Source: Candidatus Krumholzibacteriota bacterium (GTDB taxonomy: Bacteria > Krumholzibacteriota > Krumholzibacteriia > Krumholzibacteriales > Krumholzibacteriaceae). Taken from it: 64,000 nucleotides of DNA. Shown here in pieces: positions 1 to 64,000 of this stretch. The stretch covers positions 4,818 through 68,817 of the forward strand of contig JAUWCL010000009.1 of NCBI GenBank assembly GCA_030609325.1, written 5' to 3'. The notes beneath the pieces were generated by a model. The model did no database searches. It saw nothing but the letters and a program-made list of their open reading frames with translations, and had not been told where the DNA came from. The translations under genes and the position numbers were made by a program. Position 1 is the stretch's first letter. Every line of letters begins with the position of its first letter.

Positions 1-1
1 T

Positions 2-799
2 ACCGGGGATTTCTTCGCGACATTCATCAACCGCGTGAAAATTCTCTTTCTCGACAACTACAACCTCTTCGACGGGGCGGCGGGAATAATCATCGGCACG
101 GCATTCTCCCTCGCCATCATCGCCGCGGCGCTGATCCCGCTTGTCTAGAAGCGGGGCTGGGGTACGGGCAGGGCAGAAGGGATTAGATACGCCCTGATCC
201 TGCTTGCCGTTTCCCTCGCATGCTACCTCTTCCTGCCGTCAGGCATCCCCGGCCAGGAGATTCTCGCCCAGAGGTTCTCCGTCTTCGTCCTGCTCTCTCT
301 CACTGTCGTCGCCGGCGTCGCCTGGAAGGACCGTGCGCCCGGCCTCGTTCCTGCTGCGGCCATTGCGGTCTGCGCCATCCACCTGTTTCTCTGGTGGAGC
401 AATTTCCACCTCTACAACCGTGAGAACGAGGGCTTCACTCCCGCCTTCTTCCCCGACCGCGGGAAGGGGAAGATCCTCTCGGGCATGATCTATGACTACA
501 GATGGCGCGGACGGCCTGCATACATCCATTACCCCGGATACTACATCACCTGGAAGAAGGGCATCGCCGCGACGAGCGTCGTCGGATACAGATTCGGCGC
601 GGTGAGGAGAAAGGCCCCGCTGGCCGTCCTTCCCCATTACCTCGAGTGGATAGGAAGGGCGGGCAGGTACGACGGCCGCTACTCTAACCTCGACTACCTG
701 CTCGTGCGCGGCAACGCGCCGGCCGGACGCAAAAGCGAGACCGAAGGATTCATACCGGTCCGTTCCGCGGGAAAATGGCTCATCCTCAAAAACGATTGA
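2..799 (+). pseudogene. integral membrane protein (5' partial); frame interrupted by an in-frame TAG at 146-148
   Basis: Frame 2 translates protein-like from the window start (..NRVKILFLDNYNLFDGAAGIIIGTAFSLAIIAAALIPLV*) and continues immediately after the TAG with TM-helix-like segments (IRYALILLAVSLACYLFL, FSVFVLLSLTVVAGVAW, AAAIAVCAIHLFLWW) and an aromatic C-terminal domain ending at 799. No ATG/GTG/TTG occurs in that frame between 149 and 485. Other frames here are S/R/P-rich junk. Confidence 0.4.
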
Positions 800-876
800 C
801 ATCAGGCGGCGTTTTACCCGAATCTCTCTGGCGAAAATTATGTTCCGATGCGTTATGAAAAAGGGGGGAGTGTTAC

Positions 877-2052
877 ATGAATCGCGTTCTCACCGCAGTT
901 CTCGCAGCCGCAGTTCTCACTTCAGCCACGCTGCCGCTGTCGGCCGGCGAACCGGCCCACGGATTCAAGTTCAGCGGCTTTGTCAAGACCGATGCCATGT
1001 GGGACAACGCCAGGATATACCCTGGCAACTACAGGCTATGGGTCACCGAATACGAGGAGAAGAACGACGCCTTCTACCTGACCGCCAGCGAGACGAGACT
1101 CGGCTTCGATTTCTGGTGGGATGAGGAGACTTACAAGACTGCCGCGAAGCTGGAGTTCGACTTCTACGGCGCCTCACCGGCGGAGAACAAGTCACAGCCG
1201 ATGCTCCGTCACGCATACGTCAAGCTGGTAGGCGGGAACTGGGCGCTTCTCTTCGGACAGACGTGGGACATCATCTCTCCCCTTAACCCGAAGACGGTCA
1301 ACTACTCGGTCAACTGGGCACAGGGCAACATTGGTTACCGCAGGCCGCAGATGCGCTTCACATACAAGATGAAGCCGGGCGAAAAGGCGACTCTGAAGCT
1401 CGATGCCGGTATCTCGAGGAACCTCGGGCACGATCTCGACGGTGACGGATTCAACGACGGAACCGACGCGGGCGTTCCCACCTTCCAGGGACGCCTGGGT
1501 CTCGGCACGCCGATGGGCAGCGAAGGCAAGTTCTCGATCGGCGTCTCGGGGCACTACGGCCAGGAGAAATACGACAACGGCGAGCACGGCACACCTTCCT
1601 GGTCGCTCAACGGCGATCTCGCTATCAAGATCAACAAGCGCGTCGCCCTGCTCGGCGAGTTCTTCATGGGCGAGAACCTCAACCAGTATCTCGGCGGCAT
1701 CCTGCAGGGAGTCAATCCCCTGGGTGATCCTCTTCCCTCCATCGGCGGCTGGGGACTCATCCAGGTCAGGGCGTCGACTAAAACTCTGTTCAACTTCGGT
1801 TACGGCTGGGACAACCCGGACGGAAACGAATGGAAGGTCGACTCGGCCGACAGCTTGACACACACGCTCAGGGACTTCAACTCCGAGGCGTACGGCAACG
1901 TGATGTACAGTCTCACGAAGAATGTCGCCCTGATGTTCGAGGTCGCGTGGATGGAAACGAAGTACAGTGACAAGAAGTACGGAGAACAAATCACGGTTGA
2001 GAGCTACGATGCGCTGAGGTTCCAGTTCGCGGTCAAGGCCAACATCAAGTAA
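877..2052 (+). CDS. outer-membrane beta-barrel protein (porin-like)
   Basis: N-terminal signal peptide (MNRVLTAVLAAAVLTSATLPLSAGE), alternating amphipathic beta-strand pattern rich in Y/F/W/G/N, C-terminal ..FQFAVKANIK barrel-like terminus; strong RBS AAAGGGGGGAG upstream. Confidence 0.55.
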   Translation: MNRVLTAVLAAAVLTSATLPLSAGEPAHGFKFSGFVKTDAMWDNARIYPGNYRLWVTEYEEKNDAFYLTASETRLGFDFWWDEETYKTAAKLEFDFYGASPAENKSQPMLRHAYVKLVGGNWALLFGQTWDIISPLNPKTVNYSVNWAQGNIGYRRPQMRFTYKMKPGEKATLKLDAGISRNLGHDLDGDGFNDGTDAGVPTFQGRLGLGTPMGSEGKFSIGVSGHYGQEKYDNGEHGTPSWSLNGDLAIKINKRVALLGEFFMGENLNQYLGGILQGVNPLGDPLPSIGGWGLIQVRASTKTLFNFGYGWDNPDGNEWKVDSADSLTHTLRDFNSEAYGNVMYSLTKNVALMFEVAWMETKYSDKKYGEQITVESYDALRFQFAVKANIK

Positions 2053-2080
2053 GCTCGGAGAAGGGCGGGCTTATCCTTTC

Positions 2081-2108
2081 GAAACCCAGGAGGAACTGCG
2101 GGTTTTTT
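2081..2108 (+). terminator. possible intrinsic terminator (weak hairpin followed by GGGTTTTTT)
   Basis: AAACCC..GGGTTT arms with T6 run just downstream of the porin stop, between convergent genes. Confidence 0.25.
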
Positions 2109-2200
2109 CAGGGCAAGCCCGTCCTGATTCATCCCGATAATGCTCACACATCCCTGACAGCAGCCAATCGCAATACTGTGAATTTGCACCTCAAGCAGCC

Positions 2201-3136
2201 TTACACTTCTATCAGGGTGTAGTTGTAGCCCGCCTCGAAGCCGGCGCCGCTGTCGAGATATCTCTTTATATGCTGGCCGCAGTTCGAGCCAATGTGGTTC
2301 TCCTCGAGCTCACCTATCGAGACGAGGACCTCATATCCCGCTTCACGCAGGGGCGCGGTGATGTTCTCCGGCTCGATTCCCTCGATTATCGACGACCTGA
2401 CACCGCTGCGGTCGGCCTCGCAGGTCGGATTGACAGGTGTCAGCTTGACGAGAAAATTGTCCGGGTCGAAATGGCGCGAGAGGACCTCCGCCTCCAGGGG
2501 CATCCCCTCGACGAGCGCGAAGTTCAGCGTGATCTTCCGGCCCCCATCGATGAAGAACCTCTCGCCGTAGCGGGCGATCTCCCCGAAATCCCACTTCTTC
2601 GGAGGCATGAGCCAGTCGCGTCTTTCGATGTCCGTAGTATGGATCGAGAACTGCAGCTGGAATCGTCCTTTATATATACCCCTGCCAATATCGAGCAGCT
2701 TCTCGAAGAACTCATCCCTGCCGGCCGGGGCTATGGTCGAGAGGGCGGGCATCAGGCCGGGGGCATCGTATCTCGAGGGCAGTATTTCGAGAACGTCGAG
2801 GACGGCATCGTTCAGGGCAGGCTCACCCATCCTCGCAAGCTGTACCTTGAACTTCGCCGCCGGCACGCGGCGGTCGGGGTAACGGCGATCGATCATGTAG
2901 TCGGTCTGAAAGAGGATCTCGTCCGCTGTCAGCTTCCCGCCGTATGAGCCGCCTGCGTCGCAGAAACGGCAGCCGCCGGGGCATCCGTATAGGGTCGAGA
3001 CAATCAGTACCCACTTCTCCTCGCGCGGCAGCGGCGACTCGACAGACTCGACGAACTCGACGTGCCGGCCTCCTTTCGCCTCGGCGATGTATACCCTCGC
3101 GACCTCGTCGCTACCCGTCCAGGCCTTTACCTTCAT
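2201..3136 (-). CDS. radical SAM domain protein
   Basis: CxxxCxxC motif (YGCPGGCRFCDAG) near N-terminus; last gene of a 7-gene overlapping operon; start overlaps upstream gene by 4 nt. Confidence 0.7.
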   Translation of the reverse strand: MKVKAWTGSDEVARVYIAEAKGGRHVEFVESVESPLPREEKWVLIVSTLYGCPGGCRFCDAGGSYGGKLTADEILFQTDYMIDRRYPDRRVPAAKFKVQLARMGEPALNDAVLDVLEILPSRYDAPGLMPALSTIAPAGRDEFFEKLLDIGRGIYKGRFQLQFSIHTTDIERRDWLMPPKKWDFGEIARYGERFFIDGGRKITLNFALVEGMPLEAEVLSRHFDPDNFLVKLTPVNPTCEADRSGVRSSIIEGIEPENITAPLREAGYEVLVSIGELEENHIGSNCGQHIKRYLDSGAGFEAGYNYTLIEV

Positions 3137-4005
3137 ACTATCTCCATGGCAGCGCGGACACCGTCACCGACGGCTATCGCCGTCTGCCTGTACATGCCGT
3201 TTATCACGTCCCCGGCGAACCGCAGTTTTCCCTCTTCTGCCAGATCGTCGACCCTCCCCGCCAGGCCGGACAACAGCGCGATCTCCCGGGGCACCCTGCC
3301 GATCGCAGATATGACATGATCGGCCGTCATCCTGTTGTGCGGTCCGCAGCCGCTGCCGCAGAGCGACAGGGCGAAGCGTCCTTCGTATTCTTTTGAGATC
3401 TTCTCGACCGAAGCGTTCTCCAACACCGTGATGCGCTCGCACCCCGCTACGCGCCTCATGAGCGCAGCGTTGCAGCGCGGTTTCTCTCCCCTCTGCATGA
3501 TCACGATGTCGTTCTTTTTCGACAGGGTCAGGGCGTAGTCGAACGCCGCGTCGCCCGCACCGACGATCGCCACCGATTTGCCGGCGATATTCCTTATCTC
3601 GATGACGCCGTAGTCGATCCCTCCCTCCGTCTCCTGACTGTCGTACTCGACGCCGTCGAGCGGGACGGGCCTCGTTCCCGTCGCGATGATCAGCCTCGAG
3701 AAATCGGCCTCCGTTTCGGCCTGCACCCTGAAGACGCCTGCGACGTAATCAACGGTAAGAACCTCTTCGGGGCAGACGAGCGCTTCGCTCGCCTCGAGGC
3801 CGGCGGCAAAGAGGGCCGCCAGCTCGGGGCCCTCGACCCCCTTCGGGAATCCGGGATAGTTCTCGACTGTCCCGGCGTTGTAGAGAAGACCGCCCGGCGT
3901 GTCCGCCTCGTAGACGAACGGATAAACCTCGTACCGCGCCAGTTGCAGGGCGGCCGATATGCCGGCCGGGCCGGCGCCGATTATGGCAGTATCGCTCTTT
4001 TTCAT
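3133..4005 (-). CDS. FAD/NAD(P)-binding oxidoreductase, thioredoxin-reductase-like fold (no CxxC redox pair)
   Basis: Two Rossmann dinucleotide motifs (AIIGAGPAG; VAIVGAGDAAFDYAL), ENYPGF motif; start chosen at MKKSD (ATG 4005) with GGAG RBS. The track ORF is N-terminally overextended and this start overlaps the upstream stop. Confidence 0.75.
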   Translation of the reverse strand: MKKSDTAIIGAGPAGISAALQLARYEVYPFVYEADTPGGLLYNAGTVENYPGFPKGVEGPELAALFAAGLEASEALVCPEEVLTVDYVAGVFRVQAETEADFSRLIIATGTRPVPLDGVEYDSQETEGGIDYGVIEIRNIAGKSVAIVGAGDAAFDYALTLSKKNDIVIMQRGEKPRCNAALMRRVAGCERITVLENASVEKISKEYEGRFALSLCGSGCGPHNRMTADHVISAIGRVPREIALLSGLAGRVDDLAEEGKLRFAGDVINGMYRQTAIAVGDGVRAAMEIV

Positions 4006-4670
4006 ATCCGTTTCGTCTCCATCGTCGCGATCAGACTCGAGCATGTGATAACTGCCGCCACGCCGTGCGAGAGGTTGAGCAGCGAAGCCGCGTGGTATTC
4101 CCTGTTGTACGTCGCCGTCCCGTCGGCCGGGACGAATACTGCGAATCCCCTGACGAACGCCGACCGCGCCGTCGTCTCGACGCAGAGGTGAGTCATCACT
4201 CCGGTCACGACGACCTGCTCCGTGCCGGCGGCGCGGAGGATATCTTCAAGCTCTGTCCTGTAGAACGCATCATACTGCGCCTTGTCTACAACAGCCGTCG
4301 AGAGCTCCTCGAGGGTGGGCTCAAGAGCCACATCGCTGCTCCCGGGCTCGAGGATATCGTTCCACCAGATCTTTATCATCCCGGCATTATCTGCCGTGTT
4401 CGAATGTCGCGTCGTGATGACCGGCCGGCCGGCGGCGCGGAAGCGCCCGGCGAGCCCGGCCAGCCCCTTGACGATAGCGTGTGCGTCGGGCACAACGGCA
4501 TGCGACTTCTTATCGAGGAAGAAGGACTGCATGTCGAGGATCAGCAGCGCCGCACGGGATATATCGAACGCAGGGCCGCGGACCGCCGCCTCAGGGATCA
4601 GCCTGCGGGCGTTCTCCTCTATATCGCCTGGAGTCAGATACCTTTCCTTCAACTCGCTAGAACGCTCCAT
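4002..4670 (-). CDS. isochorismatase-family (cysteine) hydrolase
   Basis: Isochorismatase/CSHase/PncA-like signature (ALLILDMQSFF; catalytic Cys region VTGVMTHLCVETTARSA); start and stop overlap neighbours, suggesting translational coupling. Confidence 0.75.
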   Translation of the reverse strand: MERSSELKERYLTPGDIEENARRLIPEAAVRGPAFDISRAALLILDMQSFFLDKKSHAVVPDAHAIVKGLAGLAGRFRAAGRPVITTRHSNTADNAGMIKIWWNDILEPGSSDVALEPTLEELSTAVVDKAQYDAFYRTELEDILRAAGTEQVVVTGVMTHLCVETTARSAFVRGFAVFVPADGTATYNREYHAASLLNLSHGVAAVITCSSLIATMETKRI

Positions 4671-4671
4671 A

Positions 4672-6123
4672 TCAGACGGGCAGCTTCTCGAGGCCGTACC
4701 GCTTCGCCTCGGCCTCCATCAGTCCGGTCATGTGAGTGACGACGGCCGGGTCGAGCGGTTCGGGCTCATGGCTCGAGAGAAGCTTCCCGACCCTCTCGCG
4801 CGCCCTCTCCGACGCGTCCTTCTTACCCTTGGACCGCCACTCTTCGAGCGTGCCTCTTTCGATGACCGGATCGGGGAAGTACGCCTCCTTGCGGAACCAC
4901 TTCATCGTGTGGGGCAGGGAAAGGAAATTCTTCTTCTCGAGACCCTGTTCGATGAGCGGCATCGCTATCGGATCGTCGCGCAGCTCTATACCTTCCGTCA
5001 GCCTCAGCGCCATTCCGCAGATCTCGTGGTCGAGGACGAGCTTCTCGAGGCTCTGGCACGATTCGAAGTCGAGCATGCCCGGGCCGGAGATGTTGTTCAC
5101 GCCCGAGACGGCGGCAATGATCGATCCCATCGCCGTCTCCATCCCAGCCTGGTAGTCGACCGGTTTCGAGTCGCTCAGCCCCATGTAAGCGTGGGTCGGT
5201 ACACCGAGATGCTTGCCTATCTCGGCGTAGGCGCCGTCTATCATCATCGTCTCCACCGCACCCATCGGGGTCGTCCCCTTTCTCATGTCGAAGCAGGCCG
5301 GCGAGCCGCCGTAAATGACCGGCGAGCCTGCGCGGGCCAGCTGATGTATCGTAATCCCGCTGAGGCTCTCCGCGCAGTGCTGCGTGACCGCCCCGGCAAG
5401 GGTGACGGGCGAGGTCGCGCCGGTCAGCGGCATCGAGACAAGCTCGGCGGGAAGGCCGGTGCGGGCGCAGTCGATCAGCGCCTGGCACGTCAGGTCGCTC
5501 CACATCAGCGGGGGCGAGGGGCAGCAGTCGAATATGGCGATCGGTTTCTCCATAAGCGTATCGGCGTCGCCGGAGACGGCGGCGAGCATCTCGTGCATCA
5601 CCCTGAACGCCTCGACCTTGAAGGTACCCGTAACGATCGGCTTGACCGAGTTCTGCAGACCGAGGAAAACCCTGTACCTGTCGGCTATTCCCTCCGGGAC
5701 GTCGCCGGGAATGAGCCCGGTGCTCTGAGCAGCGTAGTTCGGGAGGGCGTCGGTGAGACGCGCATACTTTATCACATCGGCTGTGACCGGTATCCTTGCA
5801 TCGTTTATCTCGGGGTCGAATATCCGCAGCGCCGCCGAGCCGGGATTGAAGTGGATCCTGTCCCCCCCGAGATCCATCGCGACCTCGCCGTTTCGGTCGT
5901 AGACGAGTATCCTCGGTGGTGCCGTCTCGAGCGCCTTCTCGACAACCTGCGAGGGTATCATCACCCGGCCGCCATCGACCCTGGCGCCCGCACCGGTCAG
6001 CAGCTCTATCGCCTCGTCGTTCTCGACAAATACACCGACCTTCTCGAGTATCTCCATCGCCTCGGCAACGATCTTCTTCCTGGTCTTTTTGTCGAACCAG
6101 GTAACGCGCGGGACCATGCCCAT
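4672..6123 (-). CDS. MttB-superfamily (trimethylamine methyltransferase-like, non-pyrrolysine) corrinoid methyltransferase
   Basis: 483-aa uninterrupted ORF with no internal amber codon, MttB-like length and composition (C-terminal KGKKDASERARERV tail is typical); GGAAGGAG RBS; embedded between corrinoid-pathway genes. Confidence 0.75.
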   Translation of the reverse strand: MGMVPRVTWFDKKTRKKIVAEAMEILEKVGVFVENDEAIELLTGAGARVDGGRVMIPSQVVEKALETAPPRILVYDRNGEVAMDLGGDRIHFNPGSAALRIFDPEINDARIPVTADVIKYARLTDALPNYAAQSTGLIPGDVPEGIADRYRVFLGLQNSVKPIVTGTFKVEAFRVMHEMLAAVSGDADTLMEKPIAIFDCCPSPPLMWSDLTCQALIDCARTGLPAELVSMPLTGATSPVTLAGAVTQHCAESLSGITIHQLARAGSPVIYGGSPACFDMRKGTTPMGAVETMMIDGAYAEIGKHLGVPTHAYMGLSDSKPVDYQAGMETAMGSIIAAVSGVNNISGPGMLDFESCQSLEKLVLDHEICGMALRLTEGIELRDDPIAMPLIEQGLEKKNFLSLPHTMKWFRKEAYFPDPVIERGTLEEWRSKGKKDASERARERVGKLLSSHEPEPLDPAVVTHMTGLMEAEAKRYGLEKLPV

Positions 6124-6153
6124 CTCGCATGCTCCTTCCGTTTCATCGCTTTT

Positions 6154-6813
6154 CTATTCTATAAGCCTGTACGGACAGGTCTCCATGTCACAGTTCCTGC
6201 AGGAGCTCTCGCTCCGGAGCCTTACCGGGTCTTCCGCTATGTGCACGGCGAACGATACCGATTTGCGCGGGACCATCATGCTGTTCGCCGTGAGCGTCAC
6301 GCCTATCCTGCCCGCCGGGACGAGTGTAAAGAGTGCTTTCTGCTCCTTCACGTCCCAGTCACCGTATCCGGGGCTGGCCCTGCACGAGGTCTTCAGCCCC
6401 TCCGCCGCCGCGACCTCGTCGATACGATCGTTCGCATAGCGGGCGACCGCCTCGGCCGCCGCCGAACCAATCGCGTCGAGCACTACGGCGGCGAGAATGT
6501 CCCCATCCCTCGACAGCACCGTCACCCTTTCCTCGAGGGCCGGCCCTATCGTGCAGACGCAGAAGGCGACTTTCTCGAGGTCGGTGAACATTTCCGAGCC
6601 GTGCAGGTCGGCCCCTGCCGCGGTCACGCATATCGCCTTCGGAACTATCAGGTCCTTCGATTCCTCGAGCGCAGCATCGAGTGCTTTGGAGACCTTCCCC
6701 ACCGCCGCGGCGGCGGGCGCCCCTATTCCCTCGCCGTTCTTCCTGCCGAGAAGCCTCGACAGCTCATCGCTGTCGGGCTCTATGTCGAATCCCTCGAGGA
6801 TCACTGGTTCCAT
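6154..6813 (-). CDS. MetH reactivation (activation) domain-like protein
   Basis: 219 aa; region ..RASPGYGDWDVKEQ.. and overall layout resemble the C-terminal AdoMet-binding activation domain of cobalamin-dependent methionine synthase. This rests on my recall of that family and needs an HMM check. Confidence 0.55.
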   Translation of the reverse strand: MEPVILEGFDIEPDSDELSRLLGRKNGEGIGAPAAAAVGKVSKALDAALEESKDLIVPKAICVTAAGADLHGSEMFTDLEKVAFCVCTIGPALEERVTVLSRDGDILAAVVLDAIGSAAAEAVARYANDRIDEVAAAEGLKTSCRASPGYGDWDVKEQKALFTLVPAGRIGVTLTANSMMVPRKSVSFAVHIAEDPVRLRSESSCRNCDMETCPYRLIE

Positions 6814-6822
6814 CTGACCTTC

Positions 6823-7719
6823 TCACATCCTGTCTAGGCGGGCCCTTGTGGCCCTTATGAAATCGGGCGTCGTGCCGCAGCATCCGCCGACGGCGTTCGC
6901 CCCCGCTTCGACCATCTTCATCAGATCGTCGGCAAACTCTTCCGGATCCTGCCTGTAAATCGCTTTTCCTCCGGCCATCTCGGGCTTGCCCGCGTTCGGC
7001 TGGAAGAGAAGGGGCGCGTCGGTCAGGGAGCGCATCTCACCGGCGAGGTCTATCATCTCGCCGCTTGTTAAACTGCAGTTCGCTCCGATTACGGCCGCTC
7101 CCTCGGCGACGAGGATCTCCGCCGCCTTTTCGGGCGAATCGCCCATTATAGTAAAATATCCCTTCTTCTTTCTCTCCATCGTCAGCTCGCAGACTATCGG
7201 CTTGTCGGAGACCTCGCGTACGGCGCGTATCGCCTCGACGGCCTCGCTGATATCATACATCGTCTCGATGAGAAAGAGATCGACGCCGCCCCGCTCGAGC
7301 GCCGCGGCCTGCTCCCTGAACGCATTCCTTGCCGCATCGACGGAAAGGGTTCCCATCGGCGGGAAAAACTCACCCGTCGGGCCTATGTCGCCGGCGAGAA
7401 ACCTGCTCCCGGCGATGAACTCGCCGAGCGCCTGTCTCGCTATTTCCGCCGCCCTGACGTTCAGCGCCGCCGTGTCGGGAGCCCCGTCCCGGCATGACGC
7501 GGCGAGCTTGATAGAGGTCGCGCCGAATGTGTTCGTCTGGATGACATCGGCGCCCGCCTCAAGATACTTCGTATGTATATCCAGAAGCACATCGGGGCGC
7601 TTGATGCTCCACTCTTCGGGCGCCTCGCCGTCGGTGAGTCCGACCGCTATGAGCATGCTGCCCATGCCGCCGTCGAATAGCAGAACCTTTTCGCGCAGCG
7701 CGTCGAGAAATCCGTTCAT
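6823..7719 (-). CDS. homocysteine S-methyltransferase domain protein (MetH Hcy-binding module / MmuM-like)
   Basis: Zn-binding signature GGCCGTTP plus Cys in ..GANCSL..; start set at MNGFLDAL (ATG 7719) with GGAGGGG RBS; track ORF start 7833 is an R/G-rich overextension. Confidence 0.8.
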   Translation of the reverse strand: MNGFLDALREKVLLFDGGMGSMLIAVGLTDGEAPEEWSIKRPDVLLDIHTKYLEAGADVIQTNTFGATSIKLAASCRDGAPDTAALNVRAAEIARQALGEFIAGSRFLAGDIGPTGEFFPPMGTLSVDAARNAFREQAAALERGGVDLFLIETMYDISEAVEAIRAVREVSDKPIVCELTMERKKKGYFTIMGDSPEKAAEILVAEGAAVIGANCSLTSGEMIDLAGEMRSLTDAPLLFQPNAGKPEMAGGKAIYRQDPEEFADDLMKMVEAGANAVGGCCGTTPDFIRATRARLDRM

Positions 7720-7751
7720 ATCCCCTCCAGGTCCTTTCCTGATCGCGGCCG

Positions 7752-8393
7752 TCAGCCGGTCTGCCCCTTCACCAGCGCCACCGCCGCGACCGCATCGCCG
7801 GCGTAACCGTCGGCCCCGATCTCCGAGGCCCACTCCTCGCTGCAGGGAGCCCCGCCGACCATCACCTTCACGTCGCCGCGAAGAGACTTCGCCTCGAGCC
7901 GCTCTATGACCCTCTTCTGCCCCGGCATCGTCGTAGTGAGCAGTGCCGATATGGCGATCCAGTCGGCGCCCTTCTCCGCAGCCGTTTCGACGAACTTAGC
8001 CACGGGGACGTCGGCTCCCAGGTCGGTGACCTCGAACCCGTTTGCGGCGAGCATCGTCGCCACGAGCGTTTTGCCTATGTCGTGGATGTCTCCCTCTATC
8101 GTCCCGATGACGACATGGCCGAGCCTGTCCTGTCCGCCCTCGACGCTCTCGAGGGCGGGCCGAAGGACGGCCATAGCCTTCTTCATCGCGTCGGCGCCGA
8201 TAACAAGCTCCGGCAGGAAGAGCTCTCCCTCTTCCCAGAGCCTGCCGACCTCGCGGATCCCCTCTACAAAGCCCCTGTCGATCACCTCGAGGACGGGCAT
8301 TCCCTTCTCGAGAGTCAGTTTCGCGAGCTCCTCGGACTTTTCGGCGTCGCCGTCGATGATCGCCTGCCTGCAGCTGCCCAGGTGTTCCTTCAT
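7752..8393 (-). CDS. cobalamin-binding corrinoid protein (B12-binding domain with N-terminal cap)
   Basis: DxHxxG..SxL..GG pattern: GDIHDIGK, ISALLTTTM, VMVGGA; first gene of the operon. Confidence 0.8.
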   Translation of the reverse strand: MKEHLGSCRQAIIDGDAEKSEELAKLTLEKGMPVLEVIDRGFVEGIREVGRLWEEGELFLPELVIGADAMKKAMAVLRPALESVEGGQDRLGHVVIGTIEGDIHDIGKTLVATMLAANGFEVTDLGADVPVAKFVETAAEKGADWIAISALLTTTMPGQKRVIERLEAKSLRGDVKVMVGGAPCSEEWASEIGADGYAGDAVAAVALVKGQTG

Positions 8394-8675
8394 CCGGAAT
8401 CCTCCGTCTGTGTTTTCTTCATATCCGGCGCACAGGGCGGTTTTTCATTATCCGCGTCAGATATGTGCAGGGAGTGTGGAGTATATCAGATTAGGCGCCG
8501 TGGCCATCAAAAAAAATGCCGGCGGCAAAAAGGGAAAGCTCGGGGCATATACTCACTCCGGGCTCCCTTGCAATGAAGCTGCAGGGTGTGCGGCCGGGCA
8601 CCCCGGTATCTCCTCAGATAACCTTACCCCCTAGAAGGCCGACCAGACTCTTCGGAGGCGGCGCCCGGCCAATAA

Positions 8676-10367
8676 TCAGTTCGCCGCAAATTTCTTCTCT
8701 ATCTCGAACTCGGGCACGATATCGACGGGCAGGCGTGCTTTCCTCAGCTTCAGCAGCGACGCCTCGACATCTGCGTCCATCTTCCCGTACTTTTCCAGAA
8801 GTCCCTTCGCCGCTTCGTAGTCGCCGAGGGCCTGGATCATCAGTATCTTCGCGGAGAGATCCTTCACAGCATCGCGCGTCCCGTCCATATCGACGGACCA
8901 GCGCCCGCTCTTCGGGTCGAAGGAGTAGACACCCTTTTCTCTCATGTAGTTGAAGATGACCATGTTCGCCCTTCCGTGGGCCGACTCGGCCCCGAAACGG
9001 ACGGAGCGGAAGAAACCGGCGAGAAAGGTGACCGCCACGTCCTTTTCAAGCTCGCGGCCGAAGAACCCCTCATCAATAAGATAATAAATGTTATACTCGC
9101 CCACAATATCAGCTTTCGCTTCCTCGACGGATGAGTGGACCTCCTTCAGAGCCTTCTGCGCGGTAGTCTCGGTGCCGTCTTCGAGGGTGATCCTGCCCGG
9201 CCCGAGGCCGTGGGAGAACTCGTGCAGCAGGATGTGGTTGTAGCAGGCGTCGAAGGTCACGTGCTTCAGCTGGTCCTCGGCGATGAGAAGCTCGGCAATC
9301 GGCATGAGGATCTTGTCGAACTTCGCGTGGATGATGTTGCGGAGCATGACCTTCTTGCTCCCCTTTGCCTCATGCACCCTCTCGTCGTTGGGCAGGTTGA
9401 AGGCGAGGGTCTGCACGCCGGCCTTCGTGTCGCCGGCGGAGAAGACCTCGTCGACTACCGAGATCGGCGACTCGGTCCCGCGCTCGAGGTTCTTGTGCTC
9501 CTCGGGAATCGGCAGGTTCTTCTCCATCCTGACGAGATATTTCTTCAGCCCGTCGAGCCGCTTGCTCTCCTTCGGATCCCGGATGCATACGAACGCCTCG
9601 AAGGCGGCCTTGTAGTTGAAGAGTTTGTCCTCGTAGACCTCGTACGGACCGATGGTGACGTCGATCAGGTTGTCGGCAACGTCCATCCAGTCCATATCGC
9701 TCTGGAAGTAGTCGTTCGAACCGAAGGCGTCTGCGCGGGAGCGCAGGAATTTCGCCAGCGACTCGTTTGCCGTGAAGTCGGCCGCGCGGCGCAGGTATCG
9801 CGCGGCATCGTCGAGCAGCTCCTTGTACTCCTTCGAGTAGGGAATTGCTGTGAGCTCGCCCTTTTTCTCCCCCCGCCTTATCACGGTGAATGTTCCCTCG
9901 AACGCCTCGCGGTCAACGGCACGCTTCGCGATCCATTCCTCGAATTCTTTCTTCGTCATGTCTATCGGGTAGAACTCCGCGCCATCAGGCTTGAGGATCC
10001 TGCCGATGAAGGGCTCGTTTTCCTCAATGCGGTCCCAGGGACCGAAATTGATCTTGAAGAACTTGAGCTCTTTCATCTTGTCCTTGCCGATCAGCGCCTT
10101 GCGCAGCCCGACGTTCCCCTTCCAGACCTGCCTGAGAAAGATCTCGTCCATGACTACGGCCGCCCTGTAGATGTTCTCCAGCGCGGCGGTCTCGTTCTTG
10201 TCGAGAAGCTCCCAGGGCACCGAGATCTTCACCGGCGCGTAGACGGCGAGCCTCGCCTCGATCGGCTTGTCGCTCTGTGCGGACACGGTATCTCCTCCCC
10301 CGGCGATGGCGACCAGGCAGGCTGCCGCGACGAATACTGCCGCGGCAGCTGAAAATGCCCTCTTCAT
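8676..10367 (-). CDS. secreted Zn-dependent peptidase, DPP III (M49)-like
   Basis: Signal peptide (MKRAFSAAAAVFVAAACLVAIAGG), HEXXH (LLHEFSHGLG) and downstream EEAKAD second zinc motif. Confidence 0.5.
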   Translation of the reverse strand: MKRAFSAAAAVFVAAACLVAIAGGGDTVSAQSDKPIEARLAVYAPVKISVPWELLDKNETAALENIYRAAVVMDEIFLRQVWKGNVGLRKALIGKDKMKELKFFKINFGPWDRIEENEPFIGRILKPDGAEFYPIDMTKKEFEEWIAKRAVDREAFEGTFTVIRRGEKKGELTAIPYSKEYKELLDDAARYLRRAADFTANESLAKFLRSRADAFGSNDYFQSDMDWMDVADNLIDVTIGPYEVYEDKLFNYKAAFEAFVCIRDPKESKRLDGLKKYLVRMEKNLPIPEEHKNLERGTESPISVVDEVFSAGDTKAGVQTLAFNLPNDERVHEAKGSKKVMLRNIIHAKFDKILMPIAELLIAEDQLKHVTFDACYNHILLHEFSHGLGPGRITLEDGTETTAQKALKEVHSSVEEAKADIVGEYNIYYLIDEGFFGRELEKDVAVTFLAGFFRSVRFGAESAHGRANMVIFNYMREKGVYSFDPKSGRWSVDMDGTRDAVKDLSAKILMIQALGDYEAAKGLLEKYGKMDADVEASLLKLRKARLPVDIVPEFEIEKKFAAN

Positions 10368-10544
10368 GTCTTTCCTCCTGCGTTAAAGATAATATTAGCC
10401 GGATGATTATCGCAAAATATGACACGTCAATCAAGCAGGAGTCTTCCCGGCCACTCTCTTTCCCGTTTCGCCTTGACGGTCTCCGCCGGCCGGTGATAGC
10501 GTGGACCGGTCCATATCACTACCCGAAATCGAAAGGAGCAGGGC

Positions 10545-11774
10545 ATGCTCGAGGATATCTACGGAAAGATCGACGGCTACGGCAACGCGATGAAGGACCT
10601 GCAGTCGAAGCTCACCGCCATTCCCGCCCTCGGACCGGAGAACGACGGTGTCGGCGAGGCGGAGAAGGCGGAATTCCTCGAGAAGTGGATGGCCGACGAG
10701 ATCGGCTTCGACACCGTCGAGCACTACGACGCGCCCGACGACAGGGTTCCGGCCGGGATGAGGCCCAACATCGTCGCCACGGTCAAGGGTGCCTCGAGCG
10801 AGAGGAGGATCTGGGTCATGGGCCATATCGACGTCGTCCCGCCGGGAGACCTCGAGAAGTGGAACACCAATCCCTGGGAGGTCGTCGAGAAGGACGGAAA
10901 GCTCTACGGCCGCGGCACGGAGGACAACCAGCATGGAATAGTGACCCCTCTTTTCGCGCTCAAGGCGATCAAGGAGTCGGGTGCGCCGCTTCCGTACGAC
11001 ACCGGTGTCGTCTTCGTCTCGGCCGAGGAGACGGGGAGCGAGCACGGGATCGGCTACCTGCTCGAGAACAGCGATCTGTTCGGAAAGAACGACTACATCA
11101 TCGTCCCCGACGCCGGCGAGCCCGACGGAGGGATGATCGAGGTGGCGGAGAAGTCGATCTACTGGCTCAAGATCGAGACGGCCGGCAAGCAGTGCCACGC
11201 CTCGACCCCGGCGGCGGGCATCAACGCCCACTTCGCCGGCGCTCACCTCATAACGCGGCTCCACAAGCTCCACGAGATATTCCCGCAGGTCGACGATGTC
11301 TTCGATCCGCCGATCTGCACCTTCCAGTCGACGAAGAAGGAGGCGAACGTTCCCAACGTCAACACGATTCCGGGCGACGATGTCTTCTATCTCGACATGC
11401 GGGTCCTTCCCGGGATCAGCCTCGACGAGGTCGACACCGAGATCAGGAAGATCTGCAACGGGGTCGAGGAGGAGTTCGGCGTGAAGATCACCCTCTCCCC
11501 CACCCAGAAGGAAGAGGCAGCCCCCGCCACGCCCGCTGACGCTCCCGTCGTCAAGGCTCTCGCAGTTGCGATAAAGGACGTGTACGGGATAGAGGCGAAG
11601 CCGATGGGCATAGGCGGCGGGACGGTGGCCGCGTTCTTCAGGCGGGCCGGCTTCCCGGCTGTCGTCTGGTCGAAGATCGAGGACACGTGCCACCAGCCGA
11701 ACGAATACACCACCGTGGAGAACATGATCGGCGACACGAAGGTGTTCGCCAATCTCTTCCTGCAGGAGGGATAA
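10545..11774 (+). CDS. M20-family metallopeptidase/amidohydrolase (ArgE/DapE/ACY1-like)
   Basis: HIDVVP, GTEDNQHG, AEETG metal-binding blocks typical of M20. Confidence 0.8.
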   Translation: MLEDIYGKIDGYGNAMKDLQSKLTAIPALGPENDGVGEAEKAEFLEKWMADEIGFDTVEHYDAPDDRVPAGMRPNIVATVKGASSERRIWVMGHIDVVPPGDLEKWNTNPWEVVEKDGKLYGRGTEDNQHGIVTPLFALKAIKESGAPLPYDTGVVFVSAEETGSEHGIGYLLENSDLFGKNDYIIVPDAGEPDGGMIEVAEKSIYWLKIETAGKQCHASTPAAGINAHFAGAHLITRLHKLHEIFPQVDDVFDPPICTFQSTKKEANVPNVNTIPGDDVFYLDMRVLPGISLDEVDTEIRKICNGVEEEFGVKITLSPTQKEEAAPATPADAPVVKALAVAIKDVYGIEAKPMGIGGGTVAAFFRRAGFPAVVWSKIEDTCHQPNEYTTVENMIGDTKVFANLFLQEG

Positions 11775-11798
11775 GCACAGGCGGGTATTATCTTCGAA

Positions 11799-11824
11799 GG
11801 GCCGGCATCCGTGCCGGCCCTTTT
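11799..11824. terminator. intrinsic terminator between convergent genes
   Basis: Perfect 9-bp stem GGGCCGGCA / TGCCGGCCC, loop TCCG, then TTTT; abuts stop codons of both flanking genes. Confidence 0.6.
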
Positions 11825-11825
11825 A

Positions 11826-13244
11826 TCATGAAAGAACGAGCAGGCGCATCTCGCACATCTCGCGTATCGCCCAGCGCAGCCCCTCGCGGCCCGATCCCGA
11901 TTCCTTCACGCCGCCGTAAGGCATACGGTCGACCCTGAACGCGGGGATGTCGCCGGCGATCACGCCACCGACCTCGAGTGTCTCGAACGCCCGCCTTATC
12001 AGGCCGACGTTCCTCGCATAGATCCCCGCCTGGAGCCCGAACTTCGAGTCGTTGACCTCGGCGAGGGCCTCATCGAAATCATCGTAGCCGAAGACGACGG
12101 TAACGGGGCCGAAGACCTCTTCGTCGACGACCTTCATGCCGCGGCGGGCGTTTTCGATGATCGTCGGCGGGTAGAAAGCGCCATCCCTCGGCCCCCCGGC
12201 GACGACGGAGGCTCCCTCGGAAACGGCCTCGTCCACCCACTCCTCGACGCGGCGCGCCGCCGCCTCGTTTATCATCGGCCCGATACCGGTATCCTCATCG
12301 AGCGGGTCGCCTCTCTTTACGGCCGAGGCCTCCCGCACGAACTCCTCCATGAACGGGGCATAGATGCTGTTGTGGACGTATATCCTCTGCACGGAGATGC
12401 AGACCTGCCCCGAGAAGGCGTATCCGCCGGCGGCTATCCTCGCCGCCGCCCCGGCGATGTCACCCCAGTCCTCGTGGACGACGACGGCTGCATTTCCCCC
12501 GAGCTCGAGAGTGACCTTCTTCATGTACGCCCTGCGTTTCAGCTCCCAGCCGACCTCGGCGCTTCCGGTAAATGTCACCTTTGCGATCTCCGGCCTCTCG
12601 GCCAGAAGTCCCGCCTCGGCCCCGCTCATCGGCAGGACGCTCAGCGCCCCGGCGGGCAAGCCCGCCTCGATCAGTATCTCGGCAAGGAGCAGGGCGGTCA
12701 AGGGGGTCTCACTCGACGGCTTGAGGATGACGGGGCATCCCGCGGCGATCGCCGGCGCCAGCTTGTGGGCGACGAGATTGAGCGGGAAATTGAAAGGCGT
12801 GATCGCCAGCACGGGCCCGACCGGGAACCAGCCCGTCAGCCCTATCCGGCCATCGCCGGGTATCGACGTATCGAGCGGGATCGTCTCGCCGTAGAGCCGG
12901 CTGCACTCCTCCGCCGCCTCGGAGAAGGTATGGACCGCGCGGGCCGCCTCTCCCGCCGCGTACCTCATCGGCTTTCCCGACTCGAGGGCTATGAGCCCGG
13001 CCAGTTCTTTCCCGCGCCCGCCTGTCAGCGCCGAGGCCCGCCTGAGAATTCCCGCGCGCGCGCGTGTCGTCATGCCCTTCATTCGGGGAAACGATGCGAC
13101 GGCTCCCGCTACCGCCAGCTCGATCACATCGGAGGAGGGGCGGAGCGCCTCGCCCGCCACACTGCCGTCATGAGGGGACAGGACCTCGAATTTCTCGCCC
13201 TTTCCGGTCCACTCACCTGCCGCCAGGCAGAGTCTTTCCGTCAT
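11826..13244 (-). CDS. NAD(P)-dependent aldehyde dehydrogenase
   Basis: ALDH superfamily blocks (FTGSAEVG, ELGGNA catalytic Glu region, CISVQRIYV catalytic Cys region); AGGAGTGA RBS. Confidence 0.85.
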   Translation of the reverse strand: MTERLCLAAGEWTGKGEKFEVLSPHDGSVAGEALRPSSDVIELAVAGAVASFPRMKGMTTRARAGILRRASALTGGRGKELAGLIALESGKPMRYAAGEAARAVHTFSEAAEECSRLYGETIPLDTSIPGDGRIGLTGWFPVGPVLAITPFNFPLNLVAHKLAPAIAAGCPVILKPSSETPLTALLLAEILIEAGLPAGALSVLPMSGAEAGLLAERPEIAKVTFTGSAEVGWELKRRAYMKKVTLELGGNAAVVVHEDWGDIAGAAARIAAGGYAFSGQVCISVQRIYVHNSIYAPFMEEFVREASAVKRGDPLDEDTGIGPMINEAAARRVEEWVDEAVSEGASVVAGGPRDGAFYPPTIIENARRGMKVVDEEVFGPVTVVFGYDDFDEALAEVNDSKFGLQAGIYARNVGLIRRAFETLEVGGVIAGDIPAFRVDRMPYGGVKESGSGREGLRWAIREMCEMRLLVLS

Positions 13245-13326
13245 TTTTTCACTCCTGTCATTTATGGTATTCCCCCTCCCGGCGGTTACATGCTATAATA
13301 TCGCCATATTCTTCTGGAGGGGTTTT

Positions 13327-14616
13327 TTGAAGTATCTCAAACACCTTCTCGTTCTTGTCATATTTCTCATCCTGAGCTTCCTGTTCTTCAGGCTCTGCCT
13401 GGACAACGGGTTCTGGAACGGCTACGACTACGTCGGCCTCGAGAACAGTATCATGATGCACTCCGACCGCGCCGCCGCGTTCGAGAGCAATCCGCCGTTC
13501 AAGTTCCAACCTCTTGTTTACAGCATTCATTATCTTCTGTTCAAACATTTCTTCTTCGATGCATCGGGGTATTTCCTCTTCAACATACTGCTGCACGGCC
13601 TCAACTCGTTCCTCGTCTACTTCCTCGTCAACACGCTGATCCGTGACAGGGCCGTCGCCGTCCTCGCCGGGCTGCTTTTCGTCTTCACCGTGGGAAGCTA
13701 CGGCAAAACGGTGATGATTGCGTCGGGGCTGGAGGATCTCGTGATCACATTTCTCACGCTGTGCACGATGATCTGCTACTTCCACAACGAGCTCCACCGC
13801 GAGGGAAAGATCCTCTCTCCGTGGTACCTGCTCACCCTGATATTCTTCGTCGCCTCGATTTTCACGCGGAGCACGAGCTTCGCGATACTCGGCTCCTTTC
13901 TCGCCTTCAATTTCTTCTTCCGGACCGAGAGGAAAAGAAAGGTAGCCGACGCCGGGTTCGCGATCCTTCTCGTTCTGGCCATCGCCGCCCTCGTGGCCAA
14001 GGCTACGCTGTTCCACTACACGCCGCCGCTGTACAGGCAGCAACCCGGAGTCTTCATGTTCGTCTACTACGCGGCGAAGAACGTGATCAACTATCTCGTC
14101 AGGATGATCTTCCCCGTCCACACCTCCCATCTCGTGACCGGGGCGGTGCCGGCCGTGAGGTTCATCTACAAGTTCGCAACGCAGATCAGGATACTGATCG
14201 CGCTGACCGTTCTGTCCTATTCGTTCTTCGGCTTCGTCTTCGGGAACAGGACGATCAGGTTCTTCATAGCGTGGACCTATATCATGGTGCTGCCGTTCGC
14301 CTTCTTCCAGTTCCCCGGCGACTGGCTCAACATCCGGCATCTTTACCTAGTGTCCGTCGGGTTCGTCTCCGTCATCGCGTCAGGCGCGGTCTACTGCTCG
14401 CGCCTGATATCGGAGAACAGGTGGAGGAGGTTCGTACCGCTGGTCGTGCCCGTCGCGTTCATCCTGCTGTCGAGGTTCATCGTGGTGCAGCTCGACAGCA
14501 GCTACCGCGTCAAGGCAGCGAGCCCGATCATAGCGGAGTACAGGAAGAACCTGGCGGAAATGTTCGACGACGTATATGTCGACGGCGACAGCCTGAAGAT
14601 GCGCCGTAACCCCTGA
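13327..14616 (+). CDS. polytopic membrane protein, possible GT-C-type glycosyltransferase
   Basis: Roughly 11 predicted TM helices. Start is proposed at TTG 13327 (RBS GGAGGGG 6 nt upstream, extended -10 TGcTATAAT at 13291-13299) rather than the track's ATG 13264, which would leave only 19 bp for two divergent promoters. Confidence 0.45.
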   Translation: MKYLKHLLVLVIFLILSFLFFRLCLDNGFWNGYDYVGLENSIMMHSDRAAAFESNPPFKFQPLVYSIHYLLFKHFFFDASGYFLFNILLHGLNSFLVYFLVNTLIRDRAVAVLAGLLFVFTVGSYGKTVMIASGLEDLVITFLTLCTMICYFHNELHREGKILSPWYLLTLIFFVASIFTRSTSFAILGSFLAFNFFFRTERKRKVADAGFAILLVLAIAALVAKATLFHYTPPLYRQQPGVFMFVYYAAKNVINYLVRMIFPVHTSHLVTGAVPAVRFIYKFATQIRILIALTVLSYSFFGFVFGNRTIRFFIAWTYIMVLPFAFFQFPGDWLNIRHLYLVSVGFVSVIASGAVYCSRLISENRWRRFVPLVVPVAFILLSRFIVVQLDSSYRVKAASPIIAEYRKNLAEMFDDVYVDGDSLKMRRNP

Positions 14617-14620
14617 CCGG

Positions 14621-15943
14621 TCAGGAGAGTCCGTTCTCTTCCGTAAGTATCGTCACCCGCGCCTTCCGCTCCAGCCTGCCGACATCCCTCATGCGAAGTC
14701 TCACGGTGAATATCACGGCCTCGTCCTCTAAGGTCCTTTCGATGACCTGACCGGTATCCTCGACCAGCGCAACCGTCTTTCCGTCTGCGGCGGGAACCAT
14801 CACCCGCGCGAGCGTTGTGCCTCGCCTCATCTGCCGGTCGACTGCTTCTAGCAGCCCTCCGGTGCCCTCGCCATTCGCCGAGCTTATCAGGACGGCCTCG
14901 GGATATCTCTGCTCAAGCAGCGACGACTCTTCGGGCTCAAGAAGGTCGGCCTTGTTCAGGACGAGCAGGGTGGGGATAGATCCCTCGTTTCCCTTCGGTG
15001 CCCGGTCGTCGAGTACCCTGTGCAGGACGTCGTTTACAACGGATATCTTCTCCGCGCACCGCGGCGAAGAGGAGTCGACGAGGTGCATCAGCAGGTCAGC
15101 CTCTTCGACGTCGAGCAGCGTGGCGTGAAAGCTCGCGACGAGATGAGCGGGGAGCTTCCTGATGAATCCGATCGTGTCGGTCAGGAGGAAGTCCCCTCCG
15201 CCGGGCAGTTCGACCCGCCTGGTCGTCGAATCGAGCGTGGAGAAGAGGCGACCGCTCTCGAGGACATCGCTCCCCGAGAGCCTGTTGAGCAGAGTGGATT
15301 TACCGGCGTTCGTGTAGCCGACGATCGTGACGTTGAACAGTTTTCCCCTGTTCTTGCGCCTCTCCTTCGTACGGCTCTCTATCTTTGCCAGCTCGCGCTT
15401 GAGCGCAGCGATCCTCTCCCGGACCTTCCGCCGGTCGACCTCGAGCTGCGTCTCGCCGGGACCCTTGGTACCTATACCGCCAGCCTGTCTCGACAGGTGG
15501 TCCCACAGGCGCCGCAGCCTCGGCAGGGCGTATGTGAGCTGGGCGATCTCGACCTGGATCCGCGCCTGCCTCGTCATGGCCCCCTTCGAGAATATATCGA
15601 GGATCAGCTCTGTTCTGTCGATGACGTTGACGCCGACGCGCTTCTCTATGTTGCGCGCCTGAGCGGGCGTGAGGTCGTCGTCGAATATTACGAGGTCGAT
15701 CCCCTTGTCCGCGACGGCGTCGACGAGCTCCACGAGCTTTCCCTTTCCGATGTATGTCGAACCGTCGAGCCTCGTGCGCTGCTGGATGATCGAACCCGAG
15801 ACGGTTGCACCGGCGGTCGTTGCGAGGAGCTCGAGCTCGGCGACGTTTTCCTGCTCGTCCTCGAAGGTCGAGCCGGGGAGCTTCACGCCTACGAGGAAAG
15901 CGGTCTCGTCGGGACTTTTCGGAGGATGAGTGTAGAAAGCCAT
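14621..15943 (-). CDS. hflX: GTPase HflX
   Basis: HflX N-domain plus G1 (GYTNAGKST), G3 (DTIGF), G4 (NKAD) motifs. Confidence 0.9.
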   Translation of the reverse strand: MAFYTHPPKSPDETAFLVGVKLPGSTFEDEQENVAELELLATTAGATVSGSIIQQRTRLDGSTYIGKGKLVELVDAVADKGIDLVIFDDDLTPAQARNIEKRVGVNVIDRTELILDIFSKGAMTRQARIQVEIAQLTYALPRLRRLWDHLSRQAGGIGTKGPGETQLEVDRRKVRERIAALKRELAKIESRTKERRKNRGKLFNVTIVGYTNAGKSTLLNRLSGSDVLESGRLFSTLDSTTRRVELPGGGDFLLTDTIGFIRKLPAHLVASFHATLLDVEEADLLMHLVDSSSPRCAEKISVVNDVLHRVLDDRAPKGNEGSIPTLLVLNKADLLEPEESSLLEQRYPEAVLISSANGEGTGGLLEAVDRQMRRGTTLARVMVPAADGKTVALVEDTGQVIERTLEDEAVIFTVRLRMRDVGRLERKARVTILTEENGLS

Positions 15944-15944
15944 G

Positions 15945-17783
15945 TTATCTGAGGAGGATCACCCGCCTGGTAAGCGACCTCTCGCCGATCTGCAGCCTGC
16001 AGTAGTAAACGCCAGGCGAGACCTTCTTGCCGGTCTCGTCCTTCCCGTCCCAGCCGAGTGTGTGCTCGCCGGGATGCAGTACCTCGTCGGCGAGGACCGT
16101 GCGTACAAGCCGCCCCTTGACATCGAAGACCCTGATGGAACCTGTCCCCGGCTGCGCGGCAGAGGATCTGTCCTTCATGTGCCTCGACGGCTCGTGGACG
16201 AAAATACCGATCGTGAGGTCACCGGCGAAGGGGTTCGGGAAGAGCCTGATGCTGCCATCAGGCAGCCTGCCCGGCTGCAGGCCGTCCTCTCCGGCGAAGC
16301 GCTGCAGCTCCTCCTCTCCTATATATGACGTGAATATCGTTCCGTCCGTCAGTTGTCCCTCGATGGCGAACGGTCCTGAGGAGGCAGTCTTCTCGCCGAG
16401 AGCTATCACGATCCTTCCGCCGACCGTCTCGAAATCCTCTGTCCGTTCCCCCGCCACCCTGAGCCATTCGATCTCCTCGCCCTCGATCGCGGGCAGGTCG
16501 ACCGATACTGCGGGTCGCTTCTCTCCCTGAACCCACACGGGCGCGAGCGCCGCGTCGACCGAAATGCGGACCGCCTTTCTGGCGGGAACGACCCATCTCA
16601 TCGCACCGCCGCCCGGGAGGGCCGGTCCCTCCCAGGTCTCGCGTGCCCTCGAAATATTTCTCATCAGGGCCGCATGGTCTTTCCCGAAAACGATCGCCCA
16701 TTCGAGCTCCACCCTGTCTCCGGGGTAGATATCCCCCGCCGGCCCGAACCTATGGACCAGTACGACGTCCCCCGCAGCGGCTTCGACCAGGACGATCTCC
16801 CCACTCCCGATCCCCGGCAGCAACTCGTCACCTTCCATATCGAGCGGAGCCGGCTCTCCGCCGAGCACGCGGCAGGCATCCTGCCCTCTGCTCCACAGCG
16901 AATCCACGTGTCTCTGCCCGTTACGGCCCTCGGCGCCGGCGGTCAGCGGCCCGTCCGGCATGGTTGCGCGGAAAATCACTACCGCGGCAAGTGGTCCGTC
17001 TCCGCCCTCGTCCGCCGCGGCCGCGACGGCCCGTGCCGTTCGCCCGCCCTCTTCAGGACGGTCCTGCAGAAAGAAGATCCTGTCGTCGCGCCCCCGGCCG
17101 GCATCGTCCCTGTCCCCGATCTCGAAATCTATGTAGTGGATCAGCTCGAATCGTCTCAGGACCACGTCCTCGCCCTTGGGAGGCAGATATTCTATCGTCG
17201 TCGAAACCCCGATGAAATCCCTGACGTGTCCGTAATTCCAGAAGTGGTGTCTTCGGGTGACCGTGATCCCGAACCTCGGCTCGCGCGCGCTGGTGACGTA
17301 CATCCTGTCCCCCACGGCAGCATAATCCTCGTCGATCACACCGTCGCCGTCGTTATCGCGCCCGTCGAGGGGATCCTCATCGATCACACCGTCGCCGTCG
17401 TCGTCACACCCTTCGGCCGGGTATCTCGTCCCCCCCCGGCAGCCTTCCGCCGCTCCGGCTATCCCCTGACCCTGCAGCGCCGATTCGAAATCGCCCGGCC
17501 CCAGGAGCACCGCGGTCTCCTCATCGCCCGCGACGAATCTCAGCAGGAGACCGCCGCCGCCGAGGAACTCTGTTCCTCCCGTCCCCGGCCATCTCAGGCC
17601 GAGCTTGAGCCGGCCCGACTCGATCTCCCTGAAATATCCACTGCCGTCGAGACAGACGGCGATCCGGCCGGCGCCTGTGACCGAAAGCGCCTCGTCTCCC
17701 GGCTCCTCGGCACGGCCCGGCGTCAGCGCCGCAAGCACGGCGAGCGTCACCGCGGCCGTTTTGAACCTCTGCGAGTTCATCAC
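15945..17783 (-). CDS. secreted protein with Ca-binding DxDGDGVIDED repeats and C-terminal T9SS/FlgD-Ig-like sorting domain
   Basis: Signal peptide, tandem DNDGDGVIDED repeats, C-terminus ..IRVFDVKGRLVRTVLADEVLHPGEHTLGWDGKDETGKKVSPGVYYCRLQ.. matching Por-secretion / FlgD-Ig C-terminal domains; stop overlaps gyrA by 4 nt. Confidence 0.65.
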   Translation of the reverse strand: MMNSQRFKTAAVTLAVLAALTPGRAEEPGDEALSVTGAGRIAVCLDGSGYFREIESGRLKLGLRWPGTGGTEFLGGGGLLLRFVAGDEETAVLLGPGDFESALQGQGIAGAAEGCRGGTRYPAEGCDDDGDGVIDEDPLDGRDNDGDGVIDEDYAAVGDRMYVTSAREPRFGITVTRRHHFWNYGHVRDFIGVSTTIEYLPPKGEDVVLRRFELIHYIDFEIGDRDDAGRGRDDRIFFLQDRPEEGGRTARAVAAAADEGGDGPLAAVVIFRATMPDGPLTAGAEGRNGQRHVDSLWSRGQDACRVLGGEPAPLDMEGDELLPGIGSGEIVLVEAAAGDVVLVHRFGPAGDIYPGDRVELEWAIVFGKDHAALMRNISRARETWEGPALPGGGAMRWVVPARKAVRISVDAALAPVWVQGEKRPAVSVDLPAIEGEEIEWLRVAGERTEDFETVGGRIVIALGEKTASSGPFAIEGQLTDGTIFTSYIGEEELQRFAGEDGLQPGRLPDGSIRLFPNPFAGDLTIGIFVHEPSRHMKDRSSAAQPGTGSIRVFDVKGRLVRTVLADEVLHPGEHTLGWDGKDETGKKVSPGVYYCRLQIGERSLTRRVILLR

Positions 17784-20335
17784 TTCCCGCCCTTTTCCTT
17801 CGGTGCCGCCTCGGGTTCCTCCGCTATCTCTTCCGCTATTTTCTCGATGACCGGCTCGACGACGGAATCCTCTCCCGGCACCCCTTCATCCCCGTCAATG
17901 CCGTTCCCGTCCTTCTCTCCGGCGATCAGGGCCATGTCGACGAGAGAGTCGCCTTTTTTGAGGTTGATCACCTTCACGCCCTGGCCGGGTCTTCCGATAC
18001 AACGGATACCGCGCACCGGACATCTTATGATCATCCCGTTGCGCGTTATCATCATGACCTCGTCGGTCTCTATGACCTCTCTCGCCGCCACCACAGGGCC
18101 GTTCCGGTCCTCGGTCGGGATGAGGACCACCCCCTGGCCGGCGCGGTGTTTGTTCCTGAATTCACTCAGCTTCGTGCGCTTTCCGAAGCCGTACTCTGTC
18201 GCGGCGAGGATCGCCGAGTCGCGCTTGACGACGACCATCTCGACAACACGGTCGTCGCCCTTGAGCTTCACGCCCTTGACCCCCTGCGTACCCCTTGCCG
18301 CCCCGCGCACTTCCTTCTCGTTGAAACGGATCGCCTTGCCGTTCCTCATGGCAAGCATTATATCGTCGCTGCCCGATGTCAGCTTGGCGGCGATCAGCCC
18401 GTCGTCGTCGCGCAGCTTGATGGCGATGATGCCGCCGCGGTGGATATTCGCATATTTCGAGAGGTGCGTCTTCTTGACCAGGCCGTTCTTCGTCGCCATC
18501 ATCAGGTAACAGTCCTGGCCGAAGTCGGGAACGGGAATATAAGCGGCGATGTTCTCCTCCCTCGACATCTCGAGGAGGTTGACTATTGCCTTACCCTTTG
18601 CGAGCCTTCCCCCCTGCGGTATCTCGTGGACCTTGACCCTGTAGCACCTGCCCGCGTCGGTGAAGAAAAGGATATAGCTGTGCGTCGAGGCGATGAATAT
18701 GCTCGCCACGAAATCCTCATCCTTCATCCCGAGCCCGGTTATCCCCATGCCGCCCCTTCTCTGCCTGCGGTAGGTGCCGGTCGGGATCCTCTTGATGTAG
18801 CCGGTGTGGGTGATCGTAATGATCATGTCCTCCTCGGCTATCAGGTCCTCGAGCTCGAACTCTCCCTCTGCGTCGACGATCTCTGTGCGCCTCTCGTCGC
18901 CGTACTTCTCGCGCACCTCGTTCAGTTCCTCTTTGATCACGCCGAGCAGCCTCGGCCTGTTCTCGAGTATCGAGCGGAAGTACTCGATTTTCTGGATCAG
19001 CGCGAGGTACTCGTCCTCGATCTTCTTGCGCTCGAGACCGGTGAGTCTCTGGAGCCTCAGGTCGAGTATCGCCTGCGCCTGGATCTCGGTGAGCCCGAAC
19101 TTCTTCATCAGCCCGTTGCGCGCCTCTTCAGGTGAAGCGCTCTTTTTTATCAGCAGTATGATCGCGTCGATGTTGTCCAGCGCGATCTTGTATCCCTCGA
19201 GGACGTGCGCCCTCTCCTCGGCCCTCCTCAGGTCGTACTCGGTCCGCCGGCGCACGACCTCCTCGCGGTGCTCGAGGAAGAGCCGCATCGTCTTCTTGAG
19301 GTTCATCACCTCGGGGCGCAGTTTGTTGAGGGCGAGCATGATGACGCCGAACGTCCCCTGGAGCTGTGTATGCTTGAAGAGCAGGTTCATCACGACCTTC
19401 GGGTACGAATCCTTCTTCAGGTCTATAACGATGCGCATGCCGTCCTTGTCAGACTCGTCGCGGATGTCCGATATACCCGCGATCTTTCCGCCGCGGACCA
19501 GGTCGGCTATCTTCTCGATGATCGATGCCTTGTTCGTCTGGAAGGGGATCTCGGTGACCACGATGCTCGATTTCCCCGATTTCTGCGTCTCGATGTTGGC
19601 GCGAGCCCTGACGGTGATCTTTCCCCTGCCCGTCTCGTATGCTTCCCTGATGCCGGCCCGTCCGTAGATGATCCCGCCGGTCGGGAAGTCGGGGCCGGTC
19701 ACTATCCCGCTGAGCTCCGCAGACGACATGTCCGGGTTCTCGAGCAGGGCCTTGAGCCCGTCTATGACCTCGCCGATGTTATGCGGCGGGATGTTCGTCG
19801 CCATCCCGACCGCGATCCCGGAGGCGCCGTTGACAAGAAGGTTGGGCACCTTCGACGGGAGGACGAGGGCCATCTGCCTCGTCTCGTCGTAGTTCGGACC
19901 GAACTTGACCGTCTCCTTGTCGAGGTCGGCGAGGATATCCTCGGAGAGCCGGGTCATGCGTACCTCGGTATATCTCTCCGCCGCGGCCGGGTCGCCGTCG
20001 ATCGAGCCGAAGTTCCCCTGTCCGTCGACGAGCGGATATCTCATCGTGAAATCCTGGGCAAGACGAACGGTGGCGTCATAAACTGCCGTCGTCCCGTGCG
20101 GGTGATAGTTGCCCGTTACGTCTCCGGTGAGTTTCGCCGATTTCCTGTAGGGCCGGTTGTGCGCGAGGTTCAGGTCGTTCATCGCGAGGAGAATCCGCCT
20201 GTGAACGGGCTTGAGCCCGTCCCTCACGTCGGGAAGTGCTCGCGAGACGATTACGCTCATCGAGTAGTCGAGGTACGAGCTCTTCATCTCGTCTTCGATG
20301 TATACAGGTATGACCCGCTGCCTGCTGATATCCAT
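17780..20335 (-). CDS. gyrA: DNA gyrase subunit A
   Basis: Active-site region and GyrA C-terminal beta-pinwheel repeats; acidic tail. Confidence 0.95.
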
Positions 20336-20403
20336 CCGGTTGTTCCTCCTTCACCGCCCGGTATTCGCACTCCTCCCCGGGAGCGTTAGTGCATTATTAC
20401 TCT

Positions 20404-22634
<2,231 letters not shown>

Positions 22635-22714
22635 TTCCCGCGGCTCCAGACATTCTTTCGGTTCCCTGCATACTATGATGAAAGCGTGTGAAAATAAAGG
22701 GAAATCTGGCCTTT

Positions 22715-23839
22715 TCAGGACGCTTTCGAAGACCCCTCGGGGGTCCTGAAAACGCCGTTTTCGACCTTGTACCCGACCACCCCGGGAATGTCGCCGGGAA
22801 AGTCGTCACCGCGGGGCGAAGTAATGAAGCTCTGGTACCTGTCGGAGAGCATGTTTCTCACTCCCGAGACCACTCCTGCATCGAGCTCGGAGAAGATGTC
22901 GTCGAGCAGGACGACCGGCCTCTCCCCTCTCCGCGACATGATCACGTCGGCCTGGGCGAGCTTCAGCACGACGGCAAGCAGCCGCCTGCGGCCCTGCGAG
23001 GCGTACTTCCGGACCTCCTCCCCGTCAATCCTCATCGTCACTTCGTCGTAGTGCGGCCCCGCCAGCGTGTACCCTCTTCTTCTCTCGCTCTCCCGCGCGG
23101 CCAGCAGGGCCGCCCTCAGGGCATCCTCGCCGCATCCTTCCGGATCGTACGAGCACCGGTACTCGAGCTCGAGTCCGTCCTCGCGGCCGAGCACCTCGGT
23201 GAATATATCCCTCGCGCGCTCCGCGATGACGCCGAGCATCTCTATCCGCCCCGTCACCACGGAAGCTCCCTTCCTGGCGAGAGCTTCGTCCCACACCTCG
23301 AGCTGCGCCTCGTCCAGTGTTCCTCCCGCTGCGGCTGACCTGAGCAGCGAGTTTCTCTGCTTCAGCACCTGTCTGTATTCCTTCAGGTCGGCGAGAAATC
23401 CAGGTGAGACCTGCGCGGCGGTATAGTCGAGGTACGTCCTCCTCCCCGCCGGCTGCCCCGACGAGAGCTCGACGTCGCGCGAGGTGAATATGACGCTCGG
23501 CATGAATCCGATGATCTCCGAAACACCCTTCATCTTCTTCCCGTTGATAGAGAGCCTCGTCCTTCCGCTTCTCTCCTGGCCTATCTCGAGGCGGAATCCG
23601 ACTCCCGAATCGCTTCTGCCGATGAGCCTGAGAAAAAAGTGTTCGCTCCCGAACCTGACCAGCTCGGTTGTGCGCCTCGTCCTGAACGAGCGTCCCAGCG
23701 AGAATATATGAATCGCCTCGAGGAGGTTCGTTTTCCCCTGGGCGTTCCTGCCCGTGATGAAGTTGAACCCCTCGGAAAACTCCAGGGAGACGTCCTTTAT
23801 ATTACGGTAGGAATTGAGATGGAGTCTTTCGATTATCAA
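22715..23839 (-). CDS. recF: DNA replication and repair protein RecF
   Basis: Walker A GRNAQGKTNLLEAI; SMC-like signature and Walker B (LLDDIFSELD). Confidence 0.9.
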   Translation of the reverse strand: MIIERLHLNSYRNIKDVSLEFSEGFNFITGRNAQGKTNLLEAIHIFSLGRSFRTRRTTELVRFGSEHFFLRLIGRSDSGVGFRLEIGQERSGRTRLSINGKKMKGVSEIIGFMPSVIFTSRDVELSSGQPAGRRTYLDYTAAQVSPGFLADLKEYRQVLKQRNSLLRSAAAGGTLDEAQLEVWDEALARKGASVVTGRIEMLGVIAERARDIFTEVLGREDGLELEYRCSYDPEGCGEDALRAALLAARESERRRGYTLAGPHYDEVTMRIDGEEVRKYASQGRRRLLAVVLKLAQADVIMSRRGERPVVLLDDIFSELDAGVVSGVRNMLSDRYQSFITSPRGDDFPGDIPGVVGYKVENGVFRTPEGSSKAS

Positions 23840-23866
23840 GCCCGCTCACCGCTCCCTCCCGGCCGG

Positions 23867-24973
23867 TCAGTTTATCCTGAGGGGCATCACGATGCAGAGC
23901 TGCCTGATATCTCCCTTCTCGTCGGCCGGCGTCACCACCCCGGCATTGTCCGGCCTGTCGAGCCTGAAGGAGATCTCGTCTCCATCGATAGTTCTGAGTA
24001 TGTCCTGTATATATGCCGCGTTGTAGCCTATGTCCATCGGCTCGTCTGCGTATGTCGCCTCGAGCTCCTCCCTCGCCTCGCCGAGATCCTGCGTCGTCAC
24101 GTGCAGGGTGAGCTTGTCGTGATCCAGCGAGAAGATTACCTGGTGAGTCAGTGCGTCGGAAAGGATCGACACCCTCTTTGTGGCCGCGGAGAGATCGTCC
24201 CTCGGAACCACCAGCGCCTTCTCGTTGCCGGAGGGTATGACCTTCTGATAGCTGGGGAACGGCCCCTCGAGAAGCCTCGAGTATATAGACACTTCGTTCA
24301 TCTCTATCGATACACTGTTGTCTCCCAACCCCACCTTTATCATCTCGTCTTTTTCCGAGTAGGACCGGAATGTAGACAGCGCCTTCGGAGGCACGATGAC
24401 CTCGGTCTTCTCCACGTTCTTCAGTTCCACCTTCGCCTCGACCCTGGCTAGCCTGTGCCCGTCCGTCGAGACCATCGTCAGCCCGTTGCGGTCGACTTCC
24501 CACAAGACGCCGCACAGCGCCGGCCTGGTAAGGTCTGTCGATACGGCATAGATCGTCTTCTGTATCATCTTTACGAGAAGCGGCGACTGGATATCGAACT
24601 CGGTGCTGCTTTCCTGCCTGGGCATCTTCGGGAAATCTTCCGCGCTCCTCCCGTTCACCGAGAACCTGCTCTTTCCACACCTGATCGTGAGCTTTTCCCC
24701 CTCGGCCTCCATCTCCACCTCGTCGCCTGACAGCGACTTCACTATCTCCGCGATCTTTTTTGCGGGCACCGCAATGCATCCCTGCGTCTCAATATTCCCG
24801 GAAACCCTGGATGTAACGGATATATCGAGATCGGTTGCGGAGAAACTGATCGATGAATCATCCGCAGTTATGAGCACCATCGAAAGAATGGGCATCGTGG
24901 TCCTGGCCGGCACGACTGACGATATCGCGTTCATCTTCTTTGAGAGCTCTCCTAGAGGCACCTGGATCTTCAC
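23867..24973 (-). CDS. dnaN: DNA polymerase III beta sliding clamp
   Basis: Three-domain beta-clamp pattern, C-terminal ..MPLRIN. Confidence 0.9.
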   Translation of the reverse strand: MKIQVPLGELSKKMNAISSVVPARTTMPILSMVLITADDSSISFSATDLDISVTSRVSGNIETQGCIAVPAKKIAEIVKSLSGDEVEMEAEGEKLTIRCGKSRFSVNGRSAEDFPKMPRQESSTEFDIQSPLLVKMIQKTIYAVSTDLTRPALCGVLWEVDRNGLTMVSTDGHRLARVEAKVELKNVEKTEVIVPPKALSTFRSYSEKDEMIKVGLGDNSVSIEMNEVSIYSRLLEGPFPSYQKVIPSGNEKALVVPRDDLSAATKRVSILSDALTHQVIFSLDHDKLTLHVTTQDLGEAREELEATYADEPMDIGYNAAYIQDILRTIDGDEISFRLDRPDNAGVVTPADEKGDIRQLCIVMPLRIN

Positions 24974-25342
24974 GCCAAAACCTCCTGATAATCACGGGAA
25001 TATAAACCCGTCTAGATATATTTTATGTCATTCCATACGGAGAAGGAATCATAATTCAATCGGGGTGTGATGTTCAAGGAAAAAGCGGCACTTCCGGATT
25101 CCGGATTTCTTCTTCCATTCTTTAAAGGATTAATAAGAACAGTAGTAGTAATAGGAGGTGTTGAAATGTTCAAAACAGGGTTGGAGATACTGCAGGCACA
25201 GACACGGCAGGCCATGGACAGGTGTAGAAACATCGGTGGAAAGCGATGGATAAAAGGCGGGTTTTCAACGGGGCCGCAGTAATCCACAGATTATCACAAT
25301 ACTGTCAACAGGCTTATTGTGGAAGGTATGAAAAGAGCGGCG
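24974..25342. other. AT-rich dnaA-dnaN intergenic region, candidate second oriC module / DNA-unwinding element
   Basis: About 370 bp, clearly lower GC; DnaA-box-like TAATCCACA (25280-25288) and ATGGATAAA (25238-25246); TAGTAGTAATAG DnaA-trio-like repeat (25142-25153). Confidence 0.4.
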
Positions 25343-26731
25343 TCAGCAGGAGATCTTTTTCCTGATATTGTCTACGCGTTCGGAAAAGGCCATATCGTCA
25401 GCCATGAGTCCCTCGATCTTCCTGACTGAGTGAAGAACGGTGCTGTGATCCCGTCCACCGAACCATTTTCCGATCATCACGAGAGAAAGGTCGGTCATCT
25501 CGCGGCAGAGGAACATGGCGATCTGTCTCGCCCTGACCACCCGGCTTATCCTCGTCTTGGCCTTGAGGCTGTCGGCGGGAATGTCGTACTCCCGGGCGGC
25601 TGACTCCATGATTTTCCGGGGTGTGATCCTGGTCTTTTCGGGCGACATGACGATATCCCGGAGCGCCTCTCTCGCGATGCCGACCGTGATCTCCTGACAG
25701 GTAAGGCTGGCGAAGGCTAGGATCTTGATAAGCGAGCCCTCGAGCTCCCTGATGTTGCTGGTGACGTTCTCGGCGATGAACTCTATCACGCTGTCCGGTA
25801 TCTGGATATGCTCGTCATCGATCTTGTTCCTCAGGATGGCGATGCGCGTCTCGATATCGGGAGGCTGCAGATCGGTGATCAGGCCCCACGCGAAGCGGGT
25901 GCGAAGGCGCTCCTCGAGAGTGTGTATATCCTTTGGAGGCCTGTCGCTGGTGCAGACGATCTGCTTGTCGGCGTCGTGCAGGGCGTTGAAGGTATGGAAG
26001 AACTCTTCCTGCATAGCCTCCTTGCCCGCAAGGAACTGGATGTCGTCGATAAGAAGAATGTCAACGTTTCTGTACTTCTTCTTGAATTCCAGGGTCTTGC
26101 TCTTCTGGATAGCGTGGATGAGTTCATTGACGAAGCTTTCCGTCGATACGTACACGATGACCATGTTGGCAAAATCCTTGCGGATCTGATGCCCGATTGC
26201 CTGAATAAGGTGTGTCTTTCCGAGGCCGGACCTTCCGTAGATAAAGAGGGGGTTGTAGGCATGGGCGGGTCTTTCGGCGACGGCTAGCGCACCGGCGTGG
26301 GCGAGCCTGTTGCAGTTGCCTACTATGAATTCATCGAACGTATATCGCTCATTCAGATGGATCTTGTTTGGAAGGACCACGGTCTCGCGGATGATCATCG
26401 ACCTGTCCGGAGATTTATCCGGGGGGCCGACACGCGGAGGTCCCGGAGGCGATGTAAGCTCTACCCTCGTGTTCTTGTCCAGCATATCTCTGGCCACCTT
26501 CTCGATCTTGTCGATGTGGTGCTCATAGAGCCAGTCAACAAAGAAGGGGTTGGGGCCCTCGATTCGAAGAACGCCACCCCCATAACTTACCAGGCGCATA
26601 GGAGAGAACCAGGTCTGATAACACTGATCGTTGACCAGCTCCTTCAGACGCTCGAGCAGGCTCTCACGGAGCTCGAGTATCGATTCAAATCCGCCTGAGC
26701 GGTCGCTTTCCAACACCCTTCCCCCCTGCAT
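25343..26731 (-). CDS. dnaA: chromosomal replication initiator DnaA
   Basis: AAA+ Walker A GRSGLGKTHL, Walker B LLIDDIQF, C-terminal DNA-binding helix-turn-helix. Start chosen at MQGGRV (26731) so that the perfect DnaA box at 26807 lies in the promoter; the track start 26803 is also possible. Confidence 0.9.
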   Translation of the reverse strand: MQGGRVLESDRSGGFESILELRESLLERLKELVNDQCYQTWFSPMRLVSYGGGVLRIEGPNPFFVDWLYEHHIDKIEKVARDMLDKNTRVELTSPPGPPRVGPPDKSPDRSMIIRETVVLPNKIHLNERYTFDEFIVGNCNRLAHAGALAVAERPAHAYNPLFIYGRSGLGKTHLIQAIGHQIRKDFANMVIVYVSTESFVNELIHAIQKSKTLEFKKKYRNVDILLIDDIQFLAGKEAMQEEFFHTFNALHDADKQIVCTSDRPPKDIHTLEERLRTRFAWGLITDLQPPDIETRIAILRNKIDDEHIQIPDSVIEFIAENVTSNIRELEGSLIKILAFASLTCQEITVGIAREALRDIVMSPEKTRITPRKIMESAAREYDIPADSLKAKTRISRVVRARQIAMFLCREMTDLSLVMIGKWFGGRDHSTVLHSVRKIEGLMADDMAFSERVDNIRKKISC

Positions 26732-26806
26732 CTCTTTTTGTGTACCGGCGATACCGGTACACCGGAAATAATGGCTATTCCCTTTTTCCCCCGAATTTCC
26801 CACAAT

Positions 26807-26815
26807 TGTGGATAA
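26807..26815. promoter_or_regulatory. DnaA box (TGTGGATAA, perfect consensus) embedded in palindrome CCACAATTGTGG
   Basis: Exact match to TTATCCACA consensus on the dnaA-coding strand; second near-consensus box TTTTCCACA at 26875-26883. Confidence 0.6.
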
Positions 26816-27172
26816 CTCGTTATTTTTATGTGTAACAATCGATTCGGCGGGCTACTTCGTTTGTCTAAAGAGCGTTTTCCACAATTCCAGGCAATTCGTT
26901 AGGAAGGTGTAGGACCAAGGATGTCGGCACATGGAAAATTGGAATACTCCCCTCATCCCGCAGGCGGAAAGTTAGCACAAGGCCGGAAGACATGGCAAGG
27001 CAAATTTTCCTGGAAGAGGAAAAATTTTGTAACCAAATGATAATTAAAAACATACGAAGAGGTCGGAAATCGAAGGTCTCAAAAAGGCATCGATCCGGCC
27101 GGCAAGGCCGGGCTTGGCCGAAAGCGGAACTGATGAAAGCTTAACGAATTAGGCGGACGAGGGATAAAATGC

Positions 27173-27201
27173 TTGACATCAAACCCACCCTTTTTTATTG
27201 T
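27173..27201 (+). promoter_or_regulatory. putative rpmH promoter (-35 TTGACA, 17 bp spacer, -10 TATTGT)
   Basis: Consensus -35 and 4/6 -10 about 65 nt upstream of rpmH ATG. Confidence 0.35.
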
Positions 27202-27266
27202 AAATTGTTTATATAATGTAAATGGCTTAGCCTGCAGATATTTAGAGTAAGATTGGGGACACCGTT

Positions 27267-27401
27267 ATGAAGCGCACATATCAGCCGCATAACAAGAGCA
27301 GAAAACGTACGCATGGATTTCGGAAGAGGATGAGTTCGAAGAACGGCCGCATGGTGCTAAGGAGAAGGAGGGCAAGAGGAAGAAAGCGCCTGGCAGTTTA
27401 G
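27267..27401 (+). CDS. rpmH: 50S ribosomal protein L34
   Basis: [44 protein letters not shown], canonical L34; below the ORF-track length cutoff so absent from the track. Confidence 0.9.
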
Positions 27402-27425
27402 CGTGCATGGGAATGGATATGCCCG

Positions 27426-27776
27426 ATGACACAAAAAGGACTCAAGAAAAGCAGTCAATTCAAGCGTGTTTACAGAGAGGGCCGCAGGGAAGCCGGAAAT
27501 AAGATCGTCATCTACTGCATCGAAGCCGGCGACGGGGGGATCCTCCCGGGATTTGTGGCCAGCAAAAAGAATGTAGGGAAAAGGGCCTGTCAGCGAAACA
27601 GGGCGAAGAGGTTGATGAGAGAGGCGTACAGGGGCATTGTCGACCGCATCACCGAAAAGAATCTCTGGATAGTATTCATCGCCTCGTTCGACCCGTCGGA
27701 GACAACGCTGGGGCAGATTAAGGAAGATGTAGAGAGCTCTCTCGGGAGAGCCGGACTGATATCAAACAACGGATGA
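27426..27776 (+). CDS. rnpA: ribonuclease P protein component
   Basis: Basic RnpA signature (KRACQRNRAKRLMREAYR); directly follows rpmH. Confidence 0.9.
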   Translation: MTQKGLKKSSQFKRVYREGRREAGNKIVIYCIEAGDGGILPGFVASKKNVGKRACQRNRAKRLMREAYRGIVDRITEKNLWIVFIASFDPSETTLGQIKEDVESSLGRAGLISNNG

Positions 27777-27997
27777 TAACAGGAATTCTGACAAAAGCGG
27801 CCGTTTCGGTCATAAGGATATACAGGATCGCCATTTCTCCGTATCATGGACCAGTCTGCAGGTATACACCTTCCTGCTCGCATTATGCCGAAGATGCGCT
27901 GAAGAAGTACGGGCCTTTCAGGGGCTCCGTAAAGGCGATCGCAAGGCTTTTGCGCTGCCATCCTTTCTCCGCCGGGGGCCACGACCCGGTCCGCTGA
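27773..27997 (+). CDS. yidD: membrane protein insertion efficiency factor YidD
   Basis: YRIAISPYHGPVCRYTPSCSHYAEDALKKYG signature. Confidence 0.85.
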   Translation: MITGILTKAAVSVIRIYRIAISPYHGPVCRYTPSCSHYAEDALKKYGPFRGSVKAIARLLRCHPFSAGGHDPVR

Positions 27998-28043
27998 CAC
28001 AAGCCGCGGAACAACCTGTCGCATCGCCGAAGGGAAGTGAAGA

Positions 28044-29822
28044 ATGGACAGACGTTCATTTGTCGCCGTCATAATAACATTCGGGATCCTGATAGCCTGG
28101 CAGATGATATACGTGAGGCCCAGGCAGCAGGAGAACGCCAGGGTAAAGTACGAGCAGTCCCTTGCAGACTCGATCGCCGCCGCAGAGGCTGCGGAGAAGG
28201 AAAACCTGGAGTGGACCGGGACGCAGCGGGAGGCGGAAGCCGAAGAAACCGCAAGGCCCGAGAGGGAATACACAGAGGCGGAGAGAGACCTGTTTGGCGG
28301 GGACGGGGAGACAGTCTCCATTGTGGTGGACACCGGTCCCATGACGGTGAGGCTGACGAACCGGGGCGGCGAGATCTCGAGCGTCGAGCTGGCAGGGTAC
28401 GAGAAATTCGGCGGCGGCCCGGTGCAACTCGTGCCGGAAGGCGCGAGCGGCGGAGTCGCACTGGGTGTCGAGAAGGACGGGCGCTGGATCGGCCTGTCGG
28501 GAGTAAGGTTTGCGACCACCGTCAACGGCAGGGAGGCGATCGACGGGGAGCGGGTGATTCTCGGCGAGGGCACCGAGGAAGTCGAGATAGCCTTCGTCAG
28601 GGAGTCGGAAGATGGGGGGCTGATAGAGAAGAGATTCAGATTCATGAGGGGCAGCTACGAAACCTGGCTGTCCGTCGCGATAGGCCGGGAGGGGGAGCTG
28701 AGAGAGACCGGATCCTATGCGGTTTCCTGGAGCTGCGGCCTGGCGCTAAACGAGAAGGACGAGAAGTGGGAGAAGAGACAGCTCGCCTCGATGGGAAGAG
28801 TTGGGGAGGAGATATACACCGAGTCGGCGAGGAGCTTCGGGAAGACGGGGCTGAAGGAACGGGAAGGCGTCGTCGTATGGGCCGGCGTCAGGAGCAAGTA
28901 TTTCCTCAGCGCCATGCTGACCGGTACGCAGAGGACGGGGAAACTGGGGATGATCGGGGACAAGGAGCTCTCACAGGTCGGGTGGTCGGTGACATACCCG
29001 TTCAGCGGAGACCCGAGGATGGTCCGGGACGAATACAGGCTCTATCTGGGCCCTCTGGACATCAAGGCCCTCAAGGAATACGGTGTGGGCCTCGAGAAGA
29101 CGATTGACCTGGGGAGGCTGCGGTTCTTCAGCAAGTTCATCCTCGGGCTGATGATCTGGATGCAGGGATTCATCCCCAACTATGGCGCCGTGATCATCAT
29201 CCTGTCGATTTTGACGAAGGTCCTGTTCTACAGGCTGACCCATAAGAGCTTCAAGTCGATGAAGGACATGCAGAGGCTACAGCCGAAGATGAAGGAGATG
29301 CAGGAAAAGTACAAGGACGACCGCACGAAGATGAACAAGGCGACAATGAAACTGTACAAGGAGGCCGGGGTCAACCCGCTCGGTGGCTGCCTGCCGCTTC
29401 TTTTCCAGATGCCGGTGTTCATAGCGCTGTTCAGCGTGCTGAGGAACACGATCGAGCTCAGGGGGGCTCCGTTCGTGCTCTGGATCAACGACCTTTCGTC
29501 TCCCGACGTGCTGTTCGACTTCGGGGTGAAGCTTCCGTTCCTGGGCAGCGAGTTCCACATGCTGCCGCTGCTGATGGGCGTCGCGATGTTCGTCCAGTCG
29601 AAGACCGGCGGCTCGCCGACTGGCGAGGCCGCTACCGGGTCGGCGTCCCAGCAGAAGATGATGCAGACGATGATGCCTATAGTGTTCACCTTCATGTTCT
29701 ACAGCATGCCCTCGGGGCTGGTCCTGTACTGGCTGGTTAACAACATATTCTCGATAATCCAGCAGTATATAGTTCACGGACAGATAGAGTCCGAAGGCGC
29801 GGACGTCGCCGAAGGTTCCTGA
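28044..29822 (+). CDS. yidC: membrane protein insertase YidC
   Basis: N-terminal TM, large periplasmic domain, C-terminal 60-kDa IMP core (MQRLQPKMKEMQEKYKDD, GCLPLLFQMPVFIALF). Confidence 0.9.
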   Translation: MDRRSFVAVIITFGILIAWQMIYVRPRQQENARVKYEQSLADSIAAAEAAEKENLEWTGTQREAEAEETARPEREYTEAERDLFGGDGETVSIVVDTGPMTVRLTNRGGEISSVELAGYEKFGGGPVQLVPEGASGGVALGVEKDGRWIGLSGVRFATTVNGREAIDGERVILGEGTEEVEIAFVRESEDGGLIEKRFRFMRGSYETWLSVAIGREGELRETGSYAVSWSCGLALNEKDEKWEKRQLASMGRVGEEIYTESARSFGKTGLKEREGVVVWAGVRSKYFLSAMLTGTQRTGKLGMIGDKELSQVGWSVTYPFSGDPRMVRDEYRLYLGPLDIKALKEYGVGLEKTIDLGRLRFFSKFILGLMIWMQGFIPNYGAVIIILSILTKVLFYRLTHKSFKSMKDMQRLQPKMKEMQEKYKDDRTKMNKATMKLYKEAGVNPLGGCLPLLFQMPVFIALFSVLRNTIELRGAPFVLWINDLSSPDVLFDFGVKLPFLGSEFHMLPLLMGVAMFVQSKTGGSPTGEAATGSASQQKMMQTMMPIVFTFMFYSMPSGLVLYWLVNNIFSIIQQYIVHGQIESEGADVAEGS

Positions 29823-29897
29823 CGGGAAAGGCAGTGAGAACCCCTGAGGGGGCGATATCGAAAAGGATTCTGATATCAGGAAAGAGGAGATATCGAT

Positions 29898-30602
29898 ATG
29901 AGAGGTTACGGAAGAGAAGAGAGAAAGACAGTGATAGAGACCAACGGAAAGAGTGTGGAGAAAGCGCTCGACAAGGCGCTCAAGTCGCTCGACGCGAATA
30001 TCGAGAACGTCGAGATAGAGATACTCGACGCGGGGCAGAAGGGCGTGCTGGGTATATTCGGCGCGAGGGAAGCGAGGATCAGGGTCACGAAAAAGAACGA
30101 TTCCAAGGGGGTCGAGGAGATAGCGGACGAGGTCGCACGATATATAATGGAATGCCTCGATATAAACTACAGGATATTCACAGAGCAGGATGATGACGCC
30201 ACGTACATCAATGTCGAAACGGCCGGCGTGGACGGCCTGCTGATAGGGCGCAAGGGGGATACGCTGAACTCACTCCAGCACCTTGTCGGAAGGATCGTCT
30301 CGCGGAAGATGGGAGGATACCAGCGCCTGACGCTGGACGTCGGCGGGTACCTCAAAAACAGGCAGGAGATACTTCGCCAGAAGGCGGTAAAGGCGGCCGA
30401 AAGGGCTAGAAGATCGAACCGCGAGGTCCAGATGGAACCGATGAGGGCTTCGGAGCGAAGGATCGTACACGTGGCGCTTACCGACGAAGAGGGGATCATG
30501 ACCTATACTACCGGCAACGGCGATATGAGGAAGGTATGCATAGCGCCCGCGGGCAAGGGGCGGGAGAGAAGGGACGGAGGCCGGTACAGGGATAGAAGAT
30601 AG
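29898..30602 (+). CDS. jag: RNA-binding protein Jag/KhpB (Jag_N, KH, R3H)
   Basis: Jag_N (KTVIETNGKSVEKAL), KH (LLIGRKGDTLNSLQHL) and R3H (ERRIVHVAL) modules; position after yidC. Confidence 0.8.
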   Translation: MRGYGREERKTVIETNGKSVEKALDKALKSLDANIENVEIEILDAGQKGVLGIFGAREARIRVTKKNDSKGVEEIADEVARYIMECLDINYRIFTEQDDDATYINVETAGVDGLLIGRKGDTLNSLQHLVGRIVSRKMGGYQRLTLDVGGYLKNRQEILRQKAVKAAERARRSNREVQMEPMRASERRIVHVALTDEEGIMTYTTGNGDMRKVCIAPAGKGRERRDGGRYRDRR

Positions 30603-30606
30603 AGCC

Positions 30607-31974
30607 ATGCAAGGTGATACGATCGTTGCCCTGAGCACGCCGCCGGGAAGTTCGGGGATCGCGGTTATCAGGATCTCGGGGCCGGACGCGAGCGGGATCC
30701 TCGAATCCATGACCCCCGGGGCCATGGCCTGGAAACAGAGGACGCTTTACAACCGAGTGCTCCGCGACGGCGACGGCGAGATGCTGGACGATGTCGTAGC
30801 GGCCGTGTTCCACGGCCCCAATTCATACACAGGCGAGGATGCGGTCGAGATCTCGTGCCACGGGAGCATGCAGGTCGTATCGGCGATAATCGAGGAATCG
30901 ATAAGGGCGGGGGCGCGCCTTGCCGAACCTGGAGAGTTCACCCGGAGGGCATATCTCTCTGGAAAAATGGACCTTGCGCAGGCGGAGGCGGTCGCCGATC
31001 TGATCGCCTCGGAGACCAGGCTTCAAACGCGGGTCGCCCTGGAGCATCTCGAGGGAGGGCTCTCGAAGAAGGTCAACGCTATCGAGGAGAGACTGCGCTC
31101 GAAACTCGCACTGGTGGAAGCATCGATAGATTTTCCGGAAGAGGACATAGAGACATACACGGTGGCTGATCTGGCCGCCGTTTCAGATGAGACGAGGCGG
31201 GAGATATCGGAGCTTCTCGAGTCGGAGGTGGCTGGAGGGAAGTTGCGGCGCGGCATACGGATAACGATAACCGGTCCGAGAAACGCCGGGAAGAGCAGCC
31301 TCTACAATGCCCTTCTCGGAGAGGAAAGGGCGATCGTATCGCCGATTCCCGGCACCACGCGCGACGTGCTTAGGGAGCGGATACACATCGGGGGGTTCAC
31401 TTACCACCTCGAGGATACAGCGGGACTGGCCGAGACGGTGTGCGAGATCGAGAGCGAGGGCATGCGGAAGGGCAGAGAGGCAGCGTGCGCAGCCGATCTG
31501 GTCCTGTTCGTGGTCGACGCAGGCGAGGGATGGACCGGCGGGGCGCTGGAGGAGCTCGAGGCGCACGCAGGCCGAAACAGGATCGTGGTGGTGAACAAGA
31601 CGGACCTTGTCCCAGGAGGCGGGGAAACGGCGGACTGTTCGCCCGCAGGAGAGGTGCGTACGGTTGACGTATCGGCCGTGACAGGCGAGGGCCTGGGCAG
31701 GCTGAGGGAGAAGATATTCGAATTTACGGCGAACGGAGAGGTATCAAGCGTAAGCAGGGAGCGGATCGCCCTCAACATAAGGCAGGGCATGGCGCTGCGC
31801 AGGGCGGAAGAGGCGCTGGAAAGGCTTGGGAGAGAGCTCGGGATGAATTCCCCGGCGGAGATCCTCAGCCTCGAGATAAGGGAAGCACTCGATGCCTGCG
31901 GCGAGGTGACGGGAAGGTCCGCCGCAGAGGACATCCTCGGCGAAATATTCTCTAACTTCTGTATAGGCAAATAA
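30607..31974 (+). CDS. mnmE: tRNA modification GTPase MnmE
   Basis: G-domain (GPRNAGKSSL, DTAG), C-terminal ..CIGK. Confidence 0.9.
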   Translation: MQGDTIVALSTPPGSSGIAVIRISGPDASGILESMTPGAMAWKQRTLYNRVLRDGDGEMLDDVVAAVFHGPNSYTGEDAVEISCHGSMQVVSAIIEESIRAGARLAEPGEFTRRAYLSGKMDLAQAEAVADLIASETRLQTRVALEHLEGGLSKKVNAIEERLRSKLALVEASIDFPEEDIETYTVADLAAVSDETRREISELLESEVAGGKLRRGIRITITGPRNAGKSSLYNALLGEERAIVSPIPGTTRDVLRERIHIGGFTYHLEDTAGLAETVCEIESEGMRKGREAACAADLVLFVVDAGEGWTGGALEELEAHAGRNRIVVVNKTDLVPGGGETADCSPAGEVRTVDVSAVTGEGLGRLREKIFEFTANGEVSSVSRERIALNIRQGMALRRAEEALERLGRELGMNSPAEILSLEIREALDACGEVTGRSAAEDILGEIFSNFCIGK

Positions 31975-32010
31975 TTATAATACTTTTCCACAGCTTTTGA
32001 AGGTTGAGCG

Positions 32011-33849
32011 ATGAAGAATGACGTGATAGTCGTAGGCGGAGGGCACGCGGGGTGCGAGGCGGCACTGGCCTGTGCCAGGATGGGCGTGGAAACGCTCCTC
32101 GCCACGATCAGGAGGGGCGATATCGCGCGCATGCCCTGCAATCCGGCGATAGGAGGGCTGGCAAAGGGACAGCTCGTGCGGGAGATAGACGCGCTGGGTG
32201 GGGAGATGGGCCTCTGCATAGATCACGCAGGGATACAGTTCAGGATGCTCAACAGATCGAAAGGACCAGCAGTATGGTCGCCGAGAGCGCAGGCCGACAA
32301 GGTCGCCTATCACGAGAGGATGATGTCCGCTATAGAGGCGGAGGAGAATATCGAGCTCCTCGAAACGGAGATAATCGGCCTGGTCATGACCGGAGGGGTG
32401 GTGACCGCAGTGATGACCGCGGACCGTGGGGAGCTGCAGGCGAAAAAGGTAATACTGGCTCTCGGAACCTTCCCGAACGGTCTTATGCATATAGGGGAGA
32501 AACAGATACCGGGAGGAAGGGAGGGAGAGCCTCCCTCGCGCGGGCTCTCGGATTGGCTGTCCGGAGCGGGACTCGAGAGGGAGAGGCTGAAGACGGGCAC
32601 GCCCCCCAGGCTGGTGAAAGTATCGATCGATTTTTCGAGATGCGAGGTCCAGCCGGGCGACGAGGAGCCGTCTCCCTTCTCGTTCAGGACCGGGCGGCTC
32701 GTGGTCGAGCAGGTCCCCTGCCACATAACATGGACGGGGGAGAAGACCCATGCGATCATCAACGCAAACATCTATCGCGCTCCGCTCTTCTCGGGGCAGA
32801 TCCGGGGGGCGGGGCCGAGATACTGCCCATCGATAGAGGACAAGGTAGTAAGATTTTCCGAAAAGCCGAGACACCAGATATTCCTCGAGCCGGAGGGAAG
32901 GGATTCGGAAGAGATTTACGTGAACGGCCTCTCGACGAGCCTTCCCGCAGAGGTGCAGCTGGAGATGGTGAGGTCTGTACCGGGCCTCGAGGGTGCGGAG
33001 ATCGCCAGGTACGGGTACGCAATAGAATACGACTTCTTCCCGCCGCACCAGATACATTCGACACTCGAGTCGAGAAAGATCGCCGGCCTCTACTTCGCCG
33101 GACAGGTCAACGGGACGTCGGGATACGAGGAGGCGGCGGCACAGGGCCTGGTCGCCGGGATCAACGCCGCCCTCGCACTGCACGGGCGTGGTACCTTCGT
33201 TCCGGGGCGGAGCGAGGCATATATCGGTGTACTGATCGACGACCTGGTCACGAAGGAGATCAGGGAACCATACAGGATGTTCACTTCGAGGGCGGAATAC
33301 AGGCTCTCGCTCAGGCAGGACAACGCCGACGAAAGGCTTTTGAGATACGCAGTGAGATTCGGGCTTCTGCCGCGCGGGCAATGGGAACGGATGACAGAGG
33401 CGAGAAAATCGGTTCAGCGTGCCAGAAGAAGGCTGGAGGCCGAGAGTGTGACTGCGGGGGATGCCGGGACGATGCGTGCCGCACGGCTGCTGCAGAGGCC
33501 CGGTGTGAGCCTGGACGACGTCGAGTCGCTTCTGGCGGAGGGACCGCTGGCCCTCGGAAAGAGGGAGAGAGAGTCCCTCGAGATCGAACAGAAGTACAGG
33601 GGATATATACGCAGGCAGGGCAGGAGCGCCGAAAAGCTCAAGAGGATGGAGCGAAGACGCATCCCGGAAGACTTCCCGTATGGAGAAATCAAGGCTCTCA
33701 GCTCGGAGGCGAGGGAGAAGCTCGAGAAGTACCGCCCGGAGACCCTGGGGAAGGCAGCGAGACTCGCCGGAGTAAGGATCGCGGATGTCTCGATTCTGAT
33801 GGTCTTTCTGGAGAAGGCCGGGGCCTGGAGGGATGGCGATGACGGGTAA
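32011..33849 (+). CDS. mnmG: tRNA uridine 5-carboxymethylaminomethyl modification enzyme MnmG (GidA)
   Basis: FAD motif VIVVGGGHAGCEAA and full-length GidA conservation. Confidence 0.95.
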   Translation: MKNDVIVVGGGHAGCEAALACARMGVETLLATIRRGDIARMPCNPAIGGLAKGQLVREIDALGGEMGLCIDHAGIQFRMLNRSKGPAVWSPRAQADKVAYHERMMSAIEAEENIELLETEIIGLVMTGGVVTAVMTADRGELQAKKVILALGTFPNGLMHIGEKQIPGGREGEPPSRGLSDWLSGAGLERERLKTGTPPRLVKVSIDFSRCEVQPGDEEPSPFSFRTGRLVVEQVPCHITWTGEKTHAIINANIYRAPLFSGQIRGAGPRYCPSIEDKVVRFSEKPRHQIFLEPEGRDSEEIYVNGLSTSLPAEVQLEMVRSVPGLEGAEIARYGYAIEYDFFPPHQIHSTLESRKIAGLYFAGQVNGTSGYEEAAAQGLVAGINAALALHGRGTFVPGRSEAYIGVLIDDLVTKEIREPYRMFTSRAEYRLSLRQDNADERLLRYAVRFGLLPRGQWERMTEARKSVQRARRRLEAESVTAGDAGTMRAARLLQRPGVSLDDVESLLAEGPLALGKRERESLEIEQKYRGYIRRQGRSAEKLKRMERRRIPEDFPYGEIKALSSEAREKLEKYRPETLGKAARLAGVRIADVSILMVFLEKAGAWRDGDDG

Positions 33850-34453
33850 GGCCGACGATGTCTGGGGACGGGTGCTGGAGGAGCTCGGAGAGACGAAGCC
33901 CCCAGGGAAGCTCAGGGCATATGTGGACGAGCTGGTGAAGTGGGGCGAACGGATACACCTGACGGGCAGGGAGAGGATGGCCGATGCGATCGCCTCACAG
34001 ATATCTGATTCAATGATCATGCTCGGGCTGGCCGGGGAAGGAGCGGAGATTGCCGACATAGGAGCGGGCGCCGGATTTCCCGGGGTCGTATGGAAGCTCG
34101 CGAGACCGCACTGGGATGTGGTCCTCTTCGAGAGGAAGGAGCGCCTCGCGTCGTTCCTCTTGAGAACGACGACCCTTCTCGGTCTGGAAGGAGTATCGGT
34201 GAGGGCCGAGGACGCCGCAATTTATCCGGAGGCGGGCAGATTCGACGTCGTAACGTCAAAAGCGGCGGGTCGATTCGACGAAATGCTTCCGATCGCCGGC
34301 AGGATGCTCAGGAAGGGCGGGATATATGTGACCGCCAAGGGCGAGGGCTGGGAGGCTGAGTTCGAAGGGGTGTCAGAGGGCTTTTCGCCAGGGGGCAGGG
34401 CTCCGCTGAAAGGAAAAAGGGGAGAGGCGATCGCACTCGTTTTCAATCGATGA
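33833..34453 (+). CDS. rsmG: 16S rRNA (guanine527-N7)-methyltransferase RsmG (GidB)
   Basis: SAM motif IADIGAGAGFPG; overlaps mnmG end. Confidence 0.85.
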   Translation: MAMTGKADDVWGRVLEELGETKPPGKLRAYVDELVKWGERIHLTGRERMADAIASQISDSMIMLGLAGEGAEIADIGAGAGFPGVVWKLARPHWDVVLFERKERLASFLLRTTTLLGLEGVSVRAEDAAIYPEAGRFDVVTSKAAGRFDEMLPIAGRMLRKGGIYVTAKGEGWEAEFEGVSEGFSPGGRAPLKGKRGEAIALVFNR

Positions 34454-34460
34454 GCGGCGG

Positions 34461-34476
34461 CGTTTCACGTGAAACA
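34461..34476. other. parS centromere-like site (CGTTTCACGTGAAACA)
   Basis: 15/16 match to parS consensus TGTTTCACGTGAAACA; degenerate second copy CGTTTCACATGAAACG at 34486-34501. Confidence 0.6.
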
Positions 34477-34597
34477 CCGGGCGGCCGTTTCACATGAAAC
34501 GGAAGATTCCTCGAAAATACCCGATTTTTTCATTGATTTCGATCTTCCCGATTCATATAATCCCGCAAGTCCCACGAGGTTGCTCCGGGAGGTATCT

Positions 34598-35806
34598 ATG
34601 CGAGCCACGGGCGTTTATATTATGGCGTTAGCGCTCTTTTCCACAATTCTTGCGGCCGTTTCGGGTTGCGATGATTCCATCCAATTCTTGAACAACCCGC
34701 CGGGCGGGCTGGTAATCATAAAAAACAAGTGTTATCTCGGTCCTGACGATCTGGTAACTCTCACCGGCAGTGCGACAGACGCCGATGGCGATTCGATATA
34801 CTACAGCTGGACCGCTGAAGCGGGCACCCTGTCGCCGTCCGACGGCAAGGGGCAGACCGTCACCTGGCTGGCTCCGGACAGTCACGGGACATACAGGGTC
34901 ACGCTAAAGGCTACCGACGGGCTCGACGTTGCGTCGAAGGGGATCGACCTCGATGTCGGGCGGAATCTCGACATCCTTCACGACGGCGGCATCCTCGATC
35001 AGACCGACTACGCCTACATCGTGCCGAACGCCACGCCTCTTAATATCAGCGAGCTGATCACCGTCCGGATAGAAGCCGGTGTGACTGTCGTGTTCAATGA
35101 AGGGACCGGCGGCTTCAACGTCGGAGGCACGCTCATCATCAACGGCACGCAGCAGGACAGGGTCCTCTTGATGCCGAACGTATGTCCCGGCGAGGAACGC
35201 GTATGGAAGGGGATCAGATTCAGCGGCTACACGGCGACAGGGACTTTGAATTATATCACGATGACGTCCGCGGCCGAGGGATTATCTGTTGAGAACGGCG
35301 CCCATGTAACGGCGGACAACATCATCGTCGATCTGACAACCGGTGACGGGGTGTCCGTGAAATGCAGCGGCAACCTTACCCTTTTGAATTCGAAGATCTG
35401 GGAGAACGGCGCCGGTATATGTATTGCGGGCGGAACGCTGCAGACACGAAACACATCAATTAGTTACAATGGTAATTACGGGTTCTCGATGACCTCCATC
35501 TCGGGGTTTTTCGACGTAGACATAATTGATTGCGTCGTTGCGAACAACGGACGGTACGGATTCGTGCTTGCGGACGTCGCCGGCCCGGTGGTAAACAACT
35601 GCTCGATTTTTCTGAACGGAACGAGCATGACTGATATACGCGCCGTGCTGTTTTTCCGGGATTATACTGGAACAGATCCTGTCGACATGACTGGAAACTA
35701 CTGGGGGGCGACGACAGCTATTGAGATTGAAAGCCAGATAAAGAGGGATGGTGAAGCTTCGGGTACGATCGACTATTCGGGCTGGCTCACAGAGCCGCCG
35801 GTATAA
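34598..35806 (+). CDS. lipoprotein with PKD/Ig-like domain and right-handed parallel beta-helix repeats
   Basis: Start set at [24 protein letters not shown] (lipobox, GGGAGG RBS 5 nt upstream); the track N-terminus overlaps parS sites. Ig-like block ([27 protein letters not shown]) then beta-helix repeats ([31 protein letters not shown]). Confidence 0.6.
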
Positions 35807-35837
35807 GAATGACGAAAGCGGGAAGAACGGGAGAGGA

Positions 35838-36665
35838 ATGGGAAAGGTAATAGCGATCGCCAACCAGAAGGGCGGAGTAGGAAAGACGACGACCGCGGTG
35901 AACCTGAGCGCCAGTCTCGGGGTGGCCGAGAAAAAGGTCCTGCTGGTCGATGCGGATCCTCAGGCCAACGCGAGCAGCGGGCTCGGGGTGAGGCTCTCCG
36001 GGGAAGAGGATACGATCTACGAGGTCCTGATCGGCGAGGCGCGGGCGAAGGATGTAATAAGAGACGCCGGCCTTGTGGATCTGCTCCCGTCTCATCCGAA
36101 GCTGAGCGGCGCGGAGATAGAGCTCGTCTCGCAGATAGCGAGGGAGCAGAAGCTCAAGACGGCGCTGTCAGGCGTGACAGGCGACTACGATTTCGTCATC
36201 ATCGACTGCCCGCCCAGCCTGGGCCTGATCACACTCAACACACTGACGGCGGCGGACACGATACTGATACCGATACAGTGCGAGTACTACGCGCTAGAGG
36301 GGCTTAGCCAGCTTCTCGGGACGATCAGGATGGTGCAGAAGCACCTCAATCCCGATCTCAGGATAGAAGGGGTGCTGCTGACGATGTTCGACAAGAGGCT
36401 GCGGCTGGCCGGGCAGGTCGCCGACGAGGCGATCTCGTACTTCGGCGAAAAGGTATACGACAACATAATACCGAGGAACGTCAGGCTCAGCGAGTGCCCG
36501 AGCTTCGGCAAGCCGGTGATCCTCTACGACGTTCAGAGCAAGGGGGCGAAGAGCTACCTGAGGCTCGCCCTCGAGGTGATCGAGAAACAGGTCAGGCATC
36601 ACGAGGAGAAGCGTTCCAGGAGAGGACGCCCGAGTAAGGAAGCGGTAGCAGGGAGAGGCGTCTGA
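35838..36665 (+). CDS. parA: chromosome partitioning ATPase ParA/Soj
   Basis: Deviant Walker A KGGVGKTT; start at [10 protein letters not shown] with GGAGAGG RBS. Confidence 0.9.
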
Positions 36666-36666
36666 T

Positions 36667-37518
36667 ATGAAGAAAGAAGTATTGGGCAGGGGGCTCGAGG
36701 CCCTTCTCTCCCCGGACCTGAAGGAAAGTGTCTCTGAGACCGAGAGGGTCAAGGAGCTCGCCCTCGACAGCATAGACGCCAATCCGCACCAGCCGCGCGA
36801 GCGTTTCGACGACGAACATCTCGGCGAGCTCGCAGAATCGATAAGAAAACACGGAGTACTGCAGCCGGTAGTCGTGCGCAGGGCCGGGGAGAGATATCAG
36901 CTCGTAATGGGCGAGAGAAGGCTGCGCGCGTCGAAGATTGCCGGCAGGACGACGATCCCCGCCATAGTCAGGGAGATAAGCGAAGACGATTCGCTCAAGT
37001 TCGCCCTGCTGGAGAACCTCCAGCGCGAGGACCTGACCCCGGTCGAGGAGGCCCGGGGGTACGCCGCTCTCAGGGACGAGTTCGGACTTTCCGTAAAGGA
37101 TGTTGCCGGGATACTCGGCAAGGACAGGAGCACGGTGGCCAATACCCTCAGGCTGCTGAAGCTGCCGGCACGGGTGATAGAACTGCTCGAGCAGGGCAGA
37201 CTGACGGCGGGGCATGCCAGGGCGATATTGTCCATCGAGGGCGAGGCCCGGCAGATCGAGTGGGCCGAGAGGGTGGTATCGCAGGGCTTTACCGTTCGCG
37301 ATATCGAGGAGGCTGTCCCCGCGAAGAAGGACAGGAAGAAAAGGAGAAGGAAGACCGATCCCCAGCTCGCAGCCATAGAGGAACGAGCCGAGCTGAGATT
37401 CGGGGCGAGGGTGAGGATCGTGCCGCGACGGAAGGGCGGCGTGATATCGATAGATTATTATTCGACAGGGGAGCTGGAAGCGATTCTCGAGAAAATGGGG
37501 GTGGATACGGAGATGTAG
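36667..37518 (+). CDS. parB: chromosome partitioning protein ParB/Spo0J
   Basis: ParB box GERRLRAS, HTH, C-terminal dimerisation region. Confidence 0.9.
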   Translation: MKKEVLGRGLEALLSPDLKESVSETERVKELALDSIDANPHQPRERFDDEHLGELAESIRKHGVLQPVVVRRAGERYQLVMGERRLRASKIAGRTTIPAIVREISEDDSLKFALLENLQREDLTPVEEARGYAALRDEFGLSVKDVAGILGKDRSTVANTLRLLKLPARVIELLEQGRLTAGHARAILSIEGEARQIEWAERVVSQGFTVRDIEEAVPAKKDRKKRRRKTDPQLAAIEERAELRFGARVRIVPRRKGGVISIDYYSTGELEAILEKMGVDTEM

Positions 37519-37552
37519 CGGGCCGGGAAGGCAGCCGCCTTCGTGAACAGGG

Positions 37553-38332
37553 ATGAAGAAGAGCACCTTTACCGTCATCGTAGTTCCGCACGATCCGCAG
37601 AGGACTCGGAACTACAAGATCCCGTACCGGCTCTTCTACGTCCTGGTCACCTTCTTATGCATCGGCCTGGCGGCGGCGATCGTCTTCATGGCCACGTACG
37701 GCAGGCTGCTGCTGAAGGCGAGAGAGTCGGCGGCCCTGGCCGGGCAGGTAGAGGAGCTGACCAGGAGAAATGAACAGATCGGCGAGATAGTACGAAACCT
37801 TTCGGAGCTGCACGCGATGGACCTGAAGGTGAGGCAGATGCTCGGCGTAGACGTGGCGGAAGAAGACAGTCTTGCCATGAGCAGGATGCAGGAGCCCGAC
37901 GGGCTGACTGACAGGGAGGTGCAGGGCGGGAAGGAGCAGATGCTGAGATCGATTCCCAGCTTCTGGCCGGTGCGCGGGTACATCACGAAGTCGTTCAACA
38001 TGGCCGGAGGGACCGGTGACGAGGATTACCATCCCGGTATAGACCTCGGCGTAGAAAGGGGGACGCCCGTAAGGGCGGCGGCTTCCGGATACATCACCGA
38101 GGCGGGCTGGGACGACACGTACGGATACTTTGTCCGGATCGATCACGGCTACGGGATAAAAACACTTTACGGGCACAACGACAGACTGGTAGTAATGAGG
38201 GGCGAAAGAGTCGGCAGGGGGCAGACGATCGCCTATTCCGGCAACACCGGGAGGAGTTCGGCGCCTCACCTGCACTTCGAGGTGATACAGGACAACGTTA
38301 ATGTCGATCCGTTGAAATACCTCTTGAAATAA
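37553..38332 (+). CDS. membrane-anchored M23 (LytM) peptidase
   Basis: N-terminal TM, coiled-coil, M23 motifs HPGIDL..HGYG..LYGHN..HLHFEV. Confidence 0.8.
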   Translation: MKKSTFTVIVVPHDPQRTRNYKIPYRLFYVLVTFLCIGLAAAIVFMATYGRLLLKARESAALAGQVEELTRRNEQIGEIVRNLSELHAMDLKVRQMLGVDVAEEDSLAMSRMQEPDGLTDREVQGGKEQMLRSIPSFWPVRGYITKSFNMAGGTGDEDYHPGIDLGVERGTPVRAAASGYITEAGWDDTYGYFVRIDHGYGIKTLYGHNDRLVVMRGERVGRGQTIAYSGNTGRSSAPHLHFEVIQDNVNVDPLKYLLK

Positions 38333-38341
38333 AGGCGGATT

Positions 38342-38815
38342 GTGATGAAAAAGACAGCGAAGAAGGGCCTTGCAATGTTCGGGAAAGAAGGTGAGAGCAT
38401 GGCTGACGAAGGAAAGATGAATTCGATCATCGGCAAGGGATGCAAGGTAACGGGGACGATAGACGTCCAGGACGGCACCCTCAGGATCGACGGGGATATG
38501 GAAGGCAACGTCAACTGTCCCGGAGGTACAGTGGTGATCGGAAAGGGCGGAACGGTGAAGGCGGACATCAAGGTGTCGAACGCCGTGGTCGGCGGAACGG
38601 TTCACGGGAACATCGACGCGCGCGAAAAGATCGAGCTCCAGGCCGGATCGCGTCTCGAGGGCGACATAAAGACGAAAAGGCTCGTCATAGACGAAGGCGT
38701 CTTTTTCGAGGGTTCGTGCAGGATGAGCCCGGACGGGAAAATCGCGGCGAGCCAGCACGCTCAGCTCGAGGTGAAGAAGGAAGAGAAAGAAAAGACCGGC
38801 GCCTGGAGCAAGTAG
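38342..38815 (+). CDS. bactofilin (CcmA/BacA family cytoskeletal protein)
   Basis: Beta-helical bactofilin repeats (KVTGTIDVQDGTLRIDGDMEGNV, TVVIGKGGTVKADIKVSNAVVGGTVHGNI, LEGDIKTKRLVIDEGVFFEGSCRM). Confidence 0.8.
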   Translation: MMKKTAKKGLAMFGKEGESMADEGKMNSIIGKGCKVTGTIDVQDGTLRIDGDMEGNVNCPGGTVVIGKGGTVKADIKVSNAVVGGTVHGNIDAREKIELQAGSRLEGDIKTKRLVIDEGVFFEGSCRMSPDGKIAASQHAQLEVKKEEKEKTGAWSK

Positions 38816-38840
38816 CGTATCCGGCACCGGAAAAATGAAC

Positions 38841-38856
38841 CGCTTCACGTGAAACA
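38841..38856. other. parS-like site (CGCTTCACGTGAAACA)
   Basis: 14/16 match to parS consensus, downstream of the parAB-M23-bactofilin block. Confidence 0.45.
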
Positions 38857-38903
38857 GACGGGATGCATCCCGCCCGGCGCGGTGGAAATATATATGAAAA
38901 TAT

Positions 38904-38930
38904 AAAGGGGGCGTTCCGCGCGCCCCCTTT
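38904..38930. terminator. bidirectional intrinsic terminator
   Basis: Perfect 10-bp stem AAAGGGGGCG / CGCCCCCTTT with 7-nt loop, U-rich on the minus strand; between convergent bactofilin and hsp20. Confidence 0.6.
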
Positions 38931-38954
38931 ATCGCTGATGACGGCGGCCAGCGT

Positions 38955-39401
38955 CTACTTCACGTCGATCTTGATCTCTTTCGGCTTCTCGGGCTCGGCC
39001 TTGGGAACGGCCAGTCTGAGAATACCGTCCGCGTACTCTGCCTCGATATCGTCGGTCGTTATGTTCTCGGGGAGCGTGAATGCTCTCTGGAAGGTGCCGC
39101 AGCTCCTCTCGCAGATGTGGTAGTTCGCATTCTTCTCTTCCTTCTCGGACTTTCTCTCGCCCTTGATCGTCAGGACGTTGTCCCGGACCTCGATATCGAT
39201 GTCTTCCCTCTTCATACCGGGGACTTCCGCGGTGATCTCGAACTTGTCCTCCAGCTCCTCGACGTTGACACTCGGGGTCCAGTCGAAATTCTGGAGATCC
39301 ATCTTCCTCCGGTTCGGTCCGAAGAAATCATCGAACATCCGGTCGAAATGATCGTAAAAAACGGGAAGTCCGGTCCTCGGTCTCCATTGTACGAGCCTCA
39401 T
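38955..39401 (-). CDS. small heat-shock protein (Hsp20/alpha-crystallin)
   Basis: ACD core (FDWTPSVNVEE..AEVPGMKREDIDIEV..LTIKGE..GILRLAVPK); AGGAGG RBS. Confidence 0.9.
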   Translation of the reverse strand: MRLVQWRPRTGLPVFYDHFDRMFDDFFGPNRRKMDLQNFDWTPSVNVEELEDKFEITAEVPGMKREDIDIEVRDNVLTIKGERKSEKEEKNANYHICERSCGTFQRAFTLPENITTDDIEAEYADGILRLAVPKAEPEKPKEIKIDVK

Positions 39402-39804
39402 CTAAATACCTCCTGTGTGTTTTCCGGTTTCTTTATCCGGGTTCCTTTCCTGATCATGCAATACGCATCTTGTGTGCCAGAACTGCCTGCCACGCCGTAA
39501 CCGAATGAATAAATGGCGGTTACGAGGGGTGGCAGGCTCGATGGAGAGAGATTTCGGGGGGATGGCGAGACCCCGGCATGACAAAACCCTGCCAGACAGA
39601 GACTGGTGACAGCACAAATACTGCCATAATGGCGGGCCGCTTCGATCAAGCTGGACGGGTCCGCATTCACTCTGCCGACGGGACCGGACGCGGCAGGCGC
39701 GCGCAACGGCCGAAAAACAATGGAACATATATCGTTATTACCGTATAAAGTATTACTGGACGATGTATGCAGTATAATAACGGAATCCGGCAGAAGGGGG
39801 AGAT

Positions 39805-41688
39805 ATGAGACGCACCATCCTGGTTGTTCTTCTGCTGGTCGCGCTGCAGGCCCTGTCGGGGTGTTCGCAGGACGGCATCAGGAAGTACACCATAGAACAG
39901 TTCAAGAACACGCTTGCCGTGTCAGGAGGGTCTTTCTCTCACGACGATACGAAGCTGCTGATCACCACTGACGGGACCGGGATAAGGAACGCCTGGTCGC
40001 TCCCCGTCGCCGGCGGCGAGATGAGACAGCTGACATTCTCGGAAGACAACTCAGTGTTCGCGCTTTCGTACTTCCCCGAGGACGACAGGTTCCTCTGCCT
40101 TGCAGACCGCGAGGGCAACGAGCTCTATCACATCTTTCTCTACGACAGGGACGGGACGGTCACCGACCTGACTCCCTATCCCGGCGCGCGCGCGGTCTTC
40201 TACGAATGGACGCACGACATGGACGCGTTCCTCTTCGGCTCGAACAGGAGGGACGCGAAGTTCATGGACGTCTATGTGATGGACATCGAGTCCATGAAGC
40301 CGAAGATGATCTATCTCAACGACGCGGGCTACAATTTCGGATGGATGTCGAACGACATGAGGTACATGTCGTTGTCGAAGACGAACACCAACCACGATTC
40401 GGACATGTTCCTCTACGACCGGAAGACGGGAGAGGTCAGGCACATCACGCCTCACGACGGAGACGTCAACTACAAGCCGATGGATTTCAGCAGCGACTCG
40501 CGCCATCTCTACTACATCACAGACGACGGCGCGGAGTTCACCTACCTGTGCAGGTACGACATCGCGGGCGGCGGGAGCGAGATAGTCGAGAAGGCCGACT
40601 GGGACATCAGCTGCGCATGCTTCTCGTACAACTGCCGGTACAGGGTGACGGCGATCAACAACGACGCGAGGACGGAGATCAGGATATTCGACATGGAGAA
40701 GAACGGGCCGGTAGCCCTTCCCGAGCTTCCCGACGGAGTGATCACGTCGGTGGGCATATCGAAGAGCGAGAAGCTGATGAGGTTCTACGTCAACGGTTCG
40801 CGCTCTCCCAACAACCTCTACATCTACGATTTCGGGACGGGACAGTACAGCAGGCTCACCGATACGCTCAACCCGGAGATTGATCCGGCGCACCTCGTCG
40901 ACGCCGAGGTGGTGAGGTACGAATCGTTCGACGGTCTCGAGATCCCTGCGATATACTACCGTCCGCACGGAATCGGGGCCGGCGAGAAGATAGCGGCGGT
41001 GGTCTGGGTGCACGGAGGGCCGGGCGGGCAGGCGCGCGTCGGCTACAGCTCGTTCGTCCAGTATCTCGTCAACCACGAATACGCCGTACTGGCCGTCAAT
41101 AACAGGGGCAGCACGGGATACGGCAAGAGGTTCTACGGGCTCGACGACATGAGGCACGGCGAGGATGACCTGAGGGACTGCATCGAGGGGAAGAACTGGC
41201 TCGCTGCGACGGGGTACGTCGATGCGGAAAGGATCGCTGTCGCGGGCGGAAGCTACGGCGGGTATATCGCGCTGGCCGCCCTGACATTCGAGCCGGAGGA
41301 GTTCGCGGCGGGCGTAGACATATTCGGGATCTCGAACTGGATCCGCACGCTGGAGAGCATACCGCCCTGGTGGGAGAGTTACAGGAAGGCGCTATACAGG
41401 GAACTCGGCAATCCGAAGACCGACCGCGAGTACCTGAGGAAGATCTCGCCGCTGTTCCACGCGGACAATATCGTCAGGCCGCTGATGGTTCTCCAGGGCG
41501 CGAACGATCCGAGGATCCTGAAGGTCGAGTCGGACGAGATCGTCGAGGCGGCGAGAAAGAACGGCGTGGACGTCGAGTACCTCGTCTTCGAGGACGAAGG
41601 GCACGGATTCATGAAGAAAGAAAACCAGATCGAGGGGTACAGGGCTATCCGGCTCTTCCTCGACAAGCATCTGAAAGGCGGGGATTGA
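39805..41688 (+). CDS. S9-family serine peptidase lipoprotein (beta-propeller plus alpha/beta-hydrolase)
   Basis: Lipobox LSGC; catalytic GGSYGGY, downstream Asp/His (GANDPRI, EGHGF). Confidence 0.85.
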
Positions 41689-41695
41689 GTCAGCC

Positions 41696-42679
41696 ATGAG
41701 CAACATCGACGACCAGCGGCTGCTCGGACGGTTCGGGGAGGCGTATTCGAGCCTTCGCTCCGAGACAGCGAAGGTGATCATCGGGCAGGATCGCGTGCTC
41801 GACGAGCTCCTGTCCGCGCTGTTCGCCGGGGGGCACTGCCTTCTCGTGGGCGTACCCGGGCTGGCGAAGACCCTGATGATATCGACGGTGGCCTCATGCC
41901 TCGGGCTGAAGTTCTCGAGGATACAGTTCACGCCCGACCTGATGCCGAGCGATATCATGGGCACCGAGGTGCTCGAGGAGGACAAGGCCTCGAGCCGCCG
42001 GGTCTTCCGCTTCCTCAAGGGGCCGGTTTTTGCGAATGTCGTGCTGGCCGACGAGATCAACAGGACCCCGCCGAAGACGCAGGCGGCCCTGCTCCAGGCG
42101 ATGCAGGAGAAGAACGTAACCGTCGGCGGAGAGACCCATCCTCTCGAGGCGCCGTTCTTCGTGCTCGCGACCCAGAACCCGATCGAGCTCGAGGGGACGT
42201 ACCCCCTCCCCGAGGCGCAGCTCGACAGGTTCATGTTCAACATCATGGTAGACTATCCCGAGGAGAGCGAGGAGATGAGGATCGTCGATACCACGACCTC
42301 CGTCGAAAGCCCCGCCGTGGAGAAGGTCCTGACCGGCGAGGAGATCGTCGAGATACAGGGGCTGGTCAGAAAGGTCCCTATCTCGGAGAACGTCCTCTCA
42401 TACGCGGTGCGTCTCGCGAGGGCGAGCCGCGACGGCGCCTTCGAGGGAGTCGGCGAGTACCTTTCGTGGGGAGCCGGCCCCAGGGCGGGCCAGTATCTCG
42501 TTCTCGGCGCCAAGGCGAGAGCGGTGATGCGCCACAGGACGACGCCCGACATCGAGGACATTCGGGCCGTGGCATACCCTGTCCTCAGGCACAGGCTGGT
42601 GACGAATTTTCATGCCGAGGCGGACGGCGTCACCACAGACGAACTGGTGAAGAGACTGCTCGATACCGTCGCGCCGTGA
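41696..42679 (+). CDS. MoxR-family AAA+ ATPase
   Basis: Walker A GVPGLAKT, Walker B VLADEINR, sensor motifs. Confidence 0.9.
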
Positions 42680-42701
42680 CCGGGCGCGGGGAAAGACACG
42701 T

Positions 42702-43607
42702 ATGTCCCCGGAAAAACAAACCGCGGGGGATTTTCTGCGCCCCGAGACAGTCAGCCGTCTGGCGAACATGGAGCTTCGCGCGAGACTGATCGTCGAGGGA
42801 TTCATAGCGGGGCTCCACCGGTCGCCCTACCACGGTTTCTCCGTCGAGTTTGCCGAGTACAGGCAGTACAACGCGGGCGAATCGACGAAGAACATCGACT
42901 GGAAGATCTACGCGAAGACCGACCGCTACTACCTCAAGGTCTTCGAGGACGAGACCAACCTGCGGGGCACGCTCCTTCTCGACCGCAGCGCTTCCATGGA
43001 TTTCTCCGGCGGAGGGGTGACGAAGCTCCGTTACGGCGCCCTGCTCTGCGCCGCCCTCTCGTACCTGATGATAAAGCAGCGTGACGCCGCCGGGCTGGCC
43101 CTCTTCGACGACCGCATAAGCGAGATCGTCCCGCACAGGTCGGCGAGGAAGCACCTCTTCCGACTGCTGAGGGAGCTCGAGAACGTCACACCGGGAGGCC
43201 GGACGGGTATCAGCCGGGCGCTGCACGACATGGCCGAGCGGATACACAGGCGCGGGCTTGTAGTTCTTATAAGCGACCTGATCGACGAGCCGGAGGAAGT
43301 GATTAGCGGGATGAAGCATTTCAGGCACAGGGGCCACGAGCTCGTCGTCTTCCACCTGCTCGACCCCATCGAGCTCTCGCTCGACTATGGAGGCGAGGTG
43401 ACCTTCGTCGACAGGGAGACGGGGAAAAAGCTGCGGTCGCAGCCGTGGTTCGTCCGGAAGGAATACCGGCGCAGCGTCGGCGACTGGACCTCGTATCTCG
43501 AGAAGCGGTGCCTGGAGAACGCGATCGACTACAACCTCGTCACGACCTCGACGCCGTTCGACGAGGCGCTGGTAAGATATCTCGGCAAGAGAGGCAGGAT
43601 GCGCTGA
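42702..43607 (+). CDS. DUF58 (vWA-like) protein, MoxR partner
   Basis: Conserved DUF58 core (HGFSVEFAEYRQYNAGESTKNIDWKIYAKTDRYYLKVFEDE). Confidence 0.8.
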   Translation: MSPEKQTAGDFLRPETVSRLANMELRARLIVEGFIAGLHRSPYHGFSVEFAEYRQYNAGESTKNIDWKIYAKTDRYYLKVFEDETNLRGTLLLDRSASMDFSGGGVTKLRYGALLCAALSYLMIKQRDAAGLALFDDRISEIVPHRSARKHLFRLLRELENVTPGGRTGISRALHDMAERIHRRGLVVLISDLIDEPEEVISGMKHFRHRGHELVVFHLLDPIELSLDYGGEVTFVDRETGKKLRSQPWFVRKEYRRSVGDWTSYLEKRCLENAIDYNLVTTSTPFDEALVRYLGKRGRMR

Positions 43608-43612
43608 CCGGC

Positions 43613-45661
43613 ATGAATTTTCTCAACCCCGCATTCCTCTTAGCGCTGGCCGCTTCGGCGGTCCCGCTCCTGATACATCTGCTGAGTCGCCGACGGGCGA
43701 GGGAGGTCCCGTTCAGCTCTCTGCGCTTTCTCGAGAGATCGGACAGAAAGAGCATGAGGAGGATCAATCTGCGGAGGCTCATCCTGCTCGCGCTGCGGAC
43801 CGCCGCGATCGCCCTCGTTGCACTGGCCTTCGCCAGGCCGGTCATCACCGGCAGGACCGCCTCGCTCTTTCCCGGGAAGGAGCCGAAATCGGTCGTGGTG
43901 ATGATCGACCGCAGCTACAGCATGGGGGTGTGGGGGAGCGAAGGGACCGCCTTCGATGCCGCGGCCGCCGCGGCCCTCGACATCGCGGAGGGGCTGGAGG
44001 AGGACGACGAGCTGACGCTCGTCCTGTTCGACGAGGGAGCGGAGGAGATATTCACCGCGGAGAGGCCCGGACGCGCTGCTGCGGCAGGAGCCCTCGCCGG
44101 CGCGGAGCCGTCCCTGAGGGGAACGGACCTGAGAGCGGCGGCCGGGCACGGGCTCGGCCTCCTCCGTCGCAGCAGGAGGACGGCGAGGGAGCTCTTCATC
44201 GTATCCGACTTCCAGAGGACAGGGATGGCGGGCTCGAGGGAGATCGAAGCGCCTGCGAGGACGAGGGTCTTCCTCGTGCCGGTAACGCCCGCGTCCGGTC
44301 CGAACGTCGCTGTAGAGAGGGTGATCCTCCCCGGCTCGGCGCTGCACAGGGACGAGGCTGCGGTGATGAGGGTCTTTGTGCGCAACACCTCTCCCGACCG
44401 CCCCGCGGGATTCCCGCTGCGTGTCGACATCGACGGGCGCCGGATCATCGAGAAGGAGATCGAGCTGCCGCCGGGAGGAGCGGCGCAGTGTACATTTGAA
44501 TTCGATCTCGGACGCGCCGGGTGGGTCCGCGGCAGCGTCAGCTGCAGGGAGGACATGCTCCCCGCCGACGACACGAGGCTTTTCGCGGTCCTCGTCAGGG
44601 AAAAGACGCCTGTCCTGCTGATATCCGGAGGGGATGCGTTTTACCTCGGGCAGGCGCTCGCCCCGGAGGGAGCGGACGGAGATATCGATCTCGGCGAGGC
44701 CGGGTGGAGCGGGTACACGACCGCCGATCTCGCCGGGGCCGATGTCGTGGTCGCCGGTCCGGGAGGAAGGCCGCGCCCCGGAGACGCGGCCCTCCTGAAA
44801 CGTTACGCCGAGGGTGGTGGAAGGGTCGTCGTATTCATATCGCCGGGGATGGAGAGGTTCGCCGCGGACCTCAGCTCGTACAGCCTCACGGTGACGGCAC
44901 GCGGGACGGGCGGCGGCTTCGTCGAGCTCGAGCGCCCCGGCGGGGAGAACCCCCTTCTCTCCATATTCAGCGACGGCGATCTCGACGGGATAGCCGGGCT
45001 GAGGTTCGTCGGGACCGCCGGGGTCGGAGGCCTTCCGCCCGGAATGGCGGCGCTCTCATTCTCGGACGGCACGCCGTTCGCATGGGCCGAGCGAGCCGGT
45101 GAAGGGGAGATCGTCTTTGCCGCCGCCTCTCCGGTACCGGAAAGCGGCGACCTGGTCCTCTCGCCCTGGTTTCTCCCGCTCGTGCAGCAGATGGTCCTCG
45201 CGCCCCTCGACGTGTCGCCGGGAAGGGAAGGGGCGCTCATCGGCTCTTCCGTCCCCGTACCGCTGAAGGGGGAAGGGGGCTGCTCGATACTGCTGCCCGG
45301 AGGAGTGGAGTACATAGATCCCCTTCCGGCCGGACCTGGAAGGATCACCGTTCCGGCCGGGGACAGGCAGGGGTACCTCACGACCGCCTGCGGCGGAGAG
45401 GAATGGCAGACGGCCGTCAATCCGGACTGCAGGCTCGAGTCGTCTCTCGATTACATGACCGCAGACGAGGCTGCCGACTCGCTCGGATTCGAGAGCTATG
45501 CCGCCGCGCGGGCGGACGCAGGCATATCGGGGACGGTAAGGGAAGCGAGGGAAGGAAGAGAGATCGCCGACGTGCTGATCGTCGCAGCCGCGCTTCTTCT
45601 CGCGGCAGAGCTCGCCGTGGCGCAGCGCCGCGGAGGAGGAAGAGAAGGTGAGAAAGCCTGA
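43613..45661 (+). CDS. BatA-like protein (N-terminal double-TM aerotolerance domain plus vWA)
   Basis: Start at MNFLNPAFLLALAASAVPLLIHLL (BatA_N); vWA-like segment (VVVMIDRSYSMG); the track start 43445 overlaps the DUF58 gene. Confidence 0.65.
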   Translation: MNFLNPAFLLALAASAVPLLIHLLSRRRAREVPFSSLRFLERSDRKSMRRINLRRLILLALRTAAIALVALAFARPVITGRTASLFPGKEPKSVVVMIDRSYSMGVWGSEGTAFDAAAAAALDIAEGLEEDDELTLVLFDEGAEEIFTAERPGRAAAAGALAGAEPSLRGTDLRAAAGHGLGLLRRSRRTARELFIVSDFQRTGMAGSREIEAPARTRVFLVPVTPASGPNVAVERVILPGSALHRDEAAVMRVFVRNTSPDRPAGFPLRVDIDGRRIIEKEIELPPGGAAQCTFEFDLGRAGWVRGSVSCREDMLPADDTRLFAVLVREKTPVLLISGGDAFYLGQALAPEGADGDIDLGEAGWSGYTTADLAGADVVVAGPGGRPRPGDAALLKRYAEGGGRVVVFISPGMERFAADLSSYSLTVTARGTGGGFVELERPGGENPLLSIFSDGDLDGIAGLRFVGTAGVGGLPPGMAALSFSDGTPFAWAERAGEGEIVFAAASPVPESGDLVLSPWFLPLVQQMVLAPLDVSPGREGALIGSSVPVPLKGEGGCSILLPGGVEYIDPLPAGPGRITVPAGDRQGYLTTACGGEEWQTAVNPDCRLESSLDYMTADEAADSLGFESYAAARADAGISGTVREAREGREIADVLIVAAALLLAAELAVAQRRGGGREGEKA

Positions 45662-48600
45662 TGTGGGAAACCTTGAGAGAGAAGATCTCGGAACTGCCCC
45701 CCTTCCTCGAGCTCTCCCGCAGGCTCGCCGCGCAGGGAGAGACGGCGAGGGCGGGCGGGTTGACCGGCAGTTCGCGATCGCTCGTTCTCTCGACACTCGT
45801 GCCCTTTCTGGGGCGGGGAGTCGTGGCGATCGCCTCCGACCCGGTCCGGGCGAGGGATATCGCGGCCGACCTCGATCATTTCGGCGCAGGCCGCGTCGTC
45901 TTCTATCCGGAGGACGAGATGCTGCCCTATGACTATCACGATCCCGACAGGAACCTCACCGGCATGCAGATGGCCGCCCTGGCCGACCTGGCGGAGAAGA
46001 GATGCGACGTCTTCGTCTGCACGCCCAGGTCGCTCCTGAAGAAGGTATTCGCCCCCGGCGTCTTTCTCGATCTCATAACGGACCTTCGCGCGGGAGAGGA
46101 GAAGGATCCGTACGAACTGGTCGAGCGGCTCGTCCACCTCGGGTACGAGAGACACGGCATCGTAGAGGAGAAGGGACAGTTCGCCATGAGGGGAGGGATC
46201 TTCGACATCTTCGAGGTAGCATCGCTCGATCCCGTGAGGATGGAGTTCGACGGCGATGAGATTGTCTCGATCCGTATGTTCGACATCGAGACACAGCGGT
46301 CGATGGAGGCTGTCGATTCGATCCGGATCCACCCGCTGCACCACCTCGCACCCGACGAAGGGGGAATCGGGCGGCTCGAGGCGTTCCTCGAGACGGAGAG
46401 CGCGGGACTCGAGGAGCAGGAGAGAAAGAAGATAATGCTTTCCGCCGAGCGGTTTGCCGCAGGGATACATTTCTTCGGCATGGAGCACTATGCCGCCATC
46501 GTCCACGACGTCGTCCCGGTGACCGATTATTTCGACGAGCCGCCGCTGATGGCGCTCTACGGCAGCGAGGACATCGAGACGCTGACGGAGGAGTTCAGGG
46601 AGGAGATCGAGAGGCGGTACGAGCGGTCGAGGGAGGAGAGCGTCTACCCGCGGCCCGATCTCGTATACGCGGGCGGCCGGGAGTGGGACGGCGCGCTGGA
46701 GGCCTCCGGGAGGCTCGAGTTCACTGCGCTCCCCGGCGGGGACGACGTGCGCTTCTCCGCCTCGGCGGTCGGCGACTACCGCAGGAATATCAAGGGGCTC
46801 GTCTCCGACGTCCGCAGGGAACTCGACAGGGGCAGAAGGGTGTTCCTCTTCTGCGCGAGCGAGATCCAGCGGGAGAGGGCCGGGGAGATCCTCTCCGACG
46901 TGGCGCTCGAGATCGATTTCCCGATCGGCGAGATCTCGAGCGGATTCAGGTGGCCGGCCACCGGTATGGTCTTCCTCAGCGAGGAGGAGGTGTTCGGCAG
47001 GTTCCACAGGCCGTGGCATTCCCCCCGGGCGAGAAGCAGGTCGCTTGTCTACGACCCGTCGCACTTCAAGCCGGGCGACTTCATCGTCCACGTCAGCCAC
47101 GGCACAGGCAGGTACATGGGGATGCGTGTCCTCGAGATCGAGGGGAGCAGGACCGAATGTCTCGACATCAGGTACGAGGGCAACGACAGGCTCTTTATCC
47201 CCGTCTCCCGGCTGAGGATGGTAGAGAAATATACGGCCGCCGAGGGGGCGCAGCCGGCGCTCGCCCGCCTCGGGAGCGGTACCTGGAAGAGGGCGAAGGA
47301 GCGGGCGCGCAAGAGCGCCGGCATGATCGCGCAGGACCTGATCGAGATATACGCCGCCCGGCAGATGGCCGACGGGTTCGTCTACGGCCCCGACAAGCCC
47401 TGGCAGAAGGAAATGGAGGCCTCTTTCCCGTGGGAGGAGACACCGCACCAGCTGCAGGCGACATCCGAGGTCAAGGCCGACATGGAGAGCACGAGGCCGA
47501 TGGACAGGCTCCTCTGCGGCGACGTCGGCTTCGGCAAGACCGAGGTCGCCGCGCGCGCCGCGTTCAAGGCGGTGCTCGACGGCAAGCAGGTGGCAGTGCT
47601 CGTGCCGACGACCGTCCTCGCGCTGCAGCACCACAACACCTTCGGCGAGAGGTTTGCAGGATTTCCCGTCAACGTCGCGATGCTCAGCAGGTTCGTGTCG
47701 GCGGCAGGGCGGAAGAAGGTCGCAGAGGGAGTCGCCCTGGGGGAGATCGACATAGTAATAGGGACGCACCGGCTTCTCTCGAAGGACATCGAGTTTGCCG
47801 ACCTCGGTCTCGTGATCGTGGACGAGGAGCACAGGTTCGGCGTCGCCCACAAGGAAAAGCTCAAGAAGATGAAGAAAGCGGTCGACGTGTTGAGCATGAC
47901 CGCCACCCCCATCCCGAGGACCCTCTCGATGGCGATATCGGGGATCAGGGACATATCGACGATCGATACCCCGCCGCGCAACCGCCTGCCGATACATACG
48001 GAGATACTCCCCTTCGACGACGAGATGATCCGCGAGGCCGTCATGCGCGAGATCGGGCGCGGCGGGCAGGTCTTCTTCGTCCACAACCGGGTGCAGTCGA
48101 TAGAGGTGATGGAAGGGTACCTCTCCAGGCTCCTCCCCGACCGGGTCAGGATAGCCCACGCCCACGGGCAGATGAAGGAGCGCGACCTCGAGCGGATAAT
48201 GATCGATTTCGTCGAGAAGAGATTCGACGTGCTCCTCAGCACGATGATCATCGAGGCAGGCCTCGATTTCCCCAACGTCAACACGATTATCATCAACCGC
48301 TCCGACAGGTTCGGCCTCGCACAGCTCTACCAGCTGAGGGGCCGCGTCGGGCGCTCGGACAGGAAGGCTTACGCCTACCTGCTCATCCCGAAAGGCGGCG
48401 GCCTGAACTCGACGGCGATAAATCGCCTCCAGGCGATCACCGAGTTCGATTATCTCGGCGCCGGCTACCGCATAGCGATGAGGGATCTCGAGATCCGCGG
48501 GGCGGGCAACTTCCTCGGCCACCAGCAGTCGGGCCGGATCAACGCTGTCGGGCTTGACCTCTACTCGAGGATGATCAGGGAGGAGGTAGCCGGGAGGCGC

Positions 48601-49104
48601 GGCGAAGAGGTCGAGAAGGAGCAGGAGGTGAGGATATCGGTCTCCGCGCCCGCATACCTGCCCGACAGCTACGTCACCGACTCGGAGGAGCGGATGGATA
48701 TATACCGCAGGCTCAGCCGGGTCCGCGGCGTCGAGGAGCTCGGCGAGTTGCGGAGCGAGCTTCTCGACAGGTTCGGCGAGCCGCCGCCGCCGGGCGGGAA
48801 CATGCTGAAGCTGGTCGAGCTGAAGGCGAGGGCGGCCTCCGCGGGGCTCGACAGCGTAGAGATCGACACGAAAGGTGTTCTCAAGGCGGCATTTACCCCC
48901 CGGCACACCCCCTCGCGGAAACTCATAGCCGAGATAGCGAAGAAGTTCGAGGGAAGGCTCACATTTCACATGGAAAAGGGATTTTCGATGACCGTATCGG
49001 CGCGGCCCGGCGAAAAGTATCCGGCGGATGACCTCTGGAGCTCCCGGCCGGGTGCGGCAGACCTCGAAAGCCTGTTGAATCTATTGAAAAATTTTGATAA
49101 ATAA
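45661..49104 (+). CDS. mfd: transcription-repair coupling factor Mfd
   Basis: UvrB-homology N-terminus, CarD/RNAP-interacting domain, superfamily-2 helicase motifs (GDVGFGKTEVA, DEEHRFG), TRG motif. Confidence 0.95.
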   Translation: MWETLREKISELPPFLELSRRLAAQGETARAGGLTGSSRSLVLSTLVPFLGRGVVAIASDPVRARDIAADLDHFGAGRVVFYPEDEMLPYDYHDPDRNLTGMQMAALADLAEKRCDVFVCTPRSLLKKVFAPGVFLDLITDLRAGEEKDPYELVERLVHLGYERHGIVEEKGQFAMRGGIFDIFEVASLDPVRMEFDGDEIVSIRMFDIETQRSMEAVDSIRIHPLHHLAPDEGGIGRLEAFLETESAGLEEQERKKIMLSAERFAAGIHFFGMEHYAAIVHDVVPVTDYFDEPPLMALYGSEDIETLTEEFREEIERRYERSREESVYPRPDLVYAGGREWDGALEASGRLEFTALPGGDDVRFSASAVGDYRRNIKGLVSDVRRELDRGRRVFLFCASEIQRERAGEILSDVALEIDFPIGEISSGFRWPATGMVFLSEEEVFGRFHRPWHSPRARSRSLVYDPSHFKPGDFIVHVSHGTGRYMGMRVLEIEGSRTECLDIRYEGNDRLFIPVSRLRMVEKYTAAEGAQPALARLGSGTWKRAKERARKSAGMIAQDLIEIYAARQMADGFVYGPDKPWQKEMEASFPWEETPHQLQATSEVKADMESTRPMDRLLCGDVGFGKTEVAARAAFKAVLDGKQVAVLVPTTVLALQHHNTFGERFAGFPVNVAMLSRFVSAAGRKKVAEGVALGEIDIVIGTHRLLSKDIEFADLGLVIVDEEHRFGVAHKEKLKKMKKAVDVLSMTATPIPRTLSMAISGIRDISTIDTPPRNRLPIHTEILPFDDEMIREAVMREIGRGGQVFFVHNRVQSIEVMEGYLSRLLPDRVRIAHAHGQMKERDLERIMIDFVEKRFDVLLSTMIIEAGLDFPNVNTIIINRSDRFGLAQLYQLRGRVGRSDRKAYAYLLIPKGGGLNSTAINRLQAITEFDYLGAGYRIAMRDLEIRGAGNFLGHQQSGRINAVGLDLYSRMIREEVAGRRGEEVEKEQEVRISVSAPAYLPDSYVTDSEERMDIYRRLSRVRGVEELGELRSELLDRFGEPPPPGGNMLKLVELKARAASAGLDSVEIDTKGVLKAAFTPRHTPSRKLIAEIAKKFEGRLTFHMEKGFSMTVSARPGEKYPADDLWSSRPGAADLESLLNLLKNFDK

Positions 49105-49209
49105 CATAAGTTAACTGTTACGTGTCGGGCATCCGGGTGCTCGAAAGCTCCCCCCCGGGGATGGCCCTGTAAATGAGCGGGTAAAGCGACGGTCCGAAAG
49201 GAGAGAACA

Positions 49210-50907
49210 TTGAGAAGGACGATACTGGTATTTGCGATTGCGGCCCTGGCCATCGCGGCGGGTTGCGGAGAGAAGGACAACAGCGCTCTGGTGATAGCCA
49301 GGGTCGACACGAGGGAGATCACCGTGGCCGATTTCGAAAAGGTCTCGGAGACGATCGACCAGAAATTCCTGCCCGAGACGGACGACCTCGAAGGCAAGAT
49401 GGTCCTTCTCAAACATATGATAAACAAGGAAATCATGGGCCTGAAGGCGCTGGCGATGGGCTACGATAAGGAGAAATGGTTCGTCGACCTCTGGGCGCAG
49501 TACAAGGGCCCGTTTCTCATAGCGCAGCTGATGGACCAGAAGGTGGCCAGAAAGGTGGAGGTCACCGACGAGGACATCGCCGAATACTACAGGCAGATGC
49601 ACTTCGAGTATACCCTCAGCCAGATCATCGCCGCCAACGAGGACGAGATCATCGAGATCAGGGAGAAGGCTGTCGCCGGTGAGGATTTCGCCGAGCTGGC
49701 GAAGAAATACTCCCTCGGCGTCGGAGCCGAGAACGGCGGATACGTCGGGGCCAATACCGTCGGCAGGATCCACTGGTGGGTGGAGGAGGAGCTCTTCACG
49801 ATGGAGGCCGGAGACATCTCCGGGCCGTTGCGTACTGCGACCGGATGGGCGATCATCAAGCTGCACAGGAAGCGCAAGGTCGATCCTGTGTACGACGAGC
49901 AGATGGCCGCCAGGCGCGTAAGGGCGATCAGGGAGAAGAAGGGGATGGATGCGCTGAAGGCCGAGATCGAGAAGGAGATAGGCCTTCAGTTCTTCACCGA
50001 CGCGGTCAACATCGCATACGACGGTCTTCCCGACGACATCCCGATGAAGGACATAATGACGTACAAGGTCAACCGCCAGAACGCCCCGAAGCTGAATATA
50101 CCCGAACAGTTCATGGACAAGCTGATCTGCCAGTATTCGGACGGCAGCTACACGCTGGCAGATTTCGAGGAGATCTATTACAGGCTGGCGCTGCCCGGAA
50201 GGCCGAGGAGGCAGTACGGGCGCGAGCAAATCGTCCAGACGATGCACAAGATCGTGTTCGACAAGATCCTCCCCGTTTACGCGGAGCAGAAGGCGAAGTT
50301 GCTCGAGATCCCCGAGGTGAAAAAGAACCTCGATTCGAAAAGGGAGATGTTTCTCGTCCAGAAGCTGTACGACGATCAGATCAAGGACGAGGTCACCGTG
50401 ACGATCAGGGATAAGCAGGACTATTACGCCGAGAATCTCGACATACTCGTCAAGCTCGAGATGAGAGACTTCTCCGTCCTTCTCGTCGCCGACCAGAAGA
50501 CCGCCGGCGATATGCACGAGAAGGTGGTCGAAGGGATGAACTTCAGCATGCTGATCGGGAAATTCTCGGTGGACGAAAACGTGAAGGAGAGCTCCGGCCG
50601 CACGGGGCTTCACGTCAAGGGGGACATGGCGGACTACGACGAGGTCGGCTTCGCGCTCGACGGTCCCGGATCGATCTCCGAGCCGTTTCAGACCCCGAGG
50701 GGCTGGGCGGTGATCAAGGTCGAGGAAGTCGAGGACGAGAGGCTGCCGACCTTCGAAGAGGCCGATGCCACGATCAGGAAGACCCTCCGCGAGATCAAGT
50801 ACGAAGAGCATCTGAACAAGAAGCTCGAGAAGTGGCGTGAGGATTACATCATCGAGATAGACAAGTCGGCCCTCGCCAGGGCCGGGCTCAAGAGGACCAG
50901 GCTCTGA
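49210..50907 (+). CDS. PpiC/parvulin peptidyl-prolyl isomerase lipoprotein (SurA/PrsA-like, two parvulin domains)
   Basis: TTG start, lipobox AAGC; parvulin cores (GGYVGANTVGRI..GWAIIKL and ..FQTPRGWAVIKV). Confidence 0.7.
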   Translation: MRRTILVFAIAALAIAAGCGEKDNSALVIARVDTREITVADFEKVSETIDQKFLPETDDLEGKMVLLKHMINKEIMGLKALAMGYDKEKWFVDLWAQYKGPFLIAQLMDQKVARKVEVTDEDIAEYYRQMHFEYTLSQIIAANEDEIIEIREKAVAGEDFAELAKKYSLGVGAENGGYVGANTVGRIHWWVEEELFTMEAGDISGPLRTATGWAIIKLHRKRKVDPVYDEQMAARRVRAIREKKGMDALKAEIEKEIGLQFFTDAVNIAYDGLPDDIPMKDIMTYKVNRQNAPKLNIPEQFMDKLICQYSDGSYTLADFEEIYYRLALPGRPRRQYGREQIVQTMHKIVFDKILPVYAEQKAKLLEIPEVKKNLDSKREMFLVQKLYDDQIKDEVTVTIRDKQDYYAENLDILVKLEMRDFSVLLVADQKTAGDMHEKVVEGMNFSMLIGKFSVDENVKESSGRTGLHVKGDMADYDEVGFALDGPGSISEPFQTPRGWAVIKVEEVEDERLPTFEEADATIRKTLREIKYEEHLNKKLEKWREDYIIEIDKSALARAGLKRTRL

Positions 50908-50929
50908 TCGAAAGGCCCCGGGGAGCGAT

Positions 50930-51841
50930 ATGAACGGCTGCAAGGTTCTCTTCGCCGCGCTCATCCCGCTCCTGCTGGCTGCAGGTTGCGGGGGTGAGGA
51001 TGCGCGCGACGACACGATCCTCCCCCCCGACACCATCGCAAGGGTCGATGGGGAGGTCCTCACCGAGGGCCGCCTCAAGATACTCCTTCCTGCCGGCGAG
51101 AAGACGCCTTTTTCAGTCCCGGAAAAAGCGGTCTGGGTAAAGCAGTGGGTCGAGATGGAGCTGCTCTACGGCGAAGCTGTCAGGAGGGGGCTCCACAACG
51201 ATCCGAGGATCAGGGCGAGGCTGGAGAGTCTCGAGCGGGAGTTCCTCGCCGACCACCTGGCCTTCCTTGAGCTGCGCGAGAGGATCAAGGTCACCGAAGA
51301 GGAGATCGCGGCGTATTTCGAGGATAACAGGGACCAGTACATCCACGAATACAGGGTCAGCCACATAATGGTCGACACGCACGAGGAGGCTCTGCAGGTC
51401 CAGGAGCTGCTGAAGACAAAAAGCTTCACCCTTGTCGCCAACAGGTACTCGGTCGATCCGGTCGCGAGGCGCGGCGGTGACCTCGGCTACCTTACGAAGG
51501 GGAACATGATACCGGCTTTCGAGACGGTGATATTCGAAATGAAGCCGGGAGAGGTCAGCGAGATCGTCCAGTCAGATTTCGGGTTTCATGTAATAAAACT
51601 CGTTGGTATGCGCGAGGCGCAGGTCAGGGTGGAGCTCGCCGAAGTCCGGGAGAGGATATTGAACGGGCTGGTGATGCGCAGGAGGGCCGATGCGTACCGG
51701 GAGCTGATCGACAGGCTTCGCGAGCGGGCCGAGGTGGAATATATCAGCGGCGAATACGCGGAACACATCGCACCGGCGGACACGGCTCCGGCCGATGAAC
51801 CCGCCGATACCGCCGCGGCCGATTCGACGATGGAAGGATGA
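50930..51841 (+). CDS. PpiC/parvulin PPIase lipoprotein (PrsA-like)
   Basis: Lipobox AAGC; parvulin core (YRVSHIMV..GGDLGYLTKGNMIPAFE..FGFHVIKL). Confidence 0.7.
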   Translation: MNGCKVLFAALIPLLLAAGCGGEDARDDTILPPDTIARVDGEVLTEGRLKILLPAGEKTPFSVPEKAVWVKQWVEMELLYGEAVRRGLHNDPRIRARLESLEREFLADHLAFLELRERIKVTEEEIAAYFEDNRDQYIHEYRVSHIMVDTHEEALQVQELLKTKSFTLVANRYSVDPVARRGGDLGYLTKGNMIPAFETVIFEMKPGEVSEIVQSDFGFHVIKLVGMREAQVRVELAEVRERILNGLVMRRRADAYRELIDRLRERAEVEYISGEYAEHIAPADTAPADEPADTAAADSTMEG

Positions 51842-53193
51842 TCATGAGGACAAGGATATTACCGGTGGCCGCGGTCCTTGCGTTGCTTGTCCCGATCGCA
51901 GGAGCGGCGCAGCATAAGGGCGAGATCATCGACAGGGTCATCGCCGTGGTAGAGGACCGGGCGATCCTCCAGAGCGAGATCGAGATGGAGTACAGGCAGC
52001 ATCTGTTCCAGAACCAGGTGACGTCCCTTCCGTCCGACCAGGAGGCGCAGCTCAGGTCGCAGATCCTAGAGCAGCTCGTCGCCGACCAGCTGCTTGCCGT
52101 TCACGCGGACAAGTCAGGCATCGAGATTCCCGGTGGGGCGGTCGAGGACGAGCTCGAGAAGTCGCTCGCGGAGAGCCGACGCGCCGCGGGCGGCGACGAG
52201 GCCTTCGAGAAGGAGCTCGAGAAGGCAGGGTTGACCCTCCAGCAGCTCCGCACCCAGTGGAAGGAAAAGATCAGGTCGGGATATCTCGTCGAACGGCTCC
52301 TGAGAAGCGAGGTGTTCAGGGACATCACCGTCACCGACACCGAGGCGAGGCAGTACTACAGGGAACACCGGAGCGAGTTGGATAAAAGGCCGGCGACGAT
52401 GAAGCTCGCGCAGATCGTCGTGATGCCCGGCGTCGCCGATGCGGCGAGCAACACTTCGCTGGAGCGGGTCAGGGCGGTCGAGACCGAGATACGGGCAGGG
52501 AAGGATTTCGCCGAGGCGGCTGAGGAGCACTCTGAGGATCCAAGCGCGAAGTACGGGGGAAGCCTAGGATTTATAAAGCTCGGCGATCTGGGCAGCCCGC
52601 CGTTCGAGGAAGCGGCGAGAAAGCTCATCGTCGGGGACGTCAGCCCTCCGGTGCTGACGAGGTTCGGATGGCACCTGATAAAGCTCGAGGATGTCAGCGA
52701 AGACCAGGTGAAGCTGCGACATATACTTATCAAGGTCGAGAGCGGTGACGAGCAGGTCGAGGAAGCGGCCGAAAGGGTCAGGAACATCAGAAGGGAGATC
52801 CTCGGCGGCCTCGACTTCGGTGAGGCCGCGGCGAAATACTCCGCAGACGAGAAGACGAAGAACAACGGCGGTGTCATAGAGAACGAGCTTGTTCTGAAGC
52901 ACCTCATCGGCAAGGCGGACTATCTCCTCGAGATACTGAAGGAAACCGACGTCGGGGGGATCTCGCCGGTAGTCAAAGAGGACGCCGGCTTCAAGATAAT
53001 AAAGGTGCTGGAGAAGAATCCGGCGCGCCCTTACACTTACCAGGAAGTAAAAATGGAGCTGGAGAACCACCTCGCCCAGCAGAAGAGGATGGAGAAGTTC
53101 CAGGAATACGTCCACGAGCTCAAGGGCATATACTACGTGGACATAAAGCTCGGCGAGGAAGCCGGCGCCGACGACACCGGGACTGGCGGCTGA
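51838..53193 (+). CDS. periplasmic chaperone SurA-like (N-domain plus two parvulin domains)
   Basis: SurA_N (IDRVIAVVEDRAILQSEIE), parvulin domains (KLAQIVV..GGSLGFIKLG..GWHLIKL; LRHILIKV..). Confidence 0.75.
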   Translation: MIMRTRILPVAAVLALLVPIAGAAQHKGEIIDRVIAVVEDRAILQSEIEMEYRQHLFQNQVTSLPSDQEAQLRSQILEQLVADQLLAVHADKSGIEIPGGAVEDELEKSLAESRRAAGGDEAFEKELEKAGLTLQQLRTQWKEKIRSGYLVERLLRSEVFRDITVTDTEARQYYREHRSELDKRPATMKLAQIVVMPGVADAASNTSLERVRAVETEIRAGKDFAEAAEEHSEDPSAKYGGSLGFIKLGDLGSPPFEEAARKLIVGDVSPPVLTRFGWHLIKLEDVSEDQVKLRHILIKVESGDEQVEEAAERVRNIRREILGGLDFGEAAAKYSADEKTKNNGGVIENELVLKHLIGKADYLLEILKETDVGGISPVVKEDAGFKIIKVLEKNPARPYTYQEVKMELENHLAQQKRMEKFQEYVHELKGIYYVDIKLGEEAGADDTGTGG

Positions 53194-53197
53194 GGCG

Positions 53198-53458
53198 ATG
53201 AGGATCGATTCGCTCCTCAAGGCGCTCTGTCTCGTGAAGACGAGGAGCCTCGCGAGAAAGGGGTGCGAGACGGGCAATGTGAGGATAAACGGCGCGGTGG
53301 TAAAGCCGTCGCGCGAGGCGGTGGAAGGCGACATCATCGAGATCAGGCGGTCGGGACATTCTCTGGTCGTCGAGTTGCTCGAGATGCCGAACAGGCAGAC
53401 ATCGAAGAAAGACGCGACCCGGTTCTACCGGGTGGTCAGGGAGACGAGGACGGGATGA
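53198..53458 (+). CDS. S4-domain RNA-binding protein (Hsp15/YabO-like)
   Basis: S4 fold signature (MRIDSLLKALCLVKTRSLARKGCETGNVRINGAVVKPS). Confidence 0.7.
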   Translation: MRIDSLLKALCLVKTRSLARKGCETGNVRINGAVVKPSREAVEGDIIEIRRSGHSLVVELLEMPNRQTSKKDATRFYRVVRETRTG

Positions 53459-54489
53459 CGGAGAGAAGGGTACCGATAGCGCTCACTATAGGTGACCCGG
53501 CGGGCATCGGGCCCGAGATCGCGGCCGCCCTTCTCGCCGCGGGAGATGATTTCGGGGCGGACATCGCGCTGATCGGCTCGGCAGACGCCATGACGGCCGC
53601 CGCGCGGGCGGCGGGGGCGGACGTGCCCCGGGTGATCGGGGCGGGCGGGTCGGTGACGGGAGATGTCCTGCTCGATTCGCTGGCGGGAGGCTCCCCCGTG
53701 ATAGTAGATACCGGCGAGGGTAGAGACGTTCCCGCCGGAGGACCGAGCGCTGCAGGCGGTGCGGTCGCAGGCGAGGCGGTCGAGGCGGCGGCGAGGCTAG
53801 CCGCCGGAGGCGCCGTGGAGGGCATCGTGACGGGGCCGATCTCGAAGGAGGCGCTGGGCCTTGCCGGTTACAGCTATATCGGGCACACCGACATGCTCTC
53901 GGCGCTGCTCGACGCGCCGGACTGCCAGATGGTAATGGTCTCCGGGACGATGCGGATAGTGATACTGACCCGCGACATCCCGCTCGCAGACGTGCCCGCC
54001 GCCGTAACGATGAAGAGACTCGTGACGGGGGTGAAGGTCACAAACGCCGCACTGAGGGAGTTCTGGGGTATGGAAAAACCCCGTATCGACATCGCCGCCC
54101 TCAATCCCCACGGGGGAGACGGCGGGGTGACGGGCGCCGAGGAGGGAGAGGTGATCGTTCCGGCGATTGCCGTTCTCGTCGAGGACGGAATAGATGCGCG
54201 GGGGCCCTTCCCCGCCGACACACTCTTCTACCATCACGAGAGACGGGGGTGCGACGCGTTCGTTGCCCTCTACCACGACCAGGGGATGATTCCGTTCAAG
54301 ATGTCGGGATTCGACCGCGGCGTGAACATGACGATCGGCCTGCCCGTCGTCAGGACCTCGGTCTGCCACGGAACGGCATACGATATCGCCGGCAGGGGCG
54401 AGGCGGCGGGCGGGAGCCTCGCCGCCTCGCTCGAGCTGGCGGTGCGGTGCTGCCGCACCCGCACACCCGGGAGGAGGGTGGCCGGATGA
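53455..54489 (+). CDS. pdxA: 4-hydroxythreonine-4-phosphate dehydrogenase PdxA
   Basis: PdxA blocks (IALTIGDPAGIGPEI, GPISKEAL, YIGHTDML, ALYHDQGMIPFK); start at MTERRV with ATGA overlap; the track start is overextended. Confidence 0.85.
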   Translation: MTERRVPIALTIGDPAGIGPEIAAALLAAGDDFGADIALIGSADAMTAAARAAGADVPRVIGAGGSVTGDVLLDSLAGGSPVIVDTGEGRDVPAGGPSAAGGAVAGEAVEAAARLAAGGAVEGIVTGPISKEALGLAGYSYIGHTDMLSALLDAPDCQMVMVSGTMRIVILTRDIPLADVPAAVTMKRLVTGVKVTNAALREFWGMEKPRIDIAALNPHGGDGGVTGAEEGEVIVPAIAVLVEDGIDARGPFPADTLFYHHERRGCDAFVALYHDQGMIPFKMSGFDRGVNMTIGLPVVRTSVCHGTAYDIAGRGEAAGGSLAASLELAVRCCRTRTPGRRVAG

Positions 54490-55271
54490 GCCCCCCGGAA
54501 CATAGGATCATAGCGGGCATCTACCATCTCTCGAAGGACCTCGGCAGGCATTTCTCGCTCACCGACATAAATCTGCAGGTGACAAACGGCGAATTCGTCT
54601 TCCTCGTCGGCCCGAGCGGCGCGGGAAAGAGCACGCTGCTGAGGATGATGTACATGGACGACAGGCCCGACTCGGGTCAGATCGTCGTCGGCTCCTTCGT
54701 TTCGACGCGCGTGACGCGCAGGACGATCCCCGGGCTCCGCAGGAAGATCGGCATCGTCTTCCAGGATTTCCGGCTGATAGAGGACAGGACCGTCTTCGAG
54801 AACATCGCCCTGGCGATGAAGGTCACCGGCACGCCGATGAGCAAGATAAAGCAGAGAGCTACCAAGATACTTACCCATGTCGGACTCTATCACAAGCGGC
54901 ACGACTTTCCGAAGGCCCTCTCGGGCGGGGAGCAGCAGAGGGTCGCGATCGCGAGGGCGGTCGCCAACAGGCCGGCGATCCTCCTCGCCGACGAGCCGAC
55001 GGGAAACCTCGACGCCGTATCGACGAGGAACGTTCTCGAGCTTCTGTTCAAGATCAACGCCGGCGGCACGGCGGTGCTGGTCGCGACGCACGACATAGAG
55101 ATGGTGCAGAGCTTCGGCCAGAGGATCATCTATCTCGAGAACGGGCGGATCGCCCGCGATCACGAGAAGATCTTCGTCGGCGACGTCCGCGACAGGATGG
55201 ATGAGTCGAGGGTCTCCCGCAGGGCCGAGCAGCTGTCCGAGTACGATATAAGGGACGAGGAGAACGAATGA
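54486..55271 (+). CDS. ftsE: cell-division ABC transporter ATP-binding protein FtsE
   Basis: Walker A GPSGAGKST, ABC signature LSGGEQQRV, Walker B LLADEPTGNLD; ATGA overlap with pdxA. Confidence 0.9.
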   Translation: MSPPEHRIIAGIYHLSKDLGRHFSLTDINLQVTNGEFVFLVGPSGAGKSTLLRMMYMDDRPDSGQIVVGSFVSTRVTRRTIPGLRRKIGIVFQDFRLIEDRTVFENIALAMKVTGTPMSKIKQRATKILTHVGLYHKRHDFPKALSGGEQQRVAIARAVANRPAILLADEPTGNLDAVSTRNVLELLFKINAGGTAVLVATHDIEMVQSFGQRIIYLENGRIARDHEKIFVGDVRDRMDESRVSRRAEQLSEYDIRDEENE

Positions 55272-56137
55272 ATCTCCGCACGGCGAAATACATGATCGAC
55301 GAGATGATGATCAACCTCGGCAGGAGGAAAGGTGCGAACGCCATAGCGGTGATCATCATGGGCCTTTCCCTGCTGATCCTCGTCGTCTTCCTGATGGTGA
55401 CGCTGAACCTGGCCAATCTGATAGACAAGACGGGCGAAGAGATGAGGCTCTTCGTCTACCTCGAGGACGGCATGGAACAGGATGTCACGCGGGAGATGCA
55501 GCTGAAGCTTCTGGGACTGCGCGGCATAGAGGAGGTCTCGTTCATATCGAAGGGCGAGGCGCTGACCGAGTTCAAGGAGAGACTCGGCGAGGAGAGCGAC
55601 CTTCTCGACGAGCTCGTGGAGAACCCGCTCCCCGACGCCTTCAGGGTAAAAACGAAGCGGGGATACATAACGAGCGAATTCCTCGCGTCGATCGCTTTTG
55701 AGACGGAGAAGTGGGAGGGGGTCGAGGAGGTCCGGTACGGCAAGAAATGGTTCGAGAGGGGCGAGCGTCTGGCGAAGGGCATCTACATTATCGATCTGGC
55801 CCTCGGCCTGATCATCTTTCTCTCGGTGATATTCGTCATATACAATACGGTGCGGCTGACCGTGCTCCACAGGCGTACGACGATCGACGTGATGAAGCTC
55901 GTCGGCGCGACCAACGCGTTCATCCGTATCCCGTTCATCCTGGAAGGCGCTCTTCAGGGGATCGCGGCGTCACTTCTCGCCATCGCGCTCCTGACGGCGA
56001 TCTACGCCTTCTCTTCGAAATATCTTCCCGGGCTCGTTTTCATGAGGTACGACGCGCTCGCAGGCTTCGTCGTATTCTGCGCGATACTCGGCGCTGTCGG
56101 AAGCTTCTCCGCGATGCGCCGCTTTCTCAAGCTCTGA
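55268..56137 (+). CDS. ftsX: cell-division permease-like protein FtsX
   Basis: FtsX topology (N-terminal TM, periplasmic loop, 3 C-terminal TMs); overlaps ftsE by 4 nt. Confidence 0.85.
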   Translation: MNLRTAKYMIDEMMINLGRRKGANAIAVIIMGLSLLILVVFLMVTLNLANLIDKTGEEMRLFVYLEDGMEQDVTREMQLKLLGLRGIEEVSFISKGEALTEFKERLGEESDLLDELVENPLPDAFRVKTKRGYITSEFLASIAFETEKWEGVEEVRYGKKWFERGERLAKGIYIIDLALGLIIFLSVIFVIYNTVRLTVLHRRTTIDVMKLVGATNAFIRIPFILEGALQGIAASLLAIALLTAIYAFSSKYLPGLVFMRYDALAGFVVFCAILGAVGSFSAMRRFLKL

Positions 56138-56152
56138 CAGGCGGACTCCGTC

Positions 56153-57331
56153 ATGACGGCCAGACTGCTCATATCGGTAATAGTGCTGGCCGCGCTGGCC
56201 GCCGGCCCCGCGATGCCGCAGGACAGGGATCTCGAAGAGAACATCAGCGTCAAGGAGGGCGAGCTGCAGAAACTGCGCCGCCAGATACGAGAGCAGAGAA
56301 ATAAGATATCGGAGATCGAGGAGCAGGAGCAGGACGTCAGCGAATATATCGCCAAGCTCGAGAAGGAGGAGAAGCTGATGAAGCGTCTTCTCTCAGGGCT
56401 CGAGGACAAGGAGGCGATGCTCGAGGAGCAGGTCGGAGCGCTTCGTTCAGACCTCGAGACGAACGAGATCGTATACAGGCACAGGCTCGAGATCTTTTCC
56501 GGACGACTCAGGGAGATCTACAAGAACGGCCCCCGTCACGTATGGCAGGAGCTTCTCATCGCGGAGGATTTTCCCGACCTGCTGCAGAGATACAAGTTTC
56601 TCTCGCTCATAGCGGAGGGGGACGCCGCGATGATCGCCGACGTGAGGGAACGCAAGGCGGGGATCGAGATACAGGAGGCCGAGCTGACCGAGCTGCTGCA
56701 GGAAGTGTCCGCGTCGAGGACCGAGAAGGAGTCGGAGCTCCGGAAACTCGACGAGAACGAGGCGAAGCGCAGGAAGACGCTCGCCGATCTGAGGACGAGC
56801 AAGCAGCGGCACAGGAAGAGGGCCAAAGAGCTCGAGGGGCGAGAGAAAAAACTGCAAGATCTAATAGCCGAGCTCGAGAGGTCGCGTCTGGCCCGGTCGC
56901 AGAAGTGGGGCGACTACGGCGAGGGGGATTTCACCTCACTAAAGGGAAGGCTCTCGAGGCCGGTCGATGGAAACGTCACGAGAAAGTTCGGCAGGTTCAG
57001 GCACCCTGAGTACGGGACGGTCACCTTCAACACAGGCATCGACATCCGTACGAGGACCGGCGAGCCGGTGCGCGCCGTGGCGAGGGGCCGCGTCGAGTAT
57101 GCCGGGGACCTGTCCGGATACGGCAACTGCATAATATTGAATCACGGCGGAGGATACTATACTCTGTACGCCCATGCGTCGGCGATCTTCGTCACGCAGT
57201 CCTCGCAGGTCGAGAAGGGGAGCGTGATAGCGGAGGCGGGGGATGCCGCGGCCGGCTCGGGCGGAACGATACATTTCGAGATAAGAAAATCAAAGAAGGC
57301 CCTCGACCCGGGCGACTGGCTCGCCAGGTAG
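56153..57331 (+). CDS. EnvC-like murein hydrolase activator (coiled-coil plus M23/LytM domain)
   Basis: Signal or TM N-terminus, long coiled-coil, C-terminal M23 domain (GIDIRT..GYGNCIILNHGGGYYTLYAHA..IHFEIR). Confidence 0.8.
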   Translation: MTARLLISVIVLAALAAGPAMPQDRDLEENISVKEGELQKLRRQIREQRNKISEIEEQEQDVSEYIAKLEKEEKLMKRLLSGLEDKEAMLEEQVGALRSDLETNEIVYRHRLEIFSGRLREIYKNGPRHVWQELLIAEDFPDLLQRYKFLSLIAEGDAAMIADVRERKAGIEIQEAELTELLQEVSASRTEKESELRKLDENEAKRRKTLADLRTSKQRHRKRAKELEGREKKLQDLIAELERSRLARSQKWGDYGEGDFTSLKGRLSRPVDGNVTRKFGRFRHPEYGTVTFNTGIDIRTRTGEPVRAVARGRVEYAGDLSGYGNCIILNHGGGYYTLYAHASAIFVTQSSQVEKGSVIAEAGDAAAGSGGTIHFEIRKSKKALDPGDWLAR

Positions 57332-57424
57332 CAGGGCATACCGGGAGAGAATGCCATAGACATCATAGCCGCAGCGAATCTCGCCGCGAAGGGGCAGCCG
57401 AGGGTCTTCTCCACGCTGGAGAGG

Positions 57425-58405
57425 ATGATCTCTTCGGACACCCTCCCGGCGTCGCTCCTCTTTACCGGGCCGGAAGGGTCCGGGAAGGAGCTCGCCGCGA
57501 TGCGCCTCGCCGCCCTGCTCGAATGCGAAGGCCGTGCCGCCTGCGGGGAATGCCCCCCGTGCGGGAGCATCTCCTCGCTCGAGCATCCCGACGTGCATCC
57601 GGTCTATCCCGTACCGTCGGCCGACAGGGACAAGAGCATACCGGTCATTATAGAGTCAAGACGCGGGGATTTCCTCGCGCGCGGAGAGTTCGGAGGTCGC
57701 GCGCGGTCTATCGGGATAGAACAGATCAGGGCGGTCATGGAGAAGATATCGAGGCTGCCCTTCTCCGGCCCCCGCTCGGTAGTGGTCGTCATGGAGGCTC
57801 ATCTGGCCACGAAGGAGGCCCAGAACGCCTTCCTGAAGGTGCTCGAGGAACCTCCGGCCTCTTCCGTCATCGTCCTCGTGACCGGGAGGCCCGACCTCCT
57901 GCTCTCGACGATCGTCTCGAGGTGCAGCGAGATCAGGTTCGACCCGCTGCCCGACGCCGTCACGGCGCAGGTTCTCCGGACATTCCTGTCGGTCGAAAGC
58001 GGTGAGGCGGAAAGGATCGCCGCGATCGCGGGCGGCAACCTCCAGCGGGCGGTTCATCTGCTCGACGAGAGGTTTCTCGGGTTGAGGAAGGATGCCGTGA
58101 CCCTGGTCGGCCTCGTGCTGGAGGGAAAGGCGAGGCGGCTCCCCGCCGAGGCGGAGGCCGCGGCTCATAATTACACGAGAGAGGAGACTGCCGACCTGCT
58201 CGGCGAGATGACAGCGATCATGAGAGGCCTCCTGAGGGGTGCGGATACCGGGATATCGCCCGAAGCGGCCTCAGCGGCATCCTCGAGAGACATCCCGGCC
58301 GATATCGGGAAGATCTCGGCCGCCTCGCGAAACCTCGGCAGGAACGTCGATATCGAGCTGACCCTCGTTCAACTCCTCCTTGATTTGGCGGGCAAGTGGT
58401 ATTAG
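57425..58405 (+). CDS. holB: DNA polymerase III delta-prime subunit
   Basis: AAA+ clamp-loader features (LLFTGPEGSGK, Zn module CGECPPC, VVVMEAH, SRCSEIRF); no alternative in-frame start upstream. Confidence 0.8.
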   Translation: MISSDTLPASLLFTGPEGSGKELAAMRLAALLECEGRAACGECPPCGSISSLEHPDVHPVYPVPSADRDKSIPVIIESRRGDFLARGEFGGRARSIGIEQIRAVMEKISRLPFSGPRSVVVVMEAHLATKEAQNAFLKVLEEPPASSVIVLVTGRPDLLLSTIVSRCSEIRFDPLPDAVTAQVLRTFLSVESGEAERIAAIAGGNLQRAVHLLDERFLGLRKDAVTLVGLVLEGKARRLPAEAEAAAHNYTREETADLLGEMTAIMRGLLRGADTGISPEAASAASSRDIPADIGKISAASRNLGRNVDIELTLVQLLLDLAGKWY

Positions 58406-58498
58406 ATTGAATTCGCCGCTTAAGCGACGAAAAACCCTGTAGTTAACGGCACAACGGGCCGTGCGGAGGCCCCGCCGTATGAGAAGAGGAATACAACG

Positions 58499-59419
58499 GT
58501 GGAACTGGTCGAAGTTCAGTTCAAGGGACAGCGCAAAGAGCTCTACGGCAACTCGAGGTCGCTCTATCTTCATACCGGGAATTACTGTATCGTGCAGGCC
58601 GACCGCGGCGAGGACATGGGGCTGATCGTCTCGATCTCCCGGGTCAGCCCGAAGGACACCGATTCGGATATGAAGGGGATCCTCCGCCACGCCACCGATC
58701 ATGATATAGAGATTTTGGAGGGGAGGCGGGAGAAGGAGCTCGAAGCGCTGAAGGTATGCCAGCAGAAGGCCGCCGAGCACGACCTGCAGATCAAGCTCGT
58801 CGACGTCGAGTACCAGTTCGACGGCAACAAGGTCACCTTCTACTTCACGGCCGACGGCAGGATCGACTTCAGGGAGCTCGTCAAGGACCTCGCCGGGGTG
58901 TTCAGGACGAGGATCGACCTGAGGCAGATCGGCGTTCGCGACGAGGCGCGCAGGTTCGACGGCATGGGGATGTGCGGCCGCAGCCTGTGCTGCTCCTCAT
59001 GGCTGAAGGATTTCGAGCCGGTCACACTGAAGATGGCCAAGGACCAGAACCTGCCGCTCACCCCCTCGAAGATCTCCGGGGCCTGCGGCAGGCTTATGTG
59101 CTGCCTCGCCTACGAGCTCTCCGACTACAAGGAGCTGGTGAGAGGCATCCCGAAGGTCGGCAGCAAGGTGAACTGCTTCGGGTGCAGGCACCGCCTCGAT
59201 AAGGTCGATATATTCAGAGCCTCGGTGATCCTCAGCGACGAGGATGGGAACACGATCGAAGTCCTGGTCGAAGATCTCAAGGAGGAACTCGGAAAGAGCG
59301 TCGAGGAAGCGCACAGAAAGTCCGCCGCAAACGGCCCGGAAGACTCTCCCCGGAAGAAGAACGACGCTCCCCGCGACAGGGGACGGCGCGGGGACCGCGG
59401 GAGAAACAGGAAGAACTGA
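58499..59419 (+). CDS. yaaT: PSP1 C-terminal domain protein (YaaT/RicT-like)
   Basis: GTG start; PSP1 domain with Cys cluster (CGRSLCCSSWL..CGRLMCCLAYE); conserved position after holB. Confidence 0.8.
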   Translation: MELVEVQFKGQRKELYGNSRSLYLHTGNYCIVQADRGEDMGLIVSISRVSPKDTDSDMKGILRHATDHDIEILEGRREKELEALKVCQQKAAEHDLQIKLVDVEYQFDGNKVTFYFTADGRIDFRELVKDLAGVFRTRIDLRQIGVRDEARRFDGMGMCGRSLCCSSWLKDFEPVTLKMAKDQNLPLTPSKISGACGRLMCCLAYELSDYKELVRGIPKVGSKVNCFGCRHRLDKVDIFRASVILSDEDGNTIEVLVEDLKEELGKSVEEAHRKSAANGPEDSPRKKNDAPRDRGRRGDRGRNRKN

Positions 59420-59423
59420 TAAC

Positions 59424-60959
59424 ATGGGAAAGACCTTCTATATAACCACGGCCATCGATTACGTGAACCAGAAGCCCCATCTCGGCACGGCTTACGAGAA
59501 GATCGGCGCCGACTGCATGGCCCGCTACAAGAGGCTCTGCGGCTGCGAAACGTGGTTCCTGATGGGCAACGACGAGCACTCGACCAACGTCGAGCGCGAA
59601 GCGGCCCGCCGGGGGATGGATCCCCTCGACTATTGCAGTACGATGTCGGACGTCTTCACAGGAACCTGGAAGGCGCTGAACATATCGTACGACGATTTCA
59701 TACACACGAATGAGGAGAGACACGTCAGGGCGGTCACCGAGCTCTTCACGCGGATCGAGAAAAACGGGTACATCTACAAGGGGAATTACGAGGGGCTCTA
59801 CTGCGAGTCGTGCGAGGAATTCATCGTCGAGAAGGACCTCGTCGACGGCCTCTGTCCGAGGCACAGGCAGGAGCCGAAGAAGATCAGCGAGGAGAACTAC
59901 TTCTTCGCCCTCTCGAAGTTCGAGGAGAGGCTGCTCGAGCACATAGAGAAGAATCCCGGGTTCATCAGGCCGAAGACGCGCGAGAACGAGATAGTCAACG
60001 TGATAAAGGGCGGTCTCCATGACGTCTCGATCTCGAGGGCGGGGGTCGAATGGGGCATCCCTCTGCCGATAGACAAAGAGCACGTCATCTACGTATGGTT
60101 CGACGCCCTGACGAATTACATCTCGGCCCTCGGGTTCGGCGGCGACGGATCGGAGCTCTTCGAGAAGTGCTGGCCGGCAGACGTCCACGTCATAGGCAAG
60201 GACATCACGAGGTTCCACTGCGTCATCTGGCCGGCGATGCTGATGGCGGCGGGCGTGGAGCCGGCGAAGAGCGTGTTCGCCCACGGATTCATCTCGCTCG
60301 CGGGCGAGAAGATGAGCAAGTCGCGCGGAAACATCCTCGATCCGGAGAAGATGGCGGGCGTCTTCGGGAGCGACGGCCTGAGGTATCTCCTGCTGCGCGA
60401 GGTCCCCTTCGACAAGGACGGCGACATATCGACGCAGATCCTCGTCGACAGGTACAACGCCGACCTGGCCAACGAGCTGGGCAATCTCTTCAGCCGGACG
60501 CTGGCGATGATCTCGAAATATCTCGGCGGCAGCGTGACGGCCGCACCGTTCGACGCCGGGTGCGGGCTCCACGGCGTCCTCTCCGACGCGGTCGCCGGTT
60601 ACAGGGAGCACATGGAACGGATGGAGTTCTCCAGGGCGCTCGGAGCCTTCTGGCCCGCGATACAGGCGGCCAACCGTTTCATCGAGGAGAAGGCCCCCTG
60701 GGCCCTGGCGAAGGACGAGACGAAGCGCGATGAGCTCGAAGCGGTCTTCGGGGAGCTGCTCGCCGTACTGTGCACGGCCGGCTCCGTTCTTTTCCCCTTC
60801 ATGCCGGAAAAAATGAGCGTGATGCTCGGTCGGCTCGGCGCCGGGGATCCCTCTCTCGACGAACTACCCCCTTCCGAATCCGGAGCCGAAGGGCTGTCCG
60901 CCCCGGAGCCGCTCTTCCCGCGGATCCAGGAGAAACCGGAAGAGATATTCAAGGACTGA
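59424..60959 (+). CDS. metG: methionine--tRNA ligase (short form)
   Basis: HLGTAY (HIGH), Zn knuckle CESCEEF..CPRH, KMSKS; start at MGKTFYITTAIDY; the track ORF is overextended upstream. Confidence 0.9.
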   Translation: MGKTFYITTAIDYVNQKPHLGTAYEKIGADCMARYKRLCGCETWFLMGNDEHSTNVEREAARRGMDPLDYCSTMSDVFTGTWKALNISYDDFIHTNEERHVRAVTELFTRIEKNGYIYKGNYEGLYCESCEEFIVEKDLVDGLCPRHRQEPKKISEENYFFALSKFEERLLEHIEKNPGFIRPKTRENEIVNVIKGGLHDVSISRAGVEWGIPLPIDKEHVIYVWFDALTNYISALGFGGDGSELFEKCWPADVHVIGKDITRFHCVIWPAMLMAAGVEPAKSVFAHGFISLAGEKMSKSRGNILDPEKMAGVFGSDGLRYLLLREVPFDKDGDISTQILVDRYNADLANELGNLFSRTLAMISKYLGGSVTAAPFDAGCGLHGVLSDAVAGYREHMERMEFSRALGAFWPAIQAANRFIEEKAPWALAKDETKRDELEAVFGELLAVLCTAGSVLFPFMPEKMSVMLGRLGAGDPSLDELPPSESGAEGLSAPEPLFPRIQEKPEEIFKD

Positions 60960-60965
60960 TCCCCG

Positions 60966-62357
60966 ATGCTGATAGACTCCCACGCGCATCTCGACATGGA
61001 GCAGTTCGACGGCGACCGCCGGGAGACGATATCCCGCGCGCTTGAGGCGGGTGTCGGCGAGATCCTCAACGTAGGCTGCGACAAATCGACTATCGACACG
61101 ACGCTGCGGCTTGCCGACGAGCACGGATCGATCTGGGCGGCGCTCGGGATACACCCGCACAACGCATCCGACTGGGACGGCGCGCTCGAGGAGAAGCTCA
61201 AGCAGCTCCTCCTGCGCCGCAAGGTCCTGGCCGTCGGCGAGATCGGGCTCGATTACTACAGGGACATCTCGCCGCGGGAGAAGCAGAGGGAGGTGTTCAG
61301 GAGGCAGATCGGGATCGCCCTCTATTTCGGCAAGCCGATCGTGGTCCACTGCCGCGACGCCTTCGACGACGTCATCAGGATCCTCCGCGAGGAGGGAGCG
61401 TCGGAGGTGGGAGGGATATTCCACGCCTTCTCCGGGGGTGAGCGCGAGGTGGAGGCCGTCCTCGGCCTCGGATTCCTCATCGGCATCGGCGGCCCCCTGA
61501 CCTATAAAAAATCAAAACTGACCGAGGTGGCCGTCAGGCTTCCCTCTAGCGCTTTCGTCCTCGAGACCGACTGCCCCTACCTGCCGCCCGAGCCGTACCG
61601 CGGCAAGCGCAACGAGCCCGCCTACGTCCGTATCGTCGCCGGGAAGATGGCCGAGCTGCGCGGCGTAAGCGTGGAGGACATCGAGAGGGCCTCGGAGACG
61701 AACTACAGGCGCCTGCTCCACGGCGAGAAGGATTTCCCCATCTCGATCGCGTACGGACTCAAGAGGAGCGTCTACATAAACGTCACATCGAGCTGTACTA
61801 ACGACTGCGTCTTCTGCCCGCGGCTCAGGACAGACAACTATCTCTACGGATACAACCTCAATCTGATCGCCGACCCGACCGTCGAGGAAATGGTCGCTGC
61901 CGCGAACGCGGTTCTCGCCGACGGGGATTACGGGGAGATCGTCTTCTGCGGGTTCGGGGAGCCGACGGCGCGCATGAAGGGCCTTGCCGCCGCAGCGCGG
62001 GGACTGAAATCACATGGTCTGCCGATGCGCCTCAACACGAACGGGCACGGTAACATGATAAACAGGCGGGACATAGTACCCGAGCTGGCCGAGCTCTTCG
62101 AGAGGATATCGATCAGCCTCAACGCCCACGACGCCGGGACATACATGATGGTATGCAGGCCAGACGCCGGGGAGAAGGCCTTCGCGGCGGTCGTCGATTT
62201 CATCGGAAGGGCCGCCTCCTCGGAGATGGAATGCACCGCGTCGGCCCTCGATTACCCCGAAGTCGATATAGAGGCGACCCGGGAGCTGGTAGAATCGATA
62301 CCGGGGGCGCGTTTCAGAGCAAGGAAATATCATCTGGCCTCCCCTGCCGTGATATGA
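60966..62357 (+). CDS. TatD-family metal-dependent hydrolase fused to a C-terminal radical-SAM-like domain
   Basis: N-terminal TatD (LIDSHAHLD, GEIGLDYY, VHCRDA, ETDCPYLPP), about 260 aa; C-terminal ~190 aa with CxxxCxxC (SSCTNDCVFCPR). Confidence 0.75.
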   Translation: MLIDSHAHLDMEQFDGDRRETISRALEAGVGEILNVGCDKSTIDTTLRLADEHGSIWAALGIHPHNASDWDGALEEKLKQLLLRRKVLAVGEIGLDYYRDISPREKQREVFRRQIGIALYFGKPIVVHCRDAFDDVIRILREEGASEVGGIFHAFSGGEREVEAVLGLGFLIGIGGPLTYKKSKLTEVAVRLPSSAFVLETDCPYLPPEPYRGKRNEPAYVRIVAGKMAELRGVSVEDIERASETNYRRLLHGEKDFPISIAYGLKRSVYINVTSSCTNDCVFCPRLRTDNYLYGYNLNLIADPTVEEMVAAANAVLADGDYGEIVFCGFGEPTARMKGLAAAARGLKSHGLPMRLNTNGHGNMINRRDIVPELAELFERISISLNAHDAGTYMMVCRPDAGEKAFAAVVDFIGRAASSEMECTASALDYPEVDIEATRELVESIPGARFRARKYHLASPAVI

Positions 62358-62370
62358 GAGGGAACAGGCC

Positions 62371-63186
62371 ATGAAGAACGAAAGGCGGCCGGCAAAAAAG
62401 AGCCTCGGGCAGAACTTCCTCGTCTCCGACGGGGCGATAAAGGGGATAATCTCGGCCGTTATGGCCGATGACGGCCTCCCCGTATTCGAGATAGGGCCAG
62501 GGAGAGGGGCCCTGACCGTCCCGATGGCTGCCGGCGGCACGCAAATTGCGGCATTCGAGATCGACGAAGCGCTGGCGGAGGAGGCCGCCGGACGGCTCGA
62601 GGGGCTCGAAAACGCCGAGATCGTCCTCGCCGACATCCGCGATGTAGATCTTGACGCCGAAGCGGCAGGCAGGGGATGGGACGGATACGCCCTGGCGGGC
62701 AATATCCCGTATCTGCTCACGAGCACCATGCTGCTCGGCCTGCCGTCCCTCGAGAGATGCCGCAGGGCGGTGATAATGGTACAGAAGGAGGTCGGCGAGA
62801 GGGTGCTCGCCGCCCCCGGGAGCCGCAACAGCGGGATCCTGCCGGTCTACCTCCAGTCGTACCTCGCCATAAAAAAAGTGATGACGCTCAAGCCCGGCTC
62901 GTTTCGACCGAAGCCGAAAGTGGACAGTATTGTCCTTGTTTTTACTCCCGTGAGCCGTGAAAACGCCCCCGGAAACTGTGAGGGATTCCTCTCATTCCTG
63001 AAATCGGCGTTTTCGCAGAGGAGAAAGAAACTGGCGAACGCCCTAAGGGCCGTCCCCGGGATACCGGAACGGACGGAACTGGAGAAACTCTCCGGGGTAG
63101 ACCTCGGCTGCAGACCCGAGGAGCTCGGCCTGGAGGAATGGTTCGCGCTTTACGCCGCCGTGGCGGGGTGCGAAGACGATAGATGA
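62371..63186 (+). CDS. rsmA: 16S rRNA (adenine1518/1519-N6)-dimethyltransferase RsmA/KsgA
   Basis: KSLGQNFL start signature, SAM motif EIGPGRGALT, NIPY catalytic motif. Confidence 0.9.
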   Translation: MKNERRPAKKSLGQNFLVSDGAIKGIISAVMADDGLPVFEIGPGRGALTVPMAAGGTQIAAFEIDEALAEEAAGRLEGLENAEIVLADIRDVDLDAEAAGRGWDGYALAGNIPYLLTSTMLLGLPSLERCRRAVIMVQKEVGERVLAAPGSRNSGILPVYLQSYLAIKKVMTLKPGSFRPKPKVDSIVLVFTPVSRENAPGNCEGFLSFLKSAFSQRRKKLANALRAVPGIPERTELEKLSGVDLGCRPEELGLEEWFALYAAVAGCEDDR

Positions 63187-64000
63187 AGATAATTGCCTGC
63201 ATATCGTTCCTGTTCCTGGCGGCCGCCCTCCTGGCGGCGGCGGGGGCGGCGCACGCCGGGGAGGATGATTCCACCCGCCCGGCCGCAGGGGATTCGTCAA
63301 CCGTCGCGGCAGCCGACACGACGGCAAAGAGAGGCGGCGGGTCGTCCAGCCTGCTGGCCGGCATGGCATCGCAGGGGCAGGACGGCGAGCAGGCGGCAGA
63401 GACAGATTCGACGGAGACTTCCCGGGTCCTGCCGGTATGGAAGATCGAATACAAGGCGAACGAGAGCGAGTACCGCATCGGAACGCGCATGGCGCTGACA
63501 TTCAATCCGGGCGGCGGATGGCGCGGCACGAGCAATATATATATGGCCAAGCGGGCCTACCGTGGCAGGGACATGTCGGACATCAATGAGAAATTCAACA
63601 ATACCGCGATCAAGATCGTCCCGAATCTCTACAACATAAATCTCGCCATAGGGCAGGACTACCTCCGGCAGAAGGCGGTCGGCCTTGCGCGCTCGGGCGG
63701 CGATATGGTGATCCAGAACAAGTTCCTCAATGCGGGGTTCACGTGGGAGCGCCCCGAGCTGTGGGCGAAAATGTCACGTTTTGCCCTGACGGGAAGGGCC
63801 GGGGGAGGGCAGAACGATTTCAAGTACGACAACAACTTCCAGGCTAACGCGAGCGGGTATCTCTTGTACGGGATAGGCCCGGAACTCGATGTCTGCGGGG
63901 GATACGGCGTCTGGCGCAAGACCGAGGACAGCGACGTGAGCGGGCGGAAGTTCGAGAACATGCCCAGCGACATGGATACGATCACGGCTGGCGCGAGTTA
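63183..64000 (+). CDS. secreted protein of unknown function (3' partial; possibly outer-membrane)
   Basis: ATGA overlap with rsmA stop; signal peptide MKIIACISFLFLAAALLAAAGAAHA; open frame to window end with beta-strand-like Y/F/N/G-rich composition. Confidence 0.5.
   Translation, partial: MKIIACISFLFLAAALLAAAGAAHAGEDDSTRPAAGDSSTVAAADTTAKRGGGSSSLLAGMASQGQDGEQAAETDSTETSRVLPVWKIEYKANESEYRIGTRMALTFNPGGGWRGTSNIYMAKRAYRGRDMSDINEKFNNTAIKIVPNLYNINLAIGQDYLRQKAVGLARSGGDMVIQNKFLNAGFTWERPELWAKMSRFALTGRAGGGQNDFKYDNNFQANASGYLLYGIGPELDVCGGYGVWRKTEDSDVSGRKFENMPSDMDTITAGAS

Follow-up and report, generated by a model that had tools for sequence, protein, structure and literature searches.

A widespread four-gene cassette of MttB/MttC-type and MetH-type modules in Krumholzibacteriota, a candidate cobalamin-dependent modular methionine synthase

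Four adjoining genes on the minus strand, tightly packed from position 8393 to 4672, form a cassette in a 64,000-nucleotide stretch of DNA from a Candidatus Krumholzibacteriota bacterium (the whole stretch analysed, hereafter the 64-kb window). From upstream to downstream, the region reads as follows.

8394..8675, minus strand: intergenic region of 282 nt upstream of CorP, presumed promoter and 5' UTR
7752..8393, minus strand: CorP, free-standing corrinoid (B12-binding) protein, MttC/MtgC-like, 213 aa (PF02607, PF02310, TIGR02370)
6823..7719, minus strand: HcyMT, zinc homocysteine S-methyltransferase, 298 aa (PF02574, 229.5 bits)
6154..6813, minus strand: ActD, stand-alone MetH-type (TM0269-like) SAM-binding activation protein, 219 aa (PF02965)
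4672..6123, minus strand: MttB homologue, non-pyrrolysine MttB-superfamily TIM-barrel methyltransferase, 483 aa (PF06253, 302.3 bits)
4002..4670, minus strand: isochorismatase-family cysteine hydrolase (PF00857, 141.4 bits; catalytic-Cys motif THLCVETT)
3133..4044, minus strand: thioredoxin-reductase-like FAD/NAD(P)H flavoprotein (PF07992, 73.6 bits), overlapping both neighbours
2201..3136, minus strand: RlmN/Cfr-like radical SAM protein, 311 aa (PF04055, 25 bits)

The four-gene operon proposed in an earlier sequence-only reading of this DNA is present with all its members, and Pfam scans uphold the domain assignments for all four proteins. With HcyMT starting at ATG 7719, the gaps within the cassette are 32, 9 and 30 nt. 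The HcyMT reading frame is open back to a GTG at 7833 (ORF 6823-7833); the ATG is almost certainly the true start, giving 298 aa, because a GGAGGGG Shine-Dalgarno sequence lies ahead of that codon. The 282-nt upstream region has a fold z-score of -1.08 and gave no Rfam match at the gathering threshold or at E<=1, so that no riboswitch was found, and no sigma-70 consensus was reported in it on the minus strand.

Downstream, the isochorismatase-family gene begins 1 nt past the MttB stop codon, the radical SAM gene overlaps the flavoprotein gene by 4 nt, and no minus-strand terminator was found between 8393 and 2201; in this lineage the cassette is predicted to be co-transcribed with the cysteine hydrolase, the flavoprotein and the radical SAM protein. 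The hydrolase gene, for whose product no specific solved relative was found, is kept downstream of the cassette in Krumholzibacteriota loci only and is a lineage-specific accessory. The genes for the flavoprotein and the radical SAM protein are kept in these loci and in locus L031. The former product is devoid of a CxxC redox motif, matches thioredoxin reductases at 84 bits or less and scores 125.9 bits against TIGR01292, below the cut-off of 343; that it supplies electrons is a speculative possibility. In the latter, C52/C56/C59 make up a CxxxCxxC motif and the C-terminal part has the motif NCGQ; its best solved relative is RlmN (6FZ6, 37.9 bits).

CorP matches PF02607 (75.8 bits) and PF02310 (105.1 bits) and carries the DIHDIG, SAL and GG motifs on which the sequence-only reading had based its B12-binding assignment; the signature DxHxxG..SxL..GG, that of the cap and Rossmann module of MetH, is kept in 43 of 43 orthologues. 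Its affinities lie nearer to MttC: TIGR02370 is matched at 220.6 bits, above the cut-off of 215.3, and the best solved relative is Methanosarcina barkeri MttC at 175 bits, against 108 bits for the B12 domain of MetH. Being closest to MttC/MtmC among the corrinoid proteins compared, CorP is, on these scores, a corrinoid protein of the methylamine-methyltransferase type and is predicted to act as methyl carrier.

HcyMT displays the homocysteine-binding TIM barrel of MetH with its three-cysteine zinc site (NC214 and GGCCG278), as anticipated from the zinc motif; the three cysteines are kept in 41 of 41 orthologues and the ET motif in 40 of 41. The nearest solved relatives are the homocysteine domains of Thermotoga maritima MetH (175 bits) and Thermus thermophilus MetH (141 bits), and the best NCBIfam match is the YitJ-type HcyMT/MTHFR model (255 bits, below the model cut-off). 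Clustering with corrinoid-independent enzymes, which would have spoken against the proposed operon, was not seen: with only 74.7 bits to MmuM and 66.4 bits or less to BHMT, and with the CorP gene conserved immediately upstream, assignment to the BHMT or MmuM/HMT type was rejected.

ActD matches PF02965 partially (35.8 bits, cut-off 25) and finds TM0269 (PDB 1J6R) with an E value of 1.5e-5 as a single sequence and 7.6e-10 with a profile. An AF2 model (pLDDT 87, pTM 0.84) has 1J6R as its best Foldseek match (E 1.2e-10, TMt 0.77), followed by MetH reactivation domains. In length (about 200-220 residues for the TM0269 type), fold and SAM motif, ActD agrees with both the TM0269 type and the MetH reactivation domain: the motif R145-A-S-P-G-Y150 (RxxxGY, here RxxPGY) is invariant. 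All three cysteines of a C-terminal tail, C205-x2-C208-x4-C213, are invariant too, and the tail was found in 128 of 137 full-length representatives of the family; this C-x2-C-x4-C motif appears to be new here. The earlier proposal that reactivation follows the MetH style rather than the RamA type gains support from the fold and the RxxxGY motif of ActD, and RamA was not found in the 64-kb window.

The fourth protein is full-length, its residues 4-465 aligning to positions 28-488 of the 500 of PF06253. As the sequence-only reading had it, this is a non-pyrrolysine member of the superfamily: the 483 codons contain no internal stop and no in-frame UAG, and an alignment with 7XCL places Leu at the Pyl334 position and Ser at that of Tyr364. 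For these reasons, and since TIGR02369 scores 393.5 bits against a cut-off of 525, identity with the Pyl-dependent trimethylamine methyltransferase MttB proper was rejected. The protein scores 229 bits against MtgB of Desulfitobacterium hafniense and 207 bits against MttB of M. barkeri, and its cognate corrinoid protein is most likely CorP, encoded in the same operon.

The sequence-only reading had viewed the operon as a disassembled MetH. This stands for HcyMT and the activation module, which are MetH-like, and fails for the corrinoid protein; because CorP is of the MttC type (175 versus 108 bits), the cassette is not simply a disassembled MetH. Judged from the affinities of its parts, it combines components of the MttB/MttC type with others of the MetH type, as a chimera.

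Related loci were considered informative when enough upstream sequence was available (n=64). The order CorP-HcyMT-ActD-MttB was found in 35 of these, spread over about ten phyla that include Krumholzibacteriota, Acidobacteriota, Planctomycetota, Latescibacterota and Myxococcota; one locus each from Zixibacteria and Gemmatimonadota shows HcyMT-ActD-MttB with no CorP detected. The same order recurs in independently gene-called metagenome contigs, according to precomputed Pfam matches, and in four of the six contexts of ActD homologues that are only about 30% identical, there with 4-nt gene overlaps. Such recurrence indicates a conserved unit and not a chance adjacency. The MttB phylogeny follows gene context, and solitary MttB proteins 66-71% identical to the homologue occur as well (L021, P0120). 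No transporter or substrate-processing gene was found conserved with the cassette across phyla.

Pfam scans of the approximately 57 ORFs of the 64-kb window detected no Pterin_bind (PF00809), RACo/RamA, MetH, MetE or flavodoxin, in agreement with the earlier claim that a pterin/5-methyl-THF module is missing; no pterin-binding domain is encoded or fused nearby. Across the related loci, no pterin-binding homologue lies within about 8 kb of any cassette by phmmer, a one-query test that would miss distant MtgA/MtqA-type proteins. RamA-like genes were encountered only in an Aminicenantes-type sister subclade that has no HcyMT. What the computation shows is which domains the four proteins have, their catalytic motifs, the conservation of the gene order and the nearby absence of pterin and RamA genes.

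Taken together, the parts suggest with fair probability a four-component, cobalamin-dependent and folate-independent methyl-donor:homocysteine methyltransferase, in other words a modular methionine synthase; which way the methyl groups flow, that SAM is used and what the system does for the cell are inferred. The MttB homologue is proposed to demethylate a methylated amine and to load the methyl group onto Co(I) of the MttC-like CorP, and the MetH-like HcyMT would then pass it from methyl-Co(III) to homocysteine, yielding methionine and Co(I). Whenever oxidation turns the cofactor into Co(II), ActD is predicted to restore it by reductive methylation with S-adenosylmethionine, and would so stand in for an ATP-dependent RamA-type activase.

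An alternative, which we regard as unlikely, is that CorP, HcyMT and ActD constitute a general split methionine synthase usually fed with 5-methyl-THF through a distant pterin-binding protein, the MttB homologue being an auxiliary donor or mainly feeding THF for catabolism. There is precedent for such sharing: in Ruegeria pomeroyi, where the genes are scattered, one corrinoid protein works in glycine betaine demethylation as well as in methionine synthesis, and in Phaeobacter inhibens the genes of the split MetH are likewise dispersed (Price et al. 2018, PMC5764234). The ActD type also accompanies MttB/pterin systems, as in a Dehalococcoidia-like contig where it stands with MttB, Pterin_bind and CorP in the absence of HcyMT. 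Moreover, the search of the bacterium's own genome was confined to the 64-kb window, and other parts of that genome could hold genes for a pterin-binding partner, RamA or a canonical MetH; Williams et al. 2022 (PMC9324843) found canonical MetH in their MAGs. Against this alternative, MttB is the invariant and translationally coupled 3' member of the 35 cassette loci, and the pterin searches described above were negative both around these loci and in the window.

It is rather improbable that the same chemistry serves catabolism, that is, disposal or harvesting of the methyl groups of an abundant methylated amine with homocysteine, methionine and SAM as sink. Sister MttB subclades without HcyMT do have a catabolic appearance (RamA-CorP-MttB accompanied by an APC permease; the MttB/Pterin_bind arrays of locus L087), and lineage-specific hydrolase genes come after MttB, namely the isochorismatase-family gene here and MazG and PF01663 phosphodiesterase genes in L088, L089 and L091. 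However, such a role needs stoichiometric regeneration of homocysteine, SAM-cycle genes are absent from the cluster, and the cassette has one MttB, versus the multi-copy arrays typical of methylotrophs.

As for the donor in the favoured modular methionine synthase, the sequence-only reading had inferred a betaine:homocysteine-type route. In MtgB, mutagenesis and the crystal structure assign glycine betaine binding to Y97 and F356 (cation-pi) and to R312 and H348 (carboxylate) (PMC13080624). In a mapping made by sequence alignment at about 30% identity, Y97, R312, H348 and F356 correspond to S, H, S and E in the MttB homologue, and the pocket positions follow the pattern S-(H/Q)-L-S-(D/N)-F-E across 74 orthologues. 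R312, the residue that binds the acidic group, is kept in MtcB, MtpB, MthB and MtyB; this clade has H or Q in its place, and two acidic residues line the aligned pocket positions instead. On this ligand evidence, identity with the glycine betaine:corrinoid methyltransferase MtgB was rejected. Since all four ligands are lost, a betaine donor is not supported, and a carboxylate betaine is an improbable source of the methyl group. A B12-dependent betaine:homocysteine methyltransferase using glycine betaine or another carboxylate betaine (proline betaine, carnitine, trigonelline) is accordingly very improbable, even though quaternary amines are the substrates of all characterised non-Pyl MttB-family enzymes and the protein resembles MtgB in its 229-bit match and its Leu at the Pyl site.

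Canonical MetH (Escherichia coli, human) possesses the same homocysteine-zinc, B12 (DxHxxG-SxL-GG) and SAM-dependent reactivation modules, but in one chain that also contains a pterin-binding module, whereas the cassette has separate genes, no pterin module and a B12 part nearer to MttC. In the TM0268/TM0269 pair of T. maritima, TM0269 is the nearest relative of ActD in sequence and fold and shares the RxSPGYGD SAM-binding motif; according to Huang et al. 2007, as cited in PMC7857596, it is experimentally required to reactivate T. maritima MetH. In contrast to ActD, it serves a fused Hcy-folate-B12 MetH lacking its own activation domain, and its solved chain (1J6R) is too short for the C-terminal extension of about 30 residues carrying C-x2-C-x4-C. 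MtgB/MtgC/MtgA of D. hafniense and the MtpB, MtcB, MtyB and MthB systems of Eubacterium limosum likewise pair a non-Pyl MttB-family MT1 with a cognate MttC-like corrinoid protein; they differ by an MT2 that is a pterin-binding methyl-corrinoid:THF methyltransferase, by RamA-type activation and by keeping the substrate-binding Arg312 lost in the cassette homologue.

The MtgBCDE system of R. pomeroyi, shown genetically (Mausz et al. 2025, PMC12478193), is a precedent for one corrinoid protein being used by both a donor of the MttB family and a homocysteine module. In this system and the split MetH, a free-standing corrinoid protein is common to a methyltransferase of the MttB family and a homocysteine module of the MetH type that stands alone, and demethylation of a methylated amine is coupled to methionine synthesis. 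Theirs has the pterin-binding MtgD, dispersed genes, glycine betaine as donor and reactivation by RamA-like DUF4445 and DUF1638 proteins with no PF02965 protein; neither MtgD nor RamA-like and DUF1638 proteins occur in the 64-kb window. The cassette is instead a compact operon with a PF02965-type activator, an apparently non-betaine pocket and neither pterin module nor RamA nearby.

The module set, which the sequence-only reading did not know as a characterised system, had already been recorded in silico, and no biochemical characterisation of the four-module combination was found in the literature searched. Williams et al. 2022 (Environ Microbiol 24:2576, PMC9324843) describe, in silico only, a cluster from Ca. 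Electryoneota MAGs with identical modules (a homologue of MtgB/MttB of the non-Pyl kind, homocysteine S-methyltransferase, corrinoid protein and an activation protein that binds SAM), said to occur in diverse bacteria, the MttB homologue falling in a clade apart from MtgB and MttB. The authors arrived independently at the same hypothesis, a novel corrinoid-dependent methionine synthase with unspecified donor. That article deals with Ca. Electryoneota and, in its accessible text, contains no active-site, reactivase or neighbourhood analysis, unlike the present account of Krumholzibacteriota. The cassette is real and widespread, an additional member of a kind already noticed in genomes in 2022.

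Four consecutive minus-strand genes, read from 8393 to 4672, make up the cassette, and their positions as first read from the sequence alone were confirmed, Pfam assigning a domain to each of the four products:

7752-8393, minus strand: CorP, a free-standing corrinoid protein of 213 aa (PF02607, 75.8 bits; PF02310, 105.1 bits)
6823-7719 (most likely extent), minus strand: HcyMT, a zinc homocysteine S-methyltransferase of 298 aa (PF02574, 229.5 bits)
6154-6813, minus strand: ActD, a MetH-type SAM-binding activation protein of 219 aa (PF02965, 35.8 bits, a partial match above threshold)
4672-6123, minus strand: MttB-family protein of 483 aa (PF06253, 302.3 bits), encoded without internal stop codons

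The spacers between the genes measure 32, 9 and 30 nt. The HcyMT frame is open from 7833, and since a Shine-Dalgarno sequence (GGAGGGG) lies 5' of the ATG at 7719 and independently called orthologues are about 300 aa long, this ATG is the most likely start. The motifs quoted earlier are present in both proteins, DIHDIG..SAL..GG in CorP and NC with GGCCGTTP in HcyMT, and the 483 codons of the MttB gene indeed contain no in-frame amber. Furthermore, CorP scores 220.6 bits, over the cut-off, with TIGR02370 (methyltransferase cognate corrinoid protein). Genes were told from antisense ORFs by a G1-C1/T2 codon-position score. A plus-strand ORF of 851 aa at 4282-6837 was discarded as spurious, being antisense to the real genes, and the 420-aa minus-strand ORF at 10431-11693 is antisense to an M20 peptidase gene on the plus strand (10545-11774); these long antisense ORFs stem from the high GC content of this DNA (60%).

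The sequence-only reading took the cassette for a disassembled MetH, a description that suits HcyMT and ActD and fails for CorP. The best solved relatives of HcyMT are the homocysteine domains of MetH from T. maritima (175 bits) and T. thermophilus (141 bits), as against 75 bits for E. coli MmuM and 66 bits for BHMT; HcyMT therefore does not cluster with the latter enzymes, a grouping that was to count against the proposal. By these scores the protein is MetH-like, with the caveat that its top NCBIfam model, under its cut-off, is the YitJ-type HcyMT/MTHFR family. CorP is closer to MttC (175 bits) and MtmC (155 bits) than to the B12 domain of MetH (108 bits), and is not derived from MetH. ActD is a relative of TM0269 (PDB 1J6R), which in T. 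maritima is the activation protein encoded apart from MetH, with E-values of 1.5e-5 by phmmer and 7.6e-10 by profile. Its AlphaFold model (pLDDT 87, pTM 0.84) retrieves 1J6R as first structural match (TMt 0.77), then the MetH reactivation domains from T. thermophilus, E. coli and human, and the SAM-binding motif RxxxGY (R145-ASPG-Y150) is invariant. Thus the cassette is a chimera: its front end is of MttB/MttC type, whereas its back end and its repair module are both of MetH type.

The arrangement is genuine and conserved. Scanning species-representative genomes with the MttB protein gave 80 loci at 51-93% identity, and the arrangement was scored by tblastn with the window proteins in the 64 loci having at least 2.4 kb upstream. 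The order CorP-HcyMT-ActD-MttB occurs in 35 of the 64; two have HcyMT-ActD-MttB, eight CorP and ActD with no HcyMT, three CorP only, and 16 MttB alone. CP070727.1 and the 568-kb contig CAWIIQ010000003.1 are among the sequences bearing the cassette. Loci bearing the cassette are labelled Krumholzibacteriota, Acidobacteriota/Thermoanaerobaculia, Planctomycetota, Latescibacterota, Zixibacteria, Gemmatimonadota and Myxococcales, among others. The MttB proteins linked to the cassette cluster in a neighbour-joining tree, where the whole clade stands apart from D. hafniense MtgB (the glycine betaine:corrinoid methyltransferase) and M. barkeri MttB. Identical gene order was found in JGI and ENA contigs, with independent gene calls and precomputed Pfam annotation. 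The zinc cysteines of HcyMT are kept in 41 of 41 orthologues, and DxHxxG..SxL..GG of CorP in 43 of 43. Six ActD homologues sharing a mutual identity of only ~30% were examined for gene context: four lie within the same cassette, with gene overlaps of 4 nt, one adjoins an apparent CorP-HcyMT fusion (locus L086) and one belongs to an MttB/Pterin_bind/CorP array (locus L087). The fusion, in a Riflebacteria MAG (L086, 4673-6004), is in frame and 443 aa long. Some 15 residues are missing at the C-terminus of CorP and some 30 at the start of the HcyMT barrel. Instead of a working fused protein, the ORF may reflect a deletion or faulty assembly, and its use as Rosetta-stone evidence was dropped on account of the missing barrel residues.

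The MttB protein is 93% identical to that of the nearest genomes, which are MAGs of Candidatus Krumholzibacteriota, and metagenome run SRR14876856 yields an identical 9-kb contig. A Pfam scan of the ~57 ORFs of the 64-kb window found no pterin-binding, RACo/RamA, MetH, MetE or flavodoxin gene, so that the reported absence of a pterin module and of RamA holds at this scale. Across all loci, a phmmer search for the pterin domain matched solely the canonical MetH of locus L061, itself the source of the query; the gene for this full-length MetH (13092-16523, 1143 aa) follows, at a distance of 3.6 kb, a lone MttB homologue belonging to the same clade. Rfam returned no riboswitch 5' of the operon, either in the whole window at the gathering threshold or in 8330-8720 at E<=1, and the RNA upstream folds no better than shuffled sequence. 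The sigma-70 promoter and terminator scan of 1900-8800 gave nothing useful on the minus strand, where no terminator-like site was found between 8393 and 2201. Three genes follow the MttB gene in this interval:

within 2201-4670, minus strand: isochorismatase-family cysteine hydrolase, starting 1 nt past the MttB stop codon
within 2201-4670, minus strand: thioredoxin-reductase-like flavoprotein without the CxxC redox motif, downstream of the MttB gene
within 2201-4670, minus strand: RlmN/Cfr-like radical SAM protein in which the equivalent of RlmN Cys118 is missing

These genes overlap one another, with translational coupling to the cassette. Conservation of the trio is confined to Krumholzibacteriota and a single further locus (L031), where the flavoprotein and radical SAM pair is placed divergently upstream of the cassette; PDB searches with the three proteins gave generic family matches only, and the trio is treated here as lineage-specific accessory genes. 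On the other flank, 282 nt separate CorP from an M49 peptidase gene in the window, and the MAG locus 93% identical to it (L002) carries at this place an insertion of ~2.3 kb encoding a 622-aa protein (1908-3776) with GG.TW repeats, BNR/Ycf48-like in appearance. The window also includes the chromosomal origin region (17780-38332), with gyrA, gyrB, a dciA-like gene, recF, dnaN and dnaA (25343-26803) on the minus strand and rnpA, yidC, jag, mnmE, mnmG, rsmG, parA and parB on the plus strand; GC skew switches sign at ~26-27 kb, GC content falls to 0.51-0.54, and the cassette lies ~17 kb from dnaA. Farther along the plus strand are three successive genes for PPIC-type peptidyl-prolyl isomerases (SurA/PrsA-like) downstream of mfd (49210-53193), and a single 463-aa ORF (60966-62357) with the unusual pairing of an N-terminal TatD_DNase (268.8 bits) and a C-terminal Radical_SAM domain (44.9 bits).

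As to the methyl donor, the betaine proposed earlier is not supported by the substrate pocket. Mutagenesis and a ligand-bound structure showed that MtgB holds glycine betaine by Y97 and F356 (cation-pi) and by R312 and H348 (carboxylate), R312 being common to the characterised enzymes MtcB, MtpB, MthB and MtyB (Picking et al. 2026, PMC13080624). In HMMER and MAFFT alignments at ~30% identity, the window protein has S, E, H and S in place of Y97, F356, R312 and H348, and Leu and Ser in place of the MttB-specific Pyl334 and Tyr364. The pocket pattern S-(H/Q)-L-S-(D/N)-F-E is kept in 74 of 74 orthologues. As mapped at roughly 30% identity, the predicted pocket is unlike that of every characterised member, which would make a carboxylate betaine an unlikely donor. 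Gene neighbourhoods offer hints at most. No transporter, substrate-processing or substrate-specific neighbour is shared with the cassette across phyla, the neighbours being lineage-specific. Three loci of two subclades (4249-5691 in L059; 4146-5531 in L051 and L053) have a gene for an APC-superfamily (L-type/FrlA-like) amino-acid permease directly 5' of the CorP or RamA gene, and all specific substrate families scored below cut-off for this permease. In three loci of one lineage (L088, 8123-12248; L089, 8111-10617; L091, 8117-11890), the cassette is followed by genes for a MazG-family pyrophosphohydrolase and a PF01663 phosphodiesterase/nucleotide pyrophosphatase-family protein with overlapping stop and start codons; this pair may point to a substrate of choline type that derives from a phosphodiester.

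Reactivation in the MetH style rather than by a RamA-type, ATP-dependent activase is consistent with the distribution of these activators. RamA/RACo-type genes (Fer2 and RACo domains) occur neither in the window nor in any cassette locus; they are found directly upstream of CorP-MttB in four Aminicenantes-type loci without HcyMT (L072, 5480-7243; L032, 5412-7160; L051 and L053, 5528-7282). An ActD gene comes after MttB in L072 and L032, which shows that the two activator types can coexist, and in these two loci the ActD lacks a C-terminal tail. This tail, an extension of roughly 30 residues in the window protein, bears C205-x2-C208-x4-C213; the solved chain of TM0269, by contrast, is too short for it. 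HMMER, run in full against 1.84 billion representative proteins, retrieved at least 240 clusters at 50% identity (E<=1e-30), and among the best 150 of the 240 the cysteine motif is present in 128 of 137 full-length proteins. In an alignment at 32% mean identity the three cysteines are invariant to the same degree as the SAM motif. They can reasonably be regarded as a putative metal or Fe-S site that would accept the reducing electron. In the Dehalococcoidia-like contig L087 a Cys-tailed ActD heads an MttB-Pterin_bind-CorP array lacking HcyMT, which suggests that the family works with corrinoid systems of MttB type generally. The contig (1-12693) encodes four MttB paralogues, three corrinoid proteins, two Pterin_bind proteins, a DUF1638 protein and this single ActD.

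The general mechanism of the cassette, with methyl transfer from a methylated amine to CorP, has good inferential support, and we consider its core fairly probable. A broader combined reading is put forward only tentatively and is, on balance, doubtful: the small Cys-tailed PF02965 proteins would form a widespread family of their own, made up of reactivases that bind a metal (possibly as Fe-S), depend on SAM and act on free-standing corrinoid proteins. In MttB-type systems they would stand in for ATP-dependent RamA, with either homocysteine or THF accepting the methyl group. The cassette itself would make methionine independently of folate, and its donor would be a methylated amine other than a betaine, such as a choline-type cation or a protonated methylamine used without the help of pyrrolysine.

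Should the mechanism hold, homocysteine could be methylated to methionine without methyl-THF in many anaerobic lineages that are uncultivated (among them Krumholzibacteriota, Acidobacteriota, Planctomycetota, Latescibacterota and Zixibacteria), the methyl group coming straight from a methylated amine in the environment. In sediments and groundwater, the availability of B12, the turnover of methylamines and the synthesis of sulfur amino acids would then be linked. Methylotrophy markers in metagenomes now routinely include non-Pyl mttB genes, and for this reason the reading of such genes would change. ActD, for its part, is a candidate second solution, besides RamA, to the re-reduction of free-standing corrinoid proteins.

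The module combination, of which the sequence-only reading knew no characterised example, is described by Williams et al. 2022 (PMC9324843), who report exactly the same cluster in Ca. Electryoneota, state that it occurs in diverse bacteria and hypothesize a novel corrinoid-dependent methionine synthase, the donor being left open there; their MAGs encode canonical MetH too. A search of the literature found no biochemical study of the present cassette. Split MetH and RamA-like reactivation were defined by Price et al. 2018 (PMC5764234). Using genetics in R. pomeroyi, Mausz et al. 2025 (PMC12478193) showed that a glycine betaine methyltransferase of the MttB family and a split methionine synthase share a single corrinoid protein, in a system that differs from ours in having the pterin-binding MtgD and RamA/DUF1638 reactivation. 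The cassette is hence of a kind already recognised in silico, with Krumholzibacteriota as a new phylum for it, and its logic is close to that of an experimentally studied system.

Follow-up and report, generated by a model that had tools for sequence, protein, structure and literature searches.

In a stretch of 64,000 nucleotides from contig JAUWCL010000009.1 of a Candidatus Krumholzibacteriota bacterium, hereafter the window, four genes encoding ParA, ParB, an M23 peptidase and a bactofilin follow one another, in that order, on the plus strand. We believe that this locus probably represents a known kind of bactofilin-M23 morphogenetic module that is co-transcribed with a canonical chromosomal ParABS system, with no physical scaffold role implied. 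Of the 71 related loci whose upstream flank is long enough, 70 have the same order, far more than chance would give. What is novel is the combination at the level of the operon; both of its halves, ParABS and the M23-bactofilin pair, are of known kinds.

An origin-proximal locus of four co-directional genes

The following features, given in window coordinates, were assigned to the locus and its surroundings:

34461-34476, no strand: parS site CGTTTCACGTGAAACA, one mismatch to the consensus, in the intergenic region between rsmG and the lipoprotein gene, upstream of the putative operon
34486-34501, no strand: second, weaker parS-like site with three mismatches, from a motif scan of the window
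34533-34561, plus strand: sigma-70-like promoter match, TTGATT-17-TATAAT (10/12), just downstream of parS; a consensus match only, which may not be the promoter type of the host phylum
34595-35806, plus strand: lipoprotein with PKD and right-handed β-helix domains (Pfam Beta_helix 4e-12, PKD 2e-7)
35838-36665, plus strand: parA, Soj-type chromosomal partition ATPase, 275 aa (Pfam AAA_31 1e-66; CbiA)
36667-37518, plus strand: parB, CTP-dependent parS-binding partition protein, 283 aa (Pfam ParB_N 7e-34, HTH_ParB 1e-32, ParB_C)
37553-38332, plus strand: bitopic M23 metallo-endopeptidase, 259 aa (PF01551 3e-32)
37553-37633, plus strand: cytoplasmic tail of the peptidase, aa 1-27, a predicted β-hairpin (AF2 model)
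37634-37702, plus strand: transmembrane helix of the peptidase, about aa 28-50, with a 23-residue hydrophobic stretch (aa 27-49) after the positively charged tail
to about aa 96 of the peptidase, plus strand: periplasmic coiled coil (AF2 helix 25-96)
38027-38311, plus strand: M23 domain, aa 159-253 (PF01551; AF2 β-domain)
38342-38815, plus strand: bactofilin, 157 aa from GTG 38342 (PF04519 2e-28, residues 28-126)
about 38423-38719, plus strand: β-helix domain of the bactofilin (PF04519)
38841-38856, no strand: parS-like site CGCTTCACGTGAAACA, two mismatches, 25 nt past the bactofilin stop
38902-38932, no strand: G+C-rich hairpin with a 13-bp stem, between the bactofilin gene and hsp20
38955-39401, minus strand: hsp20, convergent with the four-gene locus
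56153-57331: EnvC-like, degenerate M23 paralogue, FtsX-linked, within an FtsX-EnvC-like pair (55268-57331)

The identities originally predicted for the four genes were borne out by Pfam matches and, for ParB, by NCBIfam. ParB scored 188 bits against NCBIfam TIGR00180 (cutoff 58), and its translation contains the GERRxRA CTP-binding motif (here GERRLRA) and an N-terminal LGRGLxALL motif; ParA is 52-93% identical to its orthologues in all related loci. Three parS matches (of the TGTTNCACGTGAAACA type) were found in the window, against 0.05 expected, and 47 of 70 related loci have a parS site in the 1.5 kb that precede parA. Based on the GC-skew minimum and the position of dnaA, the locus is located about 9-12 kb from oriC. 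In their domains and in the placement of parS near the operon and oriC, parA, parB and parS constitute a canonical chromosomal ParABS system. The idea that parS sites bracket the operon was dropped: none of 70 related loci has an equivalent of the 38841 site in the 600 nt 3′ of its bactofilin gene, and in L002, the closest relative, the site is degenerate. As a functional element it is unlikely to be conserved.

The four genes form the co-directional, operon-like string with short spacers that had been proposed. As read from the sequence, parA and parB are separated by 1 nt and parB and the M23 gene by 34 nt. The start of the bactofilin gene is ambiguous, and the last spacer is accordingly 9 nt from GTG 38342, 12 nt from ATG 38345 or 42 nt from ATG 38375, the last of which would give the N-terminus MFGKEG. 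Terminator-like sites were not found between the four genes, and an Rfam scan of the whole window gave no match, so that no known riboswitch or sRNA is present in the junctions. The hairpin at 38902-38932, the sole strong one found at the locus, is likely to be a bidirectional terminator that marks the end of the operon. At the other end, the lipoprotein gene, whose product has a signal peptide with a VSGC lipobox, ends 31 nt before parA; it occupies the same position in loci L001-L027 and in the P0183 context, is missing in Gemmatimonadota, and is possibly the first gene of the transcription unit in Krumholzibacteriota. The promoter match at 34533-34561 is a candidate operon promoter. In addition, mnmG and rsmG are syntenic with parAB, both here and in relatives.

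The M23 peptidase and the bactofilin

The AF2 model of the peptidase (mean pLDDT 75.8) contains strands at residues 5-10 and 19-24, a helix at residues 25-96 and the M23 domain, the β-hairpin of the tail being of moderate confidence only (pLDDT of about 61). Residues H160, D164, H208, H239 and H241, which occupy the Zn-ligand and catalytic positions of M23 peptidases (HxxxD, HxH), are invariant in an alignment of 12 sequences; in an alignment of 65 sequences H160 is nearly invariant and the other four are invariant. Judged by these residues, the active site is intact. The cytoplasmic tail is conserved as strongly as the catalytic core, with F6, V11, D14, T18 and Y25 invariant among 65 homologues, and its pattern, ΦSΦΦΦVP…TRxΦ, is recognisable across phyla. 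By sequence, the closest solved relative is H. pylori Csd1 (5j1l_A, 4e-23), and a fold alignment with Csd1 chain 5j1l_C gave 39% identity. As modelled, the peptidase is built like LmdC and Csd1: the tail, with its predicted β-hairpin, leads into a transmembrane helix and then a coiled coil, and the active site is intact; like these proteins it is bitopic, keeps its Zn and catalytic residues and is encoded next to a bactofilin. An NCBIfam name was not adopted, all 13 matches lying far under their cutoffs and covering the M23 domain only. We also rejected sequence homology between its tail and that of LmdC: a profile of the tails from related loci scored LmdC(Hne) 1-38 at -0.8 bits, a score with no significant similarity that 650 of 2000 shuffles equalled or exceeded. 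The two tails thus agree only in predicted structure and position.

The gene at 38342-38815 encodes a PF04519 bactofilin with the central β-helix domain of that family, and its matches in the PDB are C. crescentus BacA (2n3d, 6e-7) and a Thermus bactofilin (6ria, 4e-5); none of the NCBIfam models matched it. The MFGKEG motif is conserved among its orthologues, some close members of which lack a Met at this position and must begin upstream, with a Lys-rich extension. The membrane-targeting sequence of BacA resembles MFSKKKK, with F2 and K4/K7 being critical (PMC12448750). Compared with it, MFGKEGES has the M-F-x-K but only one of the two lysines important for BacA targeting, followed by acidic residues. 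A conserved client-binding motif was not seen among the orthologues in the C-terminal tail, which is variable.

Conservation of the gene order across phyla

Relatives of the locus were taken from the 80 closest M23 matches in GTDB species genomes. In the 70 loci noted above parA-parB lies directly upstream of the M23 gene, and a bactofilin gene lies downstream of it in every one of the 80 except L063; those of L062, L071 and L078 were missed by tblastn and recognized on inspection of open reading frames. The linkage is therefore not unique to this genome, and its order is conserved across several phyla. The cassette is present in Krumholzibacteriota, Latescibacterota, Gemmatimonadota, Raymondbacteria, Eisenbacteria, FCPU426 and Calditrichota, with locus L001 having a gene order identical to that of the window. 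Median gaps across the related loci are 9 nt between parB and M23 and 13 nt between M23 and bactofilin, and 18 of 76 loci have a parB stop codon that overlaps with the start of the M23 gene. Junctions that are a few nt long or overlapping imply a shared transcript, and independent transcription of the genes is unlikely. Both the upstream and the downstream flanks vary by lineage, while the four genes stay together, and the pairwise divergences of ParB, M23 and bactofilin are correlated (Spearman 0.57-0.69). The link to parAB is old and has been widely retained in phyla that belong mostly to the FCB group.

Among 11 more distant contexts, the bactofilin gene adjoins the M23 gene in all 11, and parAB is kept in 7, Fibrobacterota among them. 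The other four (KSB1 and three Bacteroidota-labelled or unlabelled MAGs) do not have parAB alongside and still hold the M23-bactofilin pair and the conserved cytoplasmic tail of the peptidase, which indicates that the link to parAB is dispensable for the pair. That the tail motif is kept where a bactofilin adjoins but parAB does not points to the bactofilin, rather than ParA or ParB, as the partner of the tail. One branch carries the pair in equally stable linkage with the ATP synthase (atp) operon; long-lived synteny with housekeeping operons therefore need not mean physical interaction. As a counterpoint, the adjacency of parB, M23 and bactofilin across phyla, with shuffled flanks and coupling overlaps, is stronger than would be expected of an accidental neighbour, and, by the usual logic of gene neighbourhoods, it suggests a functional tie, one for which mere co-expression may be too modest a description.

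Probable function of the linkage and relation to known systems

We infer that the four genes are co-transcribed. They would make up one oriC-proximal transcription unit, which in Krumholzibacteriota would probably start at the lipoprotein gene behind the parS cluster. ParB would load at the parS sites just upstream, and ParA would move the ParB-parS complex. By analogy with BacA-LmdC, the bactofilin would polymerise on the inner face of the cytoplasmic membrane via its lysine-rich, MFGK-containing N-terminus, and the polymer would capture the cytoplasmic β-hairpin tail of the peptidase. This capture would confine the periplasmic domain, presumably a DD-endopeptidase, to a defined zone of the wall, where cleavage of cross-links would permit local insertion of peptidoglycan or a change of shape. 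The linkage to parAB would most economically reflect co-expression from a parS-adjacent, origin-proximal and probably ParB-influenced promoter, and such a shared promoter would tie the dosage and timing of the M23-bactofilin pair to replication and segregation. Direct contact between the bactofilin and ParAB is presumably absent; a physical link between them is possible but unsupported.

The original prediction had proposed a combined module for segregation and peptidoglycan remodelling, possibly a polar landmark. The bactofilin polymer could, in such a case, also scaffold the partition machinery in the manner of BacNOP/PadC, binding the M23 tail together with ParA, ParB-parS or both and thereby physically coupling the position of the origin to an area in which the wall is remodelled, be it a pole, a bud site or the site of a future division. 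The deep conservation of the four-gene order amid differing flanks, the parB/M23 stop-start overlaps and the correlated divergences of the three proteins speak for it, as do the capacity of bactofilins to organise ParABS (PMC5703909) and the same suggestion made by the Bdellovibrio authors for the co-transcribed bd3904 (PMC7186360). We nevertheless consider it unlikely, because the sole parAB-adjacent bactofilin to have been tested, M. xanthus BacM, has no effect on the localisation of ParA or ParB (PMC5703909), the locus contains no gene for a PadC-like adaptor, its only ParB-family protein being the canonical ParB, and the C-terminal tail of the bactofilin is variable, with no conserved client motif. 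Moreover, four contexts keep the pair and its tail motif without parAB, and the linkage of the pair to the atp operon in one branch makes synteny alone weak evidence; the combined module, or polar landmark, is left unsupported. Quite doubtful, too, is an ancestral, mainly FCB-group landmark that anchors the origin, in which one bactofilin polymer would hold ParB-parS (or ParA) in the cytoplasm and, across the membrane, the M23 domain via the β-hairpin tail; were it true, the wall would be opened locally, to allow growth, budding or maturation of a pole, at the very place where the origin is parked, and the polymer would have the part that PopZ-, DivIVA- or HubP-type organisers play in other phyla.

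The peptidase could also be a division or cell-separation factor with a septal role like that of EnvC, NlpD or DipM, with the bactofilin helping to position it and the parB linkage serving to coordinate segregation with division. DipM and EnvC LytM domains are indeed among its nearest NCBIfam and fold matches, and a coiled coil precedes the M23 domain, as in EnvC. However, the NCBIfam matches are the sub-threshold ones described above, the catalytic residues are retained, in contrast to the EnvC/NlpD-type activators, and the N-in bitopic topology is combined with a conserved cytoplasmic tail that EnvC does not have. The degenerate LytM site and FtsEX link of the EnvC/NlpD type are instead features of the separate FtsX-adjacent EnvC-like protein of the window, whose Zn ligands are degenerate (H to N, H to T); the FtsX-EnvC-like pair would cover the division-activator role here, and an EnvC identity of the peptidase was rejected on this account. 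We regard a septal role as very improbable. Hardly any credence is given to neutral synteny, that is, to the pair having come by chance to lie beside parAB in a slowly rearranging origin-proximal block with no selected co-regulation. The mnmG and rsmG genes share the synteny of parAB with no known functional tie, the atp linkage suggests that the pair tolerates different housekeeping neighbours, and the linkage has been lost several times; against this, the four genes stay together while the flanks of the cassette differ among lineages, and their short or overlapping junctions point to a shared transcript.

ParABS and bactofilin-M23 pairs are each well studied, whereas the coordination of segregation with local wall remodelling is an open question, and almost nothing is known of the cell biology of Gemmatimonadota, Krumholzibacteriota, Latescibacterota and Fibrobacterota; a literature search for this cassette with bactofilin in Gemmatimonadota, Krumholzibacteriota or Latescibacteria found nothing relevant. 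A cassette kept across these phyla offers a concrete and cheap hypothesis. Gemmatimonas is a cultured carrier and Fibrobacter succinogenes S85 probably another, its M23-bactofilin pair being in a published list. Co-expression, if that is all the linkage provides, would explain why bactofilin genes recur beside parAB (Myxococcus bacM, Bdellovibrio bd3904) and would warn against taking such adjacency for a physical link.

The M23-bactofilin half of the locus, which had been likened to Csd1/CcmA, has counterparts in several known systems. In the helical-shape system of Helicobacter pylori, Csd1-Csd2-CcmA, an M23 peptidase is likewise functionally tied to a bactofilin, and Csd1 is the closest solved relative; the window locus differs in lacking a Csd2-like inactive paralogue and any partner of the Csd5 or Csd7 kind. 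The Helicobacter genes are not known to be linked to parAB. The published pairing of LmdC with BacA (Hyphomonas neptunium, Rhodospirillum rubrum) and of Csd1 with CcmA agrees with this half (PMC10945521). In LmdC, a cytoplasmic β-hairpin on which BacA binding depends is followed by a transmembrane helix, a coiled coil and, last, the M23 domain (PMC10945521), and M23-bactofilin gene pairs have been listed in 226 species, including the FCB member Fibrobacter succinogenes S85 (Pöhl et al. 2024, eLife, PMC10945521). As in LmdC-BacA, the M23 gene of the window adjoins a co-directional bactofilin gene and encodes a bitopic peptidase in which a transmembrane helix and a coiled coil join a tail predicted to form a β-hairpin to an M23 domain that retains its Zn ligands; by this analogy we infer that the bactofilin binds the tail. 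In contrast to LmdC, the peptidase is much shorter (259 aa), and the pair sits behind parA-parB in one putative operon near oriC, ParB never being mentioned in PMC10945521.

Bactofilin genes beside parAB are also known from Bdellovibrio and Myxococcus. In Bdellovibrio bacteriovorus, parA3, parB and bd3904 are co-transcribed, as determined by RT-PCR (PMC7186360); as in the window, the bactofilin gene directly follows the chromosomal parAB downstream of rsmG and one extra gene, but parB and the bactofilin gene are not reported to be separated by an M23 gene, and the phylum is different (PMC7186360, PMC10547168). The next gene downstream of parAB in M. xanthus is bacM, again with no M23 gene described in the locus, and BacM serves to maintain cell shape (Lin et al. 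2017, PMC5703909). The Myxococcus precedent had been misapplied in the original prediction, since the bactofilins that organise ParABS in this species are BacNOP, which work with the adaptor PadC and are encoded elsewhere, and it is BacM that is parAB-adjacent (PMC5703909). The positioning of ParA and ParB is unchanged in ΔbacM (PMC5703909), and by analogy this precedent argues against a physical link between bactofilin and ParAB, while the role of BacM in cell shape fits a wall-related role for parAB-linked bactofilins such as that of the window.

Gene order around the replication origin

The window's proteins find their nearest labelled relatives in Candidatus Krumholzibacteriota MAGs. The replication origin lies inside the window, with cumulative GC skew lowest at ~25-27 kb and a dip to 51% G+C at the probable oriC, and the par locus begins ~9 kb from this region. 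The original prediction of a parA-parB-M23 peptidase-bactofilin string was borne out in gene identities, shared direction and short spacers (1, 34 and 9 nt, in gene order).

Features of the window
left of origin, -: dnaA, dnaN, recF, gyrB
25343-27401: probable oriC, between dnaA (-) and rpmH (+), at the GC-skew minimum
26807 and 26875: DnaA boxes within probable oriC
27267-27401, +: rpmH, right of origin
after rpmH, +: rnpA, yidC, jag, mnmE, mnmG, rsmG
33833-34453, +: rsmG, last gene before the parS-containing intergenic region
34461: parS-like site, 1 mismatch, intergenic
34486: parS-like site, 3 mismatches, intergenic
same intergenic region: sigma-70-like promoter (consensus match), with the parS-like pair
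~34595 (real start) to 35806: PKD/right-handed β-helix lipoprotein gene, preceded by the parS cluster and ending 31 nt short of parA
35838-36665, +: parA (AAA_31, 1e-66)
36667-37518, +: parB (ParB_N, HTH_ParB, ParB_C; TIGR00180 over cutoff)
37553-38332, +: M23 peptidase (PF01551, 3e-32)
38342-38815, +: bactofilin (PF04519, 2e-28)
38902-38932: G+C-rich hairpin, 13 bp, between bactofilin gene and convergent hsp20
39805-41688: S9 peptidase gene, upstream of MoxR cluster
41696-45661: Bat/MoxR-type cluster; MoxR AAA+ ATPase (AAA_3, 8e-63), DUF58/VWA protein and large membrane protein in series
55268-56137: ftsX, directly before the second M23 gene
56153-57331: second M23 protein, EnvC-like; long coiled coil, two Zn ligands lost

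No terminator-like structure was found between any of the four genes, and Rfam families gave zero matches over the whole window. A parS-like palindrome with 2 mismatches (CGCTTCACGTGAAACA, 38841-38856) lies 25 nt past the bactofilin stop, so that parS-like sites stand on both sides of the operon. None of 70 related loci has an equivalent site, and in L002, the closest relative, the sequence is degenerate. In 47 of the 70 loci parS is found ≤1.5 kb ahead of parA, and in none does it fall inside or downstream of the cassette; we therefore regard the 38841 site as a local oddity. The lipoprotein gene keeps its position in Krumholzibacteriota-type loci (L001-L027 and the further context P0183) and is missing from Gemmatimonadota. 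A 694-aa ORF on the - strand (31975-34059), antisense to mnmG and rsmG, was rejected as a gene; such shadow ORFs are common where G+C content is high.

Conservation of the cassette and loss of parAB

The peptidase alignment was scanned against one genome per GTDB species, and neighbours of the best 80 of 591 confirmed relatives were located by tblastn with the window's proteins. Going by record titles, these 80 belong to Krumholzibacteriota, Latescibacterota, Gemmatimonadota, Raymondbacteria, Eisenbacteria, FCPU426, Calditrichota and unlabelled MAGs. In a complete 4.1-Mb Krumholzibacteriota genome the order from yidC to hsp20 is identical to that of the window. Among the best 80, parA and parB lie immediately 5′ in 70 of the 71 loci whose upstream flank reaches 1.8 kb or more, L032 being the sole exception, and the bactofilin gene lies downstream everywhere except in L063 (three tblastn misses were regained from ORFs). 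In the two Calditrichota loci, L060 (7078-7890) and L071 (7041-7874), a SpoU/TrmH-family RNA methylase (Pfam SpoU_methylase, 1e-37) separates parB from the M23 gene. Median gaps are 9 nt between parB and M23 and 13 nt between M23 and bactofilin, and in 18 of 76 loci the stop codon of parB and the start codon of the M23 gene overlap (ATGA or TGATG). The three proteins ParB, peptidase and bactofilin have correlated pairwise identities (Spearman 0.57-0.69), as expected under joint inheritance. The gene order is conserved in several phyla and is not one genome's peculiarity.

Three loci deserve separate mention. L032 (JALGYY010000010.1, 8001-9294) carries the M23-bactofilin pair without preceding parAB; its bactofilin begins MFGKDG, and its upstream ORFs, judged from their translations by eye only, resemble ispD/ispF and an amidohydrolase. 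L059 (PBUX01000064.1, labelled 'Methanobacteriota archaeon') and L006 (DATKWS010000156.1, labelled 'Patescibacteria group bacterium') resemble Gemmatimonadales and Krumholzibacteriota, respectively, in locus order and sequence, and are probably mis-binned or mislabelled MAG contigs.

Because the best-80 sample leans towards the query's nearest relatives, we walked outward from two peripheral peptidases and examined 11 contexts. Cassette order is retained in seven (Fibrobacterota L082, four unlabelled lineages L083-L086, a Krumholzibacteriota-like contig and marine TMED217 L089), with widely varying flanks (htrA, V-type ATPase, TPR proteins, greA-proC, secDF). The other four, KSB1 L087 and the Bacteroidota-labelled or unlabelled MAGs L088, L090 and L091, have the M23-bactofilin pair without parAB. 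In these last three a glycosyltransferase or unrelated gene precedes the pair and an F-type ATP synthase operon directly follows it; the operon is also 3′ of the pair in L089 and L060 (9829-10764). The atp operon is a second housekeeping operon to which the pair has a long-lived tie. The atp genes run from atpI/atpB onward (L060, L088-L091). Lineages uncoupled from parAB keep the peptidase's tail motif and catalytic residues, and the M23-bactofilin pair is the invariant unit.

Architecture of the peptidase and the bactofilin

The peptidase has a predicted bitopic topology, its N-terminus being cytoplasmic. Its model (mean pLDDT 75.8) has a single long helix (25-96), part hydrophobic TM segment and part coiled coil, followed by a low-confidence linker and the M23 domain. 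In the model, the positively charged tail of 27 residues folds into a β-hairpin (strands 5-10 and 19-24, pLDDT about 61). This tail is strikingly conserved: all 65 sequences share F6, V11, D14, T18 and Y25, and a ΦSΦΦΦVP…TRxΦ pattern can be made out in other phyla and in Gemmatimonadota, whose peptidases (Gemmatimonadales, Longimicrobiales) show 34-38% full-length identity. The HxxxD, central His and HxH residues (H160, D164, H208, H239 and H241) are all invariant in a 12-sequence alignment; across the 65 sequences H160 is nearly so and the other four remain invariant. The closest solved structure by sequence is that of H. pylori Csd1, a bactofilin-associated M23 peptidase (5j1l_A, 4e-23), and fold matches are generic LytM domains.

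For the bactofilin, the nearest solved structures are C. crescentus BacA and the Thermus bactofilin. A conserved MFGKEG motif is the exact N-terminus of many orthologues and agrees only in part with MFSKKKK, the published consensus for membrane targeting (PMC12448750). The window's closest relatives lack Met at this position and carry a Lys-rich extension, which leaves three candidate starts (38342, 38345 and 38375).

The parAB linkage and known systems

The attachment of parAB to the pair is real, old and almost certainly transcriptional in nature. It has been broken several times while the pair and tail motif survived, and in one branch the pair stays with the atp operon just as faithfully. 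The reading we favour, and consider reasonably probable, is that a parS-proximal, origin-proximal promoter co-expresses the pair with the partition genes. The original prediction went further, to a combined segregation and peptidoglycan-remodelling module, possibly a polar landmark; the conserved operon stands, and the landmark idea is unsupported. In M. xanthus, the precedent for a physical ParAB-bactofilin scaffold, the ParABS scaffold consists of BacNOP with PadC, encoded elsewhere; bacM, immediately 3′ of parAB, is the sole parAB-adjacent bactofilin tested, and ΔbacM leaves ParA and ParB localisation unaltered (PMC5703909), so that the analogy points the other way. Given this result, the repeated loss of parAB and the equal fidelity to atp, a scaffold appears unlikely and ranks below co-expression.

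A septal, EnvC-like role for the parB-linked peptidase seems quite improbable, since the window has a separate protein of this type: ftsX and the second M23 gene (55268-57331) are a classical FtsEX-EnvC amidase-activator pair. Compared with the parB-linked enzyme, the FtsX-adjacent protein has two Zn ligands replaced, one H by N and one H by T. The parB-linked enzyme was therefore rejected as an EnvC-type activator. Purely neutral synteny we hold to be very improbable, compared with co-expression.

Our literature search found no published account of the four-gene cassette, nor any paper that ties Gemmatimonadota, Krumholzibacteriota or Latescibacteria to bactofilins. Judged by the searchable literature, the cassette is an undescribed operon-level arrangement, deeply conserved in mostly FCB-group phyla, whose components are new members of known families. 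Bdellovibrio has the order rsmG, one extra gene, parA, parB, bactofilin (PMC10547168), the last three co-transcribed (PMC7186360); its uncharacterised gene between rsmG and parA lies where the window has the lipoprotein gene. Pöhl et al. 2024 found bactofilin genes beside LmdC-type M23 genes in 226 species, spread over many phyla (PMC10945521); their paper does not mention ParB, and its gene table includes Fibrobacter succinogenes S85 and lacks Gemmatimonas, Myxococcus and Bdellovibrio. LmdC is a bitopic DD-endopeptidase recruited to BacA polymers by a conserved cytoplasmic β-hairpin in its tail (PMC10945521). Because our pair has every testable architectural feature of the LmdC/Csd1 class, with the single reservation that its tail has no detectable similarity in sequence to the H. 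neptunium tail peptide, it most likely works, by analogy, through this mechanism: a membrane-bound bactofilin polymer would capture the peptidase tail and thereby position the periplasmic cross-link-cleaving enzyme.
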